This document shows, in pieces, positions 1 through 64,000 of a DNA stretch of 64,000 bases. This DNA is from Pocillopora damicornis. Taxonomy: Eukaryota. Below the pieces are notes generated by a model, which searched no databases, was not told where the DNA came from, and was given only the letters and a program-made list of their open reading frames with translations. Location of the stretch: NCBI RefSeq assembly GCF_003704095.1, contig NW_020844031.1, positions 248,001 through 312,000 of the forward strand, in the 5' to 3' direction. Positions within the stretch are counted from its first letter, which is position 1. The number at the start of each line of letters is the position of its first letter. Position numbers and translations under genes: made by a program.

Positions 1-702
1 CATTGTGTTCTTCTTGGCTTTAAATTATCTGAAAAAACCGCAATGAAGAACAACAATTTCTATAAGACATATAGGAATACACCTATTTACAATAAAATAG
101 GAGTCGCACGAAAGGGTAATTTGACTGATAACGTGTTATTTTATATCCACAACGAAACATCATATCCCTGATTGGTCAATGATCAATACAAAATGTGTTA
201 TAGTATGCCGACTCATTTGTTACAACAGCTAAACCAGCAAAGAGTGCGTTCTGCATAAAGTACACGCCCCTGACAACTTGAGTGACGTGCTTCAGGTGTA
301 TATTGCGATTCTTCCTTTCCATAACAATACATACAAGTTGAGATATAATGTTTAAGACGTGCAACAAATACCAATTTCCGAGAGAGGCCCGATGGTTTCT
401 GAGAATATGATAATAGTGCCGTTAAATACGTTGTTACAAAGATATTACATTAAACTTTTGTTTTACTAAGGTGTTCAGAGGGCAAGATAACTCAAAGATC
501 TTTAAAATGAACTCGTTTATCAGAAGCTGACTTGTATATTAAATATGAGGAGGTCACCAATTATGGATAAAGAACGGATTTTCGACAGGCCCAAAAATCT
601 TGAGCTAAGAGTTCAAGATGCTCTAATCTTAACGTATCTACGTTTGCTCCTTCAACGCCAGTTACGGGGTTTCCACTAAAGAGTCGCAAAGCGTTACATT
701 AA

Positions 703-3246
703 TTAACGGACATAGATCTTCCAAAAGTCGCCGCGTGTCAAATCTTTTAGACTGTCATCACAATCCCATCTGTCAAGGACTGGCGAAGTGACCCAATGAT
801 GGTGAGCAAAAATGAATGCTGAGTATATATACAGCTCCTTTTGCCCTTGATGTCCCCATTTTCCAACATGATACGCGCCGTTTTCCCTCCCCCATTCTGC
901 GCATCTACTTGCAAGGACTGAGTTGTCTCCCTTGAGTTTTTCGAATGAACCACAGGCTTTGGGAAAAACGTCGGTATCACCACCGAAAAACCTAACTACA
1001 GCTTCACCAGAGCTGTTCGCGGCCGTTTTGACATGAAACGTTCGTCCATATTGCTGTTTACGGCAGTGGAATCTCAGCTGAGTGAAAGATATGCGGGATC
1101 TCAGCTCTCGCATACCGTCAGGAGAGAGAACCATTCTATTGCTGCTGTAACGACTGACTCCTGCATATGTCTTTTCAATGGTCAAGCTGGTCGGGGGCAC
1201 AGTTCCTCCAGCAATAACATTATAGATCAGGAGCCAGCCTCCTGCCAGAAATTAAAAAAGAAAATGAGAATCACATTTCTTGGGAGACCGCCAACATCTC
1301 TTCCATGACCCTCTGTTGTTCTTACAATAAAAAGGTGGGCTGCTTCGAGTTATGCCATTGCACCACGGCGCAAAGGTACTATTATCTACTTAGAGAAGAC
1401 AAGATAGCAGAACAATTTTGTTGGCTTGTTATTACCTCAGTGGCTCCAGATTGAAACCGTGCTTCGACCACAAGCTGGAGTTTTTCTCTTTATTTCAGTT
1501 CGTACTACTCTGCAAGTGTTTGGCTCCAGCCTTTTGAAACTTTCACTTGAAATGCAGGCCTCACCTTAAACTCCTCCCCTAACGCAAATGTTTTCGTTTG
1601 TCCACGTTTTTCAGTAGCATTCTTTGAATGTTTTTTCTGTATTTAATTATTTTGCAGTATGTTTTGTTTTTTTTTCCTCGGGTGCAAACACCCCGACGGT
1701 TTGCCCCTGCAGCGTTGTTCTTCTATATACGACCAATATTGCAGAAAAGAGTTATTTACAGTGCTTACCTCCATCAGTTGTCATGTCACAAAATACTTTT
1801 AAAGAACTTCCATTTTTCTCAGGGTCGATCCAGTACTCTCTGTCTCCTTTAGAGTCCCCAGCTTCCAAAATCTGCTTGCAGGACAGAGCAGGATGACGGG
1901 AAGACCAGCCAGGTACAGCTGCGAAATTAAATATGTACTATTCTTTAATGTCGTGGTTTAGGGTCAATAACAAATAATTTCGGATGTCCTTACAGGAATT
2001 ACCAGGCTGATTGAAATATAAGCCTCTGGTAGCTGAAAAGGAAATGAGCTTTGATCTTGATGGGTTTATTAATCCTCACACACCAGTTAAGACGCTGAAA
2101 AAAGGGAAAAAAGGTATGCGCAAACTTGCATATGGCTGTCCGCATTTATCTTCAGAAATGGGTTTTAAAAGGAGTCTTCAATTGAAAATTTACACTATCC
2201 TCATAGCACTTAATAGTCATGTATTTCGTTTAACAGCGTCTAAAGTAGAACTTTTCAAGAACAGTCTCACCACTTACGTGTTTCACAATGTTTTCCTTTG
2301 TATTCCGGATGACACTGGCCCCTTTTAGTTGTTTTTTTTCGCCCGCGAGAAACATCCAAGCAGGAGGCCTGAATAGTAAACAGAAAGGTGAACTTTTTTC
2401 TTCCCGTTCTGCCATCGATCGTTGTTCAGAGTAAACAAGGCTTGTTTTCTCGTTATCAGTATTCAGACGCTTAATGTGCGTTTTCAAAAAAAACGTTGCC
2501 ATTACACTAATGTCAACACTCAGAACACGCTATACAAGCAGAAAGGAAACCTTTTGGTTCTTGCGTTGTTGCAAAACGGGAATTGCAAAATGATGAAGAT
2601 AGCTAAGACTCGCTTGGAGAAAAGTTTGCCCGAGATTTTTAACTGTCTGGTGTTCTGTTTACGAAGTGAACGCCTATTTATAAGCCAATAACAATTGATT
2701 CTCCCAGTTTTCATTAGTATATAGCAGTAGTTCCGAAACATTGTTCTTGGCAGTGAATTACATAGGAAAGTTATCAACAAACCTGCTCAACCTAGAACCC
2801 ACCTGAACAGAGCTATAGTATGTAGATCCTTTCTTCTTTTTAAAATGACCTGGCTTCATCTGCCGTGTTTTGTTATTCAACTCACAGCTATGTTTTCCAC
2901 TGCCTTCACCGCGATGAACATTGATCGACTTACAGCTGTTACTTCCCATACATTTTAACTGGCATTCAAACTCGTCCACAACAACAGTGGTCTGGATAAC
3001 ATGACCTACCAAGGCATGGTCTGAAAGGCAAAAAAGCGTTCTTTGTAGTTACTAGCTAAAGAAAGAGAGTATAAGAATGTTTTTTTCTTTTTTTTTGTTT
3101 TGGTTTTTTTTTTTTTGAAGTATTTACTCACCGACTTGAGTTTCAGAAACGCTTCCACAAAAGTCTTTGTTTGCCAGGACAAACGGGATTCTCAAAAGGA
3201 TGTAAAGAGCAACAATCGTAAACTGGGTAAGCCACAGAACAGCCAT
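703..3246 (-). CDS. Secreted PAN/Apple + degenerate EGF + fibrinogen-N-like + uncharacterised C-terminal domain protein, copy A. Exons 3246-3132, 3020-2803, 2368-2278, 1918-1769, 1241-703
   Basis: Five GT-AG exons join in frame: signal peptide MAVLWLTQFTIVALYILLRIPFVLA; PAN-like exon (ECQLKC...CKSINV...CELNNKT...YY); EGF-like tail CHPEYKGKHCET; fibrinogen-N motif SCKQI...EYWIDP...VFCDMTTDGGGWLL; last exon ends DFWKIYVR*. Confidence 0.85.
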
Positions 3247-3571
3247 ACTAAAATTGGCCCTTTTATCTTGTCGAGGTGGAGCTCCTTAGTTTTCTTATTG
3301 CATATCAGCTTTCTTATATTTGCCTTCCTTTGTAAGCAGAGCGTCATTGACTCACAATTGAAATACTTATTATCTATAATTCATGATTCCTTTTTATTCA
3401 TCGCTTTACTAAAGCAATGATTGCTCTTCAGTTTGCATGAAAATGTCTTTTGTTCGTCGCAGTAATAGAAAAGTTTGTTTCTATTTTTATCACTATCATT
3501 GATATTATAATTCGCCAAATCAACAGAGTGACTTTTGTTTTGGGGAATTTCCAATTAACGGGTCGACTTAC

Positions 3572-3593
3572 GAGAAACATCTACGCAGGAAGC
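3572..3593 (-). pseudogene. Orphan 22-nt micro-exon homologous to the start of exon 3 of the PAN/FReD family
   Basis: Minus strand reads ttaattatgtcag|GCTTCCTGCGTAGATGTTTCTC|gtaagt (ASCVDVS), versus ASCLDVS in copy A exon 3, with the same 0-to-1 phases. Confidence 0.5.
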
Positions 3594-4329
3594 CTGACAT
3601 AATTAAAACAAAGTAAAAGAAAATTGATAATTTCACTTTGCTTTTATTAACATGGCATCGAGAAGACAAAAACTCATCCATTTCATCCTTTGAGTAACTT
3701 TTTTTCTCTTAATTAAGTAACAAGTGGATTACATCTATTTAGCTCTGATCACCTTATATCACTTAAAAGTAACGAATAGCCGTTCAAAATCATACACTCT
3801 TTTTAAACCAAAGAACTACTGAGAACGTCGATACAGATGCCGAGAACATACCAAAAACGTAATTATCCTGAGAGTTAAAGATGAAGCGTACCTAATAATT
3901 TGCATTAGACTGCAAACTTTTCGTGAACAGCTGACATTACCAACTCGTGCCTCAATACATAATCTTTGCAGAAAAGGAACGGATACATATGACATACCTT
4001 TAAACGCTACGTATGTACGAATTAAGTTCCGAATTTCTCTGCCTTGTAACCTATAAAATTAACAAGATCGTTTTATGCTCAACGAGAAAGACGAAATGAA
4101 GACCCCCCATATTTGCTTCGCCTTTAGCAGCCAAATTAGTTAGAGCTGTATTTTTTTAGCACTCAAGAACTAAAACTGTTCTCGGCTTCGCCTCGAGCAA
4201 CTCTTACGCTTTTCTCGGGAATGCATCTGTTTAATCATAAATAACAAATAGAGAAGCCTTGACTGTACTCTCTTATGTTGTAGATCACGCAGGAGCGGCC
4301 AAAGCACGAAAGAAGCAGGAAGAAAGAAT

Positions 4330-4475
4330 ACTTAAAATTCCCCACAAGTTATTTTCAATTTCCAAAAGTAGGGAGAAAGACTCCTTAAAATTTCCCACAC
4401 ACTACTTTCAATTTTCAAAAGTAGAGAGAAAGAATCCTTAAAACTTCCCACACATTACTTTCAATTTTCAAAACA
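4330..4475. repeat. About 3 copies of a ~50-53 bp tandem repeat
   Basis: cttaaaattccccaca...tttcaattt(t/c)caaaagtag(g/a)gagaaaga is repeated. Confidence 0.7.
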
Positions 4476-7238
4476 AAATTTATTGTCAAAGCGAACAACA
4501 GTGTCGTCAGCATGCTCCGTGCTGTCAGAAAGCTCCCTACAATCCAATAGGAATCCTTGTTATAATGGTTCGAATAATCAGATTGGTTGACGAGACTAAA
4601 GCTGTCAAAAAATGTCAAACCATCCCAGTTCACAACCATCAAAGTTCACAATCTGCAAAAGTTTACAAACTGAAATAGTTGGGCAGGTCGAATTTACCAT
4701 TTTTGCCTGAAGTTTTTCTCTAATGTTAGTCTGAAGTTAGTCTCTAATGCAGAATCTGAAACTGAAATGTTCGGTGAAATCCGGCCAAATTGTCAGAGAA
4801 CAAACTGCTCAAGGCGTGTGTTCTATGAATGAACGACAGCCGAATTCACAGGAACATGAAGATTGTTTGGAATGACAGCGCCGCACAACTCGGCTGCTGT
4901 GACTGATGTGGCCATCCACTCAATTCATCGGAAAGGATATCAGAGCAAGCTCTTAGTTGTTTACTCGAAGGGCGGGCGATGTAATTTCTGAGGCTTTCTT
5001 CACTACGTTTACCGGAGATCGCCGTGATGGTCCAGCCGCGATGGACCTCAGCATGATCGCAGTCCCTCTGGCACCTTCATGATTAGTATGAAATTTAACA
5101 GTTGTGCCAGTTTGGCTATATTTTTCATCATTTCTGTTTTGTTCTGTTTTGTTTTGAACACAAAACTCTATATAATACAACACTGTCAACTGTGTTTGAT
5201 TTTTATTACCGTACATAAGCTTGCTATCTAACTGAGTAAGAAAACCTTGGAAACTCGGTCTGTTCATTTTTCGTCTCTGCTTGCGTTGTAATAACGTAAA
5301 TTACGGCGCTTGGCATGCTTACAAACCTTTGTTTCACGCTCTTTCAACAAATGACAGTGCGCTCTTTTTCAGTTAATTTTATTGTCTTTTTTAATGCTTT
5401 TGAGGGCTTGTTTTCCTCTCCTTTTTAGAAAAGCGTTTGTTTTCTTTTTTCCATAAGCAAAATTGCGAGCCTAGTTATGTTTTTTTTCTTTTTTGAAGGA
5501 GTTAACAAACTTCTCAAAATTTTCACAACATTTCGAAAGCAACCTTAATGGTTCGAATGGTCCAAAGTATTTGATTGGCTAATGAGAGAACAGCTGTCAA
5601 TCACAAAGTGAACCTTACCCATCATGTCAATTTCAATTGGCTTTTGGAGTGGAGACCCATCAAGTTCGTTTTATAATTGAATTTAAAAAATTAACAAAAC
5701 TTCATTTCTCTTGTCCGGTGGCATGGAATTCAGCCAAGTTGTGGCTCACGAAAACGTGCACTTTTTCGGTAAACAATTACGAAACAAAAGGCTAAAAACC
5801 TGCGGATGGAAAATTGCAGTAAGATTGACCGAACCTGCGACAGGTGGGAAGATCTGAAAGCTGCCTTTCTGTCTGGAGGAAATGTTATAGCGACTTTTCA
5901 GTTGATAAGTCGTTAAAAATTCAACTTGACAACATATGAATATAATCCATAATCCAATATATCATTATGTATGATATATTGGCTTATTCGCTGTAGGTTC
6001 AAACACCCGTGAAAACATGCATTTCGAAGTAAAATACGTCGGGAGAATCTTGTGCTCTTGAACCTCACAGCCATTGTTCTCGTGTAGTGACGATGGAAAC
6101 AATAAGCATCAAAGCGCACAATCAATTCCCGCCATACGTTACCATGTGGGGAAGTCCTAAAAATAGTTCATTATTGTTGATTTAAACTTCCGCTTTCAAT
6201 GCCATAATAATAATGTGTGAGTAAAAATGAAAACAAAAATGGAAACTGTCAACTAAGTTTCGTGTTTATTCCCAAGTCTAAGGATCCGCTTTCAGAGGAA
6301 AAAATTAACAAACAAAGTTGAAAATAAATATCAACAAGATAAACACATCCCTCTAGATGGAGGTAAATATGAATGAACTGAACTATTGGTTTCATGATCA
6401 CAAGGCTAAAAGAGAATCATACACAGCACTACAATCTGTTGAGCTTAAATTTACTTCGGAAAATGGCAACTGCAATAAGTGCTCTAAATTCCAGCTCCTT
6501 TCCACTCATGTGTACCTAACGTTTCTTGCTTTTTCAATACTTCATTATGTACTTGGCTTTAATTTATCTGAAAATCCGCGATGAACAGCAACATTTTCTA
6601 CGAGACATGTAGGAATACACCTATTTACAATAAAAAAAGATCGAATGATCTTTTCAGAAGTCGCATGGAAGGGTCATTTGACTGATAAATTGTTATTTAA
6701 TACCAACAATGAAACGCTTCAACCCTAACTGGTCAATGATCGATACAAAATGTGTTATAGTATGCCGACTTATTGTTATAATGGCAAAACCAACAAAGAG
6801 TGCGGGCTGCATATAAAGTACACGCCCTGACAACTTGAGTGACGTGCTTCAAGTATGTATTGCGATTCTTCCTATCCATAATAACACAAAAAAGTTGAGA
6901 AATAATGTCTAAGATATGCAGAAAATACCAATTCCCAAGAGGGGCCCGACGGTTGCCTTTAGATACGCTGTTACTAAGATATTACATTAAATTTTTGTTT
7001 TGTCAAGTTGTTAAGATGATGAGTTGATTCAAAGATCTTTAAAATTAACTCGTTCATCAATGATGACTTGTACATTAGATTTGAGAAGGTCACCAATTAC
7101 GGATAAAGAACGGATTTTCGACGGGCGCAAAAATCTTAAGCTAACAGTTCAAGATGCTCTAATCTTAAAGTATGTTCGTTTGCTCCTTCAACGCCAGTTA
7201 CGGGGTTTCCACTAATGAGTCGCAAAGCGTTGCATTAA

Positions 7239-10226
7239 TTAACGGACATAAATCTTCCAAAAGTCGCCGCGCGTCAAATCGTTCCGATAGTCATCACATT
7301 CCCATCTGCCATGGCCTGGCCACGTGGCCCAATGACAGTAATTTGCAATGAATGCTGAGTACATATACAGCTCCTTATTCCCTTCATGTCCCCATTTTCC
7401 AACATGAAACACGCCGTTTTCCTTCCCCCATTCAACGCATTTACTTGCAAGGACTGAGTTGTCTCCCTTAAGTTTCTCAAATGAGCCACAGGCTTTGGGA
7501 AAAACGTCGGTATCACCGCCGAAAAACCCGACTACAGCTTCACCAGAGCTGTTCGCGGCCGTTTTGACATGAAACGTTCGTCCATGTTGCCGTTTACGGC
7601 AGTGGAATCTCAGCTGAGTGAAAGACATGCGGGATCTCAGCTCTCGCATACCGTCAGGAGAGAGAACCATTCTGTTGCTGCTGTAGCGACTGACTCCTGC
7701 ATATGTCTCTTCAATATTCAAATTGGTGGGGGGCACAGTTCCTCCAGCAATAACGTTATAGATTAGGAGCCAGCCTCCTGCCAAATATTAAAAAAAAAAT
7801 GTGAACCGCGTTTCTTCGGAGACCGGAAACAGCTCTTCCACGACTCACTGTTGTTTTCACAATAAAAAATGGGCTACTTCTAGGTATGTCTTTGCGCCAC
7901 GGCGCAAAGGCACGGTCTCTCCCTCCACCTACCGGCCTTATCGATTTAAAGAAGAAAAGATAGTAGAATGGTTTTGTTCGCTTGTTATAACCTCAACGGC
8001 TCCAGATTGAAACCATGCTTTAACCACAAACTGGAGTTTTTCGCTGTTTTTCAGCTCCTGCTACTCTGAAGGAGTCTTAAAAAAATCCTGCTGGTTTGGG
8101 TCCAGCATTTTGGAACTTTCACTTGAAATGCGGGCCACACCTTAAACTCCTACCCTAAAACAGATGTTTTTGTTTGTCTTCTTTTGTCTGTAGCATTCTT
8201 TGAATGTTTTTTTTCTGTATTTAATCATTATTCAGTATGCTTTGGTTTTTTTTTTTTTCTTCTCAGGTTCAAATACCACAAGTGTTTACCTCTGCAGCCT
8301 TGCTGTTCAATACACAGTCAAAATTGCGGAAAAGAGTTATTTGCAGTGCTTACCTCCATCAGTTGTCATGTCACAAAATACTTTTAAAGAACTTCCATTT
8401 TTCTCAGGGTCGATCCAGTACTCCCCGTCTCCTTTTGAGTCTCCAGCTTCCAAAATCTGCTTGCAGGACAGAGCAGGATGACGGGAAGACCAGCCAGGTA
8501 CAGCTGCGAATTTAAATATGTTTTATTTTTTAGTGTCATGGTTCAGGGTCAATTGCCAAATAATTTCGCTTTGAAGAATAGTTGTGCTATGTTTTTATCC
8601 ATTCGGACCATCTTGGTCGCGGATGGCTGTTCTTGGTCAGCAGAGTAATATAGACATGGAGGATGTGAGATATTTAGGACCATTTACTTATGCAGTCAAA
8701 CGTAAATTTCTTCTTGGTGTAGCTGTACCGAATGAGATGTGAATCACGACACACCCGTGTATGTGTTTCTGTCTGTTTCTGTTTTGGAAGTTGAAAACAT
8801 GGAGTGTTTCTCACGTGTTAGGCAGCCTTTCCCTTTGCGTCCTGGATGATAATGGCCGGAGTTTCTCGCTGCTTTCTCATCGTAAAAAACTTCGATGCAG
8901 GAAATCTACGTTGAAAAAGATTCGGAACATATTATACCGGTCAAATGTAATTATTAAACGTCTCCAAATGTTTAGTGAACAGTTTTAAAAATTTTTTCAA
9001 TTTTTTCGAAGTTTTTATGTACTTTGATGACGTTTCTATGTTCAAATAATCAAATATTGCAGTCACGGTTGCAGATTTCTAATAGTTAACTCCGATTCAT
9101 TTCTCTTTCAAGTTTAAAGTAACTAAATTATTTGAAAAGGAAATTTTGCACATTTCTCAGGAACTGAAGTATTTTCACTTCTAAGTTTCAATTGAATTGT
9201 ATTTTTTGGTAAACTTGCCGCTCATAAATAATTGAGAAACTCTTTCTAAAAATCAGAAGATAGATGGATGCAATGAGACAGAGAACTGACTCCAGTAAAC
9301 TTTGTTTAAACTTAACTCTTTCTGGACTTTTCAACGACAGGAATTAAGTTCCAATAAGCACCACTGATAAATCGATAAGCACGGAAAGTATATAGAAGAA
9401 ATTCCATCTAACCAGTTTCATTGTTTAACTGCAAAAATAATTCGTCGATTGATTTCCTCGCACGAAATAAATATCGATGACAAGGTAAACACTAAACACG
9501 AAGAAATCGTATTTTGTCATTCGAACTTTGTTGAAAAAGTTAAAAAAAAAACAAACAAACAAAAATATATATTTCCCATCGTATTTTTCCATTCGAACTT
9601 TCTTGAAAGAGCTAAAAAAACAAAAATATATGTATTTTCAGTAGTCAAAGAGCGAAAACGCGACTTCGTGAAACGGGAGTTGTCAAGATCGCCGATTAAT
9701 GAATTTAAGTATGAACCAAGAAAACGTAATTTAAAGGAATTCACGCAAACAACTGAACTTACCTGCACCAAACCGTAGTACGTAGATCCTCTCTTTCTTT
9801 TAAAATCAGCTGCTTTCATCAGTCGAGTTTTGTTGTTCAGCTCACAAATAACATCGTTTTCCTCCGGGTAAACGTTACACGATTTACAGCGGCTTTCCTT
9901 CTCAATACATTTCTCCTGGCATTCAAATTCGTTTTTAACAACACTCTTTTCCATGACATTACCAACAAGAATATGATCTAGGAGTTATGAGTACATGAAA
10001 ATCTCTTAAGAACTGGTGAATATCGCTACTGTTCTGTTTATGATTGTCTTACAAATGCAAATCGAAAGAAAAGGAATTCATTTTCTACGGGTTTTCTTTT
10101 TTTTCACTTACCAACTTGGGTTTCGAAGACGCGTCCGCATAAGTCAGAGTTTGCCATCACAGATAAAATCAGGCAGGAGATGATAAGAATTGTAAAGGCC
10201 AACTGAATCGGACCTGTATTAGCCAT
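7239..10226 (-). CDS. Secreted PAN/Apple + degenerate EGF + fibrinogen-N-like protein, copy B. Exons 10226-10112, 9977-9763, 8905-8815, 8503-8354, 7777-7239
   Basis: Same exon phases as copy A and nearly the same sizes (115/215/91/150/539). Signal peptide MANTGPIQLAFTILIISCLILSVMA. Intact frame ending DFWKIYVR*. Confidence 0.85.
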
Positions 10227-11776
10227 TGACTGATAAAGGCTTCCCTTGAACTCTTGTCGTAACTGAATCAAAACTCTTTCAACGGCAGCTTTTACAAAAG
10301 AGAGATTTCGATGTTTGTACAGAGGGGCGGTGGTTGCACCGAAAGAAATTATATTTTGCGTATGAACTCTGCCTTTTGAATTCTTTCCGCAACCTTGTAT
10401 TGTTTTAAGTTGGTTTTCTCACAATTGATAAAATAAACAAAGCTTCCTAATAATTTACGTACTGCATTATAGTTTTATAGTTTAAATCCCAAGGGGCAAA
10501 TAAGCTCAAAGTAAACTACAATGAAACTGAAAGAAACCGAAAAAAACTTTTAAAAAAATTTGTTTCTCATCGATTTAATCATCAACCACTTGACGCAAAC
10601 AAAAGAGATTCAATCTCCCACCAGGAATTTTTTTTAAAATATTTTTGTGCATAATTGTCAGTGTTGTGTTTTTTCTTAAACCCTCATAACAATTTCATAG
10701 TAATTTTTGTTTTCTTACAATCATCGTCAAGACTAGCCAGGCGAGGGGGCTATGAATATAACTCCCAACACCTGCTCTTAGTGATAATAACATACATTTC
10801 CTTTCCCATATTTCATAGTACACTAAAAAAATTGATTTTCTTTTGGTTTCCTCTCAAACGTCATTCCATGAAGACGAGTGTGATTACTCTTATCTTCATT
10901 TATCAATCCGCAATTACATTCACAGTCGTTCAAACCTCATTCCGTTGATCCTTAGATCCTCAGATGTTGTCAAAGCTGTAAAAAGGAAATTTTTCCTCAT
11001 CGCAATCACTATTCAGTTTCAGTGATAAATAATTCAATATTGATATAAATAAAATTTGAAAACATTCGGGAAATTGTATCTTCATTATTTTAATCAGTTG
11101 GAATTTTTAACCTTGCTTTGTGTCATGACATTGGAACTGAATCAATTTTAAAATATTCTCACTGATTTCCCCGGCCTTATCAGCCTGATGTGTTTTGAAT
11201 ACTGCTGATGATAGCAAATCATTATTTTTAATTATTTACGGATTTTATTCCAGTGCTCTTTGTTTAAGTTTATGTATCAATCTACAGCATTACCTCTCAG
11301 TCTGGGTTCCTTTTCAATTCTCCAAGAGTTGATAATATTCATATTTTTTCTTCTTAATTTGATTGGATGACAAAACTCGATAGCGGAACGACTCTCTACA
11401 GCAGAGATTTGCACTTTAAGGCTAAATGAACTTGCTGATACAATGGAGTACGTCAAGATATTGAATAAAGTTACCCAAAAGATTTACAAGTTACAGTCTT
11501 TAGTGCCTGCAGAAAATCGTAATGTCCAACTTTCAATACCCGCAGAAGATTGCAATGTCTGACATACAGTACCCGCTGAACATTGCCAACTTTAAGAACT
11601 TGCGCCTGAATTAACGTAACGAAGTCTTCCTTTAATCGACAATATTTTGAAAGATAATTTACTATTTACCATGTGGCAAGGTTGTAAACTTCTCACATCG
11701 TAGTTTTGAATGCTAGCGTCTCAAAAGTAAATAGAAAATGTTCTAGAATGCAGAAGTGACAAAGTTGCAAAGTTAT

Positions 11777-13012
11777 CAACGGACAGATTCTCCAGAAGTC
11801 ACCAGATGCAGCAATTTTCTCCAAAGTATTATCACATTGCCATGTGTTAGAACCTAGCCAAGTGATCCAGTGATAGCTACCCACAATGAATGCTGAGTAT
11901 ACAGACAGCTCCTTCTGCCCTTCATGTCCCCATTTTCCAACACGATACGCGCCCTTTTTTATCCCCCATTCTACGCATCTACTCGCGAGGACTGAGTTGT
12001 CTCCCTCAAGTTTCTCAAATGAACCACAAGCTTTGGGAAAAACGTCGGTATCACCGCCAAAAAAGCGACTACAGCTTCACTAGAGGCGTTAGCAGCTGTT
12101 TTGACGTGGAAAGTTCGTCCAGGTTGCTGTTTACGGCAGTGGAATCTCAGCTGATTGAAAGGTAAGATTGTTCTCAGCTCTCGGATACCGTCAGGTGAAA
12201 GAACCAGCTTGTTGTTGTAGTAACGATTGATTCCCCTGTATGACTTCTCAACATCCAAACTGATCGGGGTAGACGACTGATTTATCACAATATTATATAT
12301 CGGAAGCCAACCTCCTAGCGATAAAAAAGAAAGAAAATATTTTAAAAAGATTTAGATAAAATGGCAGGATTCCTCCTTTTTCTAAAACTATATATATTGT
12401 ATTTCCAGCGCGCAGTGGTTATACCATTAAAATCTTCTACAAGTACACCATATCGTCACGGCAACCATGGCGACTGAGGATATCATCTGAGCCTCTTTAA
12501 TTTTTTTTGTGGGCCTTTTGTAATTTCTAGACAACACCGAAGACAAATTGAACCTTTTTGATACATGGAAAAGAGATAATAAGGCGACGACTAGTTTTAT
12601 TTTTTTTCGAAAGTTGAAGGACCCATGATCTGCTTCCTAAGCACTTATCTGTTTTATTTATCTTTTATACCTAACAAATAAAATGATATTTCTAACCCCT
12701 GATTTGAGTCTGATTTAGTATTGCACTGGTTACTTAGGGTTCACTAACTCTTTTTCACACAAAAACAAATCATAATCACTTGTGCCTCATTTACACAAGG
12801 AACATTTATTTCTTCAACTTCACGGAGAAAAATTTTAATTATATTCGAAATGTTATTTCAGCACTTACCTCCATCAGTTGTCATATCACAATACACCTTT
12901 AAAGGTTTCCGTTCAAGGTCGATCCAGTACTCCCCGTTCCCTTTAGATCTTCCAATTTCCCGTATGTGCTTGCAAGATTGAGCAGGATAACTGGAATGCC
13001 AGCCAAGAAAAG
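11777..13012 (-). pseudogene. Copy C of the PAN/FReD family. Only the last two exons (13012-12869, 12314-~11777), with two frameshifts
   Basis: SCKHIREIGRSKGNGEYWIDL...VYCDMTTDGG|GWLP... There is a 1-nt loss in a T run near 12060 and a 2-nt loss in the terminal IYVR codons near 11785. No signal or PAN exons were recognised upstream. Confidence 0.75.
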
Positions 13013-14532
13013 CTGAAAATGAAAAAGGTTGTATTCTATCTAAGAAGAAGACGAAAAAGATTCTCCTCAATTGGCAAATTAATAAAGGGGGTAAGAGCGA
13101 TTGGCTAACGCTCAAAACTTCAGTTTTTAAACTCTTTAGAGTGGCCAATTTACATTATCAACTCAGTTGATGATACTAAATAACCTTCTTCTACTGTGGA
13201 AAAACGGCCGGGTGTTACGATCCAAGGGTTTTTACCATCTTAAATAAACGAAATATAACATATCCAATGGGAACTTGGTTATTGAAGTAGTGTGGAGTTA
13301 ACGCGTGAAACGCGAAAATTTCTGTTACATAATTCGCTTTTCTTGGAGTCACTATGATATAACAGTTCAAAAATGATATCGTTCATTCTTTGGTCCTGCC
13401 TCAGGTCAAAAACCAAGCGTACTCACGCGCGAGACATCCTCCATAGTAGGACCTGTCGTTTTTTCGTCGTAATAACATAGTGGAAGCTAGGACTGTAGGA
13501 GATCTGTAACATGTGCAGTTAGAATTGCATTAATCCTTTTTCAACATGCAAACTCAGGAGTTCTTACATTTGACGCTGTTGTCAGTCATGTCACTGACTT
13601 TCCAGGAAGTCAGGTGCTTTTGATGCACTTTGTTTGGCTTTTAGATGTCTGCCATCGTATGATCGGAGCGTGGTATTAAACAGCGCGAAACAACATAATC
13701 TCGCACAAAAGGAAAAAGACAGAAACAGCACAAACAAAACAAAAAGTTTATAACAAATACTGTTCATCCAAAATTTCTTAAACTAAGGTTTATAATTTCA
13801 ATTGGTTTTTTTTCTTTCTTTCAAAAGCAAAGCTCGTATCCCTGTAACACCAGCAAGCACAATATTTGTCATTAAGTTTTGGATGATTGACAAAATAAAC
13901 CATACGTCAATCAATGAGTTGCTTTTGATTAAGTTCCTTGAGGCTGCTGTCTAAGAGGAAGCAACTGAAATATCTTGTTTTATTTCTTCGGGTCATACTG
14001 CAGCACGTAGATCATAAGTTATGACCACTGGTTGGTTTTAGACGGATCGAGTTAGAACAGGAATTCTAATCCAGCCCTATTTAAAAGCGAGTCTTAAACA
14101 GAAGAAAACTATTTTCCCTTATTAAATAGCACAGGAAATTTGTCAACGGTACTTAGCTCAAACCTTATTAAATTTCTTGAGAAAGACGAATTTGCAAACC
14201 CACGCATTGTGGATTATGAAAAAGGCCGATGCCATTTATGGGGTTGAAAAATACAGTGGATTGCGAATCGACTGAAAATCACCGTCTAATTTTTTTAATT
14301 GGTCAATTTAGTGGTTCAGATCGTGTGTACCTTTGTAGATATTCGGACTGTCTTGCTCACTTTGTTGGCCTTTCTTAGACTTCGCTACTTTTTAGTTTGG
14401 CATTTGTAAAAAGTTAGAACCACTGAACAAAAACAAAATGAAAATTTCCTTATATCTTTCGTCGCTCTTTAAACTTTGAAGGAAGTTATGACGAGCCGAG
14501 AGTTGGGATTCAGTTATTTTCTTTAATCCGCA

Positions 14533-16200
14533 GGAACCCCATCCGTTATTTACTGGTTAACTTAGCTGTAGCAGACTTCATGTACGCTGCATTAATTGCT
14601 CCGAGCTCCCACTCTGACGGATTTATTGGCTCAGGTTTATACCAAGTTCTTACCGACTGCAATGTTGCATGGATGGGAGCCATATCCTCGATTGTAACTT
14701 TGGTTATTATCTCCATTGAGAGGCATTATGCAACTCTTTCTTCATTTGATAACAAAGGGAAATTTAGCGAGCGTAAACTGAAGGTATAATCTCAGTAATC
14801 ATCATTTCAATTGATCAAGAGGTTGTGGATCAATGTCAGTATCGGATCTACTGCCCACCTACCCCTCTCCTAACTCAACATTAACCCTAACTTGTAACCC
14901 AGTTGACTTTTGTTGGATTAAAGGAGGGGCAGGTGCGCAGCTGCGCTATGTTCGTATCCAGATCTCGCGTGGTCTCAAACCTTATGGAGCCTCCTTCATT
15001 TCGCGATTTTTAACAGTCACCAAAAAACGCGAAATTGAATACTAAGAAGGTAGCGTCGTTAGTTGATTTTTACTGGCCTTCTCGGATCACAGAAAATCCA
15101 GAAATATTTTGGAAAACAGCCAAGACAGTCAAGTCACAATTTTTTAATCTCCCTTGTGCAGCTCATGATTACAAGTATTTGGAACTTCTCACTGATTCTC
15201 ATTTTACTTCTGCTCCTTGTTTGAGCTTCATTGAAGGGAAAACCTCATGCGTTGACATCTGGCTGGAACAATGAATGCCCGAATATTAACTATTGGCGTG
15301 GGTGGCACTGGTCCTCATTACGTTGTCAGTTATGGTTGGGTTATACTCCAGAGTCACCTATACATTATGGCTGAAACGCGACACAGATTACCGACTCACC
15401 TTCCAACAAAAGGAAGAGCTGCATGTTCGTGTCGAAGTTTGGCAAGAAATTTCTTTCCCACATCTCATAAGTAAGTTCTGTTGCGTCATTTTGTGTAATG
15501 CGATGTCATTGATGAGAAGGGGAGTAAATGACAAAATGTTTACACTTGACTGTAAAAATGGTGAGTTTGTGGTGTTCAGATGAACGAATAAAATAAATGT
15601 ATAAATGACTAAAGGTAGCTGTTACTCCGGATGCTTCCATGCGGTGATTACCTTAACAAGAAAGCCTGAATGAGGATTACCAGTAAGGCTCTTACCTTTT
15701 TTTATCTCGACTTTACTCCATTCTGATATCATGTTTCTATTGACTCGATATGAGCAGATAAATAGACAAATAATTCAATTTTCTTGTTTGGTCTGTTTAC
15801 TCTGCAATAAGAAACGGTTACGCGTTTTCCTTAGCGAGAACGGACTGATTGAGCTCTTTCCCGATTTATTTCTTAAACAAAAGTTTACGATCTTGCCCTC
15901 CATTCTCGCTCCACAGGGTGTCATTAAGGGGCGAAAACGAATTACCTTGATGGTCGTGGCTGTAAGTGTAACATTTGCAATATGCTGGGGCACGAATCAA
16001 ATTGACTACGCTATGATGTACGTAGCATCCTGCGACATTGATAAAGTTCCCGTTGCCATTTGTAACATAATGGTCTTGTCTAATTTTGCCGTAAACGTGC
16101 TTGTATATCTCTCTCTTTAACCAACACTTCAGAGAGAATATGAATGCAACAACATGCTTCAGTAGCCTACCATCTAACAGGATTTACCCCGCTGATAATC
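14533..16200 (+). pseudogene. Class A (rhodopsin-like) GPCR pseudogene, about 3 exon relics (14533-14783, ~15130-15410, 15917-~16200)
   Basis: TM2 LLVNLAVADF, TM3 IISIERHYA, TM6 VTFAICWG, degenerate TM7 NFAVNVLVY. In-frame TGA/TAA near 15272-15290 and a frameshift at ~16115. Confidence 0.75.
14827..14960. mobile_element. Degenerate palindromic MITE in the GPCR intron, same family as 53256-53390
   Basis: ggatcaatgtcagtatc...ctgcccacctacccctctcctaac...ttaaaggaggggcaggtgcgcag. Confidence 0.6.
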
Positions 16201-16938
16201 CTGTACAGCTCGCTGACATCACCCTTTCGACACAGAGGTGAATCGTCTTTCGTGAAAGGAACAACTAATCATCCTCTGTTAATAAAGGAATGGTCGCTTT
16301 CCCTTATAATTGAATTTAACTTACAAAGCTTTAATGAGCATAGAAATATACGATAGCGTATGGCTTGGGTCACGTTAACAATGTCTAAATGATCCTAGAC
16401 TCTAGGATCGTATAGTGGCTCTAGCGCACTCGGAATCTAACTGAAACAATACTCTGTATCAGCTACAGGTACATTATCTTTGGTTGTTGATGTTTTTAAC
16501 CGTTTCCTGATTTTTTTTAAATTTTTTTTTATTCTATTATCACTTGTATCAAAGTAAACAAAAGGTCAAGTAAATCTGATGTCCATTATGTCAAGAAAAC
16601 ACAGAGAACTATGTTTCGCATGGTATTAACCTTCACGTTCTCATGCATGTGGAAACAAGGACAGAGAGCAAGAGGTATGGTTAAGGGTAAGAGAAGCGTT
16701 GGCTTAAGGATTAAAGCAGTATCATTTGAATCGAGACCGGGGTACATTTAGATCTATAGGTTTTTCCACTCGCCAAAACCGCAATCTTGTTCCCAGTTCC
16801 TCTCTGCCATTAATTTTTTCCAGCCTCGTTTTGATGAAGATTTTATCCCATGAATCTTGCAGTTCCTCGCGATTTAGAGAATTGTCGTCCATGCTTGTTT
16901 AGCGTTAGTAGAGAAAGTGGTTAAGTTTTCAGACAAAT

Positions 16939-17047
16939 ATGGCAGCAGTAGACGGCGCTGGGTTCAATTTGGATGAGGATGTTGGTGCTAAAATAAGTGG
17001 ATTTCGCAAGGAATACGACAATGACCGCGATGGCCGAGAAGATTACG
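16939..17047 (+). CDS. U2AF2: U2AF2 (U2AF65) exon 1
   Basis: MAAVDGAGFNLDEDVGAKISGFRKEYDNDRDGREDY|gtaagg (phase 1). The following intron (17085-17992) is the reverse complement of 37236-38176, which leads into the RS-domain exon 2 of the inverted U2AF2 copy. Confidence 0.75.
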
Positions 17048-17992
17048 GTAAGGGACCATTTTTTAACAAATGCAGCGAAGATCGAACTGAGAAATCCATA
17101 CAGACCTTACAGTTTGATTTGTTGTCTCGATCACCTTCCTACAAATTTTTGGTAAAATTTTTGTTAAGTTCGGCGTGTTAAAATGGTTAACGTGAAGTAG
17201 ATCTGATTGAATAGTTTTACCGAAAATCCATAGAAGACTGAATAACATAACAAGTCCTAGAGGTGAACGATCGTTTAACGTTGCTATATATATTTATTTT
17301 AATGATGCAGTTATAAGCGTTTTGTGTATGAGCTCGCTTTCATGTAGTTTTAAGTCATGTTAAAATTGAACTTTGAGATCATCTGATAACTCCTCTTTAC
17401 TCTTGTATTTGTTTTATATTTCGATTTTCCTAGTATAAGTTGAAACTGTCAAATTATTTAATTGTGTTTCTTCGTTTACACTGATGAGATGATGAGTAGA
17501 TGATTTCAGGACCACTTTTAACACACAGAGGAGTTATACATTTGTAGATGAGTCAGAATTTGAAGAATTATATTTATTTCTTATACATTCAGAATTCCAG
17601 CCACAGGTATTTTAATGATGCATGCATCAAGGATTTAGGAATCATACATACATTTACATACGTATATAACCGTACACGTTCGGAAGGAGAACAAATAATT
17701 GATGTGGTATACTCGTGTGCTACACTCTTTACAATGCCTCAGTGAGGAATTTTATATCATAGCTAAGCAATGGTAACCAAGAAGAGTAATGAAAAGCATG
17801 ATGAAATAGTGAAGTAGAAGTTTTGTATTTTAGTGGCAATTTGTGTCTTGTGTTCCTGTATCCATCTTTATGTTGTTGTCTATACTTGTTGTGCAATTTT
17901 CAGCATGTAAACATAACATTGATGGAAGTGGAACTGATAAGTGCCACCTACTCAGTATCAAAGTATGGTTAATCAAATCTTTTTGACAACCC

Positions 17993-18092
17993 NNNNNNNN
18001 NNNNNNNNNNNNNNNNNNNNNNNNNNNNNNNNNNNNNNNNNNNNNNNNNNNNNNNNNNNNNNNNNNNNNNNNNNNNNNNNNNNNNNNNNNNN
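17993..18092. other. Scaffold gap (100 N)
   Basis: Run of exactly 100 N. Confidence 1.
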
Positions 18093-18270
18093 TCTCTTCA
18101 CCCAGGTGTACAAATGGGTACCAGCAAATATGCTGGGGGTAACCCTTCGATGGACTGGCATCCCATCCAAGGGGGAGTAGCAATACTCCTAGCTGCTTCC
18201 TGCTAAGGAAACCGGCATTAAGTGCTGGCGCCATAGGCCCCTTAGGCCTGTATAGAGGCTTACTTTTTTT
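18093..18270 (+). mobile_element. 3' part of a tRNA-derived SINE
   Basis: Core ctcttcacccaggtgtacaaatgggtacc...gatggactggcatcccatcca...gaaaccgg with a T-rich tail. A diverged relative lies at ~58050-58210. Confidence 0.6.
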
Positions 18271-19099
18271 TATAGGACAGTTACAATCAGAATACCAAAA
18301 GCTACATATTAGGTATGTTTTGTACGCAGCTACTATCAATGGTAGTTGATTTGTTCAGCTTCACATCTGATATGAAGATAATGGTAGGATAATCTGTGAT
18401 GGTTGAACTCTGCTCCTCTCCTTGGTGTTGGGAAAACTTGTGCATAAAAACCTAGAGGCATTTCTTCCAAGTTCACGTAGAGCTTACTCTCTGATTTGGT
18501 GTCTTACAAAATAAAGAAATGCTGTTTTTTCTAAGTTGTTTTGCTCTCCTTAACTTTTTTATAGAGTTCAGGCAAGTGTTGCAAGCACACTGATCTTCTT
18601 GAATAAACTTCCTTCTAAACTGAACCCTATAATAAGGCCCATCATGGACTCTTTCAAGAAAGAAGAGCAAACCATCATGCAGNNNNNNNNNNACTTTCCC
18701 TTAATATGTTTACTTAATATGGGTAAAAGTTAGTGCTATAAGTCATGGATCCCCCTGACGATTGTACACTCTGGAACTTAAAGATGTGCATGATATACTG
18801 TAGCAAACTCACTGCATTGTGCAATATGATATTCAGNNNNNNNNNNCAAACCACCATGGATACAAGTTGTTTTCACTTGTAGTTGTCCTATTTTATTTTT
18901 TTTGCCTTTCTTTTGCCCATCTTTATTTAACGAAACAGATGAAAAATAACAAGCACTAACTCTATTTGTGATCAATGGAAAATCAGCAAAGGCCATTTTT
19001 GTTAAATATAAATCTATAAAAAAAAATTTGAATACCAATCTTGGTAACAATACAAAATATTTATAAGTTGCAGTCACTTTTATATCAATTTCTTAATTT

Positions 19100-22000
19100 T
19101 TCTACATTATTCTGTCAATTGTAAACTCGATCAGCAAAAGCGTTAGCCAAACTGTTGGAACTATGTATGACAAGAGAACCATGTCCAAACGCCAGGATCA
19201 TTAAAAATCTGTGCAGTTTTGTTTACAGTGATCCTTCAGTCACTCCAGCAGTAAATATCTGTTTAACAGTAGCTTCTGATGAACCTCCTTTGTCACCAAT
19301 ACCTGAGGGACAGTCAGAATCAAATTGTAACTCAGTCTCTTTTGGAGGAACAAATGCATCTATGGAACGAGGGAACAATGTATAATGCAATAAGTATAGT
19401 GGGATTCTGTCTCTTGTTCAGCAGCAGATGATGCTTTGGGTTACAAATCATATAATTGCTGCACTTAAGTCTGTACATTTATTTTCTTGTCTTTGTTAGT
19501 AACTCTTGGAAGAGCTTACTATGTGTTTGAGTTTGAAGTAGTGTTGCATGTAGTCTTAGAATTATGAAATAATGATGTACACCTACTGCTTAGCCTGTGT
19601 TTGTGCAGTGCTTTCCTGGTTTCTTGAACTGGGCTCTTTATTCTAGTACCACAGCTCCCAGAGTGGATTGAGTTTTTTCTCCTTAAGAAGAATTTTTTTG
19701 CTTGTGTCACAATTTGTGACAATTTTTATTACTTAGGGTTACTTACTCCTGTGGCTGAGTGGCTTTTTGAACTGTTTCTTTTTTCTTTTGAATTTTTAAC
19801 ACAATGCAAATGCTTCAGCTTCTAAAAAAGCAAGTGGCAATGCGGGTTGTAACGAGCTTCAACCACCTGCTGTGGATGGGGTGTCTGTGGCCTCTCTTGA
19901 TGCTCATGGATGATTCTGAGGTGAGGCCTTCCTTAGATAGAAAATCTCCATCTTTTTTATGTAGATGGCATAAGTTTTAAGTATTCAACAAAGAGGTGCA
20001 GAATTTTCTCTGGTCAAATTAGCAAATAATTTTGGTGGCTTGCTACCCTCAAAGTTACCCAAACTGTGGGAGACAGTTGTGGGGCCTCTACAACAGATAA
20101 GAAATGGAAATTCATTTGGTAAGTACTACACATGGCTCCTTGAATTGGATTAAGGGGATTTTATAAGGATGTTTAAAACCAATTGATTAGAAAAAGTTAG
20201 CTTGGCACCATTGATTTTTTTTGCTTGATTTGAGTGTTATTAGAATACTTTTGAAATTTGTTATTGGTGTAGTTTGGAGTGTATCTTGTACAGATTATTC
20301 CTTGAGATGCGCGGACAAATATTTTTTATTCGCAAGTTGTGATGCATCAAGGTTATACATGCCGAGATATTTTTCTTATTGACCATCGAAGATCGGAGGA
20401 AAGCAACTGTGACATGGTTCATCCAGTCAGACACAAACAATAGTACTTCAGTGTAAATCTCAGTGTTTGAAATTTAAGTCCATACCAACCTCTATTGTGT
20501 GAATGATTGTCACACACCCAGTATTGACTCCACTGTACTTTTTTAGTCAAATGAATAGATTGTAAGCCTGCTGACTGATATAAAAGATGACGTTCTACAG
20601 TCAGTGATTTAATAATTTTTGGCCAGAGGAAATTCTTCATGCCACTCATGGAAGTCCAACTTACATATTTGACTATCGAAAAGATATAGCTAATGTGCCA
20701 CGAGAGAGAGAGTAAATAGTGCAATGTAAAATTCCTAAACATTAAAGATTAGGACATATTAACCTCAATTCTTAACTATCTCTGTCCATGTTCTAATATT
20801 TTCTTATTGTCCAGATAAACTTATTGGTCTAGATAATGAAGCCTAAAATCTGTTGAACTGCTTACAAATTCTTTAAGTATTGACACCTGCAATGCATGTG
20901 GAACTCTCATCTTAGGTAACATTGATCATTGCTGGCAAGTTTCCTCATTTTGGTTTTCTCAGTGAGCTTGCTAACTCGGCAGCCAGGTGCCTGGGTGTCC
21001 TGTGCACTGTGTCCTTCTCTTCATTGGCAGTTTACAGATGTGGTATGAATGATTCAGTTGAAAAGGCTCGGGTCAGAGGATTTTTCGTTGAAATTTACCT
21101 GGTGCCCCCCTAAGGCTCTGTAGTATTCTTATTACCCCCTCCCCCTTCCTTCATCGTTAATTTTCCATAGTCTCCCCTTTGGACTCTGTTAGCGACGACA
21201 GATCCCCCCTCGGTTCCCCCTGAAAACCGTGCGATCCCTCCCAAAATCCTTCCCCTCCCCCCGACGATAAATAGTGACTGGTTCATTGCTTCTCGCCATT
21301 TTCAAGGAGAGTAAAGCTTATTTTTGCTGTGTTTTCACTATCCACAAATGTTGGTATCCTTCACTGGTTGCTTTACATCAGGTGTAATTGATCGGCTCGG
21401 AATGGGTACGTCTTTCACTTTGATAATAACTGAGCGCATTACCATGCTACATTGAAAGCAGCTTGCTATTTTGCTCCTTGTCTTTTACTTTGTTGGAATA
21501 TACCCTTCCTATCTAAGCAAGAGGTTTGACAGAAACGTCATCGTTTAAAACAATGGTTTGATGATCTGTGCACCTCAATTTTGTTGTAATGTTCTTGGAC
21601 GACACCTCTCATTGCAACGGATGAAAAAGAACAAAGAGGACGTATGTCTTGCAGCTTGAAATTTGTATGTGATTCATTCTGGAGTGTTCGTAATTTTATT
21701 TCGACAGAGCAAGGGTAGAAAAACATGCAGTCCTTAATTGGAACCCTATAACTATTTCATTGGTTCCTTAACTCTATATTGTTTTCTTTAGTCTGGTATT
21801 CCTGACCCGCCCGGCATGTCCAAAGCTACGGTGGAGCAAAAACAGAAGGAAAGAAAATTTCTTGAGCAACTTTTGGACAGTAAAAAGGTGGAGAATTACA
21901 CCATTCCTGTTCCTATCAAAGCTGAGCTGAGAAAATATCAACAAGTCGAGTGCTAGAAGAAAACAACGGAAAGAAAGCCTTTATTCATGTTGGAATTATA

Positions 22001-22390
22001 AACTAGTGGTCTCTGTTTGAAATGATGTACTGAACGGTGTGCGACGAGGATAGCTTGTCTCCCATGGAAGGTAGCACACAGTCTGCCGAAAGCTCACTAT
22101 CATTTAAAGATTTGTAGAGTGAGGGAACAGTTGACATAAAGTGCAATTTAAACTGCAGTATTTAGAAACCGTTACTATTTGATTTCATTAGAGCCAGACA
22201 AGTTTCCCAAAACTCAGTGTTGTTGGGCATCTTGTTGGGAATGCTCACATGTTTTTTTCCAGTGTGAAGAATAATGGGCATTGCCAGTGTCATCTGTTTA
22301 GGTTTCTTCTGCTTTGTTCACATTTAGGATGGTGTCAACTGGCTGGCATTTCTCAACCGTTACAAGCGGCATGGTATTCTATGCGATGAT
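19100..22390 (+). pseudogene. BTAF1: BTAF1/Mot1 (TBP-associated SNF2 ATPase) internal genomic fragment, intron-containing and degenerate
   Basis: KLLELCMTREPCPNARIIKNLCSF; IQQRGAEFSLVKLANNFGGLLPSKLPKLWETVVGPL (19966-20118); SGIPDPPGMSKATVEQKQKERKFLEQLLDSKKVENYTIPVPIKAELRKYQQ (21792-21944); DGVNWLAFLNRYKRHGILCDD (22328-22390). Homology stops just before MGLGKT, and in-frame stops are present. Confidence 0.85.
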
Positions 22391-23050
22391 ATCCTTCATT
22401 ACTTTTCCTTTTAAAACTTCGGCCCAAATTATTTGTGTACATAAATCGTCATTCTCAAAATTAATGGAATCGGAATAGCTCCGTCTGTTTTCTGGATTCG
22501 ATTTGTACCCTAACACTGATATCAGTAATAGGACCTAGTAAAACTCTTCAGTCTATTTGTATCATAGCAGGTTTTCACCATGCAAAAGCTACAGTAAACA
22601 AGGTACAGTATTCGACTCTCAGACGAAGAATCCAGTCTGGATAAAGATTGAAGTTGTCTTTTCCTTCTGGTTTCCTCTTTAACGATAAATTTCACTCGCC
22701 TCACGGGCTCGTGCAATTTTTTAGCCTTTGAGCAGTTCATCCGTGCTACTTTATCCCAAATTGTACTCGAAATCTTGTGATCTTTCTGTGAAAATCTATA
22801 ATTTATGCAATTATTTAGTGATAAATGTATGTTAAGAACATAAAAAAAATAATGCTTTTACAGCGTTTAAGCGTTCACTATTGACATTGTCTATGTCTAC
22901 CCTGTGTCTTTGAGCTTTCGAATATATTTTACAAAACTAGAATTATTACTCAATGTCTTCTTAACCATAAAAAAGGCAGATATGACAGTTTTTTCCAAAA
23001 TATACATTTGACGGTTCTCATCGGCGTCTGTGACGTGATTTTCACTTAGA

Positions 23051-26000
23051 TTAATAGAGGACTTCACATGTTGGTGTCTTTAATGCTTGACGTAGACTGG
23101 CAACACCGACAGCGGTGATCTGATTATTTTGCAGATCAAGTGTGGTGACTTTACATGTTGGTTTATTTAATACATTACATAGACTGGCAACACCAGCATC
23201 GGTGATCTGATTAAAATTCAGATAAATTGCGGTGACTTTACACGTTGGTGTCTGTAATGCTTCACAAAGACTGGCAACACCAGCATCGGTGATCTTATTA
23301 TATTCCAGATAAAGTTCGGTGACTTTACATGTTGGTTTCTTTAATGCATTACATAGACTGGCAACACCGGTATCGGTGATCTGATTAGAATTCAGATAAA
23401 TTGCGGTGACTTTACACGTTGGTGTCTGTAATGCTTGAGAGAGAGTGGCAACACCGGCATCGGTGATCTGATTTTTTTCCAGACAAAATTCGGTGACTTT
23501 ACAGGTTGGTGTCTGTAATGCTTGACATAAACTGGTAACACCGGTATCGGTGATCTTAATATCACACAGACTGAATCCGGTGACTTCACATGTTCGTGTC
23601 TGTAATGCTCCACATAGACTGGCAACACCGTCATCGGTGATCTCATTTCCACTTAGAAAAAGTTTGGTGACTTTGCTTGTTTGTCTCTGTAATTCTTGAG
23701 ATAGACTGGCAACACCGGTATCGGTGATCCTATTATTATCCAGACTGAGTTCGGTGACGTTACATGTTGGTGTCTGTAATGCTTTACATAGACTGGTAAC
23801 ACCGGCATTAGTGATCAGATTCTCATTTAGATAAAGTTTGATGACTTTAGATGTTTCTGTTTGTAATGCTTCACTTAAACTGGCAACACCAGTATCAGTG
23901 ATCACATTATGATTTAGATAAAGTTCGCTGACTTTACATGCTGGTTTCTGTAATGCTTGAGACAAACTTGCAACACCGACATCAGTGATGTGATCATCTT
24001 CCAGCCTAAGTTCGGTGACTTTACATGATGATGTCTCTAATGCTTTACATAGCCTGGCAACACCGGCATCGGTGATAGGATTATCTCCCAGACTAAGTTT
24101 GGTGACTTTACATGTTGGTGTCTGTAATGCTTCTTGTAGCCTGGCAACACCGGCATCAGTGATCTGATTAGAATCCAGATGAAGTCTAGTGACTTTACAT
24201 GTTGATGTCTGTAATGCTTTACAAAGAAAGGCAACACCAGCATCAGCGATCTGATTAACACTTAAAAAAAGTTCGGTGATTTTACTTGTTGGTGTCTGTA
24301 ATGCTCGACAAAGACTAAAAACACCGGCATCAGTGATCTCATTGACATCTAGATAAAGTGTGCTGACTTTATTTGTTGGTTTCTGTAATGCTTGAGATAG
24401 ACTGGCAACATCGGCATCGGTGACCTTCCGATCTTTCAGAAGAAGTTTGGTGCGGCTACTCCGTTTAGATTCGTTCTCTGCTTTGAGTGCATCAAAATTA
24501 TTTGATGCAAAAGACACAGCAGCAGCGTCTAAGTAGGCAAATTATTATAGGTTAAATTATTTCATTTTTAATAATATGCATTGGCTGAGAACACGTCAGT
24601 TAATCCCAAACAGTGCACAAAGTTGAGATTGAGGACAAAAAGTTGAAATTTAGTATAGAAAGATGAAAATAATTTGATTGCCAGGAGAGTCACGACACGA
24701 AAAAAAAGACTGCCAGGGAGCCATGACACGAAAAAAGACTTTTAAAGAGGAAAACAGAGTCATATTTTTGTTAGTATATTATTAACAAGTAATCGCATGA
24801 TTTTCCTCGTGCGATTCGGTATAAATCAATATTTGTGAATTTTTCAAAAACTACAAATCGCACTCGCCCTACAGGCTCGTGTAATTTTTTCGTATTTCAA
24901 ATGTTTACTCGTGCTTTTTAATCCTAAATTGCACTCGAAATCATGTGATTACCGACTCTAACCGACCCATTTCGGGAGCGAATCCAGGAATTTGTGGTAC
25001 GAGAGGAACTAACTTTGACTCAGAAACACATATTTTTCGTTGTTGTTTATGCTGGAGATTAGGTAAGACCTAAGTACAGTTAGGGGAGAGAATGCGTCCT
25101 ATCGTCTGCAGTTCATTAAGAATTTTAGCTTTTCTGCGTCTTTTTCTTTTAACGAACCCGACCATGTAAATACTGTTAAGACTTACCGCAGTTTTTTGGT
25201 GCAAATAATCTTTGTAGGGAATCTATTTCAGTTATGAATTCTCTTTACTCCCCGCATGAGGGAAAAAAATGAAAATAAAAAACTAGCTTATCACCCAAAA
25301 AAAGCTTAGAAAAGACAATATCTGGTCTTTTTCCAATCTTGGGTCCAATAGGAAGGGGCAGTTCCAGTGGAAGATATTTCTCCGAGTTTGAGCTATTTTT
25401 AAAGGTAGGCATTTCATAATACTGAAATGAACTGACTGTTAAATTGCTTACTTCCCTCTTACGAGAGGCCCTTCCATCTTCCTCTTCAAGTTACTTTTCT
25501 CATGAAAGATCAAAAGGCCGTTGCACAGATTTTACCGTTAATACACAATACCTTTTTCTCCTGCTTTAAATTTCTTTGCAGGATTAACAATTGCTTCCTT
25601 TAATTCATCCAGGTCTTTACCAAACTGCTTTGTCATTTCATCCAATCTTTCTTTGACGCTGACTTCATCCATCACCCACTGTTTAAGAAGCTCTTTATAG
25701 TTTTCTTCGAGTTCAGGTTCCATGCTTTCCTTTTTCAGATTCTCAATAGCACTTTGGTAACCAGCTCCTCCCAGTCTCACCAATGCATCTTGGATGTCCT
25801 GCCAGTATTGATTGAAGGTTGTATTATCAACAGAGGCCGTTTTAGCATGACTATTAACTTGGTTTTTGTAGAACGCGATGCGCGCAATGTCTGCCTCAAG
25901 TGTTATGTCTTCTGCTGGAGGAAGTTTATTCCAGCCGGTGACTGGATCACGAAGGTCACAAATGTTCCTCAGCAAGACCGTTAACAGGGAGATGTCGAAA

Positions 26001-26263
26001 TCCTCAGTTGAAACTAAAGACTTGCCGCCAGGATACAGTTTGGCCCATTGTGGAACAGTGAGTATTTTTTTTTCGTATCGGAGTGTTTGTAGCTTTCGAT
26101 AAATCCAATCTTTTGACAAAACTTCGTGCAGATTTCCTGCGGGACGCTTCTTTTCAAATATCACTCTCAAGACTTGTGTACCCACATCCACCAGAAGGCG
26201 ACACAACCGAGCATAATTAACCGTCTGCTCTGTAGAAGGGAACGTTGGTGCAGCAGTTGCCAT
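23051..26263 (-). CDS. HEPN (DZIP3/hRUL138-like) + helical linker + 16 RI-type LRR protein with no NACHT. Exons 26263-25552 and 24528-23051
   Basis: Exon 1 has NYARLCRLLVDVGTQVLR...QWAKLYP...DFDISLLTVLLRNIC...GW...DIARI, the HEPN_DZIP3 pattern. Phase-1 donor AAAG|gtattg joins acceptor ctacttag|AC in frame. Exon 2 has 16 x 29-aa repeats of LxLxxNxITDxGVxxLxxAL. Confidence 0.85.
23060..24451 (-). repeat. Coding tandem array of 16 x 87-bp LRR units
   Basis: Recurring ggtgtctgtaatgc...actggcaacacc...tcggtgatc...gtgactttaca with 87-nt period. Confidence 0.95.
24789..24952. mobile_element. MITE with imperfect TIRs in the HEPN-LRR intron; partial relative at ~22690-22785
   Basis: gtaatcgcatgatttt...gtgcgatt pairs with aattgcactcgaaatcatgtgattac. 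Confidence 0.55.
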
Positions 26264-29000
26264 GGATGATGGCTGCTAGAAAGAAGTGATAGCACCGTAA
26301 GAGTGAAATAAGATAAAGATAAATTTAAAAATTAATCAAAGATCCAGCTGTGTTGCTCATGAAACTATGACTAGGGCAATAATTTTATTGTTTATTAATA
26401 ATTTTTCGGTAGAACATATCGTTTATTACTTAAAGATGCTCTTAAAAAGTAGATATTTATCTCCATCCACTCAGCACAATTACCGATGTGTCGTTAGCCA
26501 TTGACGATTTTTAGATTTTTTATCTTAGCCATTACGTAATGGAAGGGAAAGGGAGAAGGTAATGCGCAGGCGCGATTGGGGGGCGTAACTTGCATACCCC
26601 ATTAGTGTGCGCCAGGAGACACCGGAAGATGACAATGAAGTGCACCTACGCGAGTGTCGAGCTTCAGTGCAGCGTACTGCGGGAATACGTTTAGGCACTA
26701 CATGAGAGATTCACGTGGGCCAGTAGATGTGAAGGCGCGTAAGCAAATAATTTGCAACCCGTGTTTTGAGCGGGAAATCAAACTGGTGAGATTGTAGTTG
26801 AACAGTAATTCTCAGTATTCTACAATTTCTAATAAACTCGCAGAGCAACAATACCGGCGGGGTTAGAGCTTTGTCAGCGGGAGGAAACTGTTAAAATTCA
26901 AGTTCGTGGAGAGAGAGTTTTGAGTGAAAACAGGCCGAAAAGAAAGAGACAGAGCGACCAAAAAAATCAAGAAGTGAAAGGCGTCAGGCGAGTCGAGAAA
27001 AACGCGCAAGAAAGTACAAGAGGACACCAAAATAGGTAGCATACGGCGAGAGGAACGAGAAAAACAAGAAAAGGCATAAGTAAAAAGGCGAATATCAAGT
27101 GAAGAGCAACGCGAGAAGGAAATACAAAGACGCTCCCGAAAACAGACTAAAAAGGGGTCATTTAAAAAGAGAAGCAAACTACAAAGGATCCGGGAAAGAA
27201 GACGAGGTAAGTCGTGTCTTATCTGGGTTTTCTCTTACGCTAAGGCTCAGAAAAATTGAAACCTTTTTTACCAATCGTCGTTTGATACTAGCTTCAGTCT
27301 ATAATTAAAATCATTTTTCGGGAAAACAATGACTTTGGCATTCATTGCCTAAAAACCCTCGCGTCGGTTCATTGCTCCAATAAGATTTCAAAATGTTCGT
27401 ATTCTTGAATTACGGTCTTTTCGTCCAAAAGTTTTTTTCTCCAAGTCTGTTCGTCTTATTGTTAAGTCTTTTCTCGAAGCAAATAAATAACTTTTAGAAG
27501 ACTAGATAACATACATAAAGAACTTATAAGTGCGAGCCATCGCCACTTTGGTAGAAGTAAATTTCGTGTTGGACTATGTTTTTGGTTGTGTCGGAAACAA
27601 ACTCACGGGCAAAATGGAGGTAGTCCTACTGCGGAAGGAGTGAATTTCATTGTTTAGTCATGGCACTTTTCAGCACTATGTTTTCATGCTTTCTACTCGA
27701 TTCGTTCGAACTTCAGGAAATGGTTTGTCTCACGAAACATAAAGCCACTTTCTCTGCGCTCAACATCTCGAGTACTTACTGCGCGGGTTAAGATGAACAT
27801 GCTTGCGATACGATCATTTTTTCCTAATTCTGGACACTGAAGAATCAGTCTCTGAGATTGATAGTCATCACCTTTTGGAACAAGCCTCCGAGCTGTGATT
27901 GTGCAATTAAACGGGGTTCTGGCAATTTGAGCTCACAAGTACGTTGGTAGGCACATGGTTAGCGAGAATAATTGTTCTCTACAGTTTTCGAATTCAAGAA
28001 CCGTTTTTAAGAGTCCGTTTCTGTAAACTTCCTGGATATTTTCTGATCAATTCATCGAGGCACCATCTCGGAATTTCATAAGAGATTATTAACGATAAAT
28101 TCGTATCGGCACCATAATTTAGGGAAGTTTTGTCAACACATTATCAGTTAACAATTCGTGAACCACTTCTGTAACCTGCGTGGATATTTTCTTTTGAATT
28201 GAGTCACACTCTTGGAATTTCATCAGTAATTAGGAACGATAAATCTGTATATGTAGCACATTTTAAACTTTCCATACGATTTTAGGAAACTATACTTAAT
28301 TGACTCTCGTTAAATTGGCCTTGCATGACTCGTTGATTATTTTATTATTTTGTTTCCCAAAAAGCCCGGCTCGTGACTCTGGAGGTACTGAACTTGTTAC
28401 ATTTGATTCACAAGGCACGCTTCAAGGAGGAAGGTTGGAACAAAATAGCTTTTAAGACCGTTTATTGCACCCGGTTTACATATGTAGATAATTTCTTTAA
28501 AAAAATACCTATTACAGCTGTATTCAGAAGCATAGACATGTAGGTAATATACTTCTGCTTTATTTTTATTGTAAGGGGCTTCTTTTTATGTAACATATAT
28601 CCATTCTTTTAATTTCCTTCTTAACCTGCCTGCCAATAATTAAATTCTATGTTTTAATTCAAATGCGAGAAGATAAAACAGAAGTGTTGCACAGTTCTCT
28701 TTCCAGCGTCTTTTATATCTTTGTGTGCCAGCTAATGATTTAAATCTCTGTGAATAGATATGCCATATTTTAGTAGTTTTTTTAAATTCCATCTTTAGGT
28801 TTTTGACATTTACTTTTTTTAAAATTCACAAATGGCATTCTCTTTTCATCCATGTTAAGAGATATTACATATTTCTTTACTTAAAATCTGAATCACGAAA
28901 TCAACTTAATTTCATTGTTCATAAGAACACTTTGCTGGAGTATGTTACATTATTTTATTTGCTATCTTTCTGGTACATACGATAACCATATGTGTCTTAA

Positions 29001-29202
29001 CCCTTTAACTCTCAAGATTTCACGAGTAATTCTCCTTACTGTCTGCCATACAATTTGTGGTGTAAGTTTTGAGAATTTGTGATGGAATTGACTAATAATC
29101 CCCTAATTGATGTTTTTCTTTATTCTCATTTCTTGTCTGCTTGATATTGTGCTGATAATGTAAGGAGAAATTCTGTCTAGGTCGCTAGTGGGACTAAAAG
29201 GG
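29001..29202. mobile_element. piggyBac-type ~200 bp MITE
   Basis: TTAA-CCCTTTAACTC...AAAGGG-TCAA, with internal sequence shared with the other copies. Confidence 0.7.
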
Positions 29203-29734
29203 TCAAAATGGGGGATTTCATGATATTGTAATGATTAACACTTTATTATGATTTCAAATGTAACAAAAAAAGGTGAAGAGAATCTGATGTTATGAAACAG
29301 TGAAAAAACCTGTTGCTGGTAGCTTATGTCTTTAATGTTTAAATGTTAATGAGAAATGCTTTTCTTTGAAAGCGAGTATTCAGAAGTTTTCAAAACTGAT
29401 AAAAATAAGCTATTTACAAGTACATGTAATGAAAAGCAAACTGACAATCATTCCTTAATGTTTGACATGCTTCACTCAAGAATGTCAGTTGTGTGTACCT
29501 ACAATTGTGGAGGCGTATTTGAAAAGATTTGTTGGCGTAGCTGTTGTTCTTTGTTAATCTTTGTAACCAAAAAAGCTACTAAAGGCACTGAAATTCAATC
29601 TTTATGTTCACAAGGCACCCTCCAAGGTGGGAGAATATGATGATGTTTACTAGGCACTTGCTCTTATAACAATTTTATGTTCCAGAAATTCTCTACAAAT
29701 ACAAAACGGATTACATGAGATGTCTTTCATGCTT

Positions 29735-29935
29735 TACACCCTAACATCAGTATGCATATTCTTCATACTATTCTCTATACATTTCCTAATGTGCTGGCAG
29801 GGAGAATTTATTTAACAAACAAAAGGTTCTTCAGTTGATTGTCATTTCCTTTATTCTCATGACCTTAATGTTTAATTCAGAGATGATATTAAAAGGAGAA
29901 ATTAGATGCTAGTCACTCTCAGGGATTAAAGTGTT
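29735..29935. mobile_element. Diverged relative of the ~200 bp MITE family
   Basis: Shares ggagaatt...ctttattctcat...ggagaaatt...agtcact...ttaaag with the other copies. Confidence 0.5.
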
Positions 29936-29989
29936 CATAACTGTACATACTTTATATGCTCCTCACATTTGTTGGCAACAATAGTTTAG

Positions 29990-30450
29990 GTTAAGAAAGA
30001 TGTTTTTCGTCTTGTCACGAGCGTAGGACGAAGAAAAAATTCTGAGTCCCCATGAGGAATCGAACCTCAGACCTTCAGATTTGCGCTCCAATGCTCTACC
30101 ACAGAGCCACTGAGACTCTACCGTGAGCGAGGTCTACTACGAAGTTGATATGACACGCTTCCTGCATACTGCTAGGATCAGCGATGTCGATGGTGTAATG
30201 TTTGAAGATAGAAATAGTAGAGATGGTGAGTTTTGAGATCGGTAAAGAATTAAGAAAGATGTTTTCCGTTTTGACACGAGCGTGGCACAAAGAAAACATG
30301 CTGAGTCCCCATGAGGAATTGAACCTCAGACCTTCGGATTTATGGTCAGAATTTTTTCTTTGTCCTACACTCGTGACAAGACAAAAAACATCTTTCTTAA
30401 TTCTTTACCGAGCTCAAAACTTACCATCTCTACTATTTCTATCTACAAAT
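29990..30450 (-). mobile_element. Compound tRNA-derived SINE-like repeat (tandem plus inverted pieces)
   Basis: Minus strand gtggctctgtggtagagca (A box) ... ggttcgattcc (B box) at ~30050-30110. Repeated at ~30250-30340, inverted at ~30345-30450, and another copy at ~49135-49250. Confidence 0.65.
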
Positions 30451-31072
30451 AGTTAAGGTTGTTAGGAAAGCAAACAAACAAATGAACAGAAGACAGTGAA
30501 ATGAGGGAAACTGTCAACTTTACCATATGATCGAAGAAACATCACAGAATACTTACGAAGGGAAACTTGGATTATGCTAGCTAATTTCCTCTATTGCCCT
30601 TCATGTATTGATCCAATAAAATTTAATCAGTTATAGAGTTTGCCTGCAATGTGTTAAATTACCAGTGTGGACTTGATTCTTCTCAAATGTCAACTGGTAA
30701 AAGATAGATACTAAGAATAGACGTCCATAAGAAAAAGTACACATCGAAAAAACCACACTGAAGTGGTGGGATGATTGATTTGTGATATTTAGAATGACAG
30801 AAGTAGGAAAAACATATTGAGCTTTTTCCTATTCCCTGTATGTTAATTAGATTTTGGATTCTTCATTTAAACTGGGTGAGATTAAATTAATTCATAGTCT
30901 TCATTAGGGTTTGTTTACATGGAAAGGTGATTGTTATTATAACTTCACAGATGTTTTGGTTGTGGTTGCTATCCCAATTGACATTCATAAAAAAGTTCCA
31001 TTTAACATAGAATGTTTCAAGAACTTTTTCCTTTCTCTTTGATACCATTTACTATTTCTGGAGCACAATTAA

Positions 31073-31276
31073 CCCTTTAAATCCAAAGATCTCAATAGTA
31101 ATTCTCCTAACTGTCTGCCATACAGTTCTTATGATGTTAATTTTGAGAATTTGATATTGGATCAACTAATCATCCCCTAATTAATATTTTTCTTTATTCT
31201 CATCACTAATCTGCTTGATATTGTATTGATATTGTAAGGAAAAATTCTGTCTCCGTAAATCATGGAAGTTAAAGGG
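31073..31276. mobile_element. piggyBac-type MITE
   Basis: TTAA-CCCTTTAA...TTAAAGGG-TTAA. Confidence 0.8.
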
Positions 31277-32329
31277 TTAAAGGAAGCAGGTTATTAGAAA
31301 AATTATAATTTTTCATTCAGGCAATTATTTGAATGTGTAAGTAACATTTGATATTTTCAAATGTGACAGGATGGTCAAGCTGAAGATAGCCTTAAAAAGG
31401 AGTGAACTCCACTGTAACAATTAGGTGACTAATTTGGAAACTTGAGCACTTGGTAAATACACCTTGGCTTGCAATTCTAATGATTAAAGTTTGCTGAGGC
31501 AATTGAAATGTCATTCCACATGCAGGAACCTTCCACACAAAGACCTGTACTGTGAGTCATATGCTATGAGATAACTTTAGAAAAATGCATTTGTGTCAGT
31601 AGAAGTATTGCAAGTACAGTACCACCTAGTGACAAAAATTAATGATTTCCTGTAAGCATGAACGTTTGGGAGTAGTTATGGTGGCGATTGACCCTTTTTT
31701 TTGCTAGGATGCATGGGGTCTGATGATTGTAGTGTATATCTTTTAGCTTTCAAACTTTCAGCTTTGTATTAATTGTAACTGTTTACCATATCTATATTTC
31801 CCTGTTCTTTGAACCCTCAAGAGTTGAAGCAGGTGAGTCAGTAACCTAACTTCATTTGTTTGTAATTGTCTGATTATATAATTTTGCTGTGTAGGCTATC
31901 ACATTGTAATATGTAATATTGTTGTTTAGATTGCATTAAATACTCTTGCTCAAGCTTTCANNNNNNNNNNGTGTTTCTTACCAATACTCATACCCAAACT
32001 AAACATTTACATAAGGAATTGGTCACAAGATATGCAAGTTTTAAAGGGTGAGAATCTGGAAAAACAAGGATCCTCCNNNNNNNNNNACTGAAATTAATGG
32101 GGGCCCTCCTATTCTAATTTGTGTTTTTACTTTGACTTGCCTCCTCCCTTGAAATGTTTAGGGCACATAGATGAAGAGAACATTTTTCGTATTTTGACAC
32201 ACGAAAGTTAAATTAATTGACATCCACATAATGCACAAAGCAAGAATATAACTGCCTTTAAGCTTTATAGGTTAAAAAAAGCAAAATAAGAGAGTTGTGC
32301 AGACCATATCTTACTTTTTATCCTCCTGC

Positions 32330-33560
32330 ATTAGTTCGGATACAAGTAATTCATAGGACTCAAACATTGTCATCTCCTTTAAGTCATCAGTTGTAAGATT
32401 TGCTTCTGTTAGATTTTGCTTTGGAAAAAAATTTACTTTGTCCTAAAATTCTCTTCCAATATACAATATTATAAGCTCAGTAAGCAAATCGAGGGTGAGA
32501 AGCAAACCTATTTGTTCATTTCCCATCTATATTTTCTGCAAACTTGATTAGATGTTTGAGCCTCTCAGGAAATGATTTTGTTGAATTATTTGAGATATCA
32601 GAAAGAACTGCAATATTTGTTTGGTCACCTTTTCTACCAGGAAAAAGAGTTGGAAAGCCATTGGTGCTAAGAATTGTACATTGAATTCACTTAACGGTTC
32701 ACTGCCAACAGTCCAATTGTGAGTTTCAGGTTGCTTGAGGAACTCATCTTCAATAATTTGTCTTTCTTTTTAGGTGTCAACATTTGCACGTATAAAGCTA
32801 CCCATATCACTCTCTGTATTGTAGACTTTTTCATTCTCATCAAAATCAATTGGTCCACTGTCTATGTCCATATTTGNNNNNNNNNNATCATTATCTTCTA
32901 TTCCACATTCTACTTTTGACACATTAAGGAGAACACCATTTTCTGGTGGTTTAGCAAGGTTTTGCTCGCTAATCTTAGCATCTTTGTACAAGAAATTATT
33001 TGGCTCCCATGTTTGTTGACACCTGTAAGCCAGTTTTTGCATTCTCATCAAAATCAACTGGTCCACTGTCTATGTCCATATTTGNNNNNNNNNNATCATT
33101 ATCTTCTATTCCACATTCTACGTTTGACACATTAAGGAGAACACCATTTCCTGACAAAAAAATCTTGGAACAATTGTCTTTTCCATTCACAGTAAATATT
33201 ATAACAGGTATGTCCTTAGGACATCAAGGCATTACATCTGCAAGCTGTTGCACATCTTGGGGCAAAGTTGTAACATGCCCTTTGTATGCTCTTTGTCCAC
33301 CTCCTTGCTTTGTATACACATGCATCACAGGAAAAGCTCTTGCAATCAACATTTCTTCAAACTGTGTTAAATCTTGTAATTCCTCAGGAACTGGTGAAGG
33401 TATATCATGAAATTTTCATTCAAAAACTTTTTCTTCAGTGAGCAAGTTATAATAATTGGGGCAAGTTTGGGGTGTTTCAAGTTTGACACAAGATTTGAAA
33501 TGTCTTCTCTTCTTAATGGGTATCTAAGTGAAATCAATGCTAGCTTCAGTATGCTCATTA
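32330..33560 (-). mobile_element. Degenerate Helitron/Helentron RepHel N-terminal region
   Basis: Minus-strand fragments [70 protein letters not shown] and [31 protein letters not shown] resemble the region upstream of Rep in animal Helitron proteins. Stops, frameshifts and an internal ~110-bp duplication are present. Confidence 0.7.
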
Positions 33561-33599
33561 TCTAGTTCATATGACTGAGATTCACAAACCATACCTCTT

Positions 33600-34820
33600 A
33601 CTTCATATATTGTGAAAAACCATCCTTGTACAAAGTGGTTTTTTTAATGTAGCCAAATTAGAAAACTCTCTTACATCTGGACAAAGATGAATATAGGTCC
33701 ATTTTCCTTCAAAGAGAACCATACAAGTAAAACGTTTATTATATGATTGCACCATCCCTTTCAACTTGTATTCCATTTGGCCTACATTTACATTTTCATA
33801 CAACTTTATTGCATTCATAAGCACTGGAGAGAATTCAATAAAAACAAACTTTGAGTGTGCTACAGAAGTCAAAATTGGCTCACACGTTGGGGTTTCACAA
33901 TTAGGGCAGTTTAACTTTCCAGGTTGAGTTAGAATAGCAGAAACAAACTGTGGCCAGGAATTGTAATTCAGCTCACATTTTTGCAATGCAGATATGGTCA
34001 CAAAATTTACCAAATTGAGCTATTTTGAACTACATCCTTTTGGCATGACTCACAAAATGACTGGAAGGTTCTTAGAGATGAAAGGTACTCATTTCATCTG
34101 GAGTAAGCTTGCCAAAGGTCTTTTCCTCAAAAATCTGACAGAAACAAGCATTGCTATCTCTTGCCAAAAAAGGGCATTGTGGTCTAAAATACGCCCAAAG
34201 AGGCTCCCTGATTTCTTCCAACAATCTACTGTTTTCTGGTGACTCGATATATCTTGAGCATGTGTTAAAAAGAAGCTCTGTGAATTCATTTCTCACAGTC
34301 AAATTTAACAATTGTGGGAAAAAAACATGATGCAACTTCTAAAAACTGTCAACTGCACCAGAATAAATATGACAGGTGTTTCGTACAGAATTCATAAAAT
34401 ATCCTGTTTGAGCAATAACTGCTGGAGTTATTCATCTTCCATTGAGCTACTGTAAACTAAGGAATCTGTTACTTCAAAAAATGTGTTGCTTAATTCATAT
34501 ACTGTGAAAACCATACTTGCTTCAACTGTTTTTTCAGTGCAGCCAAATTGGAAAACTCTTTTACACCTGAACAAAATTCATCAATATAGGTCATTTTCCT
34601 TCAATGAGAACCACACAAGTAAAATGTTTAATACATAACTGCACCATCCCTTTCAACTTGTATTCTGTTTGGCCTACATTTACATTTTCATACAACTTAA
34701 TCACATTCATAGGCTCTGGAGAGAATTCACTAAAAACAAACTCTGAGTGTGCTACGGAAGTTAAAATTAGCTCACTCATAGGGATTTCACAATTAAGGCA
34801 GTTTAACTTTCCAGGTGTGG
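33600..34820 (-). pseudogene. Relic of a USP-like (papain-fold) cysteine protease domain, partly duplicated (33600-33925 ~ 34490-34815), probably part of the Helitron
   Basis: Frameshifted GAVDSFLEV Cys-box-like motif, CPNC, and YKLKGMV...HFTCVVLIEGK His-box-like segment. Same strand as, and upstream of, the RepHel relic. Confidence 0.45.
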
Positions 34821-35041
34821 CAAAAACAAACACGACGTAGAATTATCTGGAAACATTTTCTATTTTACAATGCTTGTATAAATATTGTATACAGCCACCC
34901 CAAGTTAGAGTTCATTCATATTTCCAAATTGGAAATTATAGCAAATTCCAAATAGAAATCAAATATTAAGAGAAAAAGAAAAATAGAAAAGAAAAAGAGG
35001 AAGCTATAATACATGTGGATGGAATGTCTGCAACCATTTAA

Positions 35042-35245
35042 CCCTTTAACTCCCATGAGTGACCAAGACAGAATTTCTCCTAACAATATAAATACAGTAT
35101 CAACCAGATAGGTGATGAGAATAAAGAAAAGTATTAATTAGTGGATTATCAGTTAATCCAATACNNNNNNNNNNAAACTAACATCACTAGAACTATGTGG
35201 CAGACAGTTAGGAGAATTACTAATGAAATCTTGGGAGTTAAAGGG
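35042..35245. mobile_element. piggyBac-type MITE with demonstrable TTAA target-site duplication
   Basis: Perfect TIR ccctttaactccca / tgggagttaaaggg, flanked by TTAA on both sides. The paralogous empty site has a single TTAA at 43886-43889. Confidence 0.9.
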
Positions 35246-35444
35246 TTAAATACTCCAATTGTTTCCCACTCATGAAGAAAAAAAAAGATTTACATGTAGC
35301 CACAGTTTCAAGTTTATTTCACTATCAATGGCTAAATTGGTTGTATCTATCTAATAAAAATCAATAAATACAAAAAATCAAGCCATAAAACACAACTGCC
35401 ACACCTTCAATCGACATGTATATGTTATAAAATAGAGTTTTAAC

Positions 35445-35652
35445 TTTAACCCCATACATGCATAACTGACCAAGACAGAATTTCACCTTACAACATCAGT
35501 ACAATATCAGCAAGCAAGTGATGAGAATAAAGAAAAGTATTAACTGGGAGATTATTGGCTAATCCAATACAAAATTTTAAAACCAACTATGTAAGGACTG
35601 TATGGCAGAAGGTAAGGAGAAATAGGTAAACAATCTTGGAGTGAAAGGGTTA
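35445..35652. mobile_element. piggyBac-type MITE, paralogous to 43468-43685
   Basis: Same family and same intronic position in both U2AF2 copies. Confidence 0.7.
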
Positions 35653-38297
35653 CAAGTCTAATGAACTACAGCTATAATTATACAGAACACACCTCTGTTA
35701 TGCCAAAACAACATATAATCTACGAACCTGTCTTGTCATCTGACTTCCTTGCGGTAAACTGCTGACAGTGTCCCCTGGGACTGGATCCCCTGCATCAACT
35801 GGCATCTGGCTAGCAGCTATTTCGTTTGACAAAAAATAAACAAAAACTTTCAAAAGATGACCTAGACAATACCAAACACCATAAGTGGTCACTGAAATTT
35901 GACATACTGTAAAACCTGCATTTAAGATGCAAATGCAGATAAGCTTCACTACGAGTTAAGCGACTTGAATTTTTTAAAACAATTCTTTGAAAAGAAATAA
36001 ACAAAATCACGAGTCAAGTCTGGAGAAAGTTGCTTTATTTTGGCTGCTTCATTGAACATACACGTGTATTCTGTGACTAATATTGAAAACAGAGAATATT
36101 TTGAATCCTTACCTACAATTTGAGCTATAGTAGTATGGACAACAAATCTAAACACCAACCTAGACTTACTGTGTATGTTTGATCTTACTCTGGTATTGTT
36201 CCACTGGTATTTTTCACACCTCTTGTCACATTCACAAAAGAGTTATTCATAAAACAACAGTTAATTTTTAGCAGAGCTCATGTAGTTAGTTCATTGGATC
36301 TAATGCAATAATTTAGAAATCAGTAACAATTGTTCAATTGAAGTGTAACTTTACCGCTCGTAGCCTGCTGTTGTGCTAATTGCTCAGATCTGATTGGAGG
36401 CCTGTTCTGTGAGCTTTCCCTTCAAAAGAAAATATACATGTAAGATACATTATACCAGGAACAAAATCAAAAAGAGTACACAACAAACTATACAGCCTTG
36501 GAAATGAATGAAAATCAATATGGAACTTATGTNNNNNNNNNNACACTTGGTATACCTGTAACACTAGAAAAATTAACTCTTTGATTCTTACCTCTTTCTC
36601 CTTCTCCGTGGTGATGAGCGGGACCTAAAAAGAAAAATTAAAAGCATATAAATTCTGTTAACCCTTTAACTCCCATGAGTGACCAAGACAGAATTTCTCC
36701 TTACAATATCCATACTCATGACTCTTTGATTCTTACCTCTTTCTCCTTCTCCGTGATGAGGGGGACCTAGAAAGAGAAATTAAAAGCATATAAATTCTGT
36801 TAATAATTAATTTTGCCAAAAAAATAAGCAAATTTATCATTCAGAACTCTTGTCAAACTTCACAAAGCAGTGGGCTCACATTTTTTATGAAATTGAAAAG
36901 CAAAAGGCTTCTTCACAATTACAAAGAAATGGACATCAAATTATTTAGAATCCAAGTACATCCCTTAAAAAAGAGTATTCGACATCACCTGTATCTCTTT
37001 CGATATCTGTCCCTTCCATCACCAAAGTTTCTCCTGTCTCCGTTGGGACTCCTTGATCTTGACCTGGACCTGCGCCGTCGATCTCTGCCTCTATCACCTC
37101 TATCTCTTGAGCGGTCACCTAGAAAATAATAAAAGTATAAAAGGTACCATTAAAATAGATGGAATTCCATCATTAACATAACAAAAAGTGCTCATTAGGA
37201 TAGTGGAAGATTATACCACCTTCTGGCTGATACGGGGTTGTCAAAAAGATTTTGAGTAACCATACTTTGATACAGAGTAGGTGGTTCTTATCAGTTCTAC
37301 TTCCATCAATGTCATGTTTTCATGCTGAAAATTGTACAACAAGTATTCTGAATGGCCTTTTTGTTATTTAGAGTAAATGGTAAAATGCACAATGGTAAAA
37401 TGCACGAGACAACAACACAGTGATAGATACAGGAACACAAGACACAAAATGGCACTAAAATACAAAGCTTTTACTTCACTATTTCATCATGCTTTTCATT
37501 ATTCTTCTTTATTTCCACTGCTTAGCTATGGTATAAAATTCCTCACTGGGGCATTATAAAGAGTATCTATAGCAGATGAGCATACCACAATCAATTACAT
37601 ATGTAAATGTATGTATGATTCCTAAATCCTTCATGTGTGCATCATTGAAATACCTGTAGCTGGAATTCTGAAGGTATAGGAGAAAAAAATACTTCTTCAA
37701 ATTCCAACTCATCTACAAATATACCACCCTTCGGTGTGTTACTTTAGTTTAAAGAGATCCTGAAATTATCTACTCATCATCTCAACAGTGTAAACGAAGA
37801 CAGTTTCAAATTCTAACAAGAAAATTGAAATATAAAAGAAATACAAGAGTAAAGAAGAGTTTAAGTTTATCAGATGATCTAATAATTCAATTGTAACATG
37901 ATTTACAACTACATGAAAGCGAGCTCATACACAAAACGCTTATAACTGCATTATTAAAATGAATATATATATAGCAACCTTAAACGATCGATCACCGCTA
38001 GAACTTGTTATGTTATTCAGTCTTCAATAGATTTTCAGCAAAACTACCCAATCAGATTTACTGCACGTTTACCATTTTGACACGCCGAACTTAAGAGCGA
38101 TTTTACCAAATATTTATAGAAAGGTGATCGACACTACAATTCAAACTGTCAGGTCAGTATGGATTTCTCAGTTCAATTTGCGGCAAAATCTCTGCACAGC
38201 CCAATACTCCTAATTCCAAAATGGCGGCCATCCGAGGTGAGCTGGGCCGAGAACACATAAGCGAGGCATCAAGGGCTACTCTCATCGAGCTAGAGAA

Positions 38298-39453
38298 TGG
38301 CGTCTTTCGACAACATGTCGTTGTACGGTCCTTAGTTTTTAACTGAAGAGGATATCCCTGGAAGCTCTTTAAATGGAAGAGATCCTAGTCAATTGAAAAA
38401 TTCGGAGTTAAAGTTTTGGCTCCAATGTCGGGGTGATAGTTGCAAAGGGTTGTCCACAAAAGCGCAACTTTGCAAACGGTAAGAAATCTTTTGGGTTTGT
38501 GGCTTGAAAACAATGGTTGTTATGGCCTTGCAGCTCATAGGGTTTGTTCTCTTTCAGAGTGAAGGACTATGTACAAGCAGGTGTTTCTCATCTGCTTGTA
38601 GATCCCGATGATAATTTCATCTACATGAAGCATAAAGGCAATAGACTTTCGAGTGGGAACGAAAGAAATGAACTCACTGAGTCAAACTTGTGTGCACTTG
38701 AAAACGTCAAGAACGTGGCTTTTCCCGTGAACAGCTGGAGCACGTCGCTGGCTAAAAGCCCCATTTTACCCGAGCAGAAATAGACAGACATATGAGTAAC
38801 TCAGGAAAGAAGTATCGAAACATCGGACATCATTCACTACCATCAGGACTGAACAAAGCCAAGGCATTTCTGGAAGATGAATATTTACACGAAATACAAA
38901 CTCACTGTGATCAAAGATATTTCTATTTCTGCGCAAAGTGCTTTCACAGTTTTAAGGTCCATGAGACACCACACAATTTAAAGCTTGCTTTGTGTATTGT
39001 GTCTGGAGACGTGGAGTATGCCCACTGTGGACCAAGTTGTGCTGCTGGGAAATCAGGCTTTTGCAACCACATTTTGGCTCTGATGATGAAGATATGTAAA
39101 TACTCTTTATATGACTGCAAAGATGTTCGGGACCTGAAGGACAAGGAAGATGAAAATCCAAGCAAAGTGTGTACTTCAGCATTACAGAATTGGCACAGAT
39201 CAAGAATGGATGATGTGAGTTCGCAACCTGTCATGCAAGTTGTTGTTTCCAATCCTGTTAATAGAGCTGAGAAGGCAGGGCACGGAGGCAAGAAGACTGG
39301 AGTGACCTGCCTCTTGACTGAAGCAAGTAGAGGGAGAAGTAATCAGAAAGAAAAACTGAAGGACTTGGTGAAGTCTCTCGAAGAACATAGTCCTAAACTT
39401 GGCATAATTCAAGTTGTTGATACCACAAGTGTTGATGCATTACCTGCTATTAG
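38298..39453 (+). pseudogene. SAP-like + SWIM zinc-finger gene relic, probably the accessory (SWIM/YqaJ) ORF of an ISL2EU/Harbinger-related DNA transposon
   Basis: LTEEDIPGSSLNGRDPSQLKNSELKFWLQCRG...KAQLCKR|intron|VKDYV; SWIM motif HCGPSCAAGKSGFCNHILAL. TAG near 38335 and a frameshift near 38765. It ends before any nuclease domain. Confidence 0.6.
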
Positions 39454-39849
39454 GTGTATAATTCATTATGTATTCATATATGGACTTTATTATTTAATAA
39501 ATCACCAACAAGATGTGCATGCATAATGAAGTATGGGGCTGTGTGGAAATTTTTACTGATTTTCCATGCATTTGTTCAAAAATGCTCCCTTACCGTAATC
39601 TTCTTGGCCATCGCGGTCATTGTCGTATTTCTTGCGAAATCCAGCGCCGTCTCCTTCTGCCATATTTGTCTGAAAACTTAAATACTTTTTCTGTTATTCT
39701 AGAAAATTATCCAAGGCACAAGAAAAAGTTTGAGGAATGTTTAAAGCTGAATTCATGAAATAGCTTTACGTTTCAGCATTATTAAGCTTAGCTTTCAGCT
39801 GAGGTGTTTTATGTTTTGAACAACAGTTCAAAACGTGACATAAGCGTTA

Positions 39850-39930
39850 GGCCTTCTCTGAGATCTTAAGTCGCCCTAAGTTGCCTAAAGTCGCCTAAAG
39901 TCGCCTAAAGTCACCTTAAGTTTCCTTAGG
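39850..39930. repeat. 10-bp tandem (gtcgcctaaa)n, with a second copy at ~40396-40440
   Basis: ggcct(t/a)ctctgaga(t/c)cttaagtcgcc... occurs twice. Confidence 0.6.
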
Positions 39931-40497
39931 TTGCTATTGGTTATGCAATGTCATAAGGGTTCCACCCTTCCCAATTGACCTTATCTACTCCACTTCAATC
40001 ATAGTTTTCTACAGCTAGAAAAGTAGTTGGAGAGACTGGATAGGAAGTAGTTTTACGAAGTCACTTCTGTATTCAAATACAAGACTAGTTGTTTAAAGAG
40101 AGGTTCTAATAATGTTTGCACTAACTTAGTAACATGTTCTCTGCGGAGTTGCTAATAAGCTTGTTCGAGTTTAGGATATCGTTCATATCAATTTGTTATT
40201 TATACGCGAGGTGCTAAGGTTGATTGCGAAGAACTGAATAACCACTGGCTGTGCATATGAGATCAAAGGAGAAAGATTAGTCCTTACAATTAAACCATTA
40301 CAGAATGCCAATATAAAGTTCACATTATGGATGGTAGGCATTTTCCTCCTGGTAAAACATCGCTGAAAATGTCAGTGCGATTAGAGAATGTAAAGGCCTA
40401 CTCTGAGACCTTAAGTCGCCTTAAATCGCCCAAAGTCGCAATATTTTTTGTGCCAATTTTGCTAAAGTCGGTTAAAGTAGCGTTATTTACACTGACG

Positions 40498-41232
40498 TAT
40501 GACACGCTTCACAAAACAGGACTTTTCGAAGCGACATCTGGACCTCTAGAACTCTGAAAATATGCCAATGTCACAACCCATGAGTAACTAAACCAGTTCT
40601 TTGTTCTTTTTTCAACCACTGAATATACTTTTGGATTGTGGTGCGAGTCTTTCGCCCCTGTTAGGTTTGATTTGTGTCTGACAAATCCAAGAGGGACCGT
40701 GTCTTTCGGTCACAGAAATGATGACCAATGCAAATTTTCTCAAAGTCCTCACTGAGCAATGCGAGTTTCCACCATTTTGACTCTAGATCGAATAGACTTC
40801 GATGCCATTTTTCAACCAAAAAAAATTATATCTGTCTAGAAAGCTATATGCACTCACCTTTGGACTTTGGAAGACTGCTGACGCCTGACACGCTTCACAA
40901 AACAGGACTTTTCGAAGCAATCTCTGGACCTCTAGAACTCTGAAAATATGCGAATATCACAACCCATGAGTTAATGAACCAGTTCTTTGTTCTTTTCTCA
41001 ACCACTGAATATACTTTTGGATTGTGGTGTGAGTTTTTCGCGCCCAGTTAGGTCAGTTAGGTTTGATTTGTGTCTGACTAGTTGGATCGTGTTTTTCAGT
41101 CGAAGAAATCGATGACTGAGCAATGCCAGTTTCCACTATTTTGACTCTAGATCGAATAGACTTCGATGCAATTTTTTAACAAATAAACTTAAATCTATCT
41201 AGAAAGCTATATGCACTCACATTTGGACTTTG
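40498..41232. repeat. Direct tandem duplication of ~385 bp (40498-40870 and 40885-41232)
   Basis: gacacgcttcacaaaacaggacttttcgaagc...agaaagctatatgcactcac occurs twice. Confidence 0.85.
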
Positions 41233-42372
41233 AGTGACACTTCTTAGCGTGGAAGAAACCCCACTACCTAGTTCCTTCCCGTTTTTGTTCTACCCCCAAC
41301 GAACTTTCGGCAATCCTTTGCGTACTTTTCGGCAATCCTTTGCGAGCCGTCTTCTCAAATATCGAGCTTTTTCCTGCGACGGCGAATTTTCCTACGAATT
41401 TTCCTGCGAATTTTCCTCTCAATATACGCGGGGACTTCTAAGGTGCCTCCTCGGGTTTTGGCCGTCTGGGCCAAAACTCTGCGGCTGCAATGAGAGCTCC
41501 GCTTTTAGGCTTGGCTAAATCTATATATTATATAATCAAACTAATCTATTCATAACTGAAAGGGCCTCACTCAAGTCATAGTTAGTCTCCTCTACTAACT
41601 ATGCTCAAGTATAATATTTTTCAAGCTTTTTTATACTGAGCCGCTGAGGTATGTTACCCTATTTAAAGGCAGTTCGGTCTACGGAGTGTTCGCAAGGGCT
41701 AAAAATACTTTGATGAGGCATATCTGAGAAGAAAATTGTAATTCCTACACTTGTTTCGGTAAGGTTACAGTTTTCAGCAAAATCCAAGATGGCGTCCATT
41801 CTGACATGTTTCGACTTGACTACATTTGCTCTCTTTACGAGAATCACAACACAAACAAGCACACGTTCGTATGAGATAGCTTGTAATGAGTGTCGATTCT
41901 CTCTTCTAAAACGGCAAGCACTGAACAAACTGAGTATCTAGGGGAAACACTCTACTGGCATCGATCAACGTGCACGCTCACACGCGAAGTCATTTGACAA
42001 AAAATCCAAACCAGAGCCCAGTTGTATAAAGGCCGATGTGCTAACCCAGGGTTAAATTTCAATCCAGGTTTCTATATTTCTTTTTTCCAAAGCCTTTTAG
42101 AGAAAATTTTCCCTATTCTTATTAGAACATCCAATGATCAAATTGCAAGCAAAAAGATTTAATTGGCCTTTTCTTACAGAGATCCGAGAAAAACTTCCCC
42201 CTTCTAGCCGGTCAGACACTTTCCATGCATGTAAATTAAGAGAATTCAGGGCAAAATTCCGGCCTTTTGGCTGATAGCCTCCTAACTCCAATCACCAGCG
42301 TGTTTTACAATGTATTTGAATATTGAAATAATGTAAGGAGAAGATAAAGGTTGATCGCATCCGGGAAAAAAA

Positions 42373-42472
42373 NNNNNNNNNNNNNNNNNNNNNNNNNNNN
42401 NNNNNNNNNNNNNNNNNNNNNNNNNNNNNNNNNNNNNNNNNNNNNNNNNNNNNNNNNNNNNNNNNNNNNNNN
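42373..42472. other. Scaffold gap (100 N)
   Basis: Run of exactly 100 N. Confidence 1.
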
Positions 42473-42521
42473 GGAGTTAAAGGGTTAACAGAATTTATAT
42501 GCTTTTAATTTTTCTTTTTAG

Positions 42522-50480
<7,959 letters not shown>

Positions 50481-52544
50481 TTGATGACGTCATACTGCTG
50501 TTTAAAGCTGAACCGATAGTTCGACACCCTGTCCCTTTGATAATATGAAGTCTTTTTGTTTTACAACTCTTGTTTTAGAGTGCTTTTCGATCAAGCTTCT
50601 TAGAGCCAAAGACCAAACTACAACAGCCTATCCGAACATTCATTAAGGTAAATACTCGAAGAAGCCAATGAGATTTTCGACGTAATACATTTAACTGGCT
50701 TTTGACGCAGGAAAATGAGAAATATCGAGTTGTAGCGGGTTTTAGTTTTACATCTGATCGATGTGCATTTAGGAACACATTTGTTTGCTTAAGTTTGAAG
50801 AGAATAATACAACACTTTCAAGAAAGAGAAAAGTTCAAGGCTGAGAAGTTGAACTTCAACAGATGCAATTTTGTATAGGAATGCGATCGATGGCTTTTTA
50901 AAAAAAAAATCCTTGCAGTTCAATCGGCGAAGTAGTATAATTAACACAATATTAACTGTGAAGCTAGAGTTCGAAAAGTGCTATTGACTTTCAACAAGTG
51001 AGTTACGTTTTTCTTTAGAAAGCGCTATCTTCTAGTTTCTTTTGCAGACGTTTTCTTTATAATTTAATGGCCACCCCCGTGAAGTTTTTATAACTGACAT
51101 CTACTGAAGCTCAGCAAGAAGCAGCGAAACCTAAGCAAGCGGATGGTTCATATGTTCCTGAAGCATGTTACGATGTGTCGTATGATCATGTTTTTAACTC
51201 GTATGCTGATTTGTTGATGTGCTTGGAAATACAACATCACAAAAGTGTTTTCCCTTTGTTCTAATCTGCTCCTTTATATTAACTGTGAAGGTGGTCTTGA
51301 TAGAGCCTGCCTGTTGGTTATGGGTGACTGACTTGCTGACTGATTTTGAGAACGCTATCACCAACCCTGAATTTTCAAAGTCGTCGTTTTGTAGTTCTTG
51401 TCTTAAACTCGGTTACCTTCATGACGGTGTCGATATCTTATTACTGCTGTAGTTATCTACAAGTGAATTGTGGGATAGTAGTCCGTTGCAAGTGACCTCC
51501 CTCCCCCCACCCCATTCCCCAGGTTTTGTCTACAACCCAGAATTCATTCCTTCCCACTTAGACCCCTTGTGGAGGAGAGGTCCGTGAGAGTCAAGGTAGA
51601 TCTTACATTTGGTCGCAGTTTGAGCACATTCCTGTCGTTCTCAAGTCCAGTTCCCTTGTCGTAACACCCAACATTTTTTAACTGTTATCATGAAAACTTC
51701 ACTATGAAGCTTATGTAGTTTAACAAGTCTGTTCATTATTAAACCTAAACACCCGTATGTGCATTGTAAGATATAAACAACCAGTATGTTTTGAGATAAA
51801 TCTCGTACAAACACTCCAAGAAAACCGCAAGGGTGCGTGAAGTAAGGTTTCCGGTGAATACTAGTTGCTAGGAAACTCGTTGCTGAAAAGCAATCCTTTA
51901 AAATCTCCTCGAGTTTCGAAAGAAACAAGGAACCGTTCGGTCCTAGGTGCGTGATAATTCAGTTGCTATCAAACTGAACGGTTGGTGACGGTTTCACAGA
52001 TCAAGTCGTGAAGAAATTGAATTGATTACACTTTGAATCAGTGAAACATGAAAAACAATTTCAAGACAAATTCCAATTATCCCGCCTTCAGATAGTTTAT
52101 TTCTGAGAGACTTAGATTCTTTCTTGTTCTCGTTTTATTCGTGGAGGGTTAAACGATAGTTTTAAATTAAGGTTAGTATATTTTTTTTCTAATTTAATTT
52201 TAGGGTTAGTTTATTTCAGTTTAAAAGTCTTATTCTTCTAAACGTCGTAACGTTTGGAAGGCGCGCCAATCAAAAAGTATGATCTTTCCGTTCACATAAA
52301 TTTTCTCATCTGCAGCAAACTGAAAATGACACCGTGTCATCAATCTTTTCATCAAAAGATGAAAAAATTGTGAATCACAAAGTTATGAATTGGGTTTTAA
52401 TATGGTTTTAACCCCTACGAGACTATCACCAAGGTTCATCTTTTGCTCCCCGATTGTCAACTGTGGAAACCGGTTGGCACAAAATTCTGCCAAAGATATG
52501 GGTTTCCCTAGCGTAGGTTTACAGTTGTCACCTTTAGTTCGTTC

Positions 52545-52925
52545 ATATTGTATTTGTCGTTGAAGTTACGGCAAATATTTGACATTGCTCACCTGAAGAG
52601 AGTGACAACCTGTAGTTTATGTTTATGTAAACCTGTGGAAAGAACTGTTTGATAATTGAAAACATGATAATTTTTCTTTTGCGAGTTGCTGATGCGTCAA
52701 TTGCCACCAATTCGAGATTTGATCGCAGAATACTTCGGGAGCCAAGGAAATACAAGAAAATTCTCTTCCTAAGTTATTGCATCAGCAACTCGCACTCAAT
52801 TTGATGTTTTCAATTACTAAGGAGTACTTAACTAAGTTTACATATCTTCGACAAATTATCACTTGCCACAGGTGAGCAACCTCAAATATTTGTTGTAATT
52901 TTAACGAAAACAACAGGTGATAGCC
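52545..52925. repeat. Long imperfect inverted repeat (foldback/MITE)
   Basis: tgcgagttgctgatgc (~52680) pairs with gcatcagcaactcgca (~52779). Outer arms caaatatttga...ttgctcacctg and caggtgagcaa...tcaaatatttg also pair. Confidence 0.7.
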
Positions 52926-52971
52926 GATTAAGACGACTTGGATGCTTTCTTCGTGCATTTCCTAAGGGCGG

Positions 52972-53071
52972 NNNNNNNNNNNNNNNNNNNNNNNNNNNNN
53001 NNNNNNNNNNNNNNNNNNNNNNNNNNNNNNNNNNNNNNNNNNNNNNNNNNNNNNNNNNNNNNNNNNNNNNN
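52972..53071. other. Scaffold gap (100 N)
   Basis: Run of exactly 100 N. Confidence 1.
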
Positions 53072-53255
53072 AGTTGCGTAAGAGTTGCTCGAGGCGTAGC
53101 CGAGAGCGACGCTAGCTTCTTGAAAAATAGTATTATAATCTTTTTATAACATTTTCAATTCTTTTTTTCTCAAAGGGATTTGTTTGCTGACGTCATGAGC
53201 GTGCACAATAGGAATATGAAGCACGCTTACGTAATTGAATTTGACGAGAAAAACT

Positions 53256-53390
53256 GGATCAATATCAGTATCTGGGCAGCTGCCCACCTACTCCTCCCCT
53301 AACCCAACATTAACCTTAACTCGTTGTCAATTGACTGTTTGAGTTAGGGGAGGGGTAAGTGGGCAGTTGCCCAGATATTGATATTGATCC
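53256..53390. mobile_element. Palindromic MITE with ~45-bp TIRs
   Basis: ggatcaatatcagtatctgggcagctgcccacctactcctcccctaac ... ttaggggaggggtaagtgggcagttgcccagatattgatattgatcc. Confidence 0.8.
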
Positions 53391-55024
53391 GACAAATTTA
53401 CTAGCTATGTTATAAATCTTGTTGATCTATCAATTTATTGGCTCATACACTGTTAAAAGTTTAAAGCTTTAATTTCTATAAATTAGAATGAAACAATGAC
53501 GTCTCCCCGCTCTTCAGAAAAAGCAATCAATTATGCATATTTTCATCAAATTTACTTACACATATAAGGTTTAATTTCACAGGAAAAAAGCTTTGACAAG
53601 TAAGTGTTGCTAGCGAAGAATTTGAAAAACATTTACGAATTCTTCTTATCTAAAAAAAGAAACAAATGTAGAATCCTATGGATATCTAGGCAACCGCTAT
53701 CTTTCTTGTGGAAATTTAATTTTCATTTTACTTTTTGAAAAGATAGGCAAAATGGTATTAACTGTTTTCATATCACGGATAAAAAATATAGAGAGGTAAA
53801 AGAAAAGGATGATATAAATTGACATCATCACTGAACTGATTTACTTACAAAAAGTGAGATTTATATCAACCTTGATGGTTACCATGGAGACGTGAAGGTA
53901 TGACCGTTGAGCGTTTCACCCGGGTGATGTCTTTTAGCCGCTTGCGGGTAGTGGTTAACTTCTTTCCGTTAAAGTAAAGAGAAAAAATTTTATGTTTAGT
54001 ATTTTTTACCACTAACGGCTCAAAAATTGTCTATACTAACCCCTAAAGTCTAAATTTTTTCGCCGTTTTACGGCTAATGGTTAACCCCACTGAGAACCTT
54101 ATTAATGCGAGATTGTTATCGAACATGAAAACACGTCGGATAAGTACATTTCTTGTCCAAAACGTCTTCGTAAAAAGTCTTCGACGGGCATATCGGAAAA
54201 AAATTATTTTTCAAATAATTTTAGAACTTAAGTTTATGTCCGTCCACGTTGGAAAGACTAATGCGTCATTTTCAATTACTATCAAAAAGGTGAGTGTGTT
54301 TCGGGACGCATAATGACAGGTCAGTGATACAGGCCGAGCAGGGGCATAAGTTTCCTTTCCACTGATGAAAAGTCACCCATTTGGAACGATCAAAAGAGTT
54401 TCACTCTAAAATCGTTAAACTTTAGAGGGCCGGAATTGTTCTACATGTCCTTTTAAAATGAATGGTTGACCTTTATCGTAACTTCAAGGTCGCCCTTTAA
54501 CATTGGCCTTGCATATGTTGGCGTTAGCCATAAACTGAGATTTTGCAATTTATTTCCGATGGTGTACGAGCCAAAATCAGTAAATCAGCCCAAGTTGTGT
54601 GAGAGAGAAAATTGGGGGTGTATTCAGTGATCTGAAAAGTTTTAACTTCCAAAAAAAAAAAACAAAAAAAGGGGAAAGGACTCAAACCGAAGAAAAACGT
54701 GAAAAAGTAGGCATCTAAAACTTGCACGCATTGAAGCTCACGAAATCAAATATCAGCTGTACGTGGTGTACTTCTCTGCCCTTTGTAATATCTGGCTCAC
54801 GCACCGTTAGGTGTTAGGGTTGGACATTCCCTAAATTCTAACCTCAAGTGGTCAAGAAAAACCACAAACAGAACGTGATCTACATTCGTACATTCGTAAT
54901 TATTTCGGTTGACGCCTTTCTCTTATTTTTATAAACAATGCCAGTACTCCATACACACTCAAATTGACTGTTCACAGTGCTTTGAACAGTCTGCGACAGT
55001 ACTTCTCTCCTGAGTTGGGTTGAA

Positions 55025-58000
55025 ATGAAGCTTTTAGTTACCATTATTCCCTTGTTCGTAGGTCTATCGACATTTTCACGGTAAGCTTTCGCTTTAATTT
55101 ATTTATGAAGATAAAATTAGATAGCAACAGTGCGATTAATGCGTCCTCGTTGTTGTAATAATACTTTTTCTGTCGTAAAGAAACACTCTAACGGTTGTAA
55201 GCTTATCATCTTGTATAAAAAGTATACAGGTCATGCGTGAGCAATTTAAAATTTAGTGCGCCGCTTGCCCTAACACACAAAGTAGTTGAAAGGCGTGGAG
55301 ATGCCGAGCTCAATTTCGCAACGGAATGACTGCTTAGTTTTGTTATAACTAGGGGCACTGTATTCTTCCTACTTCCTATGCATTCATATTTTTGTTTATT
55401 CAATTATTTGCGCATAAGCCAAGTTCTGAGTCACAGCTGGACTACTATTGATCCTGACCGAGCTAAGAAAACGATGCGCATCTATCTGCATCCTAGTGAG
55501 ATATCACCGCTAAGGGCGAGAAAGAGAGCTGCATGGAATCAGTTTGTATTCTAATGGAAATTATCAGCACTTTGGAGTATTCACTCTATCAAAAGATAAA
55601 CTGTAAGGAAATGAATTGAAAACTGCGCTGAACTGCCAGATCAAAAATCGCCTTTTATGGTTTAAGTATGGAGTGTGCTTTTTTTGGCCACTAAAGCCAC
55701 GCTGTCATGAAGCAATGATCATTATATTTGAATAAGTCACCTTCGCGCTCTAAACTATGGAAAATAACTGACGCGACTCTTATCTGTTGCGTAATTTTTA
55801 CGCACGATAGGTTTCAGCTCAAAAGACGCTTCGTTCCATATCAATAAACTTGATTTATGTATTGTGTGCATGTATTCCGCGACAACAACAAACACACGAA
55901 TACTATTTAAGGTCAAAGTGGCTCAAAATGGTTTCATTTTCCTCAGAACCAGGTCTTTGATGGTTCGAATTCGTGGTTACTATTTAAAACTGATCTTTAG
56001 AAGTGCAAAAGTTTGCAAATGTGACATTTTGCCCCATCAGTCGGTTGGCAGTCAGTAAAGGGCGTGTTCGCTCATCTGGAAAAATACGAGTTTATCGGAC
56101 CAAAACTGTAGAACAGTATGTAGCATTGATGTTGTGTCGGCACACTGGATTTTAAGCATAATAATGAAGCAGAAGAATCGAGTATTACACTGGAATAATA
56201 ACGCAAAATAAATGATTAAACAAACAATAACCTAAAGAAACCATTACATTGATTGTACTTATTTTTATGTTAATTAAAATGGAGCCTAACGGTGATGGTA
56301 TTTGAATTTTAGAGTGACATTTTCTGAGCACAAAGAATGAGCATAATAATGTAAAACATGGAGCCTAACTGAACGAATCTAATCAACACCCTTCTGTTAA
56401 TCTGCGCTCGTAGGAAAGCTTTGAGAAAATTAAAAAAAGTAAGAAAGCGTTCCATTTGATTGAAGTAAAGGGAGAGAATTGGAATTCGACCGTCAAGCTC
56501 CAAAACAAGAGTACACCACAACGATGATTTTTTTTTTGGCCGAAGATCATTGGTTTTTATTCCAATATCGGAAGCAATACTTAGAAAGTGAACAATACAG
56601 TACTAATACAATTTACGTTACAATACTTATAATACTATTAATAAAAAAACGTTGCTTAAATTTTTAATAAGGGAGAGTTTCAAAAACAACAACAAAACAC
56701 ATTAACACCAGTTATGTAAAGTAAATATAATTGTCAACACGCTAGGTTAAAAATTACGATACATGCTGGAAACAAAGTTCTTCGTGCCTACACCGAGAGT
56801 GCACCCCACCCCCTCCTAAGCCGATACTGAATTTTTACCAGACCCTAACATCCATTCTAAATGATTTGTGCTATGCTTTTGGTTTAAGGTTTGCCTCGGC
56901 TGTCGACTGTGAGGTGTCCCTACCTCAACACGCCTCCCCTAAGTGTGCAGCCATCAGAAATGATACTCTAAACAAACTCAAAGAAACTTATACCATGAAA
57001 CCAAGTCAATACAGCTTTGTGCTGTTGAACATGACCATTTCTGAGCTGGGAGCTGTCGCCCTAAAGGACCCATTTATCAGTTACTACGTCAGGGCATACG
57101 TGGGAATGACCCAGACAAATAACCAGATTTTAGCGAAGTACAATAACGCAACTGCAGGACAAGATATAACTGGATTGTCGGACTATCTCGAGATGTCAGA
57201 GTTTTTCCAGACAGTTCTAGAGCCAGTACTTGGGGTAAATATAATTTTCTTCCCTGTTTATGATGTAAGGGTGTTTTGAGACCTGCAAGAGGGCTCCACG
57301 ATTGGACAGCACAGCCATTGACAAAGCCCTCCTTACTAAAACTTTCCTCAGGAGTTCTTCACCTCAATAAAAATTTCACACGTGCAAAACAAAACAAATC
57401 CTGAGGTAAAAGGTTCAAACTTCTTCGCTCCCGTACACGGGACTTTCCCTCTACATAGCGTAGCTTTGTTCGGGTTGTTCCACTGAGCTCCCATGTTGAA
57501 GTTAGGGGGACTTCCAAGATGAATCCTGAGCGAGAGGAACAACCTTTTTTACTGTGGTCTTCGTTGCTGAGTTCCAGATGATGTCTCTTTTTCAGTTCTC
57601 GTTTCTATTCTTCAGGTATTCTCTAGATTTTCTAGAATTTTCCACCATCCTTCCACCTTGTGAGCTCCACCTCCAGACTTGTTTTCACAATAGCTGGTCT
57701 TACCAGTGGCCTTTTCTCGTAGCATTCGACCCACTAAGTCCATTCCTGTAAGGTTGTCATCTGATTCCAGTCAGTAAACAAATTAATTAATTATTTTTTC
57801 GCCTCTAGGAATATGTGAGGTCGGCTTCAAGGCACGAAGCATTTATCGACGACAAAACCCAATGGATTAGCGATAAATTTTTCGCTCAGCAGCGTCTAGC
57901 AGGGAATAACCCGTTGACAATCAGACGGGTAACCATGAAAGGTCAGTAAGGTAGAACTCATTTTTAATGCACGGCAAGAGATTATCAACCGACTTATAAT

Positions 58001-61000
58001 TTCTTGTATAGGGTCAAGTCTGTACTGAAACTAAATGGCCCACCCAGATAAACGCCATGGCCCAATGAATACTGCGCTGGACTCCGGGTCGAGTCCTGGC
58101 TTTGTCAAAGAGTATTGTTCTTGGAAAATATATTTGACGCTCACATTGCCTCTCTCCGCCCAGGAGCGTAAAAGGGCACCGGCGAATTGTCAGTATGACC
58201 GAAAAAATTGTGACAAACGTATACCCGGGGCAGCTGACAGTGGGATCATTGTAGTGCATTATGGGCCACCAGATCAGCTGAATGACATATTAACACAAAT
58301 GAGTACGTAGTGACAGACGGATGGACAGCGACACTGAACTGCCTACTGATAGTCTTAGGCTGCGTAACTGACAAACTGATGTAGTATATATATATATACA
58401 TATAGTAATACTGACTGTTTGCCCTGCCTCAGTGATAAAGACAATTTTTAATGTATGCAACTTAGGATGTGCAGCAAAGACAATTCAAGGGGCGTGTTGC
58501 CGTTTCCCGTTTAAATATCGTGGTAAAGTTTATCGTCAGTGTACGAGGGTAGGAAGCCATAGGCCTTGGTGTTTTACGGCGGCAAAGAAATGGGGAAAGA
58601 GACGGAAATGGGGATATTGTGCAGGTAGAATGAAACTTACTCTGATAATTCGTTCAGTAATTGTCTTAAATCATATTTCACTTTGTTGTCTTCCGTTAAA
58701 TCATGCGTTTATTTTTCTTTTGATTGATTTTTCATCTTTTGATGAAAAATTAAAACTGATCCTACACTTAACATACTTCAACTAAGAATGCATGCTCATG
58801 ATTTCACAACAGCAACACTTAGCGTTGCACCTAATGATATTTCTACGAGTTGTTACAGAGGTGCCAGAGCATAAGAATGAATATGACTAAATGGTAAAGT
58901 TTCATACCCAATATACGACACAAACATAGAAACCCATGTTTAGCGCCAATCTCTTACCCAGATCGTACCGTGTAATTGTAACTGTTTGGCCGTGAAAGGT
59001 CTTGGTATGAGACTAGTTCAGCCCTTAAAGCGGACACAATTTTACCATAAAGCCCACAATACCCATTTTGTTGTAGTTCTCGACGTTTCAATTTTTAAGT
59101 TAACATGATCACCACACTTCTTTCTCAGAACAAGAACCAGAAATATCAGGACTGGATTTCGGTATATTGAAGAAGACAATGAACCTTGACTTTGACTGGG
59201 ATGGTGCCGTCAGAGCGGCTTTGGGAACTGGTGGTTCTTTGGAAGATGTATGTTCGCTTAATTTGTTAACTTCAGTGACAAAAGTCTGAGGTGTGAGTGT
59301 GCATAAAAATCTCCTCGCGGAAAAATGGTGTCTCTGAGCTTTTAACATCAGGTTTTTCATTTTGATTTGTCTTAGTCTTTAACTATGACAGGAAAGTCTA
59401 GGAACGTTTCAACTTATATGGCCTAATCCTTGTTTGTATTGTACTTTAGGCGATAAAGCAGGGTCGCATTTATGCTCTTCGTTACGAGTTGTGCGACGAT
59501 TTGGGTCGAGCTCCTGACCTCACAGAAAGAGACCCTCAGAGGGAGATGTGGAATTTCCTTTCTCCCATCGCTTTTTTTGCATCAAAGACGGTTAGAGGAA
59601 AAAGGAATGAATTTGTACCTGTTGCTATACAAATGGACCACCCACCAGGTTAGCTACAATAGACGTTTTGGCAAATAATGAGACAAATACCATTGCATAA
59701 GAGTGACGACTGCACTCAGAAAAGTTACCACCAGTGGAAATTGTGGAGGAATTCCTGATACCTAACTGCACTATGTTCCTGCCTCTGTTACTCGTAATCT
59801 CGAGGCATGAGTTCCGTTACTGTAAGCTTAAACCCTTAAGACTCACTTTAACGTTATTTATATCATCTTTGCTAGATTCAGCGGTGTATACTCCAGCCGA
59901 TGGAGACAACTGGTTACTCGCCAAGCTTAATGTTCAGATCACAGACATCGGATATGCTCAAATCACTGAACATCTTGCCAAGGTAAAATCAGCTGAACAG
60001 TTCATTTATTACTAGGAATTAAGACGTAATTCATTTTTCGTGTAACAACAAGAGGAAAAAATATCAACACCCAATTTTCTATCGAATTTATTTGCAATTT
60101 AGCCGACAGATTTCTGGTCCCTCTGAAAAAAACTATCCTCTTTTTTACCTTTTGTTTGCTTTTTTTCTTGAGGGCATATTCAAACCCCTTAGCCTTCTAT
60201 TGGTTATCGGATGCTGCGTACCTACTGCACTGGCCTTTACGTACAGCTCTTCTAAACAAAACAGCTGGTTATCAAAATGCAAAAAGATTATAGCAAAGAA
60301 GTAATATCGCATAAGAAAATCAATTCAATCCCTATTTTAAAAAAAAACAAAATAGAACTAAACTGAATCAAAACAAAACAAGGGGAAATGATCTAGCGCC
60401 AAGGTGTAGGGTTTAGATTATTATTGGGGAAAGTGATTTACTATCAGTTTCAAACCAGCCCTTTCTGTAATATGAAGTGTCATATCGAGTAGTAGACATC
60501 CGTAAATAAGTGAAGAATATCTTCTTACAATCCTATAGATCCATTTCTTTGTGGAGCCCTTTTGTGTCTCTTTAAAACGTACCCTGCCGCCCATGCACCC
60601 GTTGAACCAAATGCTGAAGTATCATTGCCGAGAAGTGACCATCCCAAATACATTTGGAACACCTGTTCTTCTAGGCGATACTGGATTCGCAGCTTTGCTG
60701 TTTGCATATGGAAAAGAAGGGGCTTTAAAGCTTGTTCGAGATGTACATCCATTGACATCATGGGAAATAACTGACTACAGGGAAAACATCAAGGTATTTT
60801 TTATCCCTCACGGTACTTAGCTTGAAATATACCAGAGGGTATCACCCTTGCGCTACATATTTAATACTTCTTTAGATTATCTACGTTTCTGTGGCGTAAA
60901 AGCATATTTTTACTTTCCCAACAAAAAAATACTTCGTCTGGAATATCTTAATGTGTCCTTTTCAGGCTTCTCCTGAAAAAGTATCCTAACTGTTTAAGGG

Positions 61001-63497
61001 TGTAGAATGGTCTTCTAGATACTTTTATGGAAGCGTATAGCCATTCAGATCTGAGGAACGATCCTACATTTTCATGTAAATTTACGAGAATTTGAACAAA
61101 CAGAAAACTCTACACGACAATTCAAATATGCAGGACTTTCGAGCTAATCGTGCATAGGCAAAATGATGAACACTTGAAAAGTTTAAGGGAGCATTCACCA
61201 CTTCCCATTTGCATGTTATACAAGAAAGGATACTGAGAGTAATGGTGTTTGTCGAAACATTTTATACTAGACTGTGTTATAGTATCACCAATGTATAGAT
61301 TCTTCATACTGGTGGCCTCCTAATTTCAACTTGTTGAATTTTTAACTAAATTGTAAATTTATCTATGTTGTTGAGCGCATCTATATAATTCAATTCTAAT
61401 TTTGGGAATTAACTTCAAGTATTTCAAAATTTCCTTACGGTAATCAATTAAGGTCATTTCAACCAAGCTAGTGTTGCTTTATTTTAACCAGAAACGTGGA
61501 ATGTTCGACAGGAATCTTCTACCATACTATCCTTTCCGAGATGATGGTTTGGTGATCTTAAAAGTAATCGAAGATCTAGTGAGGAGTTACATTGACTTGT
61601 AAGTGAAACCGTAGATATACATTCGACTCGATATCTGTATAATCTGTTTATTCTGACTTGTATGATCTGGTTTGACAAAAATGAAAACAATAACAGTTGA
61701 ATAAAGGAAACTAAACGAAACGAAACAATGCGAAATGAAATACTACCCACGAAATTTGTAAGTCTGAAGGAAAACTTGATCCATCCAAACGCAAAACTCA
61801 TGAGCACATGGTCTAGACCATAATACGCATATCTAACCCAGTACCGCGCGGGCAGAGCAAAACTAACTGAGATGCTTTGCAATCAACAGAAATTGTATGC
61901 TGCAATGTTCTAAATCCATGCTCTAAGGAGCATTGGGAGAATTTTCTTGTCAATAGGAAAACAAATGAAGGAAAAAAAATGGGTAACCGTTCTGATAATG
62001 ACGGCATACAATGGTTTCATTTTTTTTTTCTTTTGTGCCGATCGATCAAAGCTTTGTTTGACTTAGACGACACTTAGGAATAAAAGTTAAAAAAACTGGG
62101 AAGCACCAAACTGGTAGTACAAAAGCAAGAAGGAACAAAAACTGATGCCTGAGATGGAGGAGATTAAAAAGGATTCCAAATGAAGATTTTGTAAATTGAT
62201 TGGTTCAACGTTTTTTCGTTGCACACCTCACGACGCAGCACTGTTAAGTTAACAATCTAGACTAATGGCGATCAAAGCAGGGAATGAAAATCAAATTCAA
62301 ATTTTGTGACTTTTTTCGTTTAGGTATTACAGAAGTGATCAAAACGTGAAGGAAGATGTGGAACTACAGGCGTACCTGAATGAGGTGTCACTGGATGGAA
62401 CTGGACCGAATGGAGGAATTGGTCAGGTATATTAAAATGTGGGTTATGGAAAACCTCAGGTGTACCAAAACCATTGTTAGTCATACCCATCTGATGATGT
62501 ATTGATGTCTTTATTGAAAACTTGTGCAGCATGATGCATGTACTCACAAGGTTCCTTGTAGATTGTCACTTGGGGTTGGGTCAGTACAGATCAGTACAGG
62601 CAATGAGTTCGAAACAAAACCGAGGTGTAACAACAAACACAGGTTGTACGCTTGCTTGAGAAGAACGACTTAACGTAGCCTTAGGATCCAAACTGGCTGA
62701 TCACGAGCGACTTACGCTTCTTGAGTAAGCCACGTCACAATGTACACATCACAAAATTGATCAATCAGTTTTAAAAGACAAGAGTTGTAAACCGCCTCAA
62801 CTTACAAAGAGCTTCCTATTTGATGCTGATGATGACTTTCGCCTTGGGATCAAACCGCTAGCCACAACTATAGATTAACGTCATTAACGTCAAGATCTGA
62901 ACAAGAGATTTCTACATGAACTGTTAATCCACAAGGTTTCATATAGTTTTTTTAGATCACTGAAGAAATTTTTGGTCGAAGAAATACCATTGAGTGACAA
63001 AAAAGTGCTTGTTTGTCTGTCAGTCTTTATCTTTGATGTCTTCAACAAATAAGCCCATCAGAACGATCCATCCTTACTTATGAATCGAAAGTCAGGAATT
63101 TATCCCACTTGAGTCTTGTGGCCAATTCAACCCTCCATGGCAAAATTGGCCTATACTATAAGACCACGGGATCACAATTTTTTGTCTGTAATGCTACCTG
63201 AAATGTACGCCCTTTGCACATTCTATCATGTTGTAAGTTACCGCTAAGGCTGATGACATTTCGTTCTCTTCCTCGCAGATAAAAGGTTTACCACCAAGTG
63301 TTGATTCCAAAAGAGAGCTCTGTGAAATTCTAAGTCGTTTTATTTCCCACTTGACTATCTATCACGCGTCGGTCAATTACGTTACAACGGATTACCCAGA
63401 ATACATCCCCAACCAACCAACTAAACTTTATAACGACTCCAGAGTGGAAGATGGACAATTCTCCTTTCTGCGACTGCCAAACAGAGCTGCAAGCGCA
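55025..63497 (+). CDS. Putatively secreted lipoxygenase with inserted fibronectin type II domain, 3' end beyond the window. Exons 55025-55080, 56889-57234, 57352-57405, 57809-57941, 58466-58624 (FN2), 59129-59247, 59450-59648, 59876-59982, 60539-60793, 61492-61598, 62324-62426, 63279-63497
   Basis: LOX motifs WISDKFFAQQRLAGNNP, PVAIQ, WLLAK...QITEHLAKIH, HPL...HCR, YPFRDDG, DVELQAYLNEV and HASVN. All phases are compatible. N-terminus MKLLVTIIPLFVGLSTFSRFASA looks like a signal peptide. Confidence 0.9.
58050..58210 (+). mobile_element. Diverged SINE in LOX intron
   Basis: ccgggtcgagtcctggc...tcacattgcctctctccgcccaggagcgtaaaagggcaccggcgaattg resembles the core at 18093. Confidence 0.45.
58466..58624 (+). 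CDS. Fibronectin type II domain exon (phase 1-1, 159 nt) within the lipoxygenase
   Basis: ttag|GCAAKTIQGACCRFPFKYRGKVYRQCTRVGSHRPWCFTAAKKWGKRRKWGYCA|gtagaa has the canonical C-x-FPF-x-Y-x-G...CT...PWC-x-T...WGYC pattern. Confidence 0.85.
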
Positions 63498-63544
63498 GTG
63501 AGTAAAAGTTTTATTGACTTTAGTTCCTCTGTTTAGTTTATGGT

Positions 63545-63730
63545 TAGGAGTAAGATTAACATGACTAGGTCTACCATTTTTTAGGAGTAAGATTAACATG
63601 ACTAGGTCTACCATTTTTTAGGAGTAAGATTAACATGACTAGGTCTACCATTTTTTAGGAGTAAGATTAACATGACTAGGTCTACCATTTTTTAGGAGTA
63701 AGATTAACATGACTAGGTCTACCATTTTTT
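63545..63730. repeat. Minisatellite, 5 x 37-38 bp
   Basis: ttaggagtaagattaacatgactaggtctaccatttt(t) occurs five times, differing only in T-run length. Confidence 0.95.
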
Positions 63731-64000
63731 CATGAAAATGAGCTTTAATTGGTCGTATCATTGGAAAGCTCCCACCACTCATCATCTCGCCTTACGTCTT
63801 TTATATACGATAAGATGGAATTTACTCTGAATCATGTTATTATTTCACCTCTTCGTCTGCTTATCAAAATTGCGATTCCTCAAGGAATAAACGATGTCAA
63901 ATCATGATAGTGTCTTGCTTTTGCATCTGGCACAATCACCAAAAAAACTTGATAGAAACTGAAACTAAGAAGACTCTAGACAAGGAAGACACTGTAAAAA

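Follow-up and report, generated by a model that had tools for sequence, protein, structure and literature searches.

The locus examined here raises the question of whether a member of the coral NLR family has lost its NACHT module and remained a gene, and, if so, how this came about and what its protein might do. Among the N-terminal partners of NACHT in Pocillopora damicornis and other anthozoans, HEPN_DZIP3 occurs most often (Emery et al. 2021, PMC8260672; Noel et al. 2023, PMC10236652), and in this locus a HEPN_DZIP3 exon is followed directly by an LRR exon. The locus lies within a 64,000-nucleotide stretch of the P. damicornis assembly (C666:248001-312000; genome 234 Mb, 4393 contigs), hereafter the window, whose own positions are used below. 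Exons were queried singly in profile, word and fold searches, and were joined only for codon numbering and the classing of variants.

An earlier note on this DNA, made from the letters alone, had proposed an intact gene of about 730 codons in which a HEPN_DZIP3-like exon is spliced in frame to a single LRR exon across a 1023-nt intron, and this structure holds. Two open reading frames lie on the minus strand, one for the HEPN (25538-26263, 241 aa) and one for the LRR (23051-24517, 488 aa). The HEPN coding exon (25552..26272, minus strand), with its ATG at 26263, encodes HEPN_DZIP3 and a C-terminal long helix according to Pfam and an AF2 model; the match to PF18738 has an E value of 7e-55, scores 185 bits against a cut-off of 27, and covers profile positions 2-144 of 144. 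The LRR exon (23051..24528, minus strand) encodes a 33-aa linker and 16 repeats of 29 aa (87 nt), ending with the stop codon at 23051-23053. At the DNA level the array appears as an 87-nt unit in 15.7 copies, and the LRR_6 match in this frame (Pfam, E 5e-50) shows the C-terminal LRR of the RI/NLR class. The intervening intron (24529..25551, minus strand) has its donor GT at 25551/25550 and its acceptor AG at 24530/24529, seen as CT..AC on the plus strand. Splicing occurs in phase 1, the exon 1 G and the exon 2 AC together making an Asp codon, and gives a coding sequence of 2190 nt, or 729 codons and a stop. No open reading frame of 60 aa or more was found in the intron, in line with the earlier description; a palindromic MITE-like repeat, with dozens of genome copies on both strands, occupies 24760..24953 (no strand assigned).

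Direct evidence of expression comes from polyA RNA. The exact joint 24528|25552 that had been predicted is present in contigs from three runs and two studies (X1 from study P1, X2 and X3 from study P2), with 28, 94 and 104 nt, respectively, on the shorter side of the joint, and word depth in the intron is about 10-fold below that of the exons. Exon-like RNA contig depth goes on beyond the stop codon through a 3' UTR (22300..23050, minus strand) that reaches at least 22300. The gene is real, transcribed and correctly spliced.

The RNA contigs also extend the gene at its 5' end. Both reading frames lie as described within the span of 23051-26263 first assigned to the gene, but the gene itself is larger, with at least one more 5' exon at about 35728-35816 on the minus strand joined to 26272. 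Contigs of all three runs diverge from the window at 26275, after which their letters match 35731-35757 exactly; three letters fit either side, and the true junction runs from ...GACAG|gt at 35728 to ag|CCATC at 26272, leaving a GT..AG first intron of about 9.45 kb (26273..35727, minus strand). By its sequence and frame, this 5' exon (35728..35816, minus strand) is an inverted partial duplicate of an exon of a gene that we take to be U2AF2 (U2AF65) from its RRM/UHM peptide motifs. An inverted duplication (about 34839-36803 versus 42473-44114) has this exon in one arm and, in the other, the genuine exon on the plus strand, with the rest of U2AF2 downstream. The donor GT was made by a GCT>GTT change in the duplicate. 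The HEPN ATG is in frame with the continuing U2AF2 frame, which has further ATGs at 35805 and 35739 and is closed upstream by a first stop at 35958. The 5' exon may extend upstream to at least 35846, and, if an upstream in-frame ATG is used, the predicted protein may carry 29 extra N-terminal residues, giving 758 aa rather than 729.

Searches for the missing module were negative throughout. Neither reading frame has a NACHT match in Pfam, a genome-wide scan gives no PF05729 match in C666:271-275 kb, and, with the NACHT exons of five paralogs as tblastn queries, no NACHT remnant was detected at E values up to 10 anywhere in the window, the intron included. No Walker A or NACHT trace was found in the 1023-nt intron, as the earlier note had stated for Walker A, and the window gene is without the NACHT NTPase with Walker A/B that marks an NLR.

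HEPN_DZIP3 and NACHT have about 90 matches each in this genome, whose NLR clusters are full of fragments. In the subfamily to which the window gene belongs, a HEPN exon of about 250 aa is separated by about 1 kb of intron from a single NACHT+LRR exon of 830-951 aa. Canonical examples are found at C1045:445-449 kb, at C4069:10.4-13.3 kb and at the neighbour C666:313-317 kb, a canonical copy lying 40 kb distant on the same contig as the window gene. The window HEPN exon is 60-67% identical to those of the paralogs and has the same donor and phase. Over its residues 2-491, window exon 2 aligns gaplessly with residues 462-951 of the C4069 exon (identity 61% in aa, 80.7% in nt). Within the intron, 24713-25551 shows 80-84% identity to intron 1 of several canonical paralogs, and 24546-24695 matches a C1569 segment that precedes the canonical acceptor by about 240 nt. 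The match to the canonical intron runs out at about 24547, and that to the canonical NACHT-LRR exon, from its codon ~457, starts at 24540, which places the deletion junction at 24541..24546 (minus strand) by breakpoint alignment. The homologies of exon, intron and breakpoint show that a deletion of about 1.6 kb took ~240 nt from the 3' end of the intron together with the opening ~450 codons of exon 2. The acceptor now in use lies 10 nt inside former coding sequence, where the canonical ..tGGACt.. reads ..TTAGAC.. in the window, and a silent Leu change (CTG>TTA) before GAC has created the AG. As canonical junctions are also in phase 1, like the HEPN donor, the reading frame was preserved after the deletion. 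On these alignments, the window gene is a descendant of a HEPN_DZIP3-NACHT-LRR receptor gene, and the whole NACHT module is lost with the deletion.

The deletion is not confined to the window. A sister copy at C1045:492.2-492.8 kb aligns unbroken over the window intron/exon-2 boundary (24695-24111) with 79.6% identity, sharing the deletion junction but having GT where the window has the AG acceptor. The NACHT-less state is therefore old, the two loci that share the junction being about 20% diverged. The HEPN of this NACHT-less C1045 locus has the lowest dS to the window HEPN (0.25 over 136 codons), and a HEPN nucleotide tree examined for a clade of the two is star-like and does not resolve them as one. 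A possible further NACHT-less copy on C3068 was rejected, its 496-aa frame including pre-LRR sequence and abutting a gap.

An old, transcribed deletion product could be no more than a relic, a truncated NLR copy below an active promoter (U2AF2-derived or bidirectional) with a chance acceptor and no selected function. In favour of this, the NLR clusters of this genome are rich in fragments, the sister copy has no AG acceptor, conserved HEPN motif residues are lost, and no annotated protein in the 268-854 aa range is identical to the LRR exon. Omega over the whole LRR exon is 1.17 against C4069 and 1.38 against C1045, and coding variants in the RNA contigs comprise 28 nonsynonymous and 3 synonymous changes with no stop; taken alone, whole-exon values at or above 1 and this variant ratio also fit relaxed constraint. 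The distribution of the changes argues the other way. Measured against C4069, omega reaches 3.09 at the five x positions of xLxLxxNx that form the concave face and is 0.78 in the scaffold, a contrast that neutral decay would not yield, and the structural L and V are intact in 15/15 full repeats. For the HEPN, omega against paralogs is 0.4-0.65, with a value of about 0.5 on the window branch by arithmetic from pairwise distances. In a simulation that ignores indels, the probability that 729 codons remain free of stops falls from 0.013 at 5% neutral divergence to 0.0004 at 10%; for a 729-codon frame that is open and shares its junction with a copy about 20% diverged, the neutral P is about 4e-4 to 1e-2. 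Neither frameshifts nor stops were found in the RNA contigs or in a Tara Pacific metagenome scaffold of the locus. The earlier note had held that an untranscribed, neutrally evolving gene would overturn its reading, and the junction is transcribed. Together, this evidence speaks more for a coding gene that is maintained and evolves fast than for a relic in decay. Selection on the paralog's lineage, instead of the window's, could also account for the pairwise omega contrast, and gene conversion from intact paralogs could hold the frame open and inflate the apparent age of the junction. Gene conversion and the ambiguity of lineage thus keep the relic reading alive, and we regard it as rather unlikely.

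Whether the HEPN domain could still act as an RNase depends on its active site. The window motif is YKNQVNSH (A-F-Y-K-N-Q-V-N-S-H) where paralogs have YRNTVYGH, and all 29 sampled paralog copies conform to K-x-(Y/F/C/L)-R-N-x3-4-H. At codon 133 (25865..25867, minus strand), Lys replaces the Arg of the Rx5H motif that is present in 29/29 paralog copies (R133K), and the conserved Lys three residues upstream of it, equally invariant in the 29, is Ala (K130A). Among 157 aligned HEPN stretches from the 150 best public cluster representatives, the motif position is Arg in 136 and Lys in 4, and the upstream residue is basic in 141, so that the two positions are conserved in 87-90% of these public relatives. 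N134 and H139 are kept, and the sequence departs from the Rx4-6H catalytic motif of HEPN RNases. In a survey of these domains, the motif of the HEPN_DZIP3 family is listed as 'mostly conserved' (Anantharaman et al. 2013, PMC3710099). On the question of a four-helix up-down HEPN fold, AF2 gives a confident model of the exon (pLDDT 84.8). A Foldseek search of this model against the PDB returned nothing at E values up to 0.001, and its VIA neighbours, including Csm6, AbiF, Cas13, AF_0298, Swt1 and the sacsin HEPN, have sub-threshold Z scores of 5.8-7.9 that are within helical-bundle noise. Complex prediction for the window HEPN with the HEPN of a paralog (C3314) gave a score of 0.01, which counts neither for nor against pairing. 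The motif and the model suggest that the domain is probably folded, with catalysis impaired or altered and RNase activity weak or none. With Lys in place of this Arg, the domain might still be partly active.

These residues weigh against the effector role that had been assigned to the HEPN, and with it against an autonomous two-part sensor-effector in which ligand binding by the LRR would directly release or dimerise an active HEPN RNase without an NTPase. Such a protein would be compatible with the intact, expressed HEPN-LRR frame, with the retained N134 and H139 and a HEPN omega below 1, and with the fast-evolving LRR concave face, as in ligand-binding receptors. It would also have counterparts among public NTPase-free proteins that combine HEPN_DZIP3 with repeats, of B-box-filamin-NHL and TRADD-N-HEPN-ankyrin architecture. 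However, the catalytic arginine is here a lysine and a second conserved basic residue an alanine, amino-acid change has been faster on the window HEPN than on its paralogs (dN 0.21-0.29 for window versus paralogs and 0.08-0.19 among paralogs, about 0.1 higher), and none of the 150 best public relatives combines HEPN and LRR without NACHT. Nor does the LRR hint at a special relationship with an RNase. The earlier note had taken its ribonuclease-inhibitor class as a suggestion of inhibition of the HEPN in cis, a suggestion that loses its footing here: the same LRR class occurs in every canonical NACHT-containing paralog, and the window exon is the 3' 490 codons of one. The LRR does resemble ribonuclease inhibitor (RNH1)-type proteins in its LRR_6 class and repeats of 28-29 residues, but this likeness is general to NLR LRRs, and nothing points to the window LRR binding its own HEPN. 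The targets of RNH1 are RNase A-fold enzymes, whose fold differs from that of HEPN. We consider the autonomous sensor-effector improbable.

We therefore come to a regulatory role, the alternative put forward in the earlier note and the one in best accord with the data, since loss of the HEPN catalytic Arg makes a regulator or decoy likelier than a stand-alone RNA-cutting sensor. The window gene is predicted to encode an NLR-derived, NTPase-free protein that is probably non-catalytic. It is an expressed, NACHT-less descendant of a HEPN_DZIP3-NACHT-LRR receptor gene, and with moderate confidence we favour a protein that would act as a ligand- or partner-binding modulator, a decoy or competitor, of full-length HEPN-NLRs. 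Its history and proposed action are as follows. A deletion of about 1.6 kb removed the 3' end of the intron and about 450 codons with the NACHT, and the silent Leu change supplied an AG acceptor in phase with the HEPN donor, so that the mRNA reads HEPN, linker and 16 LRRs. The protein, having no NTPase, would be incapable of nucleotide-driven oligomerisation, and the altered Rx5H motif would probably leave it weak or no RNase activity. It might then bind ligands via its diversifying LRR face, or full-length relatives via HEPN/LRR contacts.

Precedents for this proposed modulator exist outside corals. Mammalian PYD-only and CARD-only proteins, plant TIR-only, TN and TX proteins and truncated helper NLRs are NTPase-less products of NLR families that modulate their full-length relatives by competing for domain-domain contacts. 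The window gene resembles these truncated regulators in being an NLR-family product without an NTPase, and modulation is our working model here; unlike them, usually an N-terminal signalling domain alone, its predicted protein has retained the LRR sensor as well as the signalling domain. More tentatively, and with less confidence than in the modulator, it is possible that a STAND-NTPase-free HEPN-LRR has long been kept by selection in pocilloporids, either as a dominant-negative form or ligand sponge for HEPN-NLRs or as a receptor signalling without nucleotide-driven oligomerisation, its expression unit having been exapted from the duplicated U2AF2 exon.

Relative to the anthozoan HEPN_DZIP3-NACHT-LRR NLRs, the window gene has a corresponding HEPN exon, donor and phase, a homologous intron and an LRR exon colinear with the 3' half of the canonical exon; it differs in having no NACHT/helical module (about 450 codons), in its new acceptor, in the Lys of its Rx5H motif and in its U2AF2-derived 5' exon. 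The earlier note had proposed a search for other HEPN-LRR proteins without NACHT; among the 150 best public relatives of the HEPN exon, none has LRRs without NACHT. A word search with the LRR exon found a best match of 65% identity, no match with PF18738 and, in the 268-854 aa range, no identical annotated protein, its entries being mostly single-exon ORF calls from which architecture is not readable. NTPase-free HEPN_DZIP3 proteins do exist, in public data as HEPN-B-box-filamin-NHL and TRADD-N-HEPN-ankyrin forms, and DZIP3 itself has a HEPN_DZIP3 without a STAND NTPase joined to a repeat-type binding domain (PMC3710099). The window protein is like these in that its HEPN_DZIP3 adjoins a repeat-type binding domain with no STAND NTPase. 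They carry NHL, ankyrin or TPR repeats and are not recent NLR deletion derivatives, in contrast to the window gene with its NLR-type LRRs. As none of the 150 best relatives has LRRs without NACHT, and NTPase-free forms with NHL or ankyrin exist, the window gene is a deletion derivative that belongs to an already known family rather than a system of a new kind.

Such a gene is invisible to surveys of cnidarian immune receptors because these surveys define NLRs by NACHT. Its base-level breakpoints show a route from an expanded NLR cluster to an expressed NTPase-free derivative by a deletion, a silent acceptor change and a borrowed 5' exon. The window gene is a candidate negative regulator in coral innate immunity, and, if its protein is functional, it would offer a natural experiment on the need of HEPN-NLR signalling for the NTPase and for the catalytic arginine. 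If it is instead a relic, it would serve as a marker of the rate of birth and decay in NLR clusters.

That a NACHT exon was collapsed from the intron during assembly and the true gene is a normal HEPN-NACHT-LRR is exceedingly improbable, for although this repetitive family sits in a fragmented assembly whose paralog loci have many N runs, the HEPN-LRR gene region of the window has no N runs, mature polyA RNA from three runs carries the direct joint, contigs from RNA runs span the intron contiguously as assembled (unbroken, for example, over 24501-25401), and the 1023-nt intron recurs identically in the independent Tara Pacific metagenome scaffold (L033). This scaffold encodes an identical 241-aa ORF and runs colinearly with window 32283-19539, from which it differs at no position in exon 1 or the intron and at one in exon 2, a single coding difference that makes it uninformative for dN/dS. 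A NACHT exon hidden in this intron, which by the earlier note would likewise have overturned its reading, is thus present in neither of two independent data sets (RNA and the Tara scaffold).

Finally, the contigs revealed several minor variants. Exonic indels in the RNA contigs are limited to one of 3 nt, and the intron and UTR indels are of 1 nt. Joints within the LRR array in RNA and DNA contigs, which take out a net 609 and 870 nt (7 and 10 repeat units), were considered as isoforms and are read as short-read repeat collapse. A 141-nt joint at 22389/22531 was considered as an intron; its ends (TA..TA) and its replaced letters mark it as an indel polymorphism.

The NACHT-less intron/LRR junction of the HEPN-LRR gene recurs at a second locus of the P. 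damicornis genome (L007, G000:C1045:488000-495591), where it lies at positions 4209-4815 of the locus. This second junction locus is approximately 20% diverged from the window and carries GT in place of the window's AG acceptor, and its intactness is obscured by the runs of N that break it up. HEPN_DZIP3 domains without an NTPase were also detected among the public relatives of the HEPN exon (proteins P0132, P0142, P0209, P0139 and P0122), in architectures including HEPN-B-box-filamin-NHL and TRADD-N-HEPN-ankyrin, with one such relative containing three HEPN_DZIP3 domains in a single protein. The intron of the window gene harbours a MITE-like palindrome ~195 nt in length (24760-24953), dozens of copies of which, at 80-84% identity and matching both strands, are present on many contigs.

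The genuine U2AF2 gene, recognised by peptide motifs of RRM1, RRM2 and UHM, lies on the plus strand, with exons at ~43282-49700. As this gene and the 5' exon of the HEPN-LRR gene are oriented head-to-head, the arrangement suggests a promoter region near 35.9-36.9 kb that is shared by, or bidirectional for, the two genes. An inverted duplication of ~2 kb, with arms at 34839-36803 and 42473-44114, has copied one U2AF2 exon together with flanking intron. Between these arms, close to the 5' part of U2AF2, sits a plus-strand ORF of 244 amino acids (38792-39526) with a Cys/His-rich patch and no Pfam matches.

Comparison with L033, a Tara Pacific metagenome scaffold, revealed 2 substitutions in 6.7 kb across the gene body and downstream sequence (26263-19539) and a 1.47% difference over the 6 kb upstream (32283-26273), placing a sharp haplotype boundary near the acceptor of the HEPN exon. 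In the 3' UTR, all three RNA runs read the four letters CATG instead of the 141 nt at 22390-22530; splicing was rejected here, and the replacement represents an indel polymorphism.

Two further ORFs, one at 9517-9954 (minus strand) weakly matching PAN_1 (Pfam, E 2e-4) and one at 15731-16120 (plus strand) weakly matching the C-terminal part of 7tm_1 (Pfam, E 5e-4), are probably exons belonging to other genes.

Follow-up and report, generated by a model that had tools for sequence, protein, structure and literature searches.

Lipoxygenases (LOXs) are usually regarded as enzymes of the cytosol, with a PLAT domain that brings them to membranes. In 5-LOX, mutational changes at His367, the first iron-ligand histidine, abolish activity. 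The insertion of an extracellular module into a catalytic domain is known from a different fold. In the gelatinases MMP-2 and MMP-9, which are secreted metalloenzymes, fibronectin type II (FN2) modules interrupt the catalytic domain, and each module appears to occupy a symmetric exon of its own.

The locus described here lies in a 64,000-nucleotide window of the Pocillopora damicornis genome (RefSeq assembly GCF_003704095.1, contig NW_020844031.1, positions 248,001 to 312,000 of the forward strand). It likewise encodes a nested FN2 module, in this case within the catalytic domain of a LOX-family protein with a signal-like leader. All coordinates are given as positions of the window, and all exons are on the plus strand.

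Exon organization and lipoxygenase fold

The gene is composed of 12 exons that extend from 55025 to ~64595 and encode a product of ~678 residues. A database protein, P0147, which is ~98% identical by tblastn, served as a proxy for the gene product, and the exons were searched singly. Exon 1 (55025–55080) contains the ATG and an 18-codon hydrophobic leader that looks like a signal peptide by eye, and ends at a GTAAGC donor. Its cleavage-type motif, FASA|VDC, is completed by exon 2. Exon 1 is supported by RNA contigs X1 and X17, whose loose ends before 56888 match 55050–55079. Runs X5 and X6, like P0147, show an alternative leader beginning MENNWF, which matches nothing in this assembly. The assembly contains a gap at 52972–53071.

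Exon 2 (56889–57234) encodes the start of the mature protein, with a CEVSLPQ motif, N-glycosylation sequons and the N-terminal helices of the LOX catalytic domain, and carries no PLAT. It is 97% identical to P0147 residues 19–135 by tblastn, and the region forms helices 37–137 in an AF2 model. The SLPQ part of the motif is common to this protein and bacterial relatives. The joint 57234>57809 is seen in four RNA runs and leads into exon 3 (57809–57941), a LOX exon that ends with ...QRLAGNNPLTIRRVTMK in phase 1 at a GTCAGT donor. The exon can also be written as closing with ...NNPLTIRRVTMK in phase 1, and its joints on both sides are present in four runs. The FN2 module occupies exon 4 (58466–58624).

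The LOX sequence resumes in phase 1 in exon 5 (59129–59247; EQEPEISGLDF...). Exon 6 (59450–59648) encodes the LOX β-subdomain and is 100% identical to P0147 residues 273–338 by tblastn. Exon 7 (59876–59982) contains the WLLAK helix with ...GYAQITEHLAK, in which alanine stands at the first iron-ligand histidine and the second histidine is present. Exon 8 (60539–60793) encodes the LOX core (IHFFVEPF...HPLNQMLKYH...), and its sequence matches in the PDB include PA-LOX and 11R-LOX. Exons 5 to 8 are all defined by RNA joints.

The 3′ part of the gene was traced by RNA contigs and tblastn. Exon 9 (61492–61598) is entered by the joint 60793>61492 in three runs, and a loose end past 61601 runs into exon 10 (62324–62426). 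A contig loose end, TTACAGAAGTGATC..., matches 62327 onward, and tblastn aligns exon 10 with P0147 residues 496–530. Exon 11 (63279–63497), also found by tblastn, encodes the second ligand cluster, ...IYHASVN..., with its histidine and asparagine. The first-pass annotation had ended the gene at 63497, which is the end of exon 11 only. Exon 12 lies beyond the window, at the window-equivalent positions 64362–64595 (L041:362–595), where its splice sites and stop codon can be read and the protein ends with ...PNGIQT.

The exons that flank FN2 match the LOX profile PF00305 colinearly, at profile positions 184–214 before the module (exon 3) and 355–410 (exon 8), 458–482, 483–508 and 519–563 after it. 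Searched singly, the window exons score 13–23 bits each; the whole of P0147 reaches 139 bits (cut-off 23.6), together with 41 bits for the FN2 profile PF00040. The AF2 model has a pLDDT of 92.4 and a pTM of 0.88, with pLDDT values of 70–88 in the FN2 module. It can be superimposed on coral 8R-LOX (4QWT) with a Z score of 39.8 and an rmsd of 2.5 Å over 537 residues (VIA-align), and Foldseek gives an E value of 6e-30. In silico, the predicted protein thus comprises a complete LOX catalytic domain and an FN2 module. A look-up in the ESM Atlas returned generic LOX clusters only, with scores <0.9.

The N-terminal PLAT/C2-like β-barrel that typifies eukaryotic LOXs has no Pfam match in P0147. In 8R-LOX the structural alignment begins past the PLAT domain, at chain residue 110; in CspLOX2, which has no PLAT, it begins with residue 1. 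A LOX homolog that is predicted to be secreted and carries an extracellular module is supported, with the leader judged by eye. When exon 8 is searched alone, its best PDB sequence match is PA-LOX. A bacterial origin or gene transfer is not claimed, as the whole protein is matched no less closely by human 5-LOX and coral 8R-LOX.

The FN2 exon in transcripts and across corals

Exon 4 is a cassette of 159 nt in phase 1-1, bounded by an AG acceptor and a GTAGAA donor and encoding six cysteines. The sequence reads as first annotated, with this exon set between phase-1 LOX exons, and the Pfam scan gives the nested arrangement that had been proposed, PF00040 in exon 4 and PF00305 on both flanks. The match to PF00040 covers the full profile (1–42 of 42) with an E value of 1.8e-12 and 47.5 bits (cut-off 22.2). 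The four canonical cysteines and the aromatic core of FN2 are present and can be read in CRFPFKY, QCTR, PWCF and WGYC. The two extra cysteines (C...CC) are common to a Porites harrisoni copy and a six-module Montipora copy. Within the PDB, the module matches the FN2 modules of MMP-2 and MMP-9 (1EAK, E value 5.7e-14; 1L6J) and PDC-109 by sequence. The 62-residue stretch between the flanking conserved motifs, with FN2 inside, contains 15 lysines and arginines versus three aspartates and glutamates and is strongly cationic. Within the LOX catalytic domain, the insertion separates the β-strand IRRVT from the helices that follow.

The joints 57941>58466 and 58624>59129, with GT..AG ends, had been named as the RNA-level check of this arrangement, and both were found in RNA contigs from four independent studies, one run each. 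A skipping joint, 57941>59129, is not among the joints listed for the RNA contigs of these four runs. The FN2 exon is part of the dominant mRNA. A nested or separate transcript can be discarded because single contigs bridge exons 2–8 through FN2: both X1 record 2 (1332 nt) and X6 record 17 (1468 nt) cover exons 2, 3 and 5–8 together with the FN2 exon.

It is highly improbable that the FN2 exon falls outside the functional LOX protein, whether because it belongs to a nested or separate transcript, is a fragment that is only rarely exonised or is an artefact of the assembly. Such a reading could draw on the Montipora NCBI isoform models without FN2, on a minor joint, 57941>58010, and on transcripts that begin in intron 3 (P0167). 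However, high-depth contigs from the four runs and four studies show it placed after exon 3 and before exon 5, the Pfam match is full-length with all cysteine and aromatic positions, and at least five coral genera have kept FN2 in this position.

These genera, identified among database proteins, are Montipora, Porites, Oculina, Desmophyllum and Pocillopora, and all carry FN2 at exactly this site of the LOX. The architecture search across cnidarians that had been suggested from the first reading returned the same site in at least five genera of stony corals. The number of modules at the site is 0, 1, 2 or 6, in both major stony-coral lineages. Some Montipora isoform models differ by the FN2 block alone, with a gap of 53 or 113 residues at residue 182. 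In the tree, the FN2-bearing rows of both lineages fall inside one scleractinian clade. The FN2-LOX architecture is old.

A profile search of the genome gave 75 FN2 matches and 32 LOX matches, and this locus alone has both on one contig. A convergent paralog 10 kb downstream contains no FN2 in the corresponding intron of 340 bp. Other relatives possess other extracellular modules, an EGF module in P0225 and a weak EMI match in P0050. Literature searches turned up no paper that describes FN2 within the catalytic domain of a LOX, nor one on the secreted anthozoan clade. Coral FN2-LOX models are held in databases under generic names and are not described in the literature found.

The first-pass annotation had explained the module by exon shuffling into a secreted LOX. 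This part of the proposal fits the observations, since the FN2 cassette is symmetric in phase 1-1 and spliced in, the module count ranges from 0 to 6, a leader is present and PLAT is missing. Its second part, an extracellular oxylipin-generating system, is unsupported in that form, given the metal site described below.

The metal-ligand site and possible functions

In alignments to CspLOX2 (5mee) and 5-LOX, the residue equivalent to His367 of 5-LOX, here termed His1, is Ala366 (...YAQITEH...). The first ligand cluster, which in LOXs consists of two histidines five residues apart (HxxxxH), is therefore incomplete. This feature is shared by the clade: His1 is present in only two of 59 aligned relatives, and S, A, N, V, G or T takes its place across the anthozoan clade. 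The second cluster, HxxxN, is present in exon 11 (...YHASVN...). Strong conservation extends to His371, His558, Asn562 and Glu370, the last being specific to the clade. Among the 57 relatives lacking His1, the second histidine is kept in 56, the third in 56, the asparagine in 53 and Glu370 in 48. In LOXs, the carboxylate of a C-terminal isoleucine or valine binds the metal. The tail ...PNGIQT aligns residue for residue with ...PNSVAI of 5-LOX. The terminal carboxylate is at the aligned position and belongs to threonine rather than isoleucine or valine, as it does in 46 of the 59 relatives.

With the loss of one of the usual iron-binding histidines, the protein may lack normal lipoxygenase function. 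A classical active LOX outside the cell, with FN2 docking it on membranes, microbes or matrix where it would generate oxylipins, is unlikely. The complete LOX fold, the WLLAK motif, the second histidine, the HxxxN cluster, the free C-terminal carboxylate and the signal-like leader agree with this reading, and the closest structural matches include two PLAT-less bacterial enzymes of solved structure, PA-LOX and CspLOX2. Against it stands the alanine at His1, the very position at which changes inactivate 5-LOX. Both iron-ligand clusters are described as essential for true ALOX sequences (PMC6612559), and this, together with the terminal threonine in place of isoleucine, also weakens the proposed oxylipin-generating system.

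Alternatively, the LOX core may be a catalytically dead scaffold, a structural or lipid-binding component of the coral's extracellular or skeletal matrix in which the FN2 modules act as cross-linking or adhesive units. Such a pseudoenzyme is possible but doubtful. It would be in keeping with the clade-wide loss and variability of the first ligand, the terminal threonine, the requirement for both clusters in true ALOX sequences (PMC6612559) and the adhesive modules of relatives, namely the EGF of P0225 and the weak EMI match of P0050. According to a preprint, the skeletal organic matrix of Desmophyllum pertusum contains eight lipoxygenases. These are consistent with extracellular LOX-family proteins in corals and would also suit a matrix role if they belong to this clade; the accessible part of the preprint's supplement has no lipoxygenase entry. 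However, the three remaining side-chain ligands and many core residues are near invariant in the 57 relatives lacking His1. Conserved metal-site positions are hard to explain in a pseudoenzyme because the site would have no role.

We give about an even chance to the explanation we favor, an FN2-anchored, putatively secreted LOX homolog with a non-canonical metal centre, as judged from sequence conservation. The 12-exon stony-coral gene would produce a secreted, PLAT-less member of the LOX family with FN2 on one symmetric phase 1-1 exon. FN2 would serve as an extracellular anchoring cassette that replaces the missing membrane-targeting PLAT and attaches the protein to a ligand in the matrix or on a surface. 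Candidate ligands are collagen-like matrix and phosphocholine lipids; polyanions are a further candidate for this very cationic copy. The module count would set the valency. The core would still hold a metal without His1, in a non-canonical coordination sphere. Its extracellular substrates would be lipids or their hydroperoxides, and the reaction need not be that of a classical dioxygenase. A metal-holding, lipid-acting core is proposed because His371, His558, Asn562 and Glu370 are strongly conserved despite the loss of His1. The missing His1, the terminal threonine and the stated need of true ALOX sequences for both clusters (PMC6612559) also speak against this reading.

More speculatively, the FN2-anchored proteins might represent a class of matrix-tethered extracellular metalloenzymes in stony corals that has not yet been described. 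The centre would be rewired to His/His/Asn/terminal carboxylate, possibly plus Glu370. Alternative inclusion of 0–6 FN2 exons would tune the anchoring valency, and non-classical lipid or hydroperoxide chemistry would take place at the tissue–skeleton or tissue–seawater interface. This broader proposal is tentative.

An active protein would suggest extracellular lipid oxidation in the coral matrix, mucus or skeleton formation. An inactive one would show plainly how a lipoxygenase fold can become a matrix protein. In both cases, the name ‘polyunsaturated fatty acid 5-lipoxygenase-like’ and the KEGG annotation ALOX5, as used in coral expression studies, would be misleading for these genes.

Comparison with known systems

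The fold is like that of animal and coral LOXs, including Plexaura 8R-LOX (4QWT/2FNQ), human 5-LOX (3O8Y) and 15-LOX-2, with Z scores of 38–40 and an rmsd of ~2.5 Å over ~535 residues. The alignment includes the WLLAK helix, the second histidine and the HxxxN cluster, and continues through the C-terminal PN-x-x-x-x tail to the last residue. However, those enzymes possess a PLAT/C2-like N terminus, whereas the coral FN2-LOX has a signal-like leader, a nested FN2, alanine in place of His1 and a threonine end. The anthozoan clade thus combines a signal-like leader, the lack of PLAT and the loss of a supposedly essential iron ligand with conservation of the rest of the site.

The bacterial enzymes Cyanothece CspLOX2 (5MED) and PA-LOX (4G32/5IR4) are PLAT-less too, and the model aligns with CspLOX2 over its whole chain (residues 1–569). 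CspLOX2 has a histidine where the coral FN2-LOX has alanine at the first iron-ligand position. The bacterial proteins contain no inserted module, whereas the coral gene is intron-rich, animal and part of an anthozoan clade.

The LCCL/LAP (CCp) proteins of Plasmodium are the sole case found in the literature of ‘lipoxygenase’ and FN2 in one extracellular protein. Their domain is, however, a PLAT/LH2 ‘lipoxygenase homology’ domain and not the catalytic domain, and their architecture is unrelated to that of the coral gene.

The gelatinases are of metzincin rather than lipoxygenase fold. The number of FN2 modules is fixed at three in the MMPs and ranges from zero to six in the corals, and the FN2 of this gene differs from that of gelatinases in an extra cysteine pair and its strongly cationic character. 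With a variable FN2 array placed inside the LOX catalytic domain, stony corals display the same evolutionary trick as the gelatinases.

Gene structure and splicing of the FN2 exon

The gene is composed of 12 exons on the plus strand, with GT..AG at all borders and consistent phases, and encodes a lipoxygenase (LOX)-like product of 678 aa. Exons 1–3 lie at 55025–55080, 56889–57234 and 57809–57941, exon 4 at 58466–58624, and exons 5–11 at 59129–59247, 59450–59648, 59876–59982, 60539–60793, 61492–61598, 62324–62426 and 63279–63497. Exon 12 lies beyond the window, at L041:362–595 on the same contig. The model was built from RNA joints, loose ends of RNA contigs and tblastn with P0147, a 679-aa protein with 46 member sequences, drawn from public transcript assemblies, that stands in for the product. 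P0147 is 94–100% identical to exons 2 and 5–12. Over exons 3–4 its local tblastn alignments extend into the intron, and its text RRVTMK-G-CAAKTIQGACC...WGYCA-EQEPEISGLDF matches exons 3, 4 and 5 exactly.

Exon 3 ends with ...QRLAGNNPLTIRRVTMK plus one base of the following codon, and exon 5 starts in phase 1 at 59129. Between them, exon 4 (159 nt, bordered by AG and GT) encodes a fibronectin type II (FN2) module. Its 52 full codons cover the Pfam fn2 profile in full (PF00040, 1–42 of 42; E 1.8e-12; 47.5 bits, cut-off 22.2 bits), and its translation contains six cysteines. Searched singly, the remaining exons yield colinear matches to the LOX profile PF00305 on both sides of the insert. These borders, phases and Pfam matches bear out the first-pass annotation, which had placed an FN2 exon in phase between LOX exons.

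RNA contigs from four runs of four different studies were aligned over 56000–61990. The predicted joints 57941>58466 and 58624>59129, with GT..AG ends, are both present in all four runs, on the highest-depth contigs. X1 record 2 (1332 nt) and X6 record 17 (1468 nt), from two of these runs, each extend as one contig across exons 2, 3, FN2 and 5 to 8. The skipping joint 57941>59129 is not among the listed joints of the four runs; since contigs lose rare variants, a minor FN2-skipped form may accompany the included form. Direct splicing of 57941 to 59129 in all transcripts is ruled out by the FN2-exon joints, and a separate nested transcript by the single contigs spanning exons 2 to 8.

Run X5 also contains a minor joint, 57941>58010, into intron 3 (depth 4). 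P0167, from a related pocilloporid, represents transcripts whose open frame begins inside intron 3 and continues into the FN2 exon. Both may reflect intron retention or an internal start. Upstream of 56884, some transcripts of runs X5 and X6 and the protein P0147 carry another signal-like leader (MENNWFILVASFIIFLSPF...), joined straight to exon 2. The DNA of this leader has no match in the assembly at up to three mismatches; it may come from a different haplotype or species, or from a first exon missing from the assembly. Short interspersed repeats occupy 58070–58193 (intron 3) and 58948–59016 (intron 4). The latter has at least 25 copies of 74–87% identity on other contigs, and other repeat copies are the source of the RNA contigs that have loose ends at 58948 and 58983. 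An assembly gap lies at 52972–53071. Within the FN2 module, 58555 A>G (Ser30Gly) occurs in one run and 58591 T>C (Trp42Arg) in three of the four, and 58560 T>C differs silently between runs; the cysteine and core aromatic positions are unaffected.

A LOX-like paralog lies on the minus strand (L041:9739–9984 and L042:627–7877; about 321700–329900 of the contig), about 10 kb downstream and tail-to-tail with the FN2-LOX gene. It corresponds to the 627-aa NCBI protein 'arachidonate 5-lipoxygenase-like isoform X1 [Pocillopora damicornis]' (P0148). The paralog shares the exon layout of the FN2-LOX gene and has no FN2 exon, the corresponding site being a plain intron of about 340 bp. Within this genome, FN2 and LOX occur together at this locus only.

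Leader, fold and FN2 module

The protein combines a secretory-type leader, a LOX fold lacking the PLAT domain, and a spliced-in, conserved FN2 cassette. The N terminus (MK, a hydrophobic run, then ...FASA/VDC) resembles a signal peptide. This layout recurs in relatives, where a conserved CEVSLPQ motif and N-glycosylation sequons come next. Pfam returns only PF00305 (139 bits) and PF00040 for P0147, and no PLAT domain.

An AF2 model built with an alignment of 59 relatives has a mean pLDDT of 92.4 and a pTM of 0.88. For the catalytic domain of the coral enzyme 8R-LOX, superposition gives a Z score of 39.8 and an rmsd of 2.5 Å over 537 residues. The alignment starts past the PLAT domain of 8R-LOX. 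Cyanobacterial CspLOX2, also PLAT-less, is aligned over its whole chain (1–569). The FN2 module (residues 181–233) is modelled with pLDDT 70–88, except for a cationic loop (221–224) below 50, and lies between strand IRRVT (174–177) and the helices entering the β-rich part of the domain. Among solved structures, it is closest to the FN2 repeats of MMP-2, MMP-9, PDC-109, factor XII and fibronectin.

The FN2 module would anchor the protein to a ligand outside the cell. The window copy and its nearest relatives are strongly cationic: in the window, the 62 aa that separate the flanking conserved motifs and include FN2 contain 15 K+R versus 3 D+E, and in the Porites harrisoni copy the count is 17 versus 4. 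This charge suggests polyanionic partners besides the classical FN2 ligands. Eight lipoxygenases, not assigned to the FN2-LOX clade, were reported from the skeletal organic matrix of Desmophyllum pertusum (preprint), consistent with extracellular LOX-family proteins in corals.

An altered catalytic site

The site was mapped by HMMER alignments to CspLOX2 and human 5-LOX. Ala366 occupies the position of the first iron-ligand histidine (His367 in 5-LOX). The next ligand, His371, the HxxxN cluster (His558 and Asn562) and the C-terminus position all align, and the C-terminal residue is Thr. His occupies the first position in only two rows of a 59-row alignment, both distant; in the other 57 the residue there is S, A, N, V, G, T, L or Q. 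Among these 57 rows, His371 and His558 are each retained in 56, Asn562 in 53, Glu370, directly before His371, in 48, and the terminal Thr in 46.

Because the first iron-ligand histidine is absent, the family lacks one defining feature of a lipoxygenase enzyme. A dead site is unlikely, the remainder being conserved too well, and this strong conservation leads us to favor a metal centre with an altered ligand set, of which Glu370 may be part. Bacterial LOX homologs (P0226–P0235) carry Asn in place of the first ligand histidine (N-x-N-Q-x-V-N-H-L) and end in ...PNSTSV; loss of this residue is thus not limited to cnidarians. The FN2-in-LOX observation is confirmed, and its interpretation as an extracellular oxylipin-generating LOX is partly supported: the leader and the spliced, conserved FN2 support an extracellular module, but oxylipin production is not supported.

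Relatives and known systems

A search with Montipora P0006 (E <= 1e-10) recovered 124 relatives. Precomputed LOX plus FN2 architectures occur in Montipora capricornis, M. foliosa, Porites lutea, Oculina patagonica, Desmophyllum pertusum and transcript assemblies; P. harrisoni P0149 contains an FN2-type insert missed by Pfam's precomputed list. Between motifs NP..I..VT and GLDW lie 0, 1, 2 or 6 FN2 modules, with six Pfam stretches in P0130. Two pairs of M. foliosa NCBI isoform models are identical within each pair apart from one junction residue and a single gap at residue 182, of 53 aa in the first pair and 113 aa in the second; in these predicted models, this would be the expected outcome of phase-1 cassette exon skipping.

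In a quick-search tree with FN2 blocks removed and SH-aLRT support only, all these LOX-like proteins form a single scleractinian clade (support 100). FN2-bearing rows of Montipora and Porites are intermingled with those of Pocillopora, Oculina and Desmophyllum, and one subclade of 14 rows is without FN2. This mixing of both lineages in one clade places the insertion before the two major lineages of stony corals diverged. No FN2 was found in the sea-anemone relatives (Nematostella, Actinia, Actinostola and Actineria) among the 124. Other secreted LOX-like relatives, P0225 and P0214, contain EGF (PF00008) and PF26431 modules, and Nematostella P0050 has a weak N-terminal EMI match below cut-off (E 0.0038). 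Mosaic extracellular architectures seem recurrent in this secreted family.

NCBI and UniProt name these proteins '5-lipoxygenase-like' or 'allene oxide synthase-lipoxygenase-like'. Literature searches yielded no paper on a LOX whose catalytic domain contains FN2, or on a secreted LOX-like clade without the first histidine. In the papers searched, FN2 and 'lipoxygenase' co-occur solely in Plasmodium LAP proteins, in which FN2 is paired with a PLAT 'lipoxygenase homology' domain, whereas the coral module lies in the catalytic domain. The nearest analogy is provided by the gelatinases, whose FN2 repeats are situated inside a metalloprotease catalytic domain as the coral FN2 is inside that of a LOX.
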